Source: an uncultured bacterium (GTDB lineage Bacteria; Hydrogenedentota; Hydrogenedentia; Hydrogenedentales; JAEUWI01). Taken from it: 39,447 nucleotides of DNA. The position numbers and the translations under genes were made by a program. Every line of letters begins with the position of its first letter. Within the stretch, counting starts at the first letter, position 1. The notes below the pieces were generated by a model. It was not told where the DNA came from and searched no databases. It worked only from the letters and a program-made list of their open reading frames with translations. Positions 1-39,447 of this stretch are shown piece by piece. The stretch lies in assembly GCA_963977445.1 (NCBI GenBank), contig CAXBPH010000028.1:1-39447 (forward strand), read 5' to 3'.

Positions 1-1317
1 ATGGGCATTGTAGCGGGCACCGCTGCCGTTGGCCCGGGCATGCTGGCGTTCCCGTGCGGCGAGGACCTGCTCCCGTACTTCCAAGGTCGAGGGCCCACTG
101 CTCCGGGTATCGGTCAGCTCGTCGAAACTGAGGGCCGGCACGTCCACGTGAATATCGATGCGATCGAGCAAGGGCCCCGAAAGGCGGCCCATATAGCGCT
201 GCACATCGCCCGTGCTGCACCGACACCCCCGCCGTGGGTCGGTGCGACAGCCGCACGGACAGGGGTTCATGGCGACGACCAGCATGAAGCGGCTCGGGTA
301 GGTCACGGAATAGTTGGCCCGACGAATGTGCACCTGGCCATCTTCGAGGGGTTGCCGCAAGACTTCCAACGCCGCCCGATTGAACTCGGGCAATTCATCG
401 AGAAACAGGATGCCGTTGTGGGCCAGACTCACTTCGCCCGGGTGGGCCTGTTGACCGCCCCCGGCAATGGAAACGGTGGTGGAGGTATGGTGGGGACTCC
501 GGAAAGGTCGGGTAACAATGAGGGACTCCTTCTTTTGCTCCACGGGGCACACCGAATACACCCGGGTCGTTTCCAGGGATTCGTCGAAGGACATGGGCGG
601 CAATATACCGGGCAGGCGGGACGCCAACATGGTCTTGCCCGTTCCTGGTGGTCCTACCATCAAAATATTATGTGCTCCCGCTGCGGCCACCATGAGGGCA
701 CGCTTCACGTGGCCCTGACCCTTCACTTCGTCAAAATCGGGAACCCGGAGATGGGCATTCTGAAAAAGCTCGTCCACTTCCGTCTGGTGTGGGGGGATAA
801 TTTCATCGCCCGCGACAAAGGTGGCTGCCTGCTCCAGGGATTTCACCGGAATCACATCGCAGCCCTGCACCACACCGGCCTCGTCCGCATTCATCGCAGG
901 CACCACGATGCCCTGGAGCCCCTGATTGCGGGCGTTGATGGCCATAGCGAGAGAGCCCGCCACGGGGCGGAGAGACCCATCGAGTGCGAGCTCACCCACA
1001 AAAGCATAGCGCGTAAAAGCGGGCCCGTCGAGCTGTCCGCTCGCGGCGAGGAGTCCCAGGGCAATGGGCAGATCGAGGGCGCTGCCTTCTTTGCGGATAT
1101 CGGCGGGGGCCAGGTTAATCACGTTGTAGCCCCGGGGAAATCGAAACCCGGAATTGCGCAAGGCACTACGGACCCGGTCTTCACTTTCTTTCACCGCCGC
1201 GTCGGGCAAGCCAACCATGGTAATTTTATTGAGGGCACCACTGGAGTTGTCGACTTCAATAGCCACCGTGAAGGCGTCTATGCCAAGTACTGCCGCTGAT
1301 TGTACCCGCGCTAACAT
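1..1317 (-). CDS. comM: YifB/ComM family Mg-chelatase-like AAA+ ATPase (3' end runs off the window)
   Basis: Not in the ORF track. Manual minus-strand translation from ATG 1317 gives [69 protein letters not shown], the typical YifB/ComM N-terminus. The same frame reads [20 protein letters not shown] at the window edge. Confidence 0.93.
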
Positions 1318-1552
1318 GGTGAAAAAGGCCCCGCGTTACGATGGAGATCGGTCCCAGATTGCTGAGGGGCTATTGTGGAGAATGGAGGCGCGGGGTGTCA
1401 AGGAGGGTGCAACGCATTTAGATGCCGCCTCCACAATGTCCTCTCACCCACAAGCTTGCCGGGAACCGGCCGCGCGTGTAGGTGGCACCCATGAAATCAC
1501 TCAGGATGGCATTGGTATTTTCCATCAACCGCCCCATCCCCTGAAATTCCGC

Positions 1553-2896
1553 TCAAAATTTCGCCGTGCCCGCGCGCCACGTGGCAAAAAGTACCTGGAG
1601 TTCCGCCAACGTCTCCGGCGCTTCTTCCGCCAAGTCGGTAGACTCGCCCACATCACTGGCGAGATCATAGAGATGCCATTGCTTGTCCTTCTTATCGAAG
1701 ACAAGCTTGTCATCGCCCCGTCGTAGGGCCTTGTATTGCTGATATTCAAAGGCCAGGTAATCGTGGGGCGTATTGGCCTCTCCCTTCAATGCAGGCAGGG
1801 GATTCTTTCCGTCCAATAGCCGGTCGTCGGGGGCGGGCACACCCGCCACCTCCAGGCACATGGCCAACAAATCGGGACTCCACAGCATGGCATCCGAGAC
1901 CGACTCCGCAGGGATTTTTCCAGGCCAGCGGACCGTTGCGGCCACGCGAATGCCGCCTTCCCATAGCGTCACGCCCCCATCACGGAGCGGTTTATTGTTC
2001 GACACTTCCAAGCCCCGGTCCTTCAGCATGAAGGCCCCGTTGTCGGAATAAAAAACCACAATGGTATTGTCCCGGATACCCGCGTCGTCGATTTGCTTCA
2101 ACACGCGGCCGATGGCCGCGTCCAGCGCGGTGACCACGGCATAGTAGCGCCGCTTGGGGTCAGGCTCATCGGGGGACCAGCCATAGGCTTCAAAGGCCCA
2201 GTCCGGTGCCTGCCAGCTATTGGGCATACCGGGGGCCTTGTTCCGCGCCGAGGGGAAGTGGGGCGCATTGAAGGGCAGGTAGAGAAAGAAGGGTTTGGCG
2301 GCATTCTCGCGAATAAAATCACTGGCGGCGTCCGCGAATAGGTCCGTACTGTAGCCTTCCACGTGGGTCTCTTCCGTGCCGCGAAAGAGGTCGTGCTTGC
2401 CCGCATAGACGTGGGTGTAATAATCCATGTTGCCCGAAGCATGGCCAAAAAACTGGTCGAAGCCTCGCTCCGTCGGTCGGCTCCCCTCGGCGAAGCCGAT
2501 ATTCCACTTACCAAAACACCCGGTGGTATAGCCCGCCGCCTTGAGGTATTGGGGGATAAGTTTTTCCCGATGGGACAGGCCAACGCCGTAGTTGCCTTCG
2601 ATGCCGCCGAGTTGCTCCGTGAGGCCGTGGCGCTGAGGCACCCGCCCCGTGAGCAAGCACGCCCGGGAGACGGTGCAGGTGGGCGAGGCCGTATAGAAGT
2701 CCGTGCAGCGAACCCCTTCCGAGGCCAGCCGGTCGATGTTGGGTGTCTGGATGGCGTCGTTGCCATAGCAGCCGAGATCGCTGTAGCCAATATTGTCGCC
2801 GGTGATGATGACGATGTTCGGCGGCGCGGCATGGGTAACGGCAGAGGCGACTAGCGTGGCAACACGTAATAGATGGAGGCAGATTGACAATTTCAT
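1553..2896 (-). CDS. Secreted arylsulfatase A-like sulfatase
   Basis: Signal peptide, then PNIVIITGDNIGYSDLG, TPNIDRLA, CTVSRACLLTGR, GKWN, SDNG, EGGIRV, LYDLASDVGE. Confidence 0.92.
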   Translation of the reverse strand: MKLSICLHLLRVATLVASAVTHAAPPNIVIITGDNIGYSDLGCYGNDAIQTPNIDRLASEGVRCTDFYTASPTCTVSRACLLTGRVPQRHGLTEQLGGIEGNYGVGLSHREKLIPQYLKAAGYTTGCFGKWNIGFAEGSRPTERGFDQFFGHASGNMDYYTHVYAGKHDLFRGTEETHVEGYSTDLFADAASDFIRENAAKPFFLYLPFNAPHFPSARNKAPGMPNSWQAPDWAFEAYGWSPDEPDPKRRYYAVVTALDAAIGRVLKQIDDAGIRDNTIVVFYSDNGAFMLKDRGLEVSNNKPLRDGGVTLWEGGIRVAATVRWPGKIPAESVSDAMLWSPDLLAMCLEVAGVPAPDDRLLDGKNPLPALKGEANTPHDYLAFEYQQYKALRRGDDKLVFDKKDKQWHLYDLASDVGESTDLAEEAPETLAELQVLFATWRAGTAKF

Positions 2897-2932
2897 AACA
2901 TCTCCGTCGGGTCTCGCTCGTGTCTCGTCGTG

Positions 2933-3751
2933 CTACGGCTCGCAGGCGCTATTGGTAGCCGCAGAAATCGCTTCATTGACGATGCGGAAGTGCTGCCCGG
3001 AAAGGTACAGGTAGCTTTGCTGTACCTCCCCTTCAAAGACCAGGTCGTTCCACGAGCCCGTGCCGCCGAATACCCACGCCTTCTGGCAGGCGGCCAGCAT
3101 CGTGCCCGCCTCCGCCGACAGGAGGCCACGGGGCGCAAGATCCGTGTGATAAACTGCGGCCTTTTTGCCATCAGAATCCAACGTGTCGAGCGCGTCCCCG
3201 AGTACGTGGGCGAAATCTCCACATTGGTGTTTGCTGGCAAAGGCGGCCATATCCTGGATGGACTTGGTGAGTCGACTCCGTGCGCTGTCCAGTGGCGGCG
3301 TGCGCATGCACAAGGTGTTGCCGGTGGAGGTCCTGCCATAAAGCACCCGCCAGATCCGTTGATCCGGGGCATCCCTTTTCCAGACATTCCACCGTGCGGC
3401 CCAGTATTCACTTCGACTGCCCGGTAACCGGGCCTCTATGGTCCACGTGCCACCGCCATCGAAACCGTCGGACATTCGGCTTGTGGTATCGGGCCCACTG
3501 CGCGCGGCAAGGGACAGACGCAATTCTTTCGCGCCCGAAGCGGCAAGTTGGGCGAACCAGACGTTGGGGTTCTTGGCTACCACGTGCTCCCGGATCCCGC
3601 CGAAGAACATTTTGTTGACCGTTGCGAAACTCACTCGGTCGCAAAAGGCGAACGTGGAATTGTCCGGATAGAAGCTGCCCACGTCATGGCTGCGCAGATA
3701 TGCGTTGCCGTGGCACGTAAGCGCAACGATTTGTGCCATCGGTCCGTTCAT
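2933..3751 (-). CDS. Hypothetical protein (272 aa)
   Basis: Long ORF with globular composition, co-oriented with its neighbours. Contains WVFGGTGSWND. No family recognised. Confidence 0.7.
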   Translation of the reverse strand: MNGPMAQIVALTCHGNAYLRSHDVGSFYPDNSTFAFCDRVSFATVNKMFFGGIREHVVAKNPNVWFAQLAASGAKELRLSLAARSGPDTTSRMSDGFDGGGTWTIEARLPGSRSEYWAARWNVWKRDAPDQRIWRVLYGRTSTGNTLCMRTPPLDSARSRLTKSIQDMAAFASKHQCGDFAHVLGDALDTLDSDGKKAAVYHTDLAPRGLLSAEAGTMLAACQKAWVFGGTGSWNDLVFEGEVQQSYLYLSGQHFRIVNEAISAATNSACEP

Positions 3752-3896
3752 TCTTTATCCACCTGTCATTCTTTTCGAGCCAGCCACGGAAGTCTGCTTT
3801 ACAAGGACTTCCAATAGTCCAAGACCGGCTTAGGACACAGTATAGCACTTGCGGCGGAGAGACTTGATAAAAAGGGCACGTTGCGGTCTTGGAAAG

Positions 3897-3932
3897 AATA
3901 AAAACCCCGCGCAACCAAAGGCGGCACGGGGC
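3897..3932 (-). terminator. Probable intrinsic terminator after ettA
   Basis: Minus strand CCCCGTGC...GCGCGGGG stem followed by TTTTTATT. Confidence 0.55.
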
Positions 3933-3966
3933 ATAAAGATATACGCTTATACAATAAAACAACGTG

Positions 3967-5643
3967 CTACTGGCGAAACTTCCGGTACCGGGCACGGCGA
4001 TTTTCGAAAAGTTTGCTCCCCACGTTTTCCACACGCCAAGCTTCGTATTCCTGGTAGTTCCCTTCAAACCAGCGTACCTGACCTTCGCCTTCAAAGACGA
4101 GGAGGTGGGTGCACACCCGGTCGAGGAAGAAACGGTCGTGGCTGATGACCATGGCGCAGCCGGTGAAGTTGAGCAGGGCTTCTTCCAACAAGCGCAGGGT
4201 GTTCACGTCCAGGTCATTGGTGGGTTCGTCGAGCATGAGCAAGTTGCCACCCTCTTTGAGGAGCTTGGCGAGGTTGCAGCGGTTGCGCTCACCACCCGAA
4301 AGCTGATTGGCCATCTTCTGCTGGTCGGAGCCCTTGAAGCCAAAGCGGGACAGGTACTGGCGCACGGGAACTTCCTGCTTGCCTACTTTCACAAAGTCCG
4401 CGCCACCGGCCACTTCATCGATGAGGCTTACGTCGCCTGCGATGGAGCTGCGCTCCTGGTCGACATAGGAAGGCACCACGGAAGAACCCACGACGATTTC
4501 ACCGCCGTCGGCCGCTTGCTCGCCGAGGATCATGCGGAATAGGGTCGTCTTACCGGTACCGTTGGGTCCCACGAGGCCGACAATGGCGGAACGGGGAATG
4601 ATGAAGTTCAAATCTTTATAGAGGAGGTCTTCGCCGAAGCTCTTGGACACATTCTTAAATTCGACGACCTGCTCACCCAACTCGGGGCCGGGGGCAATCT
4701 GAATCGACGCGCTGTCGGCATTTTGCGCAGCGGCCTCTTTGGCAATGAGCTGCTCATACTCGGCAAGACGGGTGCGGGACATTTCCTGCCGGTCCGTGTT
4801 GCTCATCTTGATCCATTTGAGTTCCCGCTCCAGGGCCTGGGCGCGGACGGAATTTTTCTTTTCCTGACCGGCCATCTTTTGCAGCTTTTGGGCGAGCCAG
4901 CCGGAGTAGTTCCCCTCCCACGGCACACCCTGGCCGTGGTCGAGTTCCAGGATCCACTTGGTCACATTGTCGAGGAAATACCGGTCGTGGGTCACGATGA
5001 TGACCGTGCCGGGATAATCGCGGAGCTGAATTTCCAGCCAATCGACGGTTTCCGCGTCGAGATGGTTGGTAGGTTCGTCGAGAAGGAGCAGGTCGGGCTT
5101 TTCGAGCAGGGCTTTACAGAGGGCCACGCGCCGCTTTTCACCACCACTCAAGACGCCGATTTTCCGGTCGTCTTCGGGCAGGCAGAGGGCTTCACCGGCC
5201 TGATTCAAGACCTGCTCGAGGCTCCAGGCATCGGCGGCGTCGAGCTTGTCCTGCAAGGTGCCCATCTTGGCGAGGAGGGCTTCCATCTCGTCGTCTTCCA
5301 TGGGCTCGGCCATCTTCATGCCGATGTCTTCGAATTCCTTGAGCATACCCATGGTTTCCGCGAAGGCCCCTTCGAGGGCCTGGCGCACCGTATCTTCGGG
5401 ATTCAGGATGGGCTCCTGCAAAACGATGCCCCGATCAAAACCTTTGGTTAAATCGGCCTGACCATGAAAGTCGTCGTCCATACCGGCCATAATCTTCAGT
5501 ACCGTCGACTTACCCGAGCCGTTTTCCCCGACGATGCCGATCTTGGCACCGGGGTAAAAGCACAGATTGATGTCCTTAAGGACCTGCTTCTGGCCAAAGT
5601 ACTTGTTTAAGCCATACATGGTGAAGATAAACTGCTCTGCCAT
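3967..5643 (-). CDS. ettA: Energy-dependent translational throttle protein EttA (ABC-F)
   Basis: FIFTM..YPGAKIGIVGENGSGKST, LSGGEKRRVALC, LLLDEPTNHLDAE, second cassette GPNGTGKTT / LSGGERNR. 558 aa with no TM segments. Confidence 0.92.
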   Translation of the reverse strand: MAEQFIFTMYGLNKYFGQKQVLKDINLCFYPGAKIGIVGENGSGKSTVLKIMAGMDDDFHGQADLTKGFDRGIVLQEPILNPEDTVRQALEGAFAETMGMLKEFEDIGMKMAEPMEDDEMEALLAKMGTLQDKLDAADAWSLEQVLNQAGEALCLPEDDRKIGVLSGGEKRRVALCKALLEKPDLLLLDEPTNHLDAETVDWLEIQLRDYPGTVIIVTHDRYFLDNVTKWILELDHGQGVPWEGNYSGWLAQKLQKMAGQEKKNSVRAQALERELKWIKMSNTDRQEMSRTRLAEYEQLIAKEAAAQNADSASIQIAPGPELGEQVVEFKNVSKSFGEDLLYKDLNFIIPRSAIVGLVGPNGTGKTTLFRMILGEQAADGGEIVVGSSVVPSYVDQERSSIAGDVSLIDEVAGGADFVKVGKQEVPVRQYLSRFGFKGSDQQKMANQLSGGERNRCNLAKLLKEGGNLLMLDEPTNDLDVNTLRLLEEALLNFTGCAMVISHDRFFLDRVCTHLLVFEGEGQVRWFEGNYQEYEAWRVENVGSKLFENRRARYRKFRQ

Positions 5644-5699
5644 TGTGCCTCGCTGGAAGGGTGGGGAAAGGGAGTAAAAAGGGGACCAAATCGCCCGTC

Positions 5700-5729
5700 A
5701 TTGTAATATGGGGTGCGTGAGGCAGTCAA
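5700..5729 (-). promoter_or_regulatory. Candidate sigma-70 promoter for ettA
   Basis: Minus strand TTGACT-18 nt-TACAAT, about 55 nt upstream of the start codon. Confidence 0.5.
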
Positions 5730-5903
5730 AAAGACCACCCCGAATGGTCTGAATTTCAGCGCAGACGTGCTTCTCTCGGGCGCATCTGAGAGCCGGCCAA
5801 CGAAACAGCAGTGACCGATTTTCAGGCCCGTCGCACGAGGGAAGACCGTGCACTCGTCACCGCGACAGGGTACTATAAGGAAAATTAAATCAGGAGCTTA
5901 CAC

Positions 5904-6434
5904 ATGAATGTATTGGGTGAAGGCCGCTTTGTACGGCTCATTGAACGAGACACCTACGAATTTGTTGAACGAATAGGGTGCACGGGCATCATTTCGGTCG
6001 TCGCACTGACTGCAGAAAATGAAATGATTTTTGTGGAGCAGTATCGCCACCCCGTCGACGGGCGGACGATCGAGCTCGTGGCTGGACTGGTGGGCGACCA
6101 TGGCGAAGAAAGCCTGGAGACCGCTGTCCGCCGAGAATTACTGGAGGAAGCGGGCTATGAGGCACAAGACCTCCAGTTTCTGTTGGAGTGCCCGAGTGCG
6201 GGTGGCATCACGGCGGCCCGGGTCAACTATTTCCTCGCCCGGGATGTGGTCCGCGTAAACGATGGCGGCGGCGTGGACGACGAAGACATTGTGGTCCATG
6301 TAGTCCCGGTCCATTTGGTCCACGACTGGCTTCAGGAGAAAAACGGAGAGGGCCTCCTCATCGACCCCAAAGTGTTTCTGGGTCTCAGCGTCGCACTGCA
6401 CGGCTGGAATGCGACCGTAACACCGACCCCATGA
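5904..6434 (+). CDS. NUDIX hydrolase (ADP-ribose pyrophosphatase-like)
   Basis: EQYRHPV..IELVAGLVG..EESLETAVRRELLEEAGY Nudix box. AGGAG RBS upstream. Confidence 0.9.
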   Translation: MNVLGEGRFVRLIERDTYEFVERIGCTGIISVVALTAENEMIFVEQYRHPVDGRTIELVAGLVGDHGEESLETAVRRELLEEAGYEAQDLQFLLECPSAGGITAARVNYFLARDVVRVNDGGGVDDEDIVVHVVPVHLVHDWLQEKNGEGLLIDPKVFLGLSVALHGWNATVTPTP

Positions 6435-7078
6435 CGAACAATGGTCGCACAATCAAACGGAATTTCGGGCAGGTAAGCCCGCTGGTGCAGTGGCTATCGC
6501 GCCAGTTGCTCCGCAGAATGGGCTGGCGTATCGCGGGCACCTTCCCCGAAGACGACAAACTCGTCGCCATCTTCGCGCCCCACACCTCCAACTGGGATTT
6601 TGTGGTCATTTACCTGATGGTGAATGCCTTGGGCATCCGGGGCAACTTCTTCGCAAAGCATACCCTGTGCCGGCCGCCCCTGGGCTGGTTCATGCGAGCG
6701 GTAGGCGCCATACCCGTGGTGCGACGTCGGACCGAAAACCTGGTGGACAGCGCGGTATCGGCACTGGCCCATCACGAACGCTTCTATCTCGGCCTGGCAC
6801 CGGAGGGCACGCGGCGATACACAGACCATTGGCGGACAGGCTTCTACCACATTGCAGAACGGGCGGACGCGCGGATCCTGCTGCTCTTCGCCGATTATGA
6901 AAAGAAAGAAACCGGCCTGGGCCCCATCATCACTCCTTCAGGTGATATGGCGGCCGATTTTGAAATGATTAGCGCTTTCTACGCGGACAAAGTTCCCCGT
7001 CGTCCGGAAAACCGCAGCGACGCGGTGTTGGGTGCGCCCCGCACCAAAAGCGGTAACGACGAGGAAGGGACCGATTGA
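6431..7078 (+). CDS. 1-acyl-sn-glycerol-3-phosphate acyltransferase family protein
   Basis: APHTSNWD, GAIPVVR, APEGTR motifs. True start is probably ATG 6431, overlapping the NUDIX stop (ATGA), rather than 6188. Confidence 0.88.
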   Translation: MTNNGRTIKRNFGQVSPLVQWLSRQLLRRMGWRIAGTFPEDDKLVAIFAPHTSNWDFVVIYLMVNALGIRGNFFAKHTLCRPPLGWFMRAVGAIPVVRRRTENLVDSAVSALAHHERFYLGLAPEGTRRYTDHWRTGFYHIAERADARILLLFADYEKKETGLGPIITPSGDMAADFEMISAFYADKVPRRPENRSDAVLGAPRTKSGNDEEGTD

Positions 7079-7111
7079 TACCGGCCCCATCCTCCGGCCG
7101 TCGAGGGCAAA

Positions 7112-8065
7112 CTACGATACTTTGACGAGATAGGTTGTCACCCGGAGCGCTTGCGATGTTTCCTGCGCAGGGTCGGTACACCGAACCATCAATTCATGGT
7201 CGCCCGCCGTGTCGAAGCTCCCCGACCACGTGGCACCACCATCCACCGCGTTGCCGTCAACCGTCCAGGCATACTTCCCGTAACCGGCGGGGGCGGTGAA
7301 ACGGGTCGTACTGCCTGCGCTGGCTTCCGCCAGAACCCGTGGTTCCTTGACCACCACAACGGTGCCCAGACCGAGGGCAACGACCCGTTCCGCTTCTTTT
7401 TCGAGGTACGCAATGTCGTAGATACCCACCGGGTCAACGGTGTAGGAAAACTTGCCGTCCGCTGTCGGAACCTCGACGCCATTCACCATCCAGACGGCAC
7501 GCCGTCCTTCGGCGACAGCGATGTGCTGTTCGATTTTTTGGCCCAGATAGTAGGTGCCCGTAAAATCAAGGTCGATGCGCTCCCTCCCCAGCGGTTGGCT
7601 GATACCCAACTGGGCTTTTATCTCCTCCACCGAAACGCCCTGACGTTGGGCACGAGCTTCCAGGCCACTGTCGGCGATGGCGGTAAGTGATTCTACCGCT
7701 ACCCGCCCCTCACCATGGACTGTCTTGATGACCAGGTCATAGTTTCCCTGCTCCAGCATCTCGGTAGGAACGATAGAGATTTGTCCGTCGCTCTTGGTGA
7801 CCGAAATCATATGATCATAGTCGTAGTCCGCCACATAGAGCTTTACCGATTTCACATCACTTGCCGCGACGGGCATGCCGTTGTGGGTAACCGCAATTTT
7901 CACCCGAGTTGTGATGGTGGTGAAATTTACGTGCGCCGGGTTGACCTCTACGGCGCGTACGGGCACGGTGAAGAGCACCAAAAGCAGCGTAGCCAGGGCG
8001 ACTGACGCCCAAGGGCGAAACAATGCCGTGGTTAATGATGAGCGTGATTCGGTGTGTTGATGCAT
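7112..8065 (-). CDS. Secreted hypothetical protein with beta-rich, possibly Ig/PKD-like domains
   Basis: Signal peptide ending VRA-VE. Similar segments AVWMVNG and YAWTVDG. Start 8065 preferred because GGGGA lies upstream; the ORF extends to 8092. Confidence 0.7.
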   Translation of the reverse strand: MHQHTESRSSLTTALFRPWASVALATLLLVLFTVPVRAVEVNPAHVNFTTITTRVKIAVTHNGMPVAASDVKSVKLYVADYDYDHMISVTKSDGQISIVPTEMLEQGNYDLVIKTVHGEGRVAVESLTAIADSGLEARAQRQGVSVEEIKAQLGISQPLGRERIDLDFTGTYYLGQKIEQHIAVAEGRRAVWMVNGVEVPTADGKFSYTVDPVGIYDIAYLEKEAERVVALGLGTVVVVKEPRVLAEASAGSTTRFTAPAGYGKYAWTVDGNAVDGGATWSGSFDTAGDHELMVRCTDPAQETSQALRVTTYLVKVS

Positions 8066-8246
8066 ATGTGTTTCCCCGATGGGGCCTTTCAATGGGTTGA
8101 TAACCTACTTATCTCACAAGGTCAGGGAAAGGTTCCACCAAGCACGAGAAATCTTTCTAGTCCTGTTGACGCCCCCCTCGGTTGGGCGATAGACTGGTAA
8201 AACCGCCGTCGGCGGGTTGACATGAATCCAACAGGAGCGCAATACC

Positions 8247-9620
8247 ATGAAAAAGCCCCTTCCTACTCCCCGCAGCGAAAAACCGGGCCTTTCGCGACGC
8301 AAGTTCCTCGGCACGACCGTTGCCGCATCGGCCGCCGCGACTTTCGGTTTTCCCGCCATTGTCCGCGGACAGAATCTGAATGACAAGCTCAACATTGCAG
8401 TCATCGGTTCCGGTGGTCGTGGTGGTGCCAACCTCAACGGCGTTCAGTCGGAAAATATCGTTGCCTTGTGCGACGTCAGCCAGGACAATCTCGACGGCGC
8501 TGCGGAAAAGCATCCCAAGGCGCGAAAAGAACGGGATTTTCGCAAACTCTACGATCACGCTTCGGAATTCGATGCCGTCGTCGTAAGTACCTGCGAACAT
8601 ACCCACGCCTTCGCGACCTTACCTGCGCTGCAGTTGGGCAAACACGTCTATTGCGAGAAGCCCCTCACCCACAGCATCTACGAATCCCGCATTATCCGGG
8701 AAGCCGCCAACAAGGCGGGGGTAGCCACGCAGATGGGCACCCAGATACATGCCGGCGACAACTACCGTCGTGTGGTTGAGTTGGTCCAGTCCGGGGCCAT
8801 TGGTGCCGTGAGCGATGTGCACGTCTGGGTAGGCCGGGCGTGGGGCTGGCATGAAAATGAGGCCGCTTCCCAGGCCGCGAAAGACATCGTATTCGTCCAG
8901 GATCGCCCAAAGACGGCCGACCCGATTCCTCCGGGCCTCGATTGGGATCTGTGGCTGGGACCGGCGCCAGAGCGGGCCTTCAGCAACCTGTACGTGCCGG
9001 GACCCAAGTGGTATCGCTGGTGGGATTTCGGCAATGGCACCATGTCCGACCTGGGCAGCCATTGGATCGACCTGCCATTCTGGGCCATGGACCTGGATCA
9101 CCCCTTGACCATTGAAGCCAGCGGCCCGCCCGCCAATCTCGAAGTGGCACCGGCATCCATGGAAGCCACCTATACCTATGGTGCCCGTGGCGACCGTGGC
9201 CCCCTTTCTCTCTCCTGGTATCAGGGCACCCACAAGCCGAAACTCTGGCACGAGCAGGCCATTCCCCAGTGGGATAGTGGCGTGCTCTTTGTGGGCGACA
9301 AGGGCATGCTCCTTGCCGACTATGGCAAATATATGCTGCTACCCGAAGAAGAGTTCAAGGGATTTGAAGCCCCTGCCAAAACTATCCCCGATTCTATCGG
9401 CCACCATGCAGAATGGATTCACGCCTGTAAAACGGGTGACCCCACCACGTGTAACTTTGAATATGCAGGGTGGCTCACGGAAGCCAATCACCTGGGCAAT
9501 GTTGCCTATCGCGCCGGGAAGAAACTGGAGTGGGACGCGGCAACCATGACCGTGAAAAACGTCCCCGAAGCGGAACGCTTTATCCGCCGCTCCTATCGTG
9601 AGGGCTGGAACCTGATCTAA
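8247..9620 (+). CDS. Tat-exported Gfo/Idh/MocA family oxidoreductase
   Basis: SRRKFLG twin-arginine motif, [36 protein letters not shown]. Confidence 0.92.
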
Positions 9621-9630
9621 AATCTCTGGG

Positions 9631-9662
9631 GGCACGCAGGACAGCTGTTCTGCGTGCCTTTT
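9631..9662 (+). terminator. Intrinsic terminator between convergent genes
   Basis: GGCACGCAGGACA / TGTTCTGCGTGCC stem followed by TTTT. Confidence 0.7.
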
Positions 9663-11030
9663 CTATGCTCTCCCGCTATCCGACGCCCCATCGGCATTCG
9701 CCGTGTTCTGTGCCTTTTCCCGGTACATAGCGTTGTCGGCATAGGCCAACAACTCTTCTGGATCGGTACCGTTTTCGGGGTAGAGACCTATGCCGAGGGA
9801 TGCGCCCACCGATACAACACCGCGATCGGTTTTTATCGGCTGCTCGATCGCACGCAGCAAGTTTTTTCCGACGGCCAACGCCCCCTCCCGCTCGGTAGTA
9901 TCCGGCAGCAGAATCACAAACTCATCGCCACCGACCCGGGCAACCGTGTCACTGCCTCGGACCGCACCACGCATGCGTTCTGCCACTTCGCACAAAACCA
10001 GATCGCCGCAACGGTGACCATAGGTATCATTTATGGGTTTAAAGCGATCGAGATCTACATATACAATGCAGAATTGGGTGTCATAGCGCTCCGCCATGGC
10101 AATGCGCTGCTCCAGCCGCTCAAAGAGGAGACGCCGATTGGGCAAGCCCGTCAGTGTGTCGTGAACGGCCATATGATGCACTTTCACGCGCTCCCGAAGG
10201 ACGAGATAGACCAATAATGCCATTACACCGGCCGCGAAGAAGTTGAGCACCCGGCGTGTATAGAGCATTCGAGATATGGTCTTATCCAAGCCGCCTTCGG
10301 GCAGGATAGCAATTTCCCAGAGTCCTCCCGGCAACTCAATGGATTGGCGAATCGCATCACGCTCAAAAAGTTGGGCATCTCCATAGACATAGGGCGCGTC
10401 ACCCAACACATCGGAGTCTGTGCGGATTGCCCAGTCCATTCCGTGAGAGGCCTGAGAGTTTTCCACGGTATCGAGGAGAGACGGCACATCAACGACCATG
10501 CTTATGATGCCCCAATAGCGACCATCATAAAGAAAAACCGGAGTATAGGTAATGATGCCATAGCCGCCCTGCACCAGTTTGACGGGCCCCATGACCACGG
10601 GACTTCGTACTTCGATTGCGCGCTGTACACCCCGCTGTTGATCGGGAAAATCCTTGAACTCCAAACCAATGGCCGCTACGTTGCCCTCCAGAGGATAGAC
10701 ATAGGCGATTTTGTTGTTTGGTGCCAGTCCAATATTACGAATATTGTGCCCTTGCTGATACACCGTGGAGAGCAGCCTGGCGACGGTTGCATCGTCCAAA
10801 TCGGGTTCCAGCGAAAGATAGCCCGTCAATCCAATCCCCAGGTAGACGGTGGAGTTCAGTTCCCCCTCGATTCTCGCGCGCACGGTCGACGCCCGGGCCA
10901 TCACCTCACTTCGGGTGGATTCCCGCTCGCGCTCAACTTCAAGTCGCAACACATACTCGCAGAGCAGGTGTATCATTACAAATACGAGTGCACACACCAC
11001 CCGTGGGTGCCTGTAGATTCGTTCAATCAC
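9663..11030 (-). CDS. CHASE-domain membrane diguanylate cyclase
   Basis: Two TM segments flank a CHASE-like region (GPVKLVQGG, YWGIIS). HDTLTGLPNR, DLDRFKPINDTYGH, RxxD I-site (RGSD) and GGDEF all present. Confidence 0.9.
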   Translation of the reverse strand: MIERIYRHPRVVCALVFVMIHLLCEYVLRLEVERERESTRSEVMARASTVRARIEGELNSTVYLGIGLTGYLSLEPDLDDATVARLLSTVYQQGHNIRNIGLAPNNKIAYVYPLEGNVAAIGLEFKDFPDQQRGVQRAIEVRSPVVMGPVKLVQGGYGIITYTPVFLYDGRYWGIISMVVDVPSLLDTVENSQASHGMDWAIRTDSDVLGDAPYVYGDAQLFERDAIRQSIELPGGLWEIAILPEGGLDKTISRMLYTRRVLNFFAAGVMALLVYLVLRERVKVHHMAVHDTLTGLPNRRLLFERLEQRIAMAERYDTQFCIVYVDLDRFKPINDTYGHRCGDLVLCEVAERMRGAVRGSDTVARVGGDEFVILLPDTTEREGALAVGKNLLRAIEQPIKTDRGVVSVGASLGIGLYPENGTDPEELLAYADNAMYREKAQNTANADGASDSGRA

Positions 11031-11365
11031 AGCATGGCCCCCCTGGATATCTCCGTGCCATATGGCAAATCCTCTCGATTCCCGACTGTGTCGCTCACTG
11101 GACTGAGCGTCCTCCCTTCAATGTACCCAACTGGAACTAAACTTGCAACTGTCGGGACATACACAACGTGGCGCGGTGTAACCTGAAGGGCAGATTCGTG
11201 GTCTGATGGTGCATGCTGTGCCGTTTATACCGTGCCGGGCGACGGTACCCGGACGTCACGTCACACCGTTGCCTGTGCACCATTTTCGTAAGCCCATGTT
11301 TTGTCCTCCTTGCCCGACGCATGGTATTATGTCGCCTTTAGTTTACAACCCTCGGAGTAGTTAGT

Positions 11366-12712
11366 ATGGCCGCCGACAGTGCCCCCGTCCAAATCGAAAA
11401 CAGAATATCCTCGTTGGACCAATTTCGAGGCTACGCCATTTTTGGCATGCTTCTCGTCAACTTTTTTGGACATTACAAGACCGCGTGGGTCGAAGAGCTG
11501 AATGACTCGTGGCTCAAGAGTACCCTCGACCTGATTTTCCATCAGCAACTGCACCACCACGGCGAATACATGACCTATGCCGATACTATCGCGCCTATTT
11601 TCATGTTCGTGGTCGGTATTGGCATGCGCCTCTCCTGGACACGACGGGTAAAACATGTGGAACCCGGTGCAGCGCGGAAGGCCATGGCAAAGCGGTATTT
11701 CACCCTCGTGCTCATCGCTTTCGCTATTTACAGTGGCTGGCTGTGGGACGCTTTGATGAACATCGGTCTGGCCGGTCTGGTCGCTTTGCTCATTGTGGAT
11801 AAAAAATGGAGCGTGCGTATTGCTTATGCCGTGGGACTGGTCGTTGCCTATCAGCTGATTTTCTCCTTCACCAGCTACGGTGAATGGCTCCTTCGCATGG
11901 GCCAATACGGCAAGGAACTGGAGTATCCCTTCATTACCATGTTCCTGCCCCTGCGGGATGTGCTCCTGGACGTCCGCATTAATGGCGGCCTGATTGGTCA
12001 CTGGAGCTGGGCATTCATGCTTATCTTTGGCACCATCGCCTATGACATTATGGCCACACAAAATCGCCAGAAAATCCTCACCGGCCTCATCGGCTTCGGT
12101 GTGGTGCTGACCATTGCCGGTTTTGGTGCGCGCTATCTGGGCACCACGGCCTACTATGAGAAGGCCGAGCCCTACGCAGCAGCCCGCATGCTCGCAGACG
12201 ACTTTGAACCCGTAAATACCATTGTTGGCAAGAGCCCCGGCATATTCTCGTCTGTCGCAGCAGGCAATCCCGAAGCGGAAGCCGCGCTTGGCAAGCGGGA
12301 TATGAAAGCCTTTGCGGAACTGACCAAGGATAAGCTGACGGTACTCGCTGAAAAAGCGCCAGAAAAAGCCCCCCGCCTGGGTAATGAGTGGGTATTTTCC
12401 AAAAACTACCAGACCATGCCTTTCGCGTTCTGGGCAACCGCACTCTGTCTCTTTCACTTATTGCTCTTTTATGTGATTTGCGACATTCTGAAATGGAATG
12501 TGCCCTGCATGATGGTTATCGGACTGAACCCCCTCTTTATCTACATTTTCCAGTCGCTTACGCTGGATATGCTGTCCAACGTCATCGCTTACCTCGACGT
12601 GAAGAATACAACGAGTGGCACCCTGGTTCTGGGCTCCTTCGTTGCCTACTTCGGCCTGGTCTACGCCATGGCCCACTACATGTATAAACGAAATATCATC
12701 GTAAAACTCTAG
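11366..12712 (+). CDS. Heparan-alpha-glucosaminide N-acetyltransferase-like (HGSNAT/NagX-like) multi-TM protein
   Basis: RISSLDQFRGYAIFGMLLVN, TYADTIAPIFMFVVG, GLNPLFIY and about 10 hydrophobic segments. Confidence 0.78.
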   Translation: MAADSAPVQIENRISSLDQFRGYAIFGMLLVNFFGHYKTAWVEELNDSWLKSTLDLIFHQQLHHHGEYMTYADTIAPIFMFVVGIGMRLSWTRRVKHVEPGAARKAMAKRYFTLVLIAFAIYSGWLWDALMNIGLAGLVALLIVDKKWSVRIAYAVGLVVAYQLIFSFTSYGEWLLRMGQYGKELEYPFITMFLPLRDVLLDVRINGGLIGHWSWAFMLIFGTIAYDIMATQNRQKILTGLIGFGVVLTIAGFGARYLGTTAYYEKAEPYAAARMLADDFEPVNTIVGKSPGIFSSVAAGNPEAEAALGKRDMKAFAELTKDKLTVLAEKAPEKAPRLGNEWVFSKNYQTMPFAFWATALCLFHLLLFYVICDILKWNVPCMMVIGLNPLFIYIFQSLTLDMLSNVIAYLDVKNTTSGTLVLGSFVAYFGLVYAMAHYMYKRNIIVKL

Positions 12713-12748
12713 TCGCCCGAAATTTCGGTCGCCCAGCAAAATAATAAT

Positions 12749-12783
12749 GGCGGACCTGCCACTTGGGCAGGTCCGCCTTTGTT
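12749..12783 (+). terminator. Intrinsic terminator
   Basis: Perfect 12-bp stem GGCGGACCTGCC / GGCAGGTCCGCC followed by TTTGTT. Confidence 0.8.
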
Positions 12784-13182
12784 ACGTATAGGTCCCGGGC
12801 TGCCGCGGTGCCGCCCCCATATCCATGGCATTCCTCAAACAAAGGATGGGATATTCTTATGCGATTGCCTTGGTCTTGTTGTTGTATCGCAGCTGCCCGC
12901 CTCTATAGAATGGGTAGGCTCTCTCCGTCGACCAGAACACGGCAGCATCCATTCGTGGCAATACGAGACCGGGCCACCGATGTATGGTATCGGGACAACC
13001 ACCCGGTGTTTTGGTAGATTGAGCACGCTGAATACGAGACCATGTCGTGCGCCATCACGCCGGTTGCCCGCTGCGTGGGTCGCCCCAGTACACGCAACCG
13101 GCATCGCGCCCGCCGCAAAGATAAATTCTTAACGGCTTGTCATATTTAACAGTATTGACGTCGAACTTTACGCATCCACGCT

Positions 13183-13211
13183 TTGATTGCTTTACGATTC
13201 CATGCTAAACT
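13183..13211 (+). promoter_or_regulatory. Candidate sigma-70 promoter for the PilT/PilU-like gene
   Basis: TTGATT-17 nt-TAAACT with an extended -10 TG. Confidence 0.45.
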
Positions 13212-13268
13212 TCCACCCCGTACCCTCAGTCGTGCCTGGCAAGCACAAGCCCGTTTTTTGAAAGGTCC

Positions 13269-14759
13269 ATGATGTTCATTGGTAGTAAGACGGACAGCAC
13301 GGTTTTCGATGTCTTTAAAATTGGATTGGCGTCGTTGATTCGGCAGATGGGCATGCCCACTGTATTCAAGTTCTCCACGGATATCGCCGTCATGTCGGCC
13401 CGGGCTGCGGACGTCAACAAACGCGTCGACTATCTTCAGATCAAGTTCAAGGTCAAAGAAGATGCGACCCTGGAAGCGATCAAAGCGAAGATTGAAGAAA
13501 CCCGCATTCAGTGCCATGTCGATTTGAAGGAGGGTAAATGTTCTATTACCGTGCCCCCCTTCGAGCTGAGTCAGGTACCCCGCCTCGCGTCTATCGACAG
13601 CGTGGTAGAGGCGTTCATCGTCAGCAGCCTTCGCTCGATGACATGGACACTCACACCGGAAACCTTCGTTAAGTCCGATTTCAACATCAACATGTTGATC
13701 GAGACCATGGAGAAAATCGGCGCATCCGATCTTCACCTTCGTGCCGGTAACCGACCCTATATCCGCCTCGATGGTGATCTCACAGCCATGGACTACAGTG
13801 TCGTGTCGGCCGACGACATGAGGCGCATCATCCTGGAGCTCGGCGGCGAGGCAGAGCTTAATCTCCTGCAGACCGAAAAAGAATCCAGCTTTCAGTATCA
13901 CGCGGCGGGTGTGGGCTATCTCCGTTGCTCCGGCTATATCAAGACCGGTGCCATGGCGCTCGCTATTCGCTTAATCCCGGAAGCGCCCATCCCACTCGCC
14001 AAACTGGATCTGCCACCCATCGTGGAGAAAATGTGCTGGAAACATCGTGGTCTCTTTCTGGTATGTGGTATTACGGGTAGTGGTAAATCCACGACGCTGG
14101 CGGCCATGGTGGACTACATCAATGAAAATCGCCAGACCCACATTATCACCACAGAAGACCCCATCGAATTCGTGTATACGGATAAAAAGAGTATCATTTC
14201 CCAGCGTATGGTGGGCCGCGATACCTTTTCCTTCGCCAATGCTCTTCGCGGCGCGTTGCGTGAAGATCCCGACGTAATTCTCGTGGGCGAAATGCGCGAC
14301 GTAGACACGATTCGCGCTGCGCTGAGTGCGGCTGAAACGGGTCACATGGTGTTCAGTACCCTGCACACGACCACCGCCATCGATACGGTCAACCGTATTA
14401 TCAGTTACTTCCCGCCGAGCGAACGAGACCTGGTACGCCAGGAGGTGGCCTACACGCTGATGGCGGTCGTATGTCAGCGCCTGCTCAAGCGTAAGGGTGG
14501 CGGCCGTATTCCCTGTGTGGAAATTCTCATCGGCGGACGGCCCATCGTTCGTGACGCTATTGAAGAGGGCGATCTGGACAAGCTTCACGGCATCATGGAG
14601 CAGGACAGCGAAATGCAATCCTTCGACCAATACGCCGTGGAATTGTATAAGCAAGACATTGTAGAGCGTTCCGAAGCCATCTCCGCCTGCGCCGATGTGG
14701 AAGCCTTTGAGCGGGTCATGTCGGGCATCATGTCATCCAGCGGCAAACTGCTGAAATAA
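13269..14759 (+). CDS. PilT/PilU family retraction ATPase with an N-terminal extension
   Basis: GASDLHL, CGITGSGKSTT, TEDPIE, ALREDPDVILVGEMRD, AETGHMVFSTLHT. Start uncertain (13269, 13347 or 13353). Confidence 0.9.
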   Translation: MMFIGSKTDSTVFDVFKIGLASLIRQMGMPTVFKFSTDIAVMSARAADVNKRVDYLQIKFKVKEDATLEAIKAKIEETRIQCHVDLKEGKCSITVPPFELSQVPRLASIDSVVEAFIVSSLRSMTWTLTPETFVKSDFNINMLIETMEKIGASDLHLRAGNRPYIRLDGDLTAMDYSVVSADDMRRIILELGGEAELNLLQTEKESSFQYHAAGVGYLRCSGYIKTGAMALAIRLIPEAPIPLAKLDLPPIVEKMCWKHRGLFLVCGITGSGKSTTLAAMVDYINENRQTHIITTEDPIEFVYTDKKSIISQRMVGRDTFSFANALRGALREDPDVILVGEMRDVDTIRAALSAAETGHMVFSTLHTTTAIDTVNRIISYFPPSERDLVRQEVAYTLMAVVCQRLLKRKGGGRIPCVEILIGGRPIVRDAIEEGDLDKLHGIMEQDSEMQSFDQYAVELYKQDIVERSEAISACADVEAFERVMSGIMSSSGKLLK

Positions 14760-14775
14760 TACCCCAGACTATCCC

Positions 14776-14811
14776 ATGCGGTGGCCCAGTCAACGGGCTA
14801 CCGCATTTTTT
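14776..14811 (+). terminator. Intrinsic terminator between convergent genes
   Basis: ATGCGGTGGCCC / GGGCTACCGCAT stem followed by a T tract. Confidence 0.78.
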
Positions 14812-14820
14812 GTGCCTGTC

Positions 14821-17800
14821 CTATTCCAGGTACCCCAGGGATTCCAATTGTCCCGCGGTTTCCGCATCGAGCACCGTGGGCACCGTGGGTTCGATGGCGT
14901 TTTCCTCGCAAATCGTCAGATACCCTTCGATGGCCTCATCGAGCTGGGTCTGGGTCGCCACCACCCCTTCGTCACCGGCTAAATTTGTCTGCTCTCCCGG
15001 ATCTTCGGACACATTGAAAAAGGACGTAACCGGTAGCTCTCGCGGATTGTCTGCATTGGCCCGAATCAATTTGTGGGTTCCGGTGCGAATGGACTGAAGT
15101 ACGATACCTTCAAAGTTATTTTCGGCATAGCTGTAGTCGATGGTCTGATTGCTTGGATTCCAATCGCTATCGAACAACGATTGGCCCTGCATCATGGCAC
15201 CCTTTTCCAGCCCTGCAGCCTGCAACAGGGTCGGTGCGATATCGAGGTTACGTGCCAGGCTTGTATTCACCTCTGAACCCCGAAGATTGCCCGGAAGCTT
15301 CACCGCGAAGGGGATGTGGGTCTGTTCTTCATACAAGGTCTGGCCATGCCACCAACCGCCATGCTCTTGAAACTCTTCTCCATGGTCCGCCGTAAGGATA
15401 ATCAGGGCATCATCATAAAGGCCCCGTTCTTTCAAACCCTCAAAGAACTTGCCCAGTTCCCGATCGAGATATTCTATTTCGCCCATGTAGGCCTGGCGCA
15501 TACCGTCGAGGTGAATCGCGGGGTCGGGGTTACCCATGCGCTTCCGCCCGTAGCCACCACCCGGTGCTTCTGGGGCCATGAACGGGTCGTGGGGGTCCAT
15601 GAAGTGGGTAAACAAGAAATAGGGCCGGTCGGCGGGAACGCTGTCGCTGTCGAGCCAGGCAAGCACCGTGTCTTTCACGGCGGCCGCCGGCTGATAGTAG
15701 TCCGTCACCTGAATAGCCCGTCCGAGTCGCTTGTTGGCCACCTCACGGACCTTCAGGAGCACTTCATACATGGATAGCATGGCCGCAGACGGGGTCGCCC
15801 CGAAGTGAAGGGCCTTCTTCATGTCCACATACTGATTGAAACCCTGATCGTAACCGAATACGGAAGTAATGTTCGGATTGTTGGCGTAGCCCTGGGTGTA
15901 GTAGCCCCCCGCCCGCAACAGCTCCGCCACCGTCTCTACATCGCCCGGCAGGCTGGCCGTTTTCGTCACCGCCGTGTGGCACTCGGGATACATCCCGGAA
16001 AAAATAGAGCCAAAAGAGGCTTTGGTCCAGGATGCCTGCGAAAACCCGTGTTCGAAGCGTACGGCGTCGGTGAAAAACTCGTCTATGTGGGGCGTCTTCG
16101 TTTCGATCGCGCCATTGTAGGCCGGAAGATAATCCGCCCGCAGGGTATCGACCGCAATCAGAATGAGATTGGGGCCCGTGGCCGCGTCCACTGATTCCGC
16201 GATGGTCGGCTCGGATACGGGGCGGTAGCTGGTCTTGAGTAGCTGGGCCGGAATGAAAAACAGGCCATAGGCTACTACGCCGGCTACGATAAGGGTTCCT
16301 GGTTTACCCCACGACCTGCGTCCCAAGGCGCGTGCAATACCCAGTAGAAGTACGCCACCGACCAGAGCCACCACGCCCACAAAAAGTGCCAGAGATAGCA
16401 GACCGCTGCTGTCGGGCATGTGGCCGTCGTAAACATCACGACGAAGTCGAAAAAGACCAATGACCAGCCCGCCCACGATAGTCGTCCCCACAAAGGACAG
16501 GGCATAGGTCCACCAGAGGGGGGCAAATCGGTTGAAAAGCAGATAGAGGAACAAGAGGCCAAAGGCCACCCCTTTTCCTACGGCACCGAAAATCAGCCCA
16601 TAGACCACCACCGACCAGACGAATATCCCTGTGTCGGGAAGGGTACCGAGGGCATTTCCAATCCAGCCGCTTTCTACCAGCCCAATGAGCGCACCTGCAA
16701 TCATGCCCGCCATCGTACCGGCCGTTAAGGTGCCCAATACCTTGGGGCGATAGAAGGCCAACTCCTCTTGGGTGAGGTGCAGTGCCGATTCATTGCCCGT
16801 ACCAACTTTCGCCCGAACCTCAGCAATGTCTTCCAGGAGCTCGTCTCGGTTGGGCCGCCCGGTAAGGAGCAGCAGGGGGATACTCAACACAAACGGTATG
16901 ACTTCGCCAAACCACAATCCCAGGTGACCAAAAAGCAGCGCCTTGGAACTGCCTGCGGTACCCCCAAGCAATGTCACCATGACCATTTCACGAACACCAA
17001 CGCCACTGACGGTAGGCGCAAAAACGGAACCCACGATCAACAACGGGCTGGCAAAGAGGATTTCGAGGATTCCTGTATTCTCGGCGCGAATGGCCGAGGC
17101 GGTGCCAAAATACATGAGGCAGATAGCCAAATGTACACACAGCCCGAAAAACAGTGCCTTAAACAGGGCTCCCCGGTGTGCGCTATAGGCCGTCGCGGCA
17201 ATACCGAGTTTGTTCACTTTGGTGCGAACGGAATTCGGCACCGGCAGGGAAGCCATGAATATCTGGATGACCCGGGGCTGCAACAGGAGTAAGAGACTCA
17301 CCCCAATAAAGGTTGCCAACACACACAAGACCAAAGCGAGGATCACCAGATTAAAATCGAATAGTCGTAGTCCCAACGGCAGCGTGATAAAGACCAGCGA
17401 AAAAAGAGCAATAATGCCGGTTAGCTTTTCGACGGCAATGACCGTAGCACAGCGGATCGGTTCTCCGGTGTGGCGGGCGGACTCGACCAGCCGGTAGCCA
17501 TCCAGCCCGAGGGTGCCGGGCAGGAAGAGCCCGATGGCCCGCCCCCAGAACCAGCACTTGGTCAAATACCAGAAGGGAATATGAACACCCTGGGCCCGGA
17601 GCAGAATCCGCCACCGGGTAACGCCCGCAAAAATCCCCGCCAACTTTATTACCACTGCAAAAGAGAACCAGAACGCGGCGGTTTTCGGATCAATCGACTT
17701 GAGGTCGTGAAACAGTTTTCCCGGCGTTATATCCTTAAACAGATCGGGGCGAAACCCGAAGGTCTCGGGGCGAAACAACAGCACAAACAGGGAGGTGATA

Positions 17801-17871
17801 AAGGCTAACTTGGCGCTGAAAAAGAGAACGCTCTTCCAGTGATCCCGCAGCCAGACAAACATGGATTTCAT
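14821..17871 (-). CDS. Fusion: UPF0104 / lysylphosphatidylglycerol-synthase-TM (flippase-like) domain + further TM helices + sulfatase-like (alkaline phosphatase superfamily) domain
   Basis: N-terminal RWRILL..FLPGTLGLDGYR..SGVGVRE motifs. C-terminal PNLILIAVDTLRAD, TPHID, SWTKAS, HFMDPHDP, ADHGEEF, LDIAPTLL. Confidence 0.82.
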   Translation of the reverse strand: MKSMFVWLRDHWKSVLFFSAKLAFITSLFVLLFRPETFGFRPDLFKDITPGKLFHDLKSIDPKTAAFWFSFAVVIKLAGIFAGVTRWRILLRAQGVHIPFWYLTKCWFWGRAIGLFLPGTLGLDGYRLVESARHTGEPIRCATVIAVEKLTGIIALFSLVFITLPLGLRLFDFNLVILALVLCVLATFIGVSLLLLLQPRVIQIFMASLPVPNSVRTKVNKLGIAATAYSAHRGALFKALFFGLCVHLAICLMYFGTASAIRAENTGILEILFASPLLIVGSVFAPTVSGVGVREMVMVTLLGGTAGSSKALLFGHLGLWFGEVIPFVLSIPLLLLTGRPNRDELLEDIAEVRAKVGTGNESALHLTQEELAFYRPKVLGTLTAGTMAGMIAGALIGLVESGWIGNALGTLPDTGIFVWSVVVYGLIFGAVGKGVAFGLLFLYLLFNRFAPLWWTYALSFVGTTIVGGLVIGLFRLRRDVYDGHMPDSSGLLSLALFVGVVALVGGVLLLGIARALGRRSWGKPGTLIVAGVVAYGLFFIPAQLLKTSYRPVSEPTIAESVDAATGPNLILIAVDTLRADYLPAYNGAIETKTPHIDEFFTDAVRFEHGFSQASWTKASFGSIFSGMYPECHTAVTKTASLPGDVETVAELLRAGGYYTQGYANNPNITSVFGYDQGFNQYVDMKKALHFGATPSAAMLSMYEVLLKVREVANKRLGRAIQVTDYYQPAAAVKDTVLAWLDSDSVPADRPYFLFTHFMDPHDPFMAPEAPGGGYGRKRMGNPDPAIHLDGMRQAYMGEIEYLDRELGKFFEGLKERGLYDDALIILTADHGEEFQEHGGWWHGQTLYEEQTHIPFAVKLPGNLRGSEVNTSLARNLDIAPTLLQAAGLEKGAMMQGQSLFDSDWNPSNQTIDYSYAENNFEGIVLQSIRTGTHKLIRANADNPRELPVTSFFNVSEDPGEQTNLAGDEGVVATQTQLDEAIEGYLTICEENAIEPTVPTVLDAETAGQLESLGYLE

Positions 17872-18090
17872 GGTACGCTCGATTCAAGAAACAGGTAAGA
17901 TTATCCGTCGGTTGAACCTGAAAGGGTAGCATACAAAGCGCGCGAAAGGACAGTTGCGAGGTCATCAATTACGAGAGACTACCGCCCCTCGACGCCGATA
18001 CTGCTCCATGGATTGCTGCGTGGGTCATGATATGAGTTTCTGTCATGTACGGAGTTCCAGGGAATTTCATCGCCCCGTCCATGCCATCCC

Positions 18091-19488
18091 TTAGCCTTCC
18101 AGATCGTATTTCTGCAGCCGGTAGCGGAGGGAGCGTGCCGTCAGACCCAGCAGACTTGCCGCGCGCTTCTGAGAATAGCGCCCTTTTTCCAGGGCCTGTT
18201 GAATCAGATCGATCTCCAGATCGGCGATCAACTGCTCCATGTCCATCCCGCCATCGGGCACCACCGCCGCCAAGGGCGATGAAGCTACATCCCGGTCGGG
18301 CTGGTAACTGGACAGGTTTTCCGGCAGGTCATCGAGGCCAATCTGATTGTCCAGGCACAAGGCAAGCGCCCGTTCCATTACATTGCCAAGTTCACGAACG
18401 TTCCCAGGCCAATTGTAACGATTCAAAGCCGTCTGTGCCTCGGCCGATATTTCGAGGTCTTCCCGTCCCATCTTCCGTGCATGGTGTTTTACGAAGTGAC
18501 GGCACAGCAGGGGAATATCATCTTTACGATCCCGCAGCGGCGGCACCGTAATCGGAATCACGTTCAGGCGATAAAAGAGATCGCTGCGAAAGGTGCCTTC
18601 CTCGGCCATCTTCTCCAGGTCACGGTTGGTCGCCGATACAAGGCGCACATCCACCTTGATGTCCGTGGTACTGCCCACCGGCGTTACGGTGTTGTTATCC
18701 AGCACGCGGAGCAATTTCACCTGCAACATGAGTGGCATTTCGCCGATTTCATCGAGAAAAATGGTGCCCCCATTGGCCACGACAAAGAGACCTTCTTTAT
18801 CATCGGTTGCACCGGTAAAGGACCCTTTCTTGTGACCAAAGAGTTCGCTTTCCAGGAGGTTTTCGGGAATACCGCCGCAATTTATTGCCACAAAAGGCTT
18901 ATTCGCGCGGTTACTCAGATTGTGCAGCGCCCGGGCCACCAACTCCTTACCCGCACCACTTTCTCCGTGCACGGCGACCGTGCTGGGCAGGGCGGCAACG
19001 CGCCGAATCATTTTCATCACACTTTGAAAGGCCGGACTCTTGCCAATCATGTTGTCGATGTCGCCCTGTCGGGCCTGCTCTTTACGGAGTGCTATATTCT
19101 CCCGAAGCAAGTTGCGCTGGGCTATTGCGCGCTCAATCAGGATACGAATTTCATCGTTCTTGAAGGGCTTCATGATGTAGTCAGCCGCGCCGCGTTTCAT
19201 GGCCTCGATGGCCGTTTCCACCGAGCCGTGGGCCGTCATCATGATGGCCGGCGTACCGGGTGAATTGGCTTCAATCCAGCTCAAGAGCTTCATACCGGCA
19301 TTGCGGTCCTGCCCCATGTGCAAATCGGTCAACACCACATCGTAGTGCGTTGCTTCGAGCAGCTCACAGGCATTGGCCACATCATTGGCCGTTGCGACGT
19401 CATACCCGTCGTTTTGCAACACGATCTCGAGGAGTTCGCGCATACTTAATTCATCGTCCACTACCAGGACTTGCTGTTTCATCGACAC
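18091..19488 (-). CDS. pilR: Sigma-54-dependent response regulator PilR (REC-AAA+-HTH)
   Basis: VLVVDDE, GESGAGKE, ESELFGHKKGSFTGA, FLDEIGE, WPGNVREL and a Fis-type HTH. Directly downstream of the pilS-like kinase in the pilB-pilT cluster. Confidence 0.85.
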   Translation of the reverse strand: MSMKQQVLVVDDELSMRELLEIVLQNDGYDVATANDVANACELLEATHYDVVLTDLHMGQDRNAGMKLLSWIEANSPGTPAIMMTAHGSVETAIEAMKRGAADYIMKPFKNDEIRILIERAIAQRNLLRENIALRKEQARQGDIDNMIGKSPAFQSVMKMIRRVAALPSTVAVHGESGAGKELVARALHNLSNRANKPFVAINCGGIPENLLESELFGHKKGSFTGATDDKEGLFVVANGGTIFLDEIGEMPLMLQVKLLRVLDNNTVTPVGSTTDIKVDVRLVSATNRDLEKMAEEGTFRSDLFYRLNVIPITVPPLRDRKDDIPLLCRHFVKHHARKMGREDLEISAEAQTALNRYNWPGNVRELGNVMERALALCLDNQIGLDDLPENLSSYQPDRDVASSPLAAVVPDGGMDMEQLIADLEIDLIQQALEKGRYSQKRAASLLGLTARSLRYRLQKYDLEG

Positions 19489-19491
19489 CGC

Positions 19492-21141
19492 TTACGGCCT
19501 CCTTGTAGGGTCGCTGTACGCTTCGGCTGTTTCCCGGGCCTGGGGCAGGCGCACACTCATCGAGGTGCCACCGCCAGGACGAGACGCCGCCTGAATGGTT
19601 CCGTCGTGGGCCGTAATCATGCGCATGCAAATGGCAAGTCCCATACCCACACCCCGGGCTTTTTCGGTATAAAAAGGCTCAAATATCTTGGCCACTTTGT
19701 CGGGCGAAATACCCGGACCGTTGTCATTAAAGCATATTTCCATGGGGCCACGACCATCATTGTGATCCAACGTAATTTCGAGGATTCCATCTCCGGCCAT
19801 GGCTTCGATCGCATTCTGGCCCAGATTGGTAAAGACCTGCCATATTTGGGTCTTATCCCCCGTGACCAGACAGGGCTCATCGGGCGTCCGGAGCGTTATA
19901 GTCAGATCACCTTCAGCGCCATACTTCCGGCGAAGTTGCTCGTCCACTTCCCGCGCCACGTCCCTAATATCAAACAAGGCATATCGTCGACTCGGGTCGC
20001 GGGCGAAATCAAGAAACCCCGTTACGATCTCATTCAGGTGGTCCGATTCCCGGACGGCAATCGCCGCCAGACGAGACACCAAATCGGGCGAATCTATATT
20101 GCGTTGCATCTCGTCCATGCTGCCGCGAATCGACGCAACCGGATTTCTAATTTCGTGGGCAAGGCCAGCGGAAAGCTCTCCGATAACCGCCATGCGATCC
20201 TGCTGTTGCAATTCCTTGCGCATCCGGGCCATTTCCGTAAGATCGGTAAAGGACGCAATGAGTCCCGTGAGATGACCGTGAACATCCCGAATCCGGTTGG
20301 TGGTAAGGCCGAGCAGCTTGGAGGAATCAACACCAATCTGCGTATAAAATTCGTAGCTCGTAAAATCTTTTTTCAGGCGCAGGGCCGTCGTCACCGGGCA
20401 CTCGGCGCCCGACTCGGGGACGATGATGCCATCCACATGGCGACCGGCCACGTTGGCTTCCACCAGATTCAGGATGCCACAGGCGGCCTTGTTCATGGCC
20501 ACGACAAGACCCTTGGCGTCGGTTATGAGAAAGCCGCTGTTCATGTTATCCAGGATTTCCCGCTGGAACTGCTTCATCCGACTGACGCGCTGATTCCAAT
20601 AGCCGCTGATAAAGGCGGTGAAGAAAAAGGCCAATCCCTGGATGAGATAGTGGTACCAATGGGCGAGCTGGTCGTTCGCCTGCGGTGCAGTAATGAACAC
20701 CTGATAGAACATATACAGGGAGGCCATCGTTGCAAAGACAAAGCCCTGCAACAGCCCCATGAGCACACCGGCTTCGAGGATAACGATTACCAGCAGGAAC
20801 GTAAAAAAGCTGGTGTGCCCCCCCGTATAACTGATCGTGGCGGCAACCACGCCAAAATCCACCAGCACCTGGGTCCAGGTGAGAATGGCCGGCACCGAGT
20901 TGTCCCGCTTTAGAACAATTAAGTACCACATGCTGCTGGCAAATGCAGACGCGTAAATTGCCGTAAGCAGGTGACGAAAGGCCTCTTCCTCATCCGCGAC
21001 CAATTGGGCACCAATGGCCACCACGACAAGCATGCCGATGCGGGCCAGCCCCACAAACCACAGCCATGTCGACGGCCCATCATAAGACGGCCGCAGGTAA
21101 TCAAGAATCGTCGTTGTCTGTTGAAGGAGACGTCGGATCAC
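19492..21141 (-). CDS. pilS: Sensor histidine kinase PilS (TM-PAS-HisKA-HATPase)
   Basis: About 6 N-terminal TM helices, PAS, LAHEIRNP, NLGQNA, DNGPG, GVGMGLAI. Start overlaps the pilT stop. Confidence 0.83.
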   Translation of the reverse strand: MIRRLLQQTTTILDYLRPSYDGPSTWLWFVGLARIGMLVVVAIGAQLVADEEEAFRHLLTAIYASAFASSMWYLIVLKRDNSVPAILTWTQVLVDFGVVAATISYTGGHTSFFTFLLVIVILEAGVLMGLLQGFVFATMASLYMFYQVFITAPQANDQLAHWYHYLIQGLAFFFTAFISGYWNQRVSRMKQFQREILDNMNSGFLITDAKGLVVAMNKAACGILNLVEANVAGRHVDGIIVPESGAECPVTTALRLKKDFTSYEFYTQIGVDSSKLLGLTTNRIRDVHGHLTGLIASFTDLTEMARMRKELQQQDRMAVIGELSAGLAHEIRNPVASIRGSMDEMQRNIDSPDLVSRLAAIAVRESDHLNEIVTGFLDFARDPSRRYALFDIRDVAREVDEQLRRKYGAEGDLTITLRTPDEPCLVTGDKTQIWQVFTNLGQNAIEAMAGDGILEITLDHNDGRGPMEICFNDNGPGISPDKVAKIFEPFYTEKARGVGMGLAICMRMITAHDGTIQAASRPGGGTSMSVRLPQARETAEAYSDPTRRP

Positions 21142-22211
21142 ATTCCCTTTTCCATCAGGTGCTGCAGGCCTTCGGCGTCCGCACTTCGCTTGAAGGCCAT
21201 TTCCGTGGTGATAATTCCCCGCTTGGACAGGCGATAGAGGGACTGGTTCATGGTGAGCATACCCTCGCCTTTTCCAATTTCAATCATGGAGGGAATCTGC
21301 TCCAGTTTCTCGGCGCGAATCAGCGAACGAATGGCTGGGTTAGCCAACATGATTTCCATAGCAAGGGCCCGGCCCATACCATCGGCGCGGGGCACCAGCT
21401 GCTGCACCACAACGGCTTCCAACACAAAGGAGAGCTGGGTTCGTACCTGTGCCTGCTGCCCGGCGGGGAACACGTCGATAATACGGTTCATCGTCTGCAG
21501 AGCATCGTTGGTGTGGAGGGTCGCAAAGGCGAGGTGACCGGTTTCCGCCACGGTAAGGGCCGCCTGGATCGTTTCCGTATCGCGCATTTCACCAATAAGA
21601 ATTACGTCGGGATCCTGACGCAATACGCGCTTCAAGGCCGCCGAAAAAGAGTCGGTATCGGCATGAATCTCGCGCTGATTTACGACGCTTCGGTTGTGTC
21701 GGTGAAGATATTCGATGGGATCCTCAATCGTAATGATGTGTGTATTGCGCTCACGATTGATTTTGTCAATTATCGAAGCAAGGGTCGTCGATTTACCGGA
21801 ACCGGTGGGGCCGCATACCAGAACTAGCCCAAAGGGTTTATAGGCGAAATCAGCAATTACCCGGGGAAGGCCCAATTGTTCGAAGGCCAGAATCTCGAAA
21901 GGAATGGCACGAAATGCCGCCACCACCGAGCCCCGATCGCGATAGACGTTGAGACGAAATCGGCTCAGGCCTTCAATACCGAAAGACAGATCGCACTCGC
22001 GTGTCGATTCAAATTCCGCGATCTGATCTTCATTCATCACCGTATAGATGACTTCCTGGGTCTGCTCCGCCGAAAGACGTGGGTATCCAGGTAACGGTTC
22101 CAGACCACCATGGAGACGAATCATAGGCGGTGCGCCGACAACGATGTGCAAGTCACTGGCCCCGGCCTTAATCGCTTTGGTCAGCAATTCCTTGATATTC
22201 GGTGTGGACAT
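21138..22211 (-). CDS. pilT: Type IV pilus retraction ATPase PilT
   Basis: GASDLHI, GPTGSGKSTT, EDPIE, RQDPDVILIGEMRD, AETGHL, AIRSLIRA (AIRNLIRE-like). Start ATG 22211 follows GGAGG. Confidence 0.92.
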   Translation of the reverse strand: MSTPNIKELLTKAIKAGASDLHIVVGAPPMIRLHGGLEPLPGYPRLSAEQTQEVIYTVMNEDQIAEFESTRECDLSFGIEGLSRFRLNVYRDRGSVVAAFRAIPFEILAFEQLGLPRVIADFAYKPFGLVLVCGPTGSGKSTTLASIIDKINRERNTHIITIEDPIEYLHRHNRSVVNQREIHADTDSFSAALKRVLRQDPDVILIGEMRDTETIQAALTVAETGHLAFATLHTNDALQTMNRIIDVFPAGQQAQVRTQLSFVLEAVVVQQLVPRADGMGRALAMEIMLANPAIRSLIRAEKLEQIPSMIEIGKGEGMLTMNQSLYRLSKRGIITTEMAFKRSADAEGLQHLMEKGM

Positions 22212-22364
22212 TCTTCCTCCTTTGGCTGGTAATTCCCTGTGACCCAACTCGTATGTGCAACGCACGTGGCCGGTGCCAGCACCCCCCGATGCTAACCCGG
22301 CGAACACCTGCTCCGTACTATTCTCGGCAACCGATACATCGCCAAGAATCAGCGTGCAATGGGA

Positions 22365-24089
22365 TTAATCGTGTGACGTGTGTTCCAATACCTGCTCGAT
22401 AGTGGACACGCCTTTTGCTGCTTTGGCCAACCCATTTTGACGCAGGGTCTGCATACCGCAGGCGATTGCCTGATTCTTAATATCATACCCCGAGGCACGC
22501 TGCAACACGAGGGGCTGTAATTCAGGCCAGTTGAGCAAGGCCTCAATAACGGCGACACGACCACGGTAGCCCGTTTCTTTACAACGGCTGCAACCACGAC
22601 CACGAACAAATTGTATTTGTTCCAGATAGTCAAAGCCGCGCCACTGGATGCGATCCAGCACTTCCTCAGGCACATTGATGGGTTCTTTACAATCCGAACA
22701 CACCCGTTTGAATAGTCGCTGGGCAGCCGCCAGAGCAACAGACGATTGGACCAGGAAGGGCTCGATACCCATATCCATCAAACGGGGGAACACACCGGCC
22801 GCATCGTTGGTGTGGAGGGTACTCAGCACGAGGTGACCCGTCAACGCCGCTTTTACCGCAACGTCGGCCGTTTCACCGTCTCGAATTTCACCAACCATCA
22901 CGATATCCGGGTCCTGACGCAGAATCTGTCGCAAGGCCGACGCGAAGGTGAAGCCGATGGTCGATTGCACCTGTACCTGGTTTACACCGAAGAGGTCATA
23001 TTCGATGGGGTCCTCAACGGTAACCACATTGGATTCCGGTGAATTCAGTTTGTGAAGGGCACTATACAGCGTGGTCGTTTTACCCGAACCCGTGGGACCC
23101 GTCAGCAGCAACATGCCGTGGGGCAATTTGAGGGCCTCCAGCATGGCCGTAACCGGTTGGGGCTCAAAACCGAGGGTATCCAGACCGAGCGTCAGATTCG
23201 ACTGATCGAGCACACGCAACACGATCTTTTCGCCATATTTACACGGAAGGAAACCAACACGAAAGTCAATCTCGCGGCCGTTGTAGCGAATACGAAACCG
23301 TCCGTCCTGGGGCAGACGGTGCTCGTCAATTCGGCACCCACAAAGGATTTTAAATCGGGCGATGATATTCTGCTGAAGACTCTTTGGGGGCGCTTTGGCC
23401 TCTTCCAGCGTACCGTCGACACGATAGCGGACCCGGATAAGTTTTTCGAAGGGCTCCAGGTGAATATCACTGGCACCCCGCTCAAGGGCGTTGAAAAGGA
23501 TCAGACGGGCCAGCTTCTTCACGGGTTCGTCTTCTGCGCCCACTTCGAGCCGGGATACGTCTTCTATATCATCCGTTGTTTTGAGTTCTTCTACGTTGGC
23601 GTCGCCTTCTTCATGGCCCACAATTGAGGCGTAGAGATCTTCGGCCTTACCGCCACCATAGTGCTTATCAATGGCACCGGCCAACTCCGACGACACCGCC
23701 ACCACCGGCTCAATTTCGTAACTCGTCAACATCCGCAAATCATCGAGGGCCATGATATTGAGGGGGTCGGCCATGGCCAACGTCAAGACGTCGCCGGTCA
23801 CGCTCACGGGCAACATCTGGTATTGGCGGGCCAGCGTCTCGGGCACTTCGGAAAGCACCTCTTTGGGGATGGAATAGTGGGCCACGCGAATGTGGGGAAT
23901 CCCCAGCTGCTCGCTGAGGGTAATGACCAAATCCTCTTCCGATAAATATTCTTTACTCACCAGGAGACTGGGCAAGCTCATTCCCGTCTGACGGTGCAGG
24001 TTGATGCACTCCTGCAACTGTTCCTGGGTCACAAGCTGCTGCTCGAGCAACATGTCCGGCAATCGCTTCTTAGTTGCGCGTGTCGCCAT
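22365..24089 (-). CDS. pilB: Type IV pilus assembly ATPase PilB (GspE family)
   Basis: MshEN-like N-terminus, ASDIHLEP, RLPQDGR, GPTGSGKTTT, RQDPDIVMVGEIRD, tetracysteine CSDC/CSRC. Strong RBS AAGGAGG. Confidence 0.92.
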   Translation of the reverse strand: MATRATKKRLPDMLLEQQLVTQEQLQECINLHRQTGMSLPSLLVSKEYLSEEDLVITLSEQLGIPHIRVAHYSIPKEVLSEVPETLARQYQMLPVSVTGDVLTLAMADPLNIMALDDLRMLTSYEIEPVVAVSSELAGAIDKHYGGGKAEDLYASIVGHEEGDANVEELKTTDDIEDVSRLEVGAEDEPVKKLARLILFNALERGASDIHLEPFEKLIRVRYRVDGTLEEAKAPPKSLQQNIIARFKILCGCRIDEHRLPQDGRFRIRYNGREIDFRVGFLPCKYGEKIVLRVLDQSNLTLGLDTLGFEPQPVTAMLEALKLPHGMLLLTGPTGSGKTTTLYSALHKLNSPESNVVTVEDPIEYDLFGVNQVQVQSTIGFTFASALRQILRQDPDIVMVGEIRDGETADVAVKAALTGHLVLSTLHTNDAAGVFPRLMDMGIEPFLVQSSVALAAAQRLFKRVCSDCKEPINVPEEVLDRIQWRGFDYLEQIQFVRGRGCSRCKETGYRGRVAVIEALLNWPELQPLVLQRASGYDIKNQAIACGMQTLRQNGLAKAAKGVSTIEQVLEHTSHD

Positions 24090-24182
24090 GGGTGCCCTCC
24101 TTTCCTGGTATCGCGCCTGAGACGCACTTCGGTGTTACTACGGGTTTGATGTATTCAGCTGGTTGCCGTTGACTTCGTGTCA

Positions 24183-26564
24183 TCATGCCGCTTCTTCTCC
24201 CCCAATATGACTGAGAATTTCGGTCGCCATTTCCACGCTGATCGCTTCGTTGGAGAGCGCAGCGAAGGCGGTAATCTTGCGCAATGAACCCACCATTTTA
24301 CGTATATCGTCTGATACCCGCATGGCTACGAGCGAACAGATTTCTTCGGGGAGTGTCACGCCACTCTGCTGCACATGTTGGCGCAATATTTTCATGCGCG
24401 TTTCCCATTCCGGGGGCTTGAGTTCGGCCACGATGCCGCTCGCGAACCGCGATACGAGTCGTTGCTCCAAAAGCCCCAGACGATCGGGCGCTTTGTCTCC
24501 TGCAATAATAATCTGCCGACCGCGCTGGTGCAACACATTAAAAATGTGAAAGAACTCTTCCTGCGCCTCGACACGGCCCCCCATAAACTGGATGTCATCC
24601 AGGATAAGCACATCCCAATGACAATAGTTGTCCCGGAAGGCCATCTGGGCGTCGGCCGCCAACGCCTCTTTCAGTCGACGTGAAAAGTGACTGGCAGAGA
24701 CATAGCCAACCCGTTGGCCGGGATTGGTCTGTTGGATGTGATTTCCTACGGCGCTTATAAGGTGGGTCTTACCCAACCCGACGTGTCCATATAGAAAGAG
24801 GGGGTTGTATTCACTACCCGGCTTTGCGGCGACCGCCTGGCATATCTTTGTGGTAAAGGCGTTGGCTTCCCCGGGGAAAAATCGTTCAAAGGTCAGGCTC
24901 TCCAACGGCACTTCTGACTCCAAACCATCACGTACGCGGGCATCTTCCTCCGCCTGGCGGGGATCTTCTTCCCCCGCCGGGGTGGAACCGAAAGGCGATA
25001 CAGAGGCATGGGCGGCACGATTGCCGTGTTGGAGATTCTGGACCCGCTCGTTCTGTACCAAGGTCGCTTCTATGAGTTGAGAGGTTTGCTGCGACGACTC
25101 TACCGCTGCTTCAGCTATTGCGGCCAGACGGGCACCCTGGATTTCCTGAGACTGCTGGCTGGTGGTGAGGATTTCCCGAATGGAGGTCACCATACCGGTC
25201 TGCGCTTCACGCAACGCAGCGACGACCTGCTCCATTTGTGCACTGCTGTCGCCCCCGCTATTGGCACGGGTTTGCACGACGAGCGTGGCGAGAACCTCCT
25301 GCATCACGCCGCCCAGGGTGTCACGCATGGTTTCCGCAATCGCCTCCAATGACGGCGCTTCAGGCTGATCAGACTTACTGGTCGCGCGGAGTTGCACCAG
25401 CACGGTCGCGAGGGCCTCTTGCATGGCCCCACCGACGCTATCACGAATGACCTCGGCCATCGTTTCGCCAGAAAGCTGTTCGGGCGCACGGGACAAGGTG
25501 TCTGACAAGCGCTGGAGTACTTCTTCCATGCCCGATGTCGCGGGGACAGCGGGTACCGGGGCCATTGCAGGCACTTCGACCGGAGGTGGGGGTGCACTGA
25601 CCGGGGCGGGCGCGCGAACGACCCCTTTGAGTTCTTCTATGGAGGACCGAAAGGCGGCTTCCAGCCCCGACCAATCCGGTGCAGGAGCCGGGGCAGGGGT
25701 TGCAGTTGCGGCAGGAACTACGGGGGACCGGTCGGCCGATTTCAGGGCCTCCAGCACGGCTTCGCGCATTGAGGTCTGAATCATTTCGCCGAATCGCTCT
25801 ATGGGAAAGGGCGCGTTCTCGGTTGGTGCCGGTGCCCGCTGTTCCCCTAGCTGCTTACCCAGCAACTCAGCGACACCACTGAATCCTGCATGAATGGCGG
25901 AAACCAAGGCGCCGGTATCCATAGCCGCACTGGACGCAGGCGGAGCAGGAGCAGGAGCAGGAGCAGGTTTGGGCGGGGCGGGTTTGGGGGGCAAGGCACT
26001 CAGGCCCAGAGAAGCGGCGCTCATTTCACCGCTACCACCACTACCGCCACTTTTGTTCCCCGAGAAATATTTGGTCATTACCTGTTCGAAGTGCGTCCAG
26101 TTGCACAAGATAGGTTTGACGCGCAATTCAGGACAGGCCGTGCGCACCGCGTCCAGGGCGGTCACGTCCAGCGGATCCACCATGGCGATGGTCAAAATCC
26201 GGCCGAGCTTGTCGATGGGAATCAGACCGTGTTCCAGGCACAGTGCTTCGGGAACCAGCGCCAGCACGTCGCTACCCACGTCATAGTCCAGCAAGCTGAT
26301 ATGGGGAATCTTGCATTTCTTTACAAAACAGGCATTGAGTGCTTCTTGGGTTACATAATTGGATTGGACCACGATTTTTGCAAGGAAGGCCCCATTCCTT
26401 TCACGCTCCGCCCTCGCCTCGGTCAGCTGGTCCGCTGTAATAAGCTGCGCATCGACCAGTAGATCGCCGAGACTATTGAAAACAGCGCCACCACGCCCAT
26501 CCGGGTTACCGGCAGCAGACGGGTTGCCTGAGTTATCGCGATCATCGGTCATGTAAGTCGACAC
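24183..26564 (-). CDS. Fusion: PilB/GspE N-terminal (MshEN-like) domain + Pro/Ala-rich and helical linker + DnaA AAA+ domain (no DNA-binding domain IV)
   Basis: N-terminus SLGDLLVDAQLITADQL..IPIDKLGRILTIAMVDPLD parallels the adjacent PilB N-terminus (LPVSVTGDVLTLAMADPLN). C-terminus TFERF..YNPLFLYGHVGLGKTHL..LILDDIQF..QEEFFHIFN..RLVSRF..PPEWETR is DnaA domain III. Start GTG 26564 or ATG 26552. Confidence 0.9.
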   Translation of the reverse strand: MSTYMTDDRDNSGNPSAAGNPDGRGGAVFNSLGDLLVDAQLITADQLTEARAERERNGAFLAKIVVQSNYVTQEALNACFVKKCKIPHISLLDYDVGSDVLALVPEALCLEHGLIPIDKLGRILTIAMVDPLDVTALDAVRTACPELRVKPILCNWTHFEQVMTKYFSGNKSGGSGGSGEMSAASLGLSALPPKPAPPKPAPAPAPAPPASSAAMDTGALVSAIHAGFSGVAELLGKQLGEQRAPAPTENAPFPIERFGEMIQTSMREAVLEALKSADRSPVVPAATATPAPAPAPDWSGLEAAFRSSIEELKGVVRAPAPVSAPPPPVEVPAMAPVPAVPATSGMEEVLQRLSDTLSRAPEQLSGETMAEVIRDSVGGAMQEALATVLVQLRATSKSDQPEAPSLEAIAETMRDTLGGVMQEVLATLVVQTRANSGGDSSAQMEQVVAALREAQTGMVTSIREILTTSQQSQEIQGARLAAIAEAAVESSQQTSQLIEATLVQNERVQNLQHGNRAAHASVSPFGSTPAGEEDPRQAEEDARVRDGLESEVPLESLTFERFFPGEANAFTTKICQAVAAKPGSEYNPLFLYGHVGLGKTHLISAVGNHIQQTNPGQRVGYVSASHFSRRLKEALAADAQMAFRDNYCHWDVLILDDIQFMGGRVEAQEEFFHIFNVLHQRGRQIIIAGDKAPDRLGLLEQRLVSRFASGIVAELKPPEWETRMKILRQHVQQSGVTLPEEICSLVAMRVSDDIRKMVGSLRKITAFAALSNEAISVEMATEILSHIGGEEAA
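25942..25967. repeat. (GGAGCA)4 in-frame tandem repeat encoding PAPAPAPA in the fusion linker
   Basis: ggagcaggagcaggagcaggagcagg read directly. Confidence 0.85.
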
Positions 26565-26637
26565 ACTCCCTGGTACGGACGTATGGTGTCCCTGGTTGCG
26601 TGGTCTCTAAAAGTCCACGCGTATGGATCCATACTCG

Positions 26638-26666
26638 ATTGTAACATCGAGGGGAAAAACGGTCAA
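26638..26666 (-). promoter_or_regulatory. Sigma-70 promoter candidate for the DnaA-fusion/pilB cluster
   Basis: Minus strand TTGACC-17 nt-TACAAT with an extended -10 TG, about 75-85 nt upstream of the start. Confidence 0.62.
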
Positions 26667-27050
26667 ACGAAAATTCTTTACAACTTCTTTAACGTCAACG
26701 CCTTGGCCAAACTGGCAAAATAAACGAAACGCAAACAACTTCCATATGCAGACCCCGAAGGCACCAGCAACACCACATATAGATGTCTGAGATAGATTCT
26801 GATCCCCATCTCATGCGAAATATCACCTATTCTCGGCCAGGGAGTGGGCGAATATTCATAGGGCTTCTTAGTTCTTCGGCAGGAACAGGGGATTTGAGTA
26901 GCTTTAGCGTCGGCGAAATGCCTGGTTTCGACGTATTGATACACCCCGAGGGGTCTGGGTTTGCCGCACTTTGGCACCCCAACGTATACTGGGGCCTTCC
27001 CAGGCGTGCTCACTACACGCCCATACGCCCCTTGAATGACAGGAATATCT

Positions 27051-30000
27051 ATGAAACGCGGCGACATCGCAGCTCCAATATTGTTTTTAGTCCAGGCGGC
27101 ACTCGCCCTGCTCCACGCACGTAGATTGGTGCCCGATGTGCCCGGCCTCGGTGATCAGTACTTCAACATTTCCGTGCTGCCCTTATCCGAGTCCCTCCGC
27201 TCCATCCGCACCCTGGGCTACCCCCTCTTTCACGCCATCATGGAGCGCCTGGGCATCGGGCTGGAGGACTACCCGCAGGCGCAGATGCTGCTCCTCATCG
27301 GATGCTGCGCCATTTTTGCTTTCGGATTGCGAAAATATGGCCTGTCGTCCCTGAGCGCATTGGCGGCCGCCTCCCCCCTGCTCTGGGTCGTGCCCACGAC
27401 ACTGGTGATGCCCGAAACGCCGGCGAAGTGTTTTGCCATTGCCGCCATCGGGTTTTTACTCTGGTCGGCGGGCACCCGAAGCCCCGTCGCCCTCATTGGT
27501 CTTGCCGCATCCCTTTTTCTCACCTATCAGATGCGCCCCGCCTTTTTGTTCATGCTTGTCTTTCTTCCCGTGTGCTGGTGTTTCCTCTACGTGCGCCGAT
27601 GGGGCCTCATCGATCCCCGACGCGGCATACGTCAGGGACTCTACACCGCCGGGGCCTGTGTGCTGCCCCTGTTTCTGTTTTGTCTCCTCCGACTGATATT
27701 GGTCGGCCACTTTGGCCTCGTCTCTTTTGGTGGCCAGAACACGGTCGGCATTTCCGTCGAACTCCTGACGGAGGACAGCGCAAAAGCCTTACCCATGGAG
27801 GATCGGCCTCTCGCCATGCTCCTCGCCCGCGCACGAGACGGATGGCCCATTGAGCGCTTCATCACGGACCGGGGTTACCCCGATGATTGGGAGGGTATGG
27901 CCACCCAGTATTCCGCCAATGTAAATCGAATCGGGCGGGCCGTACAAGCCAAGTTTCCCCCCGCCGGAAGCTCCTCAGACAACGTAGCGCAAGACAAGGC
28001 CTTCAGTCGCATGAGTCAGCGCACCTTCATCGCGGAGTGGCGACGCTACCGCGCCTGGCTTGTTGGTGCGGCTATTGAAAGTTGTCGGGTCGCCGCCGAT
28101 CTCTCCCTCGGGGGACGGGGCGGGATGGGCTTCGGCCTTTCCAGCATACCCTCGCTGGCCATCGGGGTGGGGCTGATCGCGCTGCTGCTCCTCAGTGGAT
28201 GCATGGAACGACGGGCCTTCGGCGAAGGATCCCGCCCGTTTTCCGGCCATGGGACGACCATCGTATTGGTTCTGGCAGGACTCTTTTTCTTTTTCAAAAT
28301 GTTGCTGGTCATTCTCGTGGAACCCCCCATCCCTCGCTATGTGCAGGCCGCCTTGTTTCTCGTTCCCTCGGTGGCGTCCCTTCTCCTCTGGGAACGGTGT
28401 GTCATCCTGATGGCCGCTCTCTGTAACCGGCCCTACTGGTATGGCCAATGTCTGGTTGCCTACCCTGCGGTACCCGATGCGCACCAGCCCATCGCCTGGC
28501 GTGCCCTTGCACACGCCTGGCGACCAAGACGCCCCGTGGCAGTGACCGCGCTGGTCATTGTATTTATCGTTGCGCTGGTCGGCTGGTGGAGCACCCGGGA
28601 GGATCGCTTTTTCAAACTATTTCAGACCCGACCGGATGTCGCCCGGGAAGCCCTGATTGCCGACGCCGACTACAACACCTGGCGAGACAGCCAAGGGGCT
28701 TCGGTCCTTCACTACGGTGCCTTACTCGACGACGAAGTCCTGGTCAATCACCTACTCAATGACCCGGCACTGGGCAACATCACGTCAGACGATGAAGCGA
28801 CCCCCTTGCACTGGGTGGCCATGGGAAAGACAAACGGAAATATTGTGCCTTCCCTTATCACGGGTGGCCTTTCACCAGACGCTCCCGGGCCGCTGGGCCT
28901 CAGCCCCGTCCATCTGGCAGCCCTTTCGGGCAACGCGTCGGTGTTGACGGCGCTCCTGGACCACGGCGGAAATGCCAACGCCACAACCCCTGCCCAGGTT
29001 GCTCCCTTACATCTGGCCCAATCGGTGGCCATCGCCGCCATTTTGATGGAGCACGGTGCGGCCGTGGATGTGCCCGACGGAAGTGAGGCCACTCCCTTCA
29101 TGTGGGCCCATACGCAAAAATTGGCAAGCTTTTTCCTAGAGCAGGGTGCCGACATCAATGCCGCGGAAAACTGGCGCTCCTTCGTCCGCCAATGCACCCC
29201 ATTGCACAAAGCCGTGTACCAGAAAGACTTTCAACGGGCACGGTGGCTGTTGAAGGAGGGGGCGGATCCCAATCGGGGGGATATAAACGGCTTTACCCCG
29301 CTATTTTACGCCTTGTGGCGCAACGACCGCATCATGATTGAACTGCTTTTGGACTACGACGCCCATATTGACCAACCCGGTCGTTGGCTCACCTATAACC
29401 GAGACGATCCCACCTATCGCTTTACGGACATCTATGGAAAAACATTGGGACGCCATCCCCGACGCAACACTTTCGGAAAACTGGTGCCCGATGAGGCGGG
29501 GCTTCGTCCCCTGGACTGGGTCGCCTTTCTGGGAAACCAGGATTTAATTCGCCTGCTGGTCGATCATGGAGCTAACCTCACCTTAAAGAACGAGGAAGGC
29601 ATGTCTGCCCTGCATTGGGCCATTTTGGGCTTCCAGGGAAAGGCCGAAAAGCTCCTCGAAGGGCTTGCCAATGATCCTGCGATTTTCGATAGCGCCACCC
29701 TGCCGCTGGCGGAATTCAGGACGTCCGTACAGGCGGGACGACGTACATTTAACGAGACGGTGCCTACCGCCAAGGTCGATGCCACGTTGATGGATAAAGC
29801 CCAGCGACTCGCCGACGAATATGAGGCCGGTGCCGCCAATATTCTGGAAGGGGACGATGGGTTTCTCTTCACCCGGCAGGCCTGCCAGTTTCTCCTGCAA
29901 AAGGACCTCCGTTACGCCGAGCCCGGCATCGCCACATCGGGCCCCTCTCCCGCGATGGCCTCTATCGTCGACATCGATCACCAGTTGAAGGCCCGGGGAA

Positions 30001-30719
30001 TCCATCTCATCGTTGTCCCGGCCCCGCTGGCTATCGAATCCCATGCCGATGCGTTTTTTCCCGGCTGGGATAGGTCTCAACCGGCCTTTCCTCCCCGGGG
30101 AGAATTTATCAATGGGTTGTGTGAAGCGGGCGTAGACGCCATCGACCTCTTGCCCGCCTTTGTGGCCCACCGCCTCGCGGAGCCCGAGGATGCCCTGTAT
30201 CTGAAGGAAGATGGGCACTGGAGCAGTCTCGCCATTGGCTTGGCCGCCGATGTCCTGTCGAAAAACATACGCGCCTTAGACCTCCCCCTGGATTTGGATC
30301 GGGTGGCCTATGGGGAGGTGCTGATTGACTACGAGGCGGGCCTTACGCCTATCGCCAGGCGTCTGCCCGAATCCCATTGGGCTCGCTATGAAAATACGGT
30401 CTGGCCTGTGTCCCAAGTGCTCCAGCAAGACGGCAACCCCTATGTGGACGACGAGCAGAGCCCCGTGTTGGTCGTTGGTGACAGTTATACCCTCCTGTTC
30501 AATGAAGTCTCTGGCCACCTGAGTGCGCGTCTTGCCCAGGCCCTCGGGCGACCGGTGGCGTCTCACCTTGCCAAGGCCGCGGGCCCAACGATCCCACGGG
30601 TACTGGCGCGTAAAGGTAAGGAATACATCGACGCCCGCAAGGTGATAATATGGGTCTTCAGTTCGGGCTATATACGACCGACGGGGAATGAGCAATGGGG
30701 AAATCTGGAACTACCGTGA
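27051..30719 (+). CDS. Fusion: multi-TM membrane domain + ankyrin repeats + AlgX/AlgJ-type SGNH O-acetyltransferase-like domain
   Basis: About 11-12 TM segments, ankyrin motifs (TPLHW, SPVHLAA, APLHLA, TPLHKA, TPLFYA, SALHWA), then GDDGFLF, DGHWS and VVGDSY. Start ATG 27051 (AGGA upstream) or 27036. Confidence 0.82.
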   Translation: MKRGDIAAPILFLVQAALALLHARRLVPDVPGLGDQYFNISVLPLSESLRSIRTLGYPLFHAIMERLGIGLEDYPQAQMLLLIGCCAIFAFGLRKYGLSSLSALAAASPLLWVVPTTLVMPETPAKCFAIAAIGFLLWSAGTRSPVALIGLAASLFLTYQMRPAFLFMLVFLPVCWCFLYVRRWGLIDPRRGIRQGLYTAGACVLPLFLFCLLRLILVGHFGLVSFGGQNTVGISVELLTEDSAKALPMEDRPLAMLLARARDGWPIERFITDRGYPDDWEGMATQYSANVNRIGRAVQAKFPPAGSSSDNVAQDKAFSRMSQRTFIAEWRRYRAWLVGAAIESCRVAADLSLGGRGGMGFGLSSIPSLAIGVGLIALLLLSGCMERRAFGEGSRPFSGHGTTIVLVLAGLFFFFKMLLVILVEPPIPRYVQAALFLVPSVASLLLWERCVILMAALCNRPYWYGQCLVAYPAVPDAHQPIAWRALAHAWRPRRPVAVTALVIVFIVALVGWWSTREDRFFKLFQTRPDVAREALIADADYNTWRDSQGASVLHYGALLDDEVLVNHLLNDPALGNITSDDEATPLHWVAMGKTNGNIVPSLITGGLSPDAPGPLGLSPVHLAALSGNASVLTALLDHGGNANATTPAQVAPLHLAQSVAIAAILMEHGAAVDVPDGSEATPFMWAHTQKLASFFLEQGADINAAENWRSFVRQCTPLHKAVYQKDFQRARWLLKEGADPNRGDINGFTPLFYALWRNDRIMIELLLDYDAHIDQPGRWLTYNRDDPTYRFTDIYGKTLGRHPRRNTFGKLVPDEAGLRPLDWVAFLGNQDLIRLLVDHGANLTLKNEEGMSALHWAILGFQGKAEKLLEGLANDPAIFDSATLPLAEFRTSVQAGRRTFNETVPTAKVDATLMDKAQRLADEYEAGAANILEGDDGFLFTRQACQFLLQKDLRYAEPGIATSGPSPAMASIVDIDHQLKARGIHLIVVPAPLAIESHADAFFPGWDRSQPAFPPRGEFINGLCEAGVDAIDLLPAFVAHRLAEPEDALYLKEDGHWSSLAIGLAADVLSKNIRALDLPLDLDRVAYGEVLIDYEAGLTPIARRLPESHWARYENTVWPVSQVLQQDGNPYVDDEQSPVLVVGDSYTLLFNEVSGHLSARLAQALGRPVASHLAKAAGPTIPRVLARKGKEYIDARKVIIWVFSSGYIRPTGNEQWGNLELP

Positions 30720-30788
30720 ATTGGCGCATAGCCCGATTCACGCTTCGGCGAGGTCGTTCCATCGGCGCATAAGGACAACAAGAGCGCG

Positions 30789-31706
30789 ATGGCAAGAACA
30801 GCTTTTTTTCAATGTGAAGAGGCAGAGCAGCATCTCACCGGTGCGGGACATCCCGAGGCACCGGCGCGCATGTTGGCAATACGTCATGCCATGGAGGCGG
30901 CGGGTATAAAACCGGCCATCCAGGTAAAAAAACAACCAGCGGGATTGGATGATCTGGCCCGGTGCCACACGCAGGACCATATCGGTCTGGTGCAGCGGTA
31001 TTGCACGAGCGGAGAGCCCTTTCCCGACCCCGACACCATCATGGGACCTGGCTCCTGGAACGCCGCGCTGTTGGGTGCTGGCGGGGCCATTGAGTGCGCG
31101 AAACTGGTACTTTCGGGAGAGTGCGACAATGCCTTCAGTGCCATGCGCCCCCCGGGACATCATGCGGAACGAAACAAGGTCATGGGTTTTTGTCTCTTTA
31201 ACAACGTGGCAATTGCCGCCAAATGGTTGCGCACGGAAGGGGGGGTGAAACGGGTTGCCATCCTGGATTGGGATGTTCACCACGGCAATGGCACCCAGGA
31301 CATCACCTACCAGGACGATTCCATTTTCTATTGCAGTCTCCATGAATACCCCCACTTTCCGGGTACGGGTCACCCTGCGCAGCATGGAAAAAACCATAGT
31401 AACTTGAATATCTGCATGACCGTTGATTGCGGTCCCGACGCCTGGCTGGCCGCCATTGAAGAAGATGTCTTACCGGCCTTCGAGAAATTTGACCCCGATT
31501 TTCTACTCATATCGGCGGGCTTCGACGCCCACCGCCTCGACCCACTGGCCAGCCAATTGCTGGAGTCGGAAACCTATAAAGAAATGACCCGCATGATTAA
31601 GGGAGTGGCCGACGGACGTATCGTTTCTGTGTTGGAAGGGGGGTACCACTTACAGGCCCTTGGCGAAAGTGTTGCCTACCACCTTCACGAGCTTCAACTG
31701 GACTAG
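30789..31706 (+). CDS. Histone deacetylase family (Zn-dependent amidohydrolase) protein
   Basis: GHPEAPAR, RPPGHHA, GFCLFNN, DWDVHHGNGTQ, SAGFDAH, LEGGY. Confidence 0.94.
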   Translation: MARTAFFQCEEAEQHLTGAGHPEAPARMLAIRHAMEAAGIKPAIQVKKQPAGLDDLARCHTQDHIGLVQRYCTSGEPFPDPDTIMGPGSWNAALLGAGGAIECAKLVLSGECDNAFSAMRPPGHHAERNKVMGFCLFNNVAIAAKWLRTEGGVKRVAILDWDVHHGNGTQDITYQDDSIFYCSLHEYPHFPGTGHPAQHGKNHSNLNICMTVDCGPDAWLAAIEEDVLPAFEKFDPDFLLISAGFDAHRLDPLASQLLESETYKEMTRMIKGVADGRIVSVLEGGYHLQALGESVAYHLHELQLD

Positions 31707-32629
31707 CTTCCTTTTTTACGCAACCGCGTTGCCATGCTGCGGAAGAAACGGAGCAGCCGCTGCCAAAATCCTGTGGGTCCTTCGGTAACCGACGGTGCGC
31801 TCGGCGCGAGCCCCGTTTGTTGGCCCCGGTTAAGCTGCTGGTAGACGGCCAGGAGCGTCGCACCCGCCTCACCCGCACTGCGGTAGCGCTGTTCCGGGTC
31901 GGGTGCCAACGTATGCTTTAGAAAGCTGAGGCACCCATCGGGCAAATCGGCCGCGAGGGATTCGATCGTAGCATCCCGGGCCGGAAGATCCCCGGTCATC
32001 ATCTCATAGAGCATGCGGCCCAGGGGGTAAATATCCGCCCGGTAGTCTGCCGTCGCCGCATTGCGCTCCTGCTCGGGCGAGTTATATTCCACGCGACCGA
32101 GGTTGGTGCCGATGAGGGTTAGCCCCTCGTCACATACATTTTTTCGGGCCAGTCCGAAATCAATAATCTTTACCGTACCATCTTTACACACCATGACATT
32201 TTCCGGGGCGATGTCACGGTGAATATAGCGCCGGTGCACATAATTCAGGCCTTTGGCCACGAGACACAGAATGTGCACAACGGAGCTGAAGTCCATGGGG
32301 TTTTTCAGATACATCCATTCGCGCAGGTTGTAGCCCTTGATGTATTCCATAGTGTAGTAGAGCATGCGGCCGTCTATACCGGCATCAATCAGGTCGACCA
32401 CATTGGGGTGGTCCAGCGTCCGCAGCACCTCAACCTCCCGAGCAAATCGCGCGACGATCCAGTCGTGGTCCCGGTGTTTGTCGTGAAGGAGCTTCAGGGC
32501 GACATCACGATGTTTGCGCTCGTCGTAGACCAGATAGACCGATCCCATGCCGCCATAGCCCAATGTCTTTTTGACGACATAGCGTTCCGAGATCCGCTGC
32601 CCCGTAAGATCAACTACCTTCATTGACAT
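31703..32629 (-). CDS. Hanks-type Ser/Thr protein kinase, soluble
   Basis: LGYGGMGSVY, VALK, HRDIAPEN, DFG, YNSPEQ, ADIY. Confidence 0.92.
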   Translation of the reverse strand: MSMKVVDLTGQRISERYVVKKTLGYGGMGSVYLVYDERKHRDVALKLLHDKHRDHDWIVARFAREVEVLRTLDHPNVVDLIDAGIDGRMLYYTMEYIKGYNLREWMYLKNPMDFSSVVHILCLVAKGLNYVHRRYIHRDIAPENVMVCKDGTVKIIDFGLARKNVCDEGLTLIGTNLGRVEYNSPEQERNAATADYRADIYPLGRMLYEMMTGDLPARDATIESLAADLPDGCLSFLKHTLAPDPEQRYRSAGEAGATLLAVYQQLNRGQQTGLAPSAPSVTEGPTGFWQRLLRFFRSMATRLRKKGS

Positions 32630-32801
32630 GGCTTGGGGTAGTTGCGATTGGGTAACGGGGTGTGCAAAGGTTTCTCCCGGTCTCGTTTAGTGTGTCAGGA
32701 CCCATTCATTAGGGATTATGGACGGTGTGCGTTGCAAGTTTTGCATAGGCAGGCCCCCGCGAAAGTCGTTTTTAGAACGCGATGTGAGGAACTTTTTGAT
32801 T

Positions 32802-33617
32802 ATGGCGAACCCGGATAAAGCCTACAATAATCTGGACTTTCTGAACTCTTCCGATGCGCGCCATATTCGTGTTCTTTGTGAGTTCGTTGAGCCCAAAAGT
32901 CGTTTTCGAAAATTGCGCGTAAAAGATACGATCGTTTTTTTCGGGTCGGCCCGCACCTTGCCTCCCGAGGAAGCAGAAAAACAGCGTCAGGCTGCTGAGA
33001 CCGAAGTCGAGCGATCAGGCCCATTGCCCGAACTTTGTGTGGCACTGGAACGGGCAGAGCGGGCTGTAAAACATGCCCGGTATTATGGGGATGCCCGTGA
33101 ACTTGCCGAACGCCTGACCCACTGGAGCAGCCAGCTCCCCAAATCGGGTCATCGATTCATGATTTGCTCTGGCGGTGGACCGGGCATTATGGAAGCGGCC
33201 AACCGGGGCGCCCACGGAGCCGGGGGGAAATCCGTTTCCCTCAATATCAGCCTGCCCTTTGAACAGGCGGGCAATCCCTACCAAACGCCAGAACTTGCCT
33301 TTGAGTTTCATTACTTTTTTGTACGGAAGTTCTGGTTCGTTTATCTCGCCAAAGGGTTTGTCGTTTTTCCGGGCGGCTTTGGAACAATGGATGAACTTTT
33401 CGAGGTCTTGACTCTGATTCAAACGAAAAAGTCGGCAAAACGCATGCCTATCGTGCTCTACGGCAAGGCGTACTGGGAAGAAGTAATCAATTTCCAGGCA
33501 CTCGTCGAATGGGGCACCATCAGCGCCGAAGACCTGGACCTGTTCCAGCTGTGCGATTCCGTCGATGAGGCCTTTACCTGTCTGACGGGGCAGTTGAGCG
33601 AACTCTATCTCGATTGA
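32802..33617 (+). CDS. LOG family (TIGR00730-like) nucleotide phosphoribohydrolase
   Basis: FFGSAR, GGGPGIMEAANRGA, FHYFFVRK, FPGGFGTMDE. Start MANPDKAY at 32802 preferred over 32718. Confidence 0.9.
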   Translation: MANPDKAYNNLDFLNSSDARHIRVLCEFVEPKSRFRKLRVKDTIVFFGSARTLPPEEAEKQRQAAETEVERSGPLPELCVALERAERAVKHARYYGDARELAERLTHWSSQLPKSGHRFMICSGGGPGIMEAANRGAHGAGGKSVSLNISLPFEQAGNPYQTPELAFEFHYFFVRKFWFVYLAKGFVVFPGGFGTMDELFEVLTLIQTKKSAKRMPIVLYGKAYWEEVINFQALVEWGTISAEDLDLFQLCDSVDEAFTCLTGQLSELYLD

Positions 33618-33640
33618 CGAAAGAACTGCATCGTGGGTGC

Positions 33641-33670
33641 CCTGGCAGCCTGTTACAACGCGCTGCCAGG
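33641..33670. terminator. Hairpin between the convergent LOG and pilin genes
   Basis: CCTGGCAGC / GCTGCCAGG inverted repeat. No clear U tract. Confidence 0.45.
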
Positions 33671-33680
33671 CATCTGACTC

Positions 33681-34115
33681 CTAATTACTTGAGACAATAG
33701 GACTGTCCGGTGATGGGTCTGCGCCAACGGCATATCGTATTGACCCGGTCGCATCTATTCGGAACCCGTGCCAGCCAGTCGCGTTATACTCGACGGGCGT
33801 CGCAAAGGCCACGAAATTCAGCGGATCGCCGCCAACGCGATACACATAACCATTTTTTGGCTCGATCCACGTTCCTCCCGTAAGGAAGGGCGGGTCTTCG
33901 TTGGTCAGGGCCGCCATATCGGTGGCATAGACATAGTACTGGGTGTTGTAGCTGTTTTGCGCATCCAGAATTACGCGAAGACTGGCTACTGCAGAGGCTT
34001 CATTGGCCTGAATGCGGGTACGAATATAGTTGGGCACGGCGATGGCCGCGAGGATAGCAATGATCTCTACGACGATCATTAATTCAATGAGTGTAAACCC
34101 CTTATTATTATTCAT
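33681..34115 (-). CDS. pilA: Type IVa pilin (PilA-like)
   Basis: Short leader MNNNKG/FTLIELMIVV with E5 and P22, then ANEASAVASLR..NGYVY. AAGGAG RBS and a sigma-54 promoter upstream. Confidence 0.85.
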   Translation of the reverse strand: MNNNKGFTLIELMIVVEIIAILAAIAVPNYIRTRIQANEASAVASLRVILDAQNSYNTQYYVYATDMAALTNEDPPFLTGGTWIEPKNGYVYRVGGDPLNFVAFATPVEYNATGWHGFRIDATGSIRYAVGADPSPDSPIVSSN

Positions 34116-34160
34116 GGCTTGGTCTCCTTATTCTGACAATCAAGCTGCACGAACAGATAG

Positions 34161-34176
34161 AGCAAGCGGCATGCCA
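34161..34176 (-). promoter_or_regulatory. Sigma-54 (-24/-12) promoter of the pilin gene
   Basis: Minus strand TGGCATGCCGCTTGCT = GG-N10-GC, near consensus, 45 nt upstream of the ATG. Confidence 0.82.
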
Positions 34177-34571
34177 CTGGCAGCCGCATCCCGTATGTTC
34201 TTCCACGTAAACCACTTATCACTTCGCACACGATAGATCTGGTGGTCGCAAGTCGACAAAAAATGTCACATTTCTTCGAAATGCGTAAGATTACCCATCA
34301 ATATACTAAAAGTAAAGTAAAATTTTCCATATGTCAATATATTATTGGCTCTATGCAACGATTTAGTCACCGATTGGATAGATTGTGTGAGCTATAATTC
34401 CCAAGAGTGCGGCGAATTACCCATCTCGATCGCCTCATCTCGGTACGATGGACGGCAACTGACCCAATCCGCCACGTTTTCAGAATAGTCATCAAGGAGC
34501 GCATCGGATAGTCGCAAAAGATGGGTAGACCCATCCGGCGTCCGACACGACAGAAAAGGAGTGTTTCTCAA

Positions 34572-35030
34572 TTGGCAAAACTGGACCTCAACCGACAAAC
34601 AGCACCAGAGTTTATCGCACGTCTGGAAAAGATCACCTCACCGTCTCAGCGAAAATGGGGCGTAATGGAACCCGAGAAGCTGCTGTGTCACCTTATGCGA
34701 CTCGTTGAAATCTCACTGGGGGAGAAAGAGGCCGAGAAAATTTTCCTTCCCATGCCGAGGTTTGTGCTCTGGATAATCTTTTTTAACTGGTTTACCAATT
34801 GGCCCCACGGCAAGCTTCACGCTCCCGATAGCTTTTTTCCGGAACCCGAGGAGGAGCTGGAGGTCTGTCGCAAAAACTGCATCGATGCTTTGGAACGCTT
34901 TGTGTCCCGCCTCGAGAGTCACCCCACACAGCAAGGGCTCAGTCCGCTCCTTGGCTCGATTCCGCTCACCAAGTGGGCGCGGGTCCATGGCGTCCACATG
35001 GATCATCACCTTCGTCAGTACGGCGTATGA
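34572..35030 (+). CDS. DinB-like / DUF1569 family protein
   Basis: RKWGVM..LCHL..SPLLGSIPLTKWARVHGVHMDHHLRQYGV. Probable TTG start at 34572 after AAGGAG; the ORF track starts at 34521. Confidence 0.8.
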   Translation: MAKLDLNRQTAPEFIARLEKITSPSQRKWGVMEPEKLLCHLMRLVEISLGEKEAEKIFLPMPRFVLWIIFFNWFTNWPHGKLHAPDSFFPEPEEELEVCRKNCIDALERFVSRLESHPTQQGLSPLLGSIPLTKWARVHGVHMDHHLRQYGV

Positions 35031-35224
35031 GCGATTCGGTTGGGCGAGACACGGAGCGGACAGTAAATTACTGACAAAATTGCACATCGCCGACAGCGAC
35101 CGCATAATTGGTACAAATTTGGACCCGTTTTCTTCCACCCACCCGACCTCCCAGGTGAACCAATCCTTTTTATACTAGCGTAAACAACTAATATACAACA
35201 ACTTACAAACCACAACAACAAACA

Positions 35225-35240
35225 TGGCACAGCTCTGGCT
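35225..35240 (+). promoter_or_regulatory. Candidate sigma-54 promoter
   Basis: TGGCACAGCTCTGGCT = GG-N10-GC with a perfect TGGCAC -24 element, preceded by an A/C-rich tract with an IHF-like site. Confidence 0.5.
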
Positions 35241-35301
35241 TTAAGTAATTTGTTGACAGTCTGAAATCGCAACATACAAATTACGATAGAAAGTTCTTAC
35301 C

Positions 35302-35496
35302 ATGAACCCAGCCGAGCTCACCACCATTCGCACCCAATCGCCTATTCGAGCGTGGTATCTCTCGACCTTTTGTGGCAAGAAAGTCTTCTCCAAAGTCTGC
35401 CAGCCCTCCATGTGTATCTGTGGAATTATCCTCTATCAACATAGCTGGGTATTGATTAACAGCGATCAGGGTACTGCCGTCTTGCATATCTTCTGA
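35302..35496 (+). CDS. Putative small protein (64 aa, 4 Cys)
   Basis: Lies between a sigma-54-like promoter and a strong hairpin, with AGAAAG 8 nt before the ATG. No family recognised. Confidence 0.4.
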   Translation: MNPAELTTIRTQSPIRAWYLSTFCGKKVFSKVCQPSMCICGIILYQHSWVLINSDQGTAVLHIF

Positions 35497-35560
35497 GTTC
35501 GTGTGTTCCGCACCAAGTTCACACGTTCTCATTATGGTCTGATTCAGACCATCCCCCCAC

Positions 35561-35603
35561 GGTGCGCAGTGCGAATCACACCATCGCACTGCGCGCCCCT
35601 TCC
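35561..35603 (+). terminator. Strong hairpin, probable terminator
   Basis: GGTGCGCAGTGCGA / TCGCACTGCGCGCC stem with a weak pyrimidine tail. Confidence 0.55.
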
Positions 35604-35682
35604 TCAATACCCATGACTTTTCACGACGGGACCAAGCCTGCTACTATCGGAGGCGTGTTTCCTACTGGAAAGTGACCCCATT

Positions 35683-36972
35683 GTGCGCCAAGATTGTGTA
35701 AACGAAACTACGGCACCGAAGTCAGCCGCCCCCGCTCCAATACCTGCGCGCACCCACTTCGTCTACCTGCCACCGGGCGACGATCCCTATTTGCTCCATT
35801 GCTGGTTGGGAGGACTCTCCGCCGCTGCTACCGTATGGCACTTGTCGGACGGTGAAAACGCCACGCCGGCCGTTGAATGCGCTCATCCCGGTTATCGCTT
35901 CGTGACGCTTACGCCTGGCGAAACCATGCCCCCAGCAATTCGGGAAGCACAGGCGGGGGGCGAGGAAAACATCCTGGTGGTGCCCCGTGCGCTGGATCAG
36001 GTGCCCATGCGGTATCGTGGCGGCACCCTGATGAGCGACCTGCCTCCCCACTACGAAATACTCCGACAGGCCTGGGTGTGGGGATTCCGGGGCGTGCGCT
36101 TTGTCGCCCATCATCAGGAAGCGTACATCGCCCTGCCCTTTGTGTTGGATCATTTTCACAACCTACACCGGGGCCAACGGTGCTTCGTCGTGGGGAACGG
36201 TCCGAGTCTCGGTCAGATCGATATGACCCGACTTCGGGATGAAATTACGCTGGGTTCCAACCGCTGTTTCCTGGGGTACCCCTCCTGGGGATTTCCTTTT
36301 ACCTATTGGGGCGTCTACGATAAGTTTCAGATTGAAACCTATCACGACGTCTACGAAGCACAGGTGCCCACCGACACGCCGAAATTTTATCCTGTGGAGT
36401 ATGCTCCCGTATTGAACTTCGCCCAGGGGTGTCCCGTAAATTGCGTGTGGCCCCGCGCATCGGCACGGGCGTTCTCTTCCGAGCCTGCCCAGACCTTTGT
36501 GGGGTACACCGTTACCTATATGCTGCTCCAGATTGCCGCCGCGATGGGTTGTGACCCCATCATCCTGGTTGGGGTCGATCATCGTTATACGCTGGACGGG
36601 CGGGGCTACAGCCGGGCGTTCCGGACCTTGCGCCGGGGAATCACCCGCCGCTTACGGGGTGGCCGTATCTACGAAACGGCGCTGGCGACCCACCGCACCT
36701 GGAAAAAGACCGGACGCCTGCAACCGGGCTCTCCCCAACTCTGGAGCACCCAAAACGCGTCGTCCCCCACCCACTTTTCGGCCCAGTATACCGACCAGGG
36801 GAAAAATCAGTTCCTGCCCCCTGAGCCAGAAGAGGCCGCCCGGGATTTTGATTGCGCCCAGGCGTGGGCACGTGAATCGGGGAGACAAATACTCAACGCC
36901 ACGCCAAACTCCGCCCTCAACAGCTTTCCCCGGGTGGATTTCGGTGACCTCTTCCTCAACGACGGAAAATAA
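35683..36972 (+). CDS. Maf / DUF115 (MptE-like) putative glycosyltransferase
   Basis: GQRCFVVGNGPSL, TLGSNRCF, VTYMLLQIAAAMGCDPIILVGVDH, ILNATPNSAL. Start uncertain. Confidence 0.75.
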   Translation: MRQDCVNETTAPKSAAPAPIPARTHFVYLPPGDDPYLLHCWLGGLSAAATVWHLSDGENATPAVECAHPGYRFVTLTPGETMPPAIREAQAGGEENILVVPRALDQVPMRYRGGTLMSDLPPHYEILRQAWVWGFRGVRFVAHHQEAYIALPFVLDHFHNLHRGQRCFVVGNGPSLGQIDMTRLRDEITLGSNRCFLGYPSWGFPFTYWGVYDKFQIETYHDVYEAQVPTDTPKFYPVEYAPVLNFAQGCPVNCVWPRASARAFSSEPAQTFVGYTVTYMLLQIAAAMGCDPIILVGVDHRYTLDGRGYSRAFRTLRRGITRRLRGGRIYETALATHRTWKKTGRLQPGSPQLWSTQNASSPTHFSAQYTDQGKNQFLPPEPEEAARDFDCAQAWARESGRQILNATPNSALNSFPRVDFGDLFLNDGK

Positions 36973-36984
36973 CGCGATACCCGA

Positions 36985-38238
36985 TCAGCTCATTCGCTGA
37001 ACAGCACCCTGATTGCAGCAGTCCCACCAGGGATCCATATTTTCAATGTATCCGAGGCCTTCGAGATAATTCGTGTCCGCGTCATTTCGTATGAAGCCCA
37101 GGGCGTCTTTTTCTTCGGCGAAGTAGTTGGCCACGTGCAACGCACACAAGGGGCTGAAATTGGGGTCCTCTTCCACATCATAGCCGGACTCAACAAGGCT
37201 GTAGTGGTCGATGGGACAGGCGGAGGGATATACGTGGTAGGCGATGGCTTCGACGACGGGATCGGGAAGGCCCCACAGTTCCAGGAGATAGCTTCCCACC
37301 TGCGCATGCGTAACGCCCATAATTTTCTGCTCTGCATCGATGAGGGTGAGGTGATTCTTCTGCGCGTATTCGATGGCGCTGGCAAACTCATCGGTGAGCT
37401 GGGTCGCGAGTATGAGTTGCCCCACTTCATGGAGGAGGCCGGCGGTAAAGGCGTGGTCGATAATTTTTTTCTCGTTGGTCTCCCTGGACGCTATGTTTCG
37501 CGCCCCTTCGCCTACCACGAGGCAATGCTGCCAGAGGGCATCGAGGCTGAAGCACTTGGGCAAGCGGGCCCCAACAGACAGGTCAAATACTTCGGCCATG
37601 AGGACGACGTTTTTGAGATTCTCCAGGCCCAGCATGGAACAGGCCTGAACCAGATTCGATACGGGATTTCGGACGCCCATGTAGGCAGAATTCACGATCT
37701 GAAGAATCTTCACGCTGAGGGCAGGGTCTTTCTCGATAAGCGCGCCGACCCGACCGACCGACGCATCTTCCAGGACCATTTCCTGCAGGATCTGTTCATA
37801 AAGAATAGGCAGGGCCGGGAGTTTTCCCATGCGGTGAATCAGCGATTGCAGCGTACCCGTCGTGAATTGGTCGCGTAGCGCAAAGGCTCGGGAAACTGCT
37901 CCGTAGAGCTGCTGTGGTTCGCAGGGCTTACCGAGCACCTGATGGGCTACGTTGGACACTTTCAGCATCAGATGGGCGTCGGTGCTCCCCGAAAGTACGA
38001 AGCGGACCGTATTCGGATATTCATCCCGTACGCGAAGCAAGAAATCAGCACCGCTCATACCGTCCATATTGAGATCGGTCACCACGACGTCAAAGTCCGG
38101 GAATTTCTCCATCACGGCCAGGGCATCTTCACCCGATTGGCAAAAGCTCATGCTCCAATCGCGGGCCGTAAATCGCAGCATGCGCTTGAGGCCATTGAGC
38201 ACGTTTATTTCGTCATCAACGAAAAGAATGCGTTTCAT
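36985..38238 (-). CDS. Response regulator with HDOD domain
   Basis: MKRILFVDDE REC domain, LPALP, DPALSVKILQIVNSAY, AGLLHEVG, THAQVGSYLLELWGLP. Start 38238 preferred over 38262. Confidence 0.88.
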   Translation of the reverse strand: MKRILFVDDEINVLNGLKRMLRFTARDWSMSFCQSGEDALAVMEKFPDFDVVVTDLNMDGMSGADFLLRVRDEYPNTVRFVLSGSTDAHLMLKVSNVAHQVLGKPCEPQQLYGAVSRAFALRDQFTTGTLQSLIHRMGKLPALPILYEQILQEMVLEDASVGRVGALIEKDPALSVKILQIVNSAYMGVRNPVSNLVQACSMLGLENLKNVVLMAEVFDLSVGARLPKCFSLDALWQHCLVVGEGARNIASRETNEKKIIDHAFTAGLLHEVGQLILATQLTDEFASAIEYAQKNHLTLIDAEQKIMGVTHAQVGSYLLELWGLPDPVVEAIAYHVYPSACPIDHYSLVESGYDVEEDPNFSPLCALHVANYFAEEKDALGFIRNDADTNYLEGLGYIENMDPWWDCCNQGAVQRMS

Positions 38239-39418
38239 CAGAATCCACCTCGCTGGTCTCATGGTCGCACAAATCGCTACGGATTTCTTCGAACACGTCT
38301 ACACTCTTTTCGAAGGCGTCAAACACGTCGGGCGCGAAATGACTTCCTTTACCTGCACTCATTTTTTCCAGCGTCAGATCCACAGAAAATGCCGACTTAT
38401 ACGCCCGCTCCGACCGGAGCGCGTCGTACACGTCCGCAATGGCGACAATTTGCCCGGACACAGGAATCTCGTTACCACGCAAGCCCTTCGGATATCCGGT
38501 ACCGTCCCATTTCTCATGGTGTGTCAATGCGATTTCCGCCGCCATGGATCGAAGGTCGAGACCCGAAGCATCATCATCATCCAGGACCTCTACAGACCGG
38601 GCGTCGTGGGGCCCGAGATATTCCATGCCCTTGGGTTTTTCCAACAGAATTGCGGCACCGATGTCACAGTGGCGCTGCATCATGTGACGTTCATCTACAG
38701 TGAGCTTACCCGACTTCAACAGAATGCCATCTGGAATGCCAATTTTTCCGATGTCGTGTAACGGGCTGGTGGCGAACAGGGCCTCTGTAAAGGCCGCATC
38801 CATTCGTAACGCGGTGGACAAAGCCCGGCTGCATGCGGCAACCCGCAACACATGCTCCCCCGTATCTTCGTCCCGAAATTCACCTGCCTTCGCCAGACGC
38901 CAGATTATGTCCAGTCGCGAATACTCAAGGGCCAGGGTTCGTTCGCATACTCTGTGTTCCAGAATCTCGTTCTGGTTGCGCAACTGGTCTTCATAGTCCT
39001 TGATCTTGGTTACGTTGCGGAGACGGGCCGTCAGGTCTTCCATGCCTACTGGCTTGTTCAACAAGTCGGTCGCCCCACAGTCCAGGGCCTTGCGCTTCAA
39101 ATCGCTTTCCGCGTTTCCGGTAAGGATGATGACTGGAATGTCCCGCGTTTTTTCATTCGATTTCAGGGCCGCCAGCAAATCGAATCCCGTCTTTTCCGGC
39201 ATGTTCACATCGGACACGATCGTGTCGAAGGCGACTTGGTCACACAACGCTAACGCGCTGTCCACGCTTTCAGCGAAATGGAGATCCCACTGGTCGCGGT
39301 AACCACGCAACATGCGACGAAGCCCTGCGAGAAAGTTTGGCTCATCATCGACAAAAAGAATTTTCTTGCGCTGATCGGTGGCCACAGTCGTATTCGGGGC
39401 GCTGGGAACAGAGGTCAC
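38216..39418 (-). CDS. REC + HD-GYP cyclic di-GMP phosphodiesterase (RpfG-like)
   Basis: ILFVDDE, RDEDTGEHV, LHDIGKIG, HHEKWDGTGYP, ADVYDAL. Confidence 0.92.
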   Translation of the reverse strand: MTSVPSAPNTTVATDQRKKILFVDDEPNFLAGLRRMLRGYRDQWDLHFAESVDSALALCDQVAFDTIVSDVNMPEKTGFDLLAALKSNEKTRDIPVIILTGNAESDLKRKALDCGATDLLNKPVGMEDLTARLRNVTKIKDYEDQLRNQNEILEHRVCERTLALEYSRLDIIWRLAKAGEFRDEDTGEHVLRVAACSRALSTALRMDAAFTEALFATSPLHDIGKIGIPDGILLKSGKLTVDERHMMQRHCDIGAAILLEKPKGMEYLGPHDARSVEVLDDDDASGLDLRSMAAEIALTHHEKWDGTGYPKGLRGNEIPVSGQIVAIADVYDALRSERAYKSAFSVDLTLEKMSAGKGSHFAPDVFDAFEKSVDVFEEIRSDLCDHETSEVDSDETHSFR

Positions 39419-39447
39419 GCCTTTTTGTCTCCCGAAGATTGTACGCG

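Follow-up and report, generated by a model that had tools for sequence, protein, structure and literature searches.

We describe a family of proteins, phylum-wide in Hydrogenedentota, in which the N-terminal module of the pilus ATPase PilB (MshEN) is joined by a long linker to a DnaA-type AAA+ domain, and whose gene adjoins pilB. The member studied here is encoded on a 39,447-nucleotide contig of an uncultured Hydrogenedentota bacterium, the whole of which is called the window below. The annotation "chromosomal replication initiator protein DnaA" given to fusion genes is misleading. The model we favour, with about even confidence, has the protein act not as a replication initiator but as an accessory factor of the type IV pilus motor, a regulator or scaffold that oligomerises in an ATP-dependent manner and was ancestrally gated by c-di-GMP. 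The gene and its parts are as follows.

24183..26564, minus strand: fusion gene, with MshEN, linker and DnaA domain III (Pfam, NCBIfam)
26316..26474, minus strand: MshEN_N, residues 31-83, two 24-residue c-di-GMP-type motifs with a 5-residue spacer (NF053729)
26058..26312, minus strand: MshEN_C / T2SSE_N, residues 85-169 (PF05157)
24930..26039, minus strand: linker, residues 176-545 (370 aa), between MshEN and domain III
25383..25460, minus strand: repeat copy 1, residues 369-394, including IRDSVGGAMQEALATVLVQLRA (repeat HMM, 49.9 bits)
25263..25343, minus strand: repeat copy 2, residues 408-434 (repeat HMM, 41.5 bits)
24987..25013, minus strand: linear motif AHASVSPFG, residues 518-526, in the low-complexity stretch before domain III (conservation)
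24186..24899, minus strand: DnaA domain III (AAA+), residues 556-793, with a conserved ...EEAA end (PF00308, PDB alignment)
24765..24788, minus strand: Walker A GHVGLGKT, G593-T600 (alignment to E. coli DnaA)

The reading frame is unbroken and counts, as the initial annotation had it, 793 codons, the first of them a GTG; translation probably starts at the ATG at 26552, giving 789 aa, and it is there, four codons later, that the database copy of the protein begins. PF05157 (MshEN) is matched at residues 85-169 (E 2.3e-15; 56.8 bits against a cutoff of 23.1) and PF00308 (Bac_DnaA) at residues 557-713 (E 1.1e-52), whereas Bac_DnaA_C (PF08299) and DnaA_N, that is domain I (PF11638), are absent by Pfam even at E<=1. 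The combination of a PilB-type N-terminal domain with DnaA domain III in one frame, without domains I and IV, had been read from the letters alone, and the profile search returned exactly the expected PF05157 and PF00308 without PF08299. Both missing domains were detected in four canonical DnaAs used as controls (L070, L072, L075, and L077). The T2SSE ATPase (PF00437) is likewise absent from the fusion protein by Pfam, the adjacent PilB scoring 429 bits. The C-terminus aligns with position 372 of the 467 of E. coli DnaA, whose domains I-III are given as residues 1-374 (PMC10325909); the protein does stop where domain IV would begin, as had been claimed.

The initial annotation had also proposed a survey of architecture and synteny. 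A genome scan recovered the fusion at 67 species-representative loci, mostly labelled Hydrogenedentota; both Pfam domains occur in 118 of the 120 best database homologues, and at least 83 further cluster representatives (50% identity) share the architecture. An assembly chimera is ruled out by the same architecture in 67 independent genome records. That the gene is either such a chimera or a decaying pseudogene is exceedingly improbable: the linker does have a GC content of 0.65 against about 0.55 on either side, yet this rise matches its Ala/Pro-rich composition, the frame is intact, both domains are strongly conserved and the homologues just counted repeat the arrangement. At 66 of the 67 loci the fusion gene is followed directly by pilB on its own strand, and at the remaining one the contig ends 288 nt past the fusion gene. 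The median apparent gap between the two genes is 49 nt; pilT follows pilB at 52 loci, and ten loci show the fusion-pilB pair only. Across the loci pilB is the only constant neighbour; in the four flanks examined the other genes are unrelated, which marks the pair as the conserved unit. In the window, the fusion gene heads a pilB-pilT-pilS-pilR cluster, 93 nt upstream of pilB, and the coordinates agree with the arrangement first noted.

22365..24089, minus strand: pilB (MshEN and T2SSE ATPase), 93 nt downstream of the fusion gene (Pfam)
21138..22307, minus strand: pilT-like retraction ATPase (Pfam)
19492..21141, minus strand: pilS-like histidine kinase (6TM_PilS, PAS, HisKA, HATPase_c; Pfam)
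18091..19488, minus strand: pilR-like sigma-54 activator (REC, Sigma54_activat, HTH_8; Pfam)
9663-11030: GGDEF-CHASE protein, a c-di-GMP gene (Pfam)
38216-39418: REC-HD-type protein, a c-di-GMP gene (Pfam)
26638..26666, minus strand: sigma-70-like promoter pattern TTGACC-17-TACAAT with upstream TG (pattern match only, 10/12)

The fusion-pilB gap (24090-24182, 93 nt) holds a GGAGG-type ribosome-binding site, no terminator-like site, and no more RNA structure than shuffled sequences (z 0.27). The "good sigma-70 promoter" that had been noted exists as a pattern, some 85 nt upstream of the fusion ATG; as a promoter it is weak evidence, since the scan gave 8 sites in 9.4 kb against 5.9 +/- 2.4 in shuffles. 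Matches to a sigma-54 pattern numbered 22 against 21.5 expected, none of them upstream of the fusion gene. No riboswitch was found by Rfam over 17800-27300, where the sole match had E 0.95, and PADLOC gave no meaningful match. None of the 31 window ORFs scanned is dnaN, recF or gyrB by Pfam, in line with the lack of such a context reported at first, and pilM, pilC and pilA do not occur within the window. Gene neighbourhood alone is no proof that the fusion and PilB share one machine. Both domains are under strong constraint: within the fusion family, domain III averages a pairwise identity of 0.64 and MshEN_C one of 0.60, whereas the linker averages 0.24; the PilB ATPase reaches 0.73.

The head of the protein is PilB-like over its full length. 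The N-terminus is 30% identical to that of the adjacent PilB over 146 aa, spanning PilB residues 5-149 end to end, and aligns with positions 2-141 of the TIGR02538 model; residues 30-170 match PDB chains of PilF, PilB, and MshE, and the MshE-type c-di-GMP motif model NF053729 (NCBIfam) is matched at residues 32-78 (41 bits, cutoff 38). MshEN_C corresponds to the alpha/beta docking module that is conserved among PilB/GspE-type ATPases. The fusion thus carries the same two-subdomain module as the MshEN (GSPII) receptors MshE, PilB, and PilF, whose output is a T2SSE/PilT-class ATPase, whereas in the fusion it is a DnaA-type AAA+. Both 24-residue motifs are retained in most fusion relatives. In counts that include five truncated and mis-anchored rows among the 65, Gly3 is kept in 58 rows for motif I and 54 for motif II, and Gln24 in 47 for each; in the adjacent PilBs, position 3 of motif I is Pro in 38 of 65 and Gly in 14, and that of motif II is Gly in none of 65. 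The backbone NH of Gly3 is described as bonding to guanine (PMC11731258). Family-wide, the c-di-GMP-type motifs are better kept in the fusion than in its neighbouring PilB, and from these motifs the MshEN of most relatives would be expected to sense c-di-GMP. In the window's own clade, by contrast, the motifs have decayed; in the window's protein they read SLG...R and FLA...K, with Ser at position 1, Arg at 21 and 24, and Ala at Gly3 of motif II, score 7/11 (motif I) and 5/11 (motif II) key positions on the strict pattern and miss the published relaxed c-di-GMP pattern at several positions. The protein here probably works without c-di-GMP input, and the c-di-GMP part of our model may not apply to the window's protein.

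According to PMC5013675, MshEN is found joined to a wide range of outputs that are unrelated to one another, namely REC, HD-GYP, CheA, CheX, cyclases, kinases, and glycosyltransferases; the window holds the GGDEF-CHASE and REC-HD-type genes listed above, and DnaA-domain-III proteins without domain IV exist in other architectures lacking MshEN. Such facts would fit a general c-di-GMP/ATP-dependent regulator with a target outside the pilus, co-transcribed with pilB for shared signals only. We regard this as rather improbable, given an N-terminal domain that is specifically PilB-like and an adjacency to pilB that outlasts both the identity of the linker and that of the other neighbours.

The C-terminal module is a DnaA domain III. 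PDB chain 8bv3_A, titled "Chromosomal replication initiator protein DnaA", aligns to it without gaps over 230 residues (E 1e-57), and the alignment to E. coli DnaA confirmed all the elements first noted: besides Walker A, these are Walker B (L653-D657), sensor I (D690), the box VII arginines R702 and R706, equivalent to R281 and R285, and sensor II (R755). In E. coli numbering, K178, T179, D235, D236, R285, and R334 are kept in 65/65 fusion rows, D269 in 64 and R281 in 62. As the nucleotide site is complete and an arginine finger is present, head-to-tail self-assembly like that of DnaA domain III is expected. The catalytic-type E204 is replaced by Ser in 63/65 rows; in E. coli DnaA, E204Q is reported to lower ATPase activity (PMC5319796), and ATP turnover of the fusion may thus be slow or partner-dependent. 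By score, the nearest canonical DnaAs belong to Acidimicrobiia, Clostridia, and Chloroflexota, and so have no bearing on Hydrogenedentota. The protein falls outside the DnaA family TIGR00362 (283.5 bits, under its 343.9 cutoff; fusion residues 515-788 against positions 66-339 of 437) and also outside the Hda family TIGR03420 (110.4 bits, cutoff 194.8).

Is the module still in contact with replication? The initial annotation had offered two readings, a pilus-tethered DnaA paralogue and a repurposed ATPase of the pilus system. In the first, domain III would cap or co-polymerise with the real DnaA, in an Hda-like or dominant-negative manner, and replication initiation would thereby respond to pilus activity, surface contact or c-di-GMP. 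Several features suit it. By the scores above, domain III is far closer to DnaA than to Hda; the segment equivalent to E. coli 216-227 is present, and missing from Hda in the alignment; the arginine-finger face is still DnaA-like, with R285, R281, and a hydrophobic residue at the AID-2 L290 equivalent retained, which makes interaction with the real DnaA possible; the loss of E204 recalls regulators that donate a finger and do not hydrolyse their own nucleotide; and the C-terminal Ala-Ala, conserved at 53/67 loci and in 112/120 best database homologues, is similar to the ...NAA degron that PMC8138137 lists for CtrA, a regulator of the cell cycle. Against this, the AID-1 R227 equivalent is Cys in 56/65 rows, replication genes are absent from the window and the four flanks scanned, and the one constant neighbour is pilB. 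Further, none of the 60 full-length members has an Hda-type clamp-binding motif (patterns QL[SDPN]L[FPL] and QL.LF), the N-terminal beta-clamp-binding consensus of Hda being, as we take it, of the QL[SP]LPL type. We thus judge a coupling of pili to replication unlikely. Hda/HdaA is nonetheless a close parallel in design: it too is an AAA+ protein of the DnaA family that has no DNA-binding domain and retains an arginine finger, R706 of the fusion aligning both with R285 and with an Arg in E. coli Hda. The fusion, however, is about three times longer than Hda and includes MshEN and the repeat linker. Its Walker A Lys is intact, as are the two Asp residues of Walker B; E. coli Hda has Arg and Asp-Asn there. 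To our knowledge, Hda is the only well-known offshoot of DnaA domain III, a domain regarded as a machine dedicated to the replication origin.

The AAA+ domain might instead act on DNA. In E. coli DnaA, domain III binds single-stranded DNA through the H and B motifs, with residues V211 and R245 (PMC10325909), and a filament of the fusion could, at the base of a competence-type pilus, bind incoming single strands. Among long forms, position 211 varies without constraint (in 65 rows, Ala 25, Lys 7, Ser 6, besides others), and 58/65 have Glu at position 245. The window's protein has Lys and Glu, respectively; the ten canonical DnaA controls show Ile/Val and Arg (L068 and L069, two odd rows among the 12 "canon" alignment rows, are not canonical DnaA by Pfam). 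Judged by sequence, the ssDNA-binding residues are thus lost in long-form fusions. A set of 58 short forms (400-500 aa; those with a name are labelled Poribacteria or Abyssubacteria) differs: position 211 stays hydrophobic (Leu 48, Ile 6) and position 245 basic (Arg 40, Lys 7), a hint that the ancestor may have bound ssDNA; at both short-form loci fetched (L066 and L067) the fusion gene also adjoins pilB. Yet for the long forms, including that of the window, a role in DNA handling seems highly doubtful, and the window and the four flanks scanned showed no gene of the comEA, comEC or dprA type. The short forms also show Lys at position 1 of MshEN motif I in 53/58 and Phe at that of motif II in 57/58. 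The high-affinity GSPII-B of PilF has Lys and Leu there, and a position 1 that is Lys or hydrophobic is described as compatible with its very tight binding (PMC11731258).

Between head and AAA+ domain lies a variable array of a 27-aa repeat, in which Pro/Ala-rich stretches and short helix-prone segments follow in turn. The linker has no Pfam match and, against the PDB, only matches at E >= 0.06. Within the AHASVSPFG motif, F525 is invariant and V522 and G526 are at least 90% conserved in A1; a strict regular expression finds the motif in only 31/67. The repeat array, like the phylum-wide family and the clade-specific motif decay, had escaped the initial annotation. Pili and replication are linked in Caulobacter by indirect signalling routes. 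A DnaA module tethered at the pilus base, with a c-di-GMP head and the repeats as a "ruler", that engages DnaA-ATP through its intact arginine finger and lets pilus activity or surface contact directly set replication timing would instead be a physical link from pilus to origin; we think it quite unlikely.

Of the two readings first offered, the repurposed pilus-system ATPase is favoured by the adjacency to pilB (66/67), the loss of the H/B residues and the lack of a clamp motif. Compared with DnaA, with which it shares the AAA+ fold of the DnaA clade, Walker A/B, sensors I/II, and the box VII arginines, the fusion differs by lacking domains I and IV and the H/B residues, by Arg to Cys at AID-1 and Ser at E204, and by being encoded with pilB, not with dnaN. 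In the model of a pilus motor regulator, the PilB-type head would most likely dock at the partner of the PilB N-terminus, either the cytoplasmic platform or PilB; the DnaA-derived AAA+, by homology, would act as an ATP-dependent oligomerisation switch; the variable repeat linker would set distance or valency between docking domain and oligomer; and the output would be control of when or where the PilB extension motor engages. FimX-PilZ are trans-acting PilB cofactors. The likeness, on the proposed model, would be that a separate protein, encoded alongside PilB or acting upon it, brings c-di-GMP input to a non-binding PilB; the domains are unrelated, and the fusion has no PilZ, GGDEF or EAL but its own ATPase. 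We know of no genetic model in Hydrogenedentota. A large, strongly conserved family, present in no fewer than 67 species-level genomes and comprising over 80 clusters at 50% identity, carries DnaA domain III into a pilus operon. Should the fusion regulate PilB, it would represent a new class of pilus motor cofactor and a new output for MshEN c-di-GMP receptors; should it engage DnaA, it would link surface behaviour directly to the cell cycle. As the initial annotation had supposed, no characterised protein with MshEN and DnaA domain III was found in full-text searches of the literature.

Many other proteins with DnaA domain III and no domain IV, also missed at first, have Bac_DnaA without Bac_DnaA_C, as in the fusion, and lack MshEN. 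For instance, P0199 (labelled Gemmatimonadota) has two DnaA domains III in tandem, P0245 and P0248 combine the domain with DUF835, and in L068 and L069 (619-626 aa) it is N-terminal; for these five, no characterisation was found in the literature. In the tree they fall on the side of canonical DnaA, outside the fusion clade, and this set suggests that reuse of the AAA+ module is commoner than recognised.

The fusion is a single 793-codon ORF starting at GTG (24183..26564, minus strand), and its database copy, P0002, starts at an ATG four codons downstream (789 aa). The initial annotation had described a PilB-type N-terminal domain and a DnaA domain III in one reading frame, and Pfam found both:

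Fusion residues 85-169: MshEN (PF05157), Pfam
Fusion residues 557-713: Bac_DnaA (PF00308), Pfam

The MshE-type c-di-GMP motif model of NCBIfam matches residues 32-78 (41 bits, cutoff 38), and in a PDB search residues 30-170 are matched by the N-terminal domains of PilF, PilB, and MshE. Residues 557-786 align gap-free with PDB 8bv3_A, "Chromosomal replication initiator protein DnaA" (E 1e-57). Given its higher score against TIGR00362 (283.5 bits) than TIGR03420 (110.4 bits; both below their own NCBIfam cutoffs), the C-terminal part shows, at the sequence level, DnaA-like rather than Hda-like character; the fusion also retains a segment (E. coli DnaA positions 216-227) that is missing from the aligned E. 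coli Hda. A pattern search with what we take to be the Hda-type clamp-binding consensus found that motif in 0/60 full-length family members. The reported absence of DnaA domains I and IV was borne out: Pfam gave no match to DnaA_N or Bac_DnaA_C at E<=1, and the protein ends at position 372/467 of E. coli DnaA (NC_000913.3, the reference for residue mapping), for which domains I-III are given as residues 1-374 (PMC10325909).

A survey across genomes recovered the same architecture repeatedly. Both domains are present in 118 of the best 120 database homologues, whose named carriers are Candidatus Hydrogenedentes, Hydrogenedentota, or Hydrogenedens and whose annotations include "ATP-binding protein," "DnaA/Hda family protein," and "chromosomal replication initiator protein DnaA." An exhaustive search of 50%-identity representatives gave 25,803 proteins at E<=1e-3, ordinary DnaAs for the most part; among the best 150, which were examined, 14 already belonged to the 120-homologue set and at least 83 of the 136 new ones combine MshEN with one domain III. 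A genome scan (one genome per species) gave 549 relatives, and 67 of the best 80, the ones analysed, carry the fusion (L001-L067). In a protein atlas, the two domains occur together in two clusters, called "hypothetical protein," with Hydrogenedentota as the commonest phylum. Recurrence across these loci, homologues, and representatives rules out an assembly chimera. We found no description of this architecture in the literature searched, most subscription journals lying outside the search. Forty-five of the 67 loci bear a Hydrogenedent-type label; the labels of the remaining 22 are "uncultured bacterium," Nitrospirales/Nitrospiraceae, Bathyarchaeia (one), Poribacteria (one), or plain "metagenome" (one). 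Typical Hydrogenedentota-type fusion-pilB loci occur under Nitrospirales/Nitrospiraceae titles (L016-L018, L028, L032, L037, L038, and L042), with the same mismatch of title and locus in L044, L049, L057, L058, L063, and L064, and in L045, titled Bathyarchaeia archaeon; the MAG labels or binning of the contigs so titled may be wrong.

In the window, the fusion heads pilB, pilT, pilS, and pilR on one strand, 93 nt before pilB, as first described. The gap contains a ribosome-binding site and no terminator-like site, and its RNA fold is nothing out of the ordinary. As for the proposed good sigma-70 promoter, the pattern stands (26666..26638, minus strand; 10/12 plus TG, the region's best), as a pattern match only. 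Neighbours were scored by phmmer, the ORFs of every locus being searched with the window's proteins. Immediately after the fusion, pilB follows in the same orientation in 66/67 fusion loci, the contig of the remaining one, L027, running out 288 nt past the fusion gene. Next comes pilT in 52 loci (lacking in 10 that had 2 kb or more of sequence left, with no call either way in 4), then pilS in 47 and pilR in 45 of the 67. Since pilB is so constant and the neighbours in the flanks of L007, L021, L053, and L066 are otherwise unrelated (Pfam), the conserved unit is the fusion-pilB pair. Elsewhere in the window, an ankyrin-repeat protein with a C-terminal AlgX-type SGNH domain (27036-30719, plus strand; 1227 aa) is divergent from the fusion and keeps its position in L002 and L003. 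Just 3' of pilR lies a 1016-aa protein with an LPG_synthase_TM region and a sulfatase domain (14821-17871, minus strand), with full-length counterparts at the same position in L002 and L003 and weaker or partial matches in L004, L005, and L015 (same position) and L040 (opposite strand). A second PilT-class ATPase (13269-14759, plus strand; 496 aa) has an N-terminal extension of ~250 aa without Pfam match.

Over residues 27-172, the fusion can be aligned to positions 5-149 of the PilB encoded beside it, with a single gap and 30% identity. We scored the two 24-residue c-di-GMP motifs after Wang et al. (PMC5013675), five fusion and two PilB rows, truncated or mis-anchored, counting as misses. In the fusions, position 1 is Arg/Lys/His in motif I (52/65) and Phe/Tyr in motif II (59/65), Gly3 is kept in 58/65 and 54/65, respectively, and Gln24 in 47/65 in each. 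In the adjacent PilB (window 22365-24089, minus strand, and L002-L067), the Gly3 position is Pro in 38/65 and Gly in 14 in motif I, and Pro, Gln, Ala, Val, or Ser in motif II (Gly 0/65). The backbone NH of Gly3 is reported to hydrogen-bond guanine, and PilF GSPII-B, whose position-1 residues are Lys and Leu, to bind c-di-GMP ~83-fold tighter than MshEN (PMC11731258). Thus, with Gly3 and Gln24 mostly kept in the fusion and Gly3 mostly replaced in PilB, it is the fusion that appears, family-wide, to be the better c-di-GMP receptor, and canonical c-di-GMP binding has probably been lost by the Hydrogenedentota PilB motor. The clade to which the window belongs (window and L001-L005) has decayed motifs (window: SLG...R, 7/11; FLA...K, 5/11), so c-di-GMP input is doubtful for the window's protein. 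The window also contains three candidate genes of c-di-GMP signalling:

9663-11030, minus strand: CHASE-GGDEF cyclase
36985-38262, minus strand: REC-HDOD protein
38216-39418, minus strand: REC-HD(HD_5) protein

Every AAA+ motif named at the outset is present on alignment with E. coli DnaA, whose numbering is used here. Without exception, 65 family members have the equivalents of K178, T179, D235, D236, R285 (arginine finger), and R334; D269 is kept in 64/65 and R281 in 62/65. Among the residues that contact ssDNA in E. coli DnaA (PMC10325909), H-motif V211 corresponds to a position without constraint (Ala 25, Lys 7, Ser 6, Thr 5, Met 5, others) and B-motif R245 to Glu in 58/65; AID-1 R227 is Cys in 56/65, and E204, where E204Q is reported to reduce DnaA ATPase activity (PMC5319796), is Ser in 63/65; ten control canonical DnaAs (4/10 confirmed canonical by Pfam) have Ile/Val at 211, Arg at 245 and 227, and Glu at 204. 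With the ATPase and finger residues invariant and 211 and 245 altered, the module is, judged by its residues, one that retains nucleotide binding and the inter-protomer finger without DNA contacts. The best-supported reading, to which we give about an even chance, is an accessory ATPase of the pilus system, which would dock through its PilB-type head, oligomerise ATP-dependently through its DnaA-type core, and have ancestrally received a c-di-GMP input that PilB itself no longer has. A link between pili and replication initiation through the fusion, kept in play by its DnaA-like arginine-finger face, seems improbable to us.

The linker measures 45-752 aa (median 342) across the family, and its mean pairwise identity is 0.24, versus 0.60 for MshEN_C, the second MshEN subdomain, and 0.64 for domain III. 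No similar entry was found for it in Pfam or the PDB. A 27-aa repeat, each copy apparently helix, Gly-Gly, helix, occurs in 1-8 copies in 201/257 family proteins, twice in the window's fusion (residues 369-394 and 408-434). Ahead of domain III lies a short motif, AHASVSPFG in the window. An Ala-Ala C-terminal end, found in 53/67 loci and 112/120 best database homologues and not seen in PilB proteins, resembles the ...NAA degron of CtrA as well as the poly-Ala tags that ClpX recognises (PMC8138137); by analogy, one might guess at regulated proteolysis of the fusion through this end.

A quick maximum-likelihood tree, built from 193 domain-III rows and read without a root, sets the fusion clade apart from both DnaA and Hda. 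Long-linker fusions form a 104-row clade (SH-aLRT 99), with short forms (L066, L067, P0198, P0226, P0200, and others) just outside (joint 112-row clade, support 89); opposite lie canonical DnaAs, tandem-domain-III proteins, DUF835 fusions, and Hda, together with five MshEN-bearing rows and giant proteins without firm placement. The short forms are a separate family of 58 proteins of 400-500 aa, the named ones from Poribacteria or Abyssubacteria, and pilB-pilT-pilS-pilR lies downstream in both short-form loci. They retain H/B-like residues (211: Leu 48, Ile 6; 245: Arg 40, Lys 7), a KLG-type motif I (Lys at position 1 in 53/58, Gly3 49/58), and an FLG-type motif II (Phe 57/58, Gly3 58/58), and they lack the Ala-Ala end. 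A role in ssDNA handling would fit them better than the window's fusion. A likely history is that a c-di-GMP-binding PilB head was fused to DnaA domain III beside pilB, with the repeat linker and Ala-Ala end then likely acquired, and the ssDNA residues lost, in the Hydrogenedentota line.

Other domain III proteins were met in passing. Tandem proteins of ~570-700 aa (P0199, "AAA family ATPase" of Gemmatimonadota, P0205, P0208, P0210, P0213, and others) have two domain III copies without domain I, domain IV, or MshEN, and no characterisation was found in the literature searched. The giants P0163 (1990 aa), P0172 (1876 aa), and P0214 (1248 aa) have an N-terminal MshEN and two domain III modules, one right behind MshEN and the other near the C-terminus. 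P0245 and P0248, likewise lacking domain IV, join domain III to DUF835 (PF05763), and proteins of 619-626 aa from Auribacterota and an unclassified bacterium (L068:9938-11797 and L069:9947-11827) have domain III at the extreme N-terminus, followed by ~370 unannotated aa.

Follow-up and report, generated by a model that had tools for sequence, protein, structure and literature searches.

A gene joining an MshEN domain to a DnaA-type AAA+ module lies directly before pilB

The window, by which we mean the whole 39,447-nt stretch of DNA analyzed, carries a cluster of pil genes headed by a gene that encodes an MshEN domain, a long linker, and a DnaA-type AAA+ module (Table 1). The 793-aa ORF translates without an internal stop. 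Its GTG start has a GGGAG only 1 nt ahead of it, and database records begin at the ATG at position 26552, so that this ATG is probably the true start, giving 789 aa. Pfam recognizes MshEN at residues 85–169 (E = 2e-15) and Bac_DnaA at residues 557–713 (E = 1e-52), and finds neither DnaA_N (domain I of DnaA) nor Bac_DnaA_C (PF08299, domain IV) in the 793-aa protein. Among the NCBIfam models, c-di-GMP_motif NF053729 passes narrowly at residues 32–78 (41 bits for a cut-off of 38), and both DnaA (TIGR00362, 283 bits versus 344) and Hda (TIGR03420, 110 bits versus 194.8) stay below their cut-offs. A search for a PilB/GspE secretion ATPase was negative, with PF00437 unmatched and TIGR02538 spanning residues 32–172 only.

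Table 1. Features of the MshEN-AAA+ gene and of the adjoining pil genes (window coordinates)
Feature	Position	Strand	Remarks
Sigma-70-type promoter	26638..26666	(-)	TTGACC, 17 nt, extended TG, TACAAT
MshEN - helical linker - DnaA-type AAA+ gene	24183..26564	(-)	ORF, translation, Pfam, NCBIfam
MshEN_N (ND0), four-helix c-di-GMP-motif region, residues 31-83	26316..26474	(-)	degenerate in the window's copy
MshEN_C (ND1), alpha/beta subdomain, residues 85-169	26058..26312	(-)	best-conserved part of the N-terminus
Pro/Ala-rich and helical linker, residues 173-549	24918..26048	(-)	ends in a long predicted helix and an SVxPF motif
Two conserved helical repeats in the linker, from residues 373 and 413	25266..25448	(-)	
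DnaA domain III (AAA+) module, residues 556-787	24204..24899	(-)	no domain IV after the module
pilB, assembly ATPase	22365..24089	(-)	own c-di-GMP motif has Pro at both guanine-binding Gly positions
pilT, retraction ATPase	21138..22307	(-)	TIGR01420, 476 bits (cut-off 319)
PilS-like sensor kinase	19492..21141	(-)	Pfam 6TM_PilS, PAS, HisKA, HATPase_c
PilR-like sigma-54 response regulator	18091..19488	(-)	Pfam

An earlier, sequence-only reading of this locus had described the fusion, the missing DnaA domains, the five ATPase motifs, and a gap of 93 nt to pilB followed by pilT, pilS-like, and pilR-like genes; Pfam and NCBIfam matches, the coordinates, and the alignment given below bear out all of these. 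Two of its statements need qualification. The linker of about 380 residues is there but is not featureless, since it contains two conserved helical repeats and a long predicted helix (residues 441–512); within the family its length ranges from 122 to 615 aa. Likewise, the promoter called good is present, and a promoter-like element precedes the gene in nine of 12 relatives, but the match is weak when taken alone, because the region holds three promoter-type sites versus 1.4 in shuffled sequences. DnaA boxes were seen in one of 13 upstream regions and are not conserved. There is no dnaA or dnaN in the gene context, and the pilM of this genome sits on a different contig (C97).

The full-length AlphaFold model, built from 43 sequences, has pLDDT >90 in both end domains and low values in the linker; its pTM is 0.41, with no packing between domains. 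Residues 345–555 of the linker gave no usable feature match in the ESM Atlas, where the structure rows were mostly at TM <0.5.

The c-di-GMP glycines are kept in most of the family, and the motif is degenerate in the window's copy

The MshEN domain shows both the four-helix ND0 and the alpha/beta ND1 fold. ND1 is the better-conserved half, and its model matches PilF GSPII-A (9g1w) with a TM score of 0.78 by target. Three other MshEN fusions in the same genome resemble it more closely (39%–51% identity) than does the MshEN domain of PilB (30%); as read from sequence, this MshEN subtype is fused in the genome to PAS-GGDEF, FHA-GGDEF, and cNMP-type domains.

The c-di-GMP motif of MshEN domains consists of two parts, a tandem RLGxxL..LxxxLxxQ (as defined in PMC5013675). 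Using the residue numbers of Vibrio cholerae MshE, the window's copy has S at R9, R at L29 and Q32, A at G40, F at L58, and K at Q61, and it does not match the relaxed published motif. With R9, Q32, G40, L58, and Q61 all replaced, c-di-GMP binding is doubtful for this particular protein. Across the 47 family members that could be scored, G11 is kept in 43, G40 in 39, Q32 in 32, and Q61 in 35, and position R38 is invariably F or Y. The adjacent PilBs are different: G11 is found in 15 of 44, and G40 in none. The relaxed motif is matched by 19/53 family members versus 4/45 PilBs.

The AAA+ module has an intact ATP site and a remodelled ssDNA pocket

The AAA+ module aligns without gaps to residues 114–345 of Bacillus subtilis DnaA (offset 442), and its model superposes on DnaA 8btg with an rmsd of 1.7 Å. 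The alignment places Walker A at G593–T600, Walker B at D656/D657, sensor I at D690, the Arg finger at R706, and sensor II at R755. We surveyed these and other positions, in B. subtilis numbering, in 53 family AAA+ domains and 60 canonical DnaAs. The Walker A Lys, both Walker B Asp residues, the Arg finger (R264), and the sensor II Arg (R313) are present in all 53 family domains, and the sensor I Asp in 47. These invariant catalytic residues rule out a decayed copy of dnaA.

The residues that DnaA uses for ssDNA and for DnaA-trios, whose roles are taken from PMC10721633 and 10.1101/2022.03.18.484894, are only partly kept, with E183, N187, I190, and T225 replaced. The E183 equivalent is S or G in 51/53 family domains, versus E or D in 60/60 canonical DnaAs; in DnaA, the substitution E183Q reduces ATPase activity, and in B. 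subtilis this impaired protein acts as a dominant negative (PMC5319796). The equivalent of N187 is R in 34/53, and that of I190 is mostly A or K, versus a hydrophobic residue in 60/60 canonical DnaAs. T225 has become Ala in 51/53, with an acidic residue (E/D) at the neighboring position 224 in 46/53; both I190 and T225 are required for ssDNA binding by B. subtilis DnaA (10.1101/2022.03.18.484894). R206 is Cys in 44/53, and position I193 is mixed. Retained are R202 (52/53), E228 (53/53), and a basic residue (R/K) at 222 (47/53), and largely also F218, H231, and L269. All 53 proteins finish 37–46 residues past sensor II.

The clamp-binding hexapeptide of Hda (PMC3836487) was found in none of the 53 members, either as QL[SD]LF or as Q[LFM]xL[FP], and looser patterns occurred in them below shuffled expectation. 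In the window's genome, TIGR03420 matches only dnaA and the MshEN-AAA+ gene, both below cut-off, so that by this model the genome has no Hda. The candidate identity of an Hda orthologue was rejected because the protein falls below the TIGR03420 cut-off and lacks the clamp motif.

The fusion precedes pilB throughout Hydrogenedentota

The best 120 homologues, the window's own record aside, are 39%–68% identical to the window's protein, and the named members among them belong to Hydrogenedentota. None of the 120 has DnaA domain I or IV. Both MshEN and the AAA+ module occur in 118 of the 120, which settles the check for a chimeric join proposed by the sequence-only reading: an assembly chimera is ruled out. 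As to raw data, two sequencing runs yielded short, low-depth pieces of relatives, none of them across the whole gene. The separate canonical dnaA that was expected elsewhere in the genome also exists; it encodes 476 aa with domains I and IV, lies on contig C16, and shares 40% identity with the 793-aa protein over the AAA+ part.

At least 112 of the 135 Hydrogenedentota genomes carry the family (103 with E <1e-90, seven with weaker matches in frames of 800–1068 aa, two of which were opened and confirmed, and two confirmed by opening the locus). We examined 53 distinct genes, in 50 of which MshEN was seen, the other three being cut by a contig end. In all 52 loci with at least 600 nt downstream, the next gene was pilB; since these genomes are kin, the linkage counts as one conserved arrangement and not as 52 events. 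There are departures from it: at least three genomes have pilB-pilT-pilS-pilR with unrelated genes upstream, three have a form with MshEN and linker that lacks the AAA+ module (two of them still before pilB), and several genomes that are 95%–97% complete lack the gene, or the AAA+ module alone.

Relatives in other phyla

When 1.84 billion representatives were searched with a profile, other DnaA-type domains without domain IV came up, including further MshEN fusions, tandem AAA+ proteins (the named ones from Gemmatimonadota), DUF835 fusions, and zinc-ribbon fusions. The N-terminal part of one of these further MshEN fusions, used to scan metagenomes, matched five loci, its own contig not among them. 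We surveyed 51 WOR-3 genomes, in which 21 second copies were opened and one was dropped as canonical; three of the opened loci are the source of query proteins and match themselves. Nine of the copies are MshEN-AAA+ fusions of 401–415 aa, and all nine stand directly before a pilM-pilN gene (Pfam PilM/PilN confirmed in the four scanned), several with pilO and a secretin further on. Eight of these fusions were aligned: four have lost both Arg finger and sensor II, and the c-di-GMP glycines are absent from all eight. The other 11 WOR-3 paralogue loci lie beside DUF4388, often together with an MglA-like GTPase, roadblock, che genes, or pilT.

Two matches were also found in 42 of 61 Elusimicrobiota and in 26 of 31 Sumerlaeota genomes. 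In Elusimicrobiota, pilT (11) or a secretin (1) is near 12 of 19 loci, these being 20 opened loci plus L082, less one from WOR-3 and one canonical. In the Sumerlaeota relative, the AAA+ module follows a primase-type CHC2 zinc finger, found in all four proteins scanned (three above cut-off), and TPRs; no pil gene was seen near any of 19 loci. As a control, a pil-type match occurred near one of 60 canonical dnaA loci. The claim that every DnaA paralogue without domain IV is linked to pili is refuted by Sumerlaeota, and six divergent Elusimicrobiota loci and L180 also lack pil matches.

In a midpoint-rooted tree of 70 domains picked from a larger set, which has moderate backbone support and contains no Hda sequence, the Hydrogenedentota, WOR-3, and other MshEN fusions and one Sumerlaeota protein fall outside the canonical DnaA branch (89/81), and the genome's own DnaA falls within it (89/89). 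Quick trees gave the same placement for the window's family. The window's protein is thus no recent duplicate of the DnaA encoded in its genome. The Elusimicrobiota paralogues branch from among canonical DnaAs.

Discussion

Possible function of the fusion protein

The known settings of DnaA-type AAA+ modules are the initiation of replication, the control of initiation, and related DNA transactions. Here, a head of the pilus-motor type is fused to a DnaA core that has lost its DNA-reading parts, and the fusion precedes pilus genes in two phyla, which argues for a pilus regulator and not a replication protein. On balance, and judging from sequence, we lean toward the view that the protein serves the type IVa pilus motor as an accessory subunit switched by ATP, derived from an old DnaA paralogue and docking on the platform. 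This agrees with one of the two readings offered earlier, a repurposed ATPase within the pilus machine, which is favored by the strict pilB linkage, the WOR-3 fusion before pilM, and the remodelled ssDNA pocket; the other, a link to replication through DnaA, fails one defining test in its Hda-like form, that of the clamp motif, and co-polymerization with DnaA keeps some probability.

The accessory-subunit view builds on the contrast between the pil linkage of the fusions (52/52 and 9/9) and that of canonical dnaA loci (1/60), on an ATP site left intact where the ssDNA pocket changed, on c-di-GMP glycines kept in the family and lost in the adjacent PilBs, and on the AAA+-less forms, two of which still precede pilB. 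It also draws on the documented binding of PilM/GspL by the ND1 of PilB/GspE homologues (PMC8389850). ND1 of the fusion would dock in the same way on PilM at the inner-membrane platform, or on a PilB partner. Since pilM of Hydrogenedentota lies on another contig, PilM as partner is borrowed from the WOR-3 gene order and the literature. In most members, ND0 may sense c-di-GMP, a role that the neighboring PilB would have lost and that the window's own ND0 has probably lost too. The AAA+ module would assemble with itself through the Arg finger, dependent on ATP and without DNA, and so cluster several MshEN heads; loss of the E183 equivalent may slow hydrolysis. Together, these activities would form a nucleotide switch that controls the recruitment of PilB or gathers pilus machines in one place. 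Given the losses in WOR-3 (Arg finger in 4/8, glycines in 8/8), neither filament formation nor c-di-GMP sensing can be universal. Several observations speak against the accessory-subunit view: the failure of the motif in the window's copy, the modest number of motif matches in the family (19/53), and an aromatic residue always at R38; the kept K222, R202, and E228 of the ssDNA site; the genomes, at least three, whose pilB-pilT-pilS-pilR cluster has no such gene upstream; and the Sumerlaeota relative, which lies in the same tree region and lacks pil neighbors at 19/19 loci.

The protein might instead be a pilus-tethered modulator of replication, its AAA+ module entering or capping DnaA filaments or lending its Arg finger to DnaA-ATP; initiation would then be tuned by contact with a surface or by c-di-GMP. 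An Arg finger in 53/53 domains, the largely kept equivalents of R202, F218, E228, H231, and L269, a genome without Hda, and the primase-type CHC2 zinc finger of the Sumerlaeota relative would all suit such a role, as would the dominant-negative effect of E183Q in DnaA (PMC5319796), given that the family lacks this Glu. We nevertheless regard it as unlikely: the clamp-binding motif is absent in 53/53, R206 is Cys in 44/53, the family is separated from canonical DnaA in the tree (89/81 and 89/89), genomes 95%–97% complete do without the gene or its AAA+ module, four WOR-3 copies persist in the pilM operon without an Arg finger, and there is neither a dnaA/dnaN context nor a conserved upstream DnaA box.

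A signalling scaffold that is not part of the motor, which would bring PilS/PilR or c-di-GMP enzymes together at the base of the pilus and control pilin or pilus gene expression, has a rather poor chance of being correct. The gene does head an apparent operon with pilS/pilR, its MshEN subtype is fused elsewhere in the genome to PAS-GGDEF, FHA-GGDEF, and cNMP-type domains, the Elusimicrobiota paralogues adjoin GAF histidine kinases, and the other WOR-3 paralogues lie beside an MglA-like GTPase, DUF4388, and che genes; but the WOR-3 MshEN fusions are members of a structural pilMNOPQ operon, where no kinase adjoins them, and no kinase-binding domain was recognized. In many bacteria, type IVa pili take part in DNA uptake, and the kept R/K at K222 (47/53), R202 (52/53), and E228 (53/53) could let an ATPase at the pilus base bind the backbone of incoming ssDNA without trio specificity, yet the replacement of I190 and T225 (Ala in 51/53) and the acidic position 224 (46/53) make this very improbable; nor was any competence gene noticed to recur next to the Hydrogenedentota gene.

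Beyond the accessory subunit itself, we put forward a tentative and less probable generalization: the DnaA AAA+ module may have been recruited repeatedly, independently of DNA, as an ATP-switched polymer of pilus and polarity systems, in Hydrogenedentota (before pilB), in WOR-3 (before pilM, and in tandem beside MglA-like GTPases), and in Elusimicrobiota (from canonical DnaA, beside pilT). In its boldest form, this polymer would talk to the true DnaA and link surface contact or c-di-GMP to replication initiation. The family is a direct candidate for coupling pili to the cell cycle. A conserved family that keeps the ATP switch, drops the DNA contacts, and remains next to pilus genes in two phyla while having looser relatives in a third would put the initiator fold to a new use and, if the interpretation is true, represent a new type of pilus regulator.

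Comparison with known systems

As far as searched, the family is undescribed, in line with the earlier remark that no characterized protein has this architecture: full-text literature searches, with most subscription journals outside their coverage, returned no description of an MshEN–DnaA-type AAA+ protein. PMC4158269 mentions only viral archaeal "DnaA-like" ATPases. Section 12 of PMC5013675, on MshEN fusions, does not name a DnaA fusion, and the word DnaA is absent from its two supplements.

The AAA+ module resembles domain III of B. subtilis DnaA (8btg/8bv3) in sequence (40% identity), structure (rmsd 1.7–1.9 Å), ATPase motifs, and Arg finger. Unlike DnaA, the family has neither domain I nor domain IV, its equivalents of E183, N187, I190, R206, and T225 are changed, and it forms a separate branch of the tree in a pil context. 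Such proteins are often labelled "chromosomal replication initiator DnaA" in databases, which makes the distinction a matter for annotation as well. With Hda/HdaA the family shares a DnaA-type AAA+ module that lacks domain IV and retains the Arg finger; it differs in having no QL[SP]LPL/QFKLPL clamp motif, in its intact Walker A and B, and in its long N-terminal fusion, and the fold search gave ~20% identity to Hda versus 40% to DnaA.

The N-terminal half has the ND0+ND1 fold, a two-part motif preserved to a varying degree, and the modular fusion to an output domain that characterize V. cholerae MshE (5HTL), the GSPII domains of Thermus thermophilus PilF, and the fusions of PMC5013675. It differs from these in that the output domain is an AAA+ module of the initiator clade, R38 is always aromatic, and the window's copy is degenerate; the family thus appears as an MshEN fusion with an output domain of unexpected origin. 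PilB accessory regulators offer a further parallel. In Xanthomonas citri, the ND0 of PilB is without the motif, and PilZ-FimX supplies the c-di-GMP input externally (PMC8389850). The PilZ-FimX domains are unrelated to those described here, where a single protein combines a PilB-like head with an AAA+ module and the c-di-GMP sensor seems to have moved from PilB to the neighboring protein.

DnaA-type AAA+ modules in other lineages

MshEN is joined to a DnaA-type AAA+ module also in WOR-3. There the fusion genes (loci L196-L200 and L202-L205) have a fused pilM-pilN on one side and, on the other, either a gene for a TPR protein or mnmE. The arginine finger and sensor II are missing from one subgroup of these fusions, which has lost them. 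At further WOR-3 loci (L195, L201, L206, L208-L215), degenerate DnaA-type AAA+ modules, single or in tandem, adjoin DUF4388-TPR. Most of these DUF4388-linked loci have an MglA-like GTPase or roadblock gene upstream and cheR/cheD/cheB downstream, and pilT lies close by in five.

A Sumerlaeota protein of 1260-2150 aa (L266-L283, L095) combines a primase-type CHC2 zinc finger and many TPRs with a C-terminal DnaA AAA+ module, from which domain IV is absent. A second DnaA match was found in 26 of the 31 Sumerlaeota genomes. No pil genes were found near the CHC2-TPR-AAA+ gene at these loci, and its product is possibly linked to replication.

Among the homologous proteins from the profile search, domain-IV-less DnaA-type AAA+ modules are also joined to DUF835 or C-terminal zinc ribbons (P0236, P0252, P0256; P0233, P0247, P0249, P0255). 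Four delta-proteobacterial-type genomes (L284-L287) carry an extra DnaA copy, divergent yet complete, with domain IV present.

Other features of the window and its genome

Additional features in the window and on other contigs (C) of its genome
Feature	Position	Strand	Remark
MshEN fusion gene	C111:9324-10901		
MshEN fusion gene	C151:4524-6017		
MshEN fusion gene	C163:13843-15315		
Second PilT-family ATPase	window 13269-14759	+	N-terminal extension, ~135 aa
Two short inverted repeats	window 26622-26652	-	Overlap and follow -10 element of the MshEN-AAA+ gene's promoter
Stand-alone pilin-like gene	window 33681-34115	-	N-methylation motif; 7 kb from pil cluster

Conservation of the two inverted repeats was not seen among the relatives listed in the upstream comparison. 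In another genome (G030), a homologue of the second PilT-family ATPase directly follows pilR. PilM of the Hydrogenedentota pilMNOPQ operon (L246-L265; contig C97 in the window's genome) bears a long acidic insertion containing a conserved SLLDPLDDE-like motif.

The three additional MshEN fusion proteins share the MshEN subtype of the protein encoded before pilB, and their other domains were read as PAS-GGDEF, FHA-GGDEF and cNMP-binding. The MshEN domain may act as a common localisation tag.
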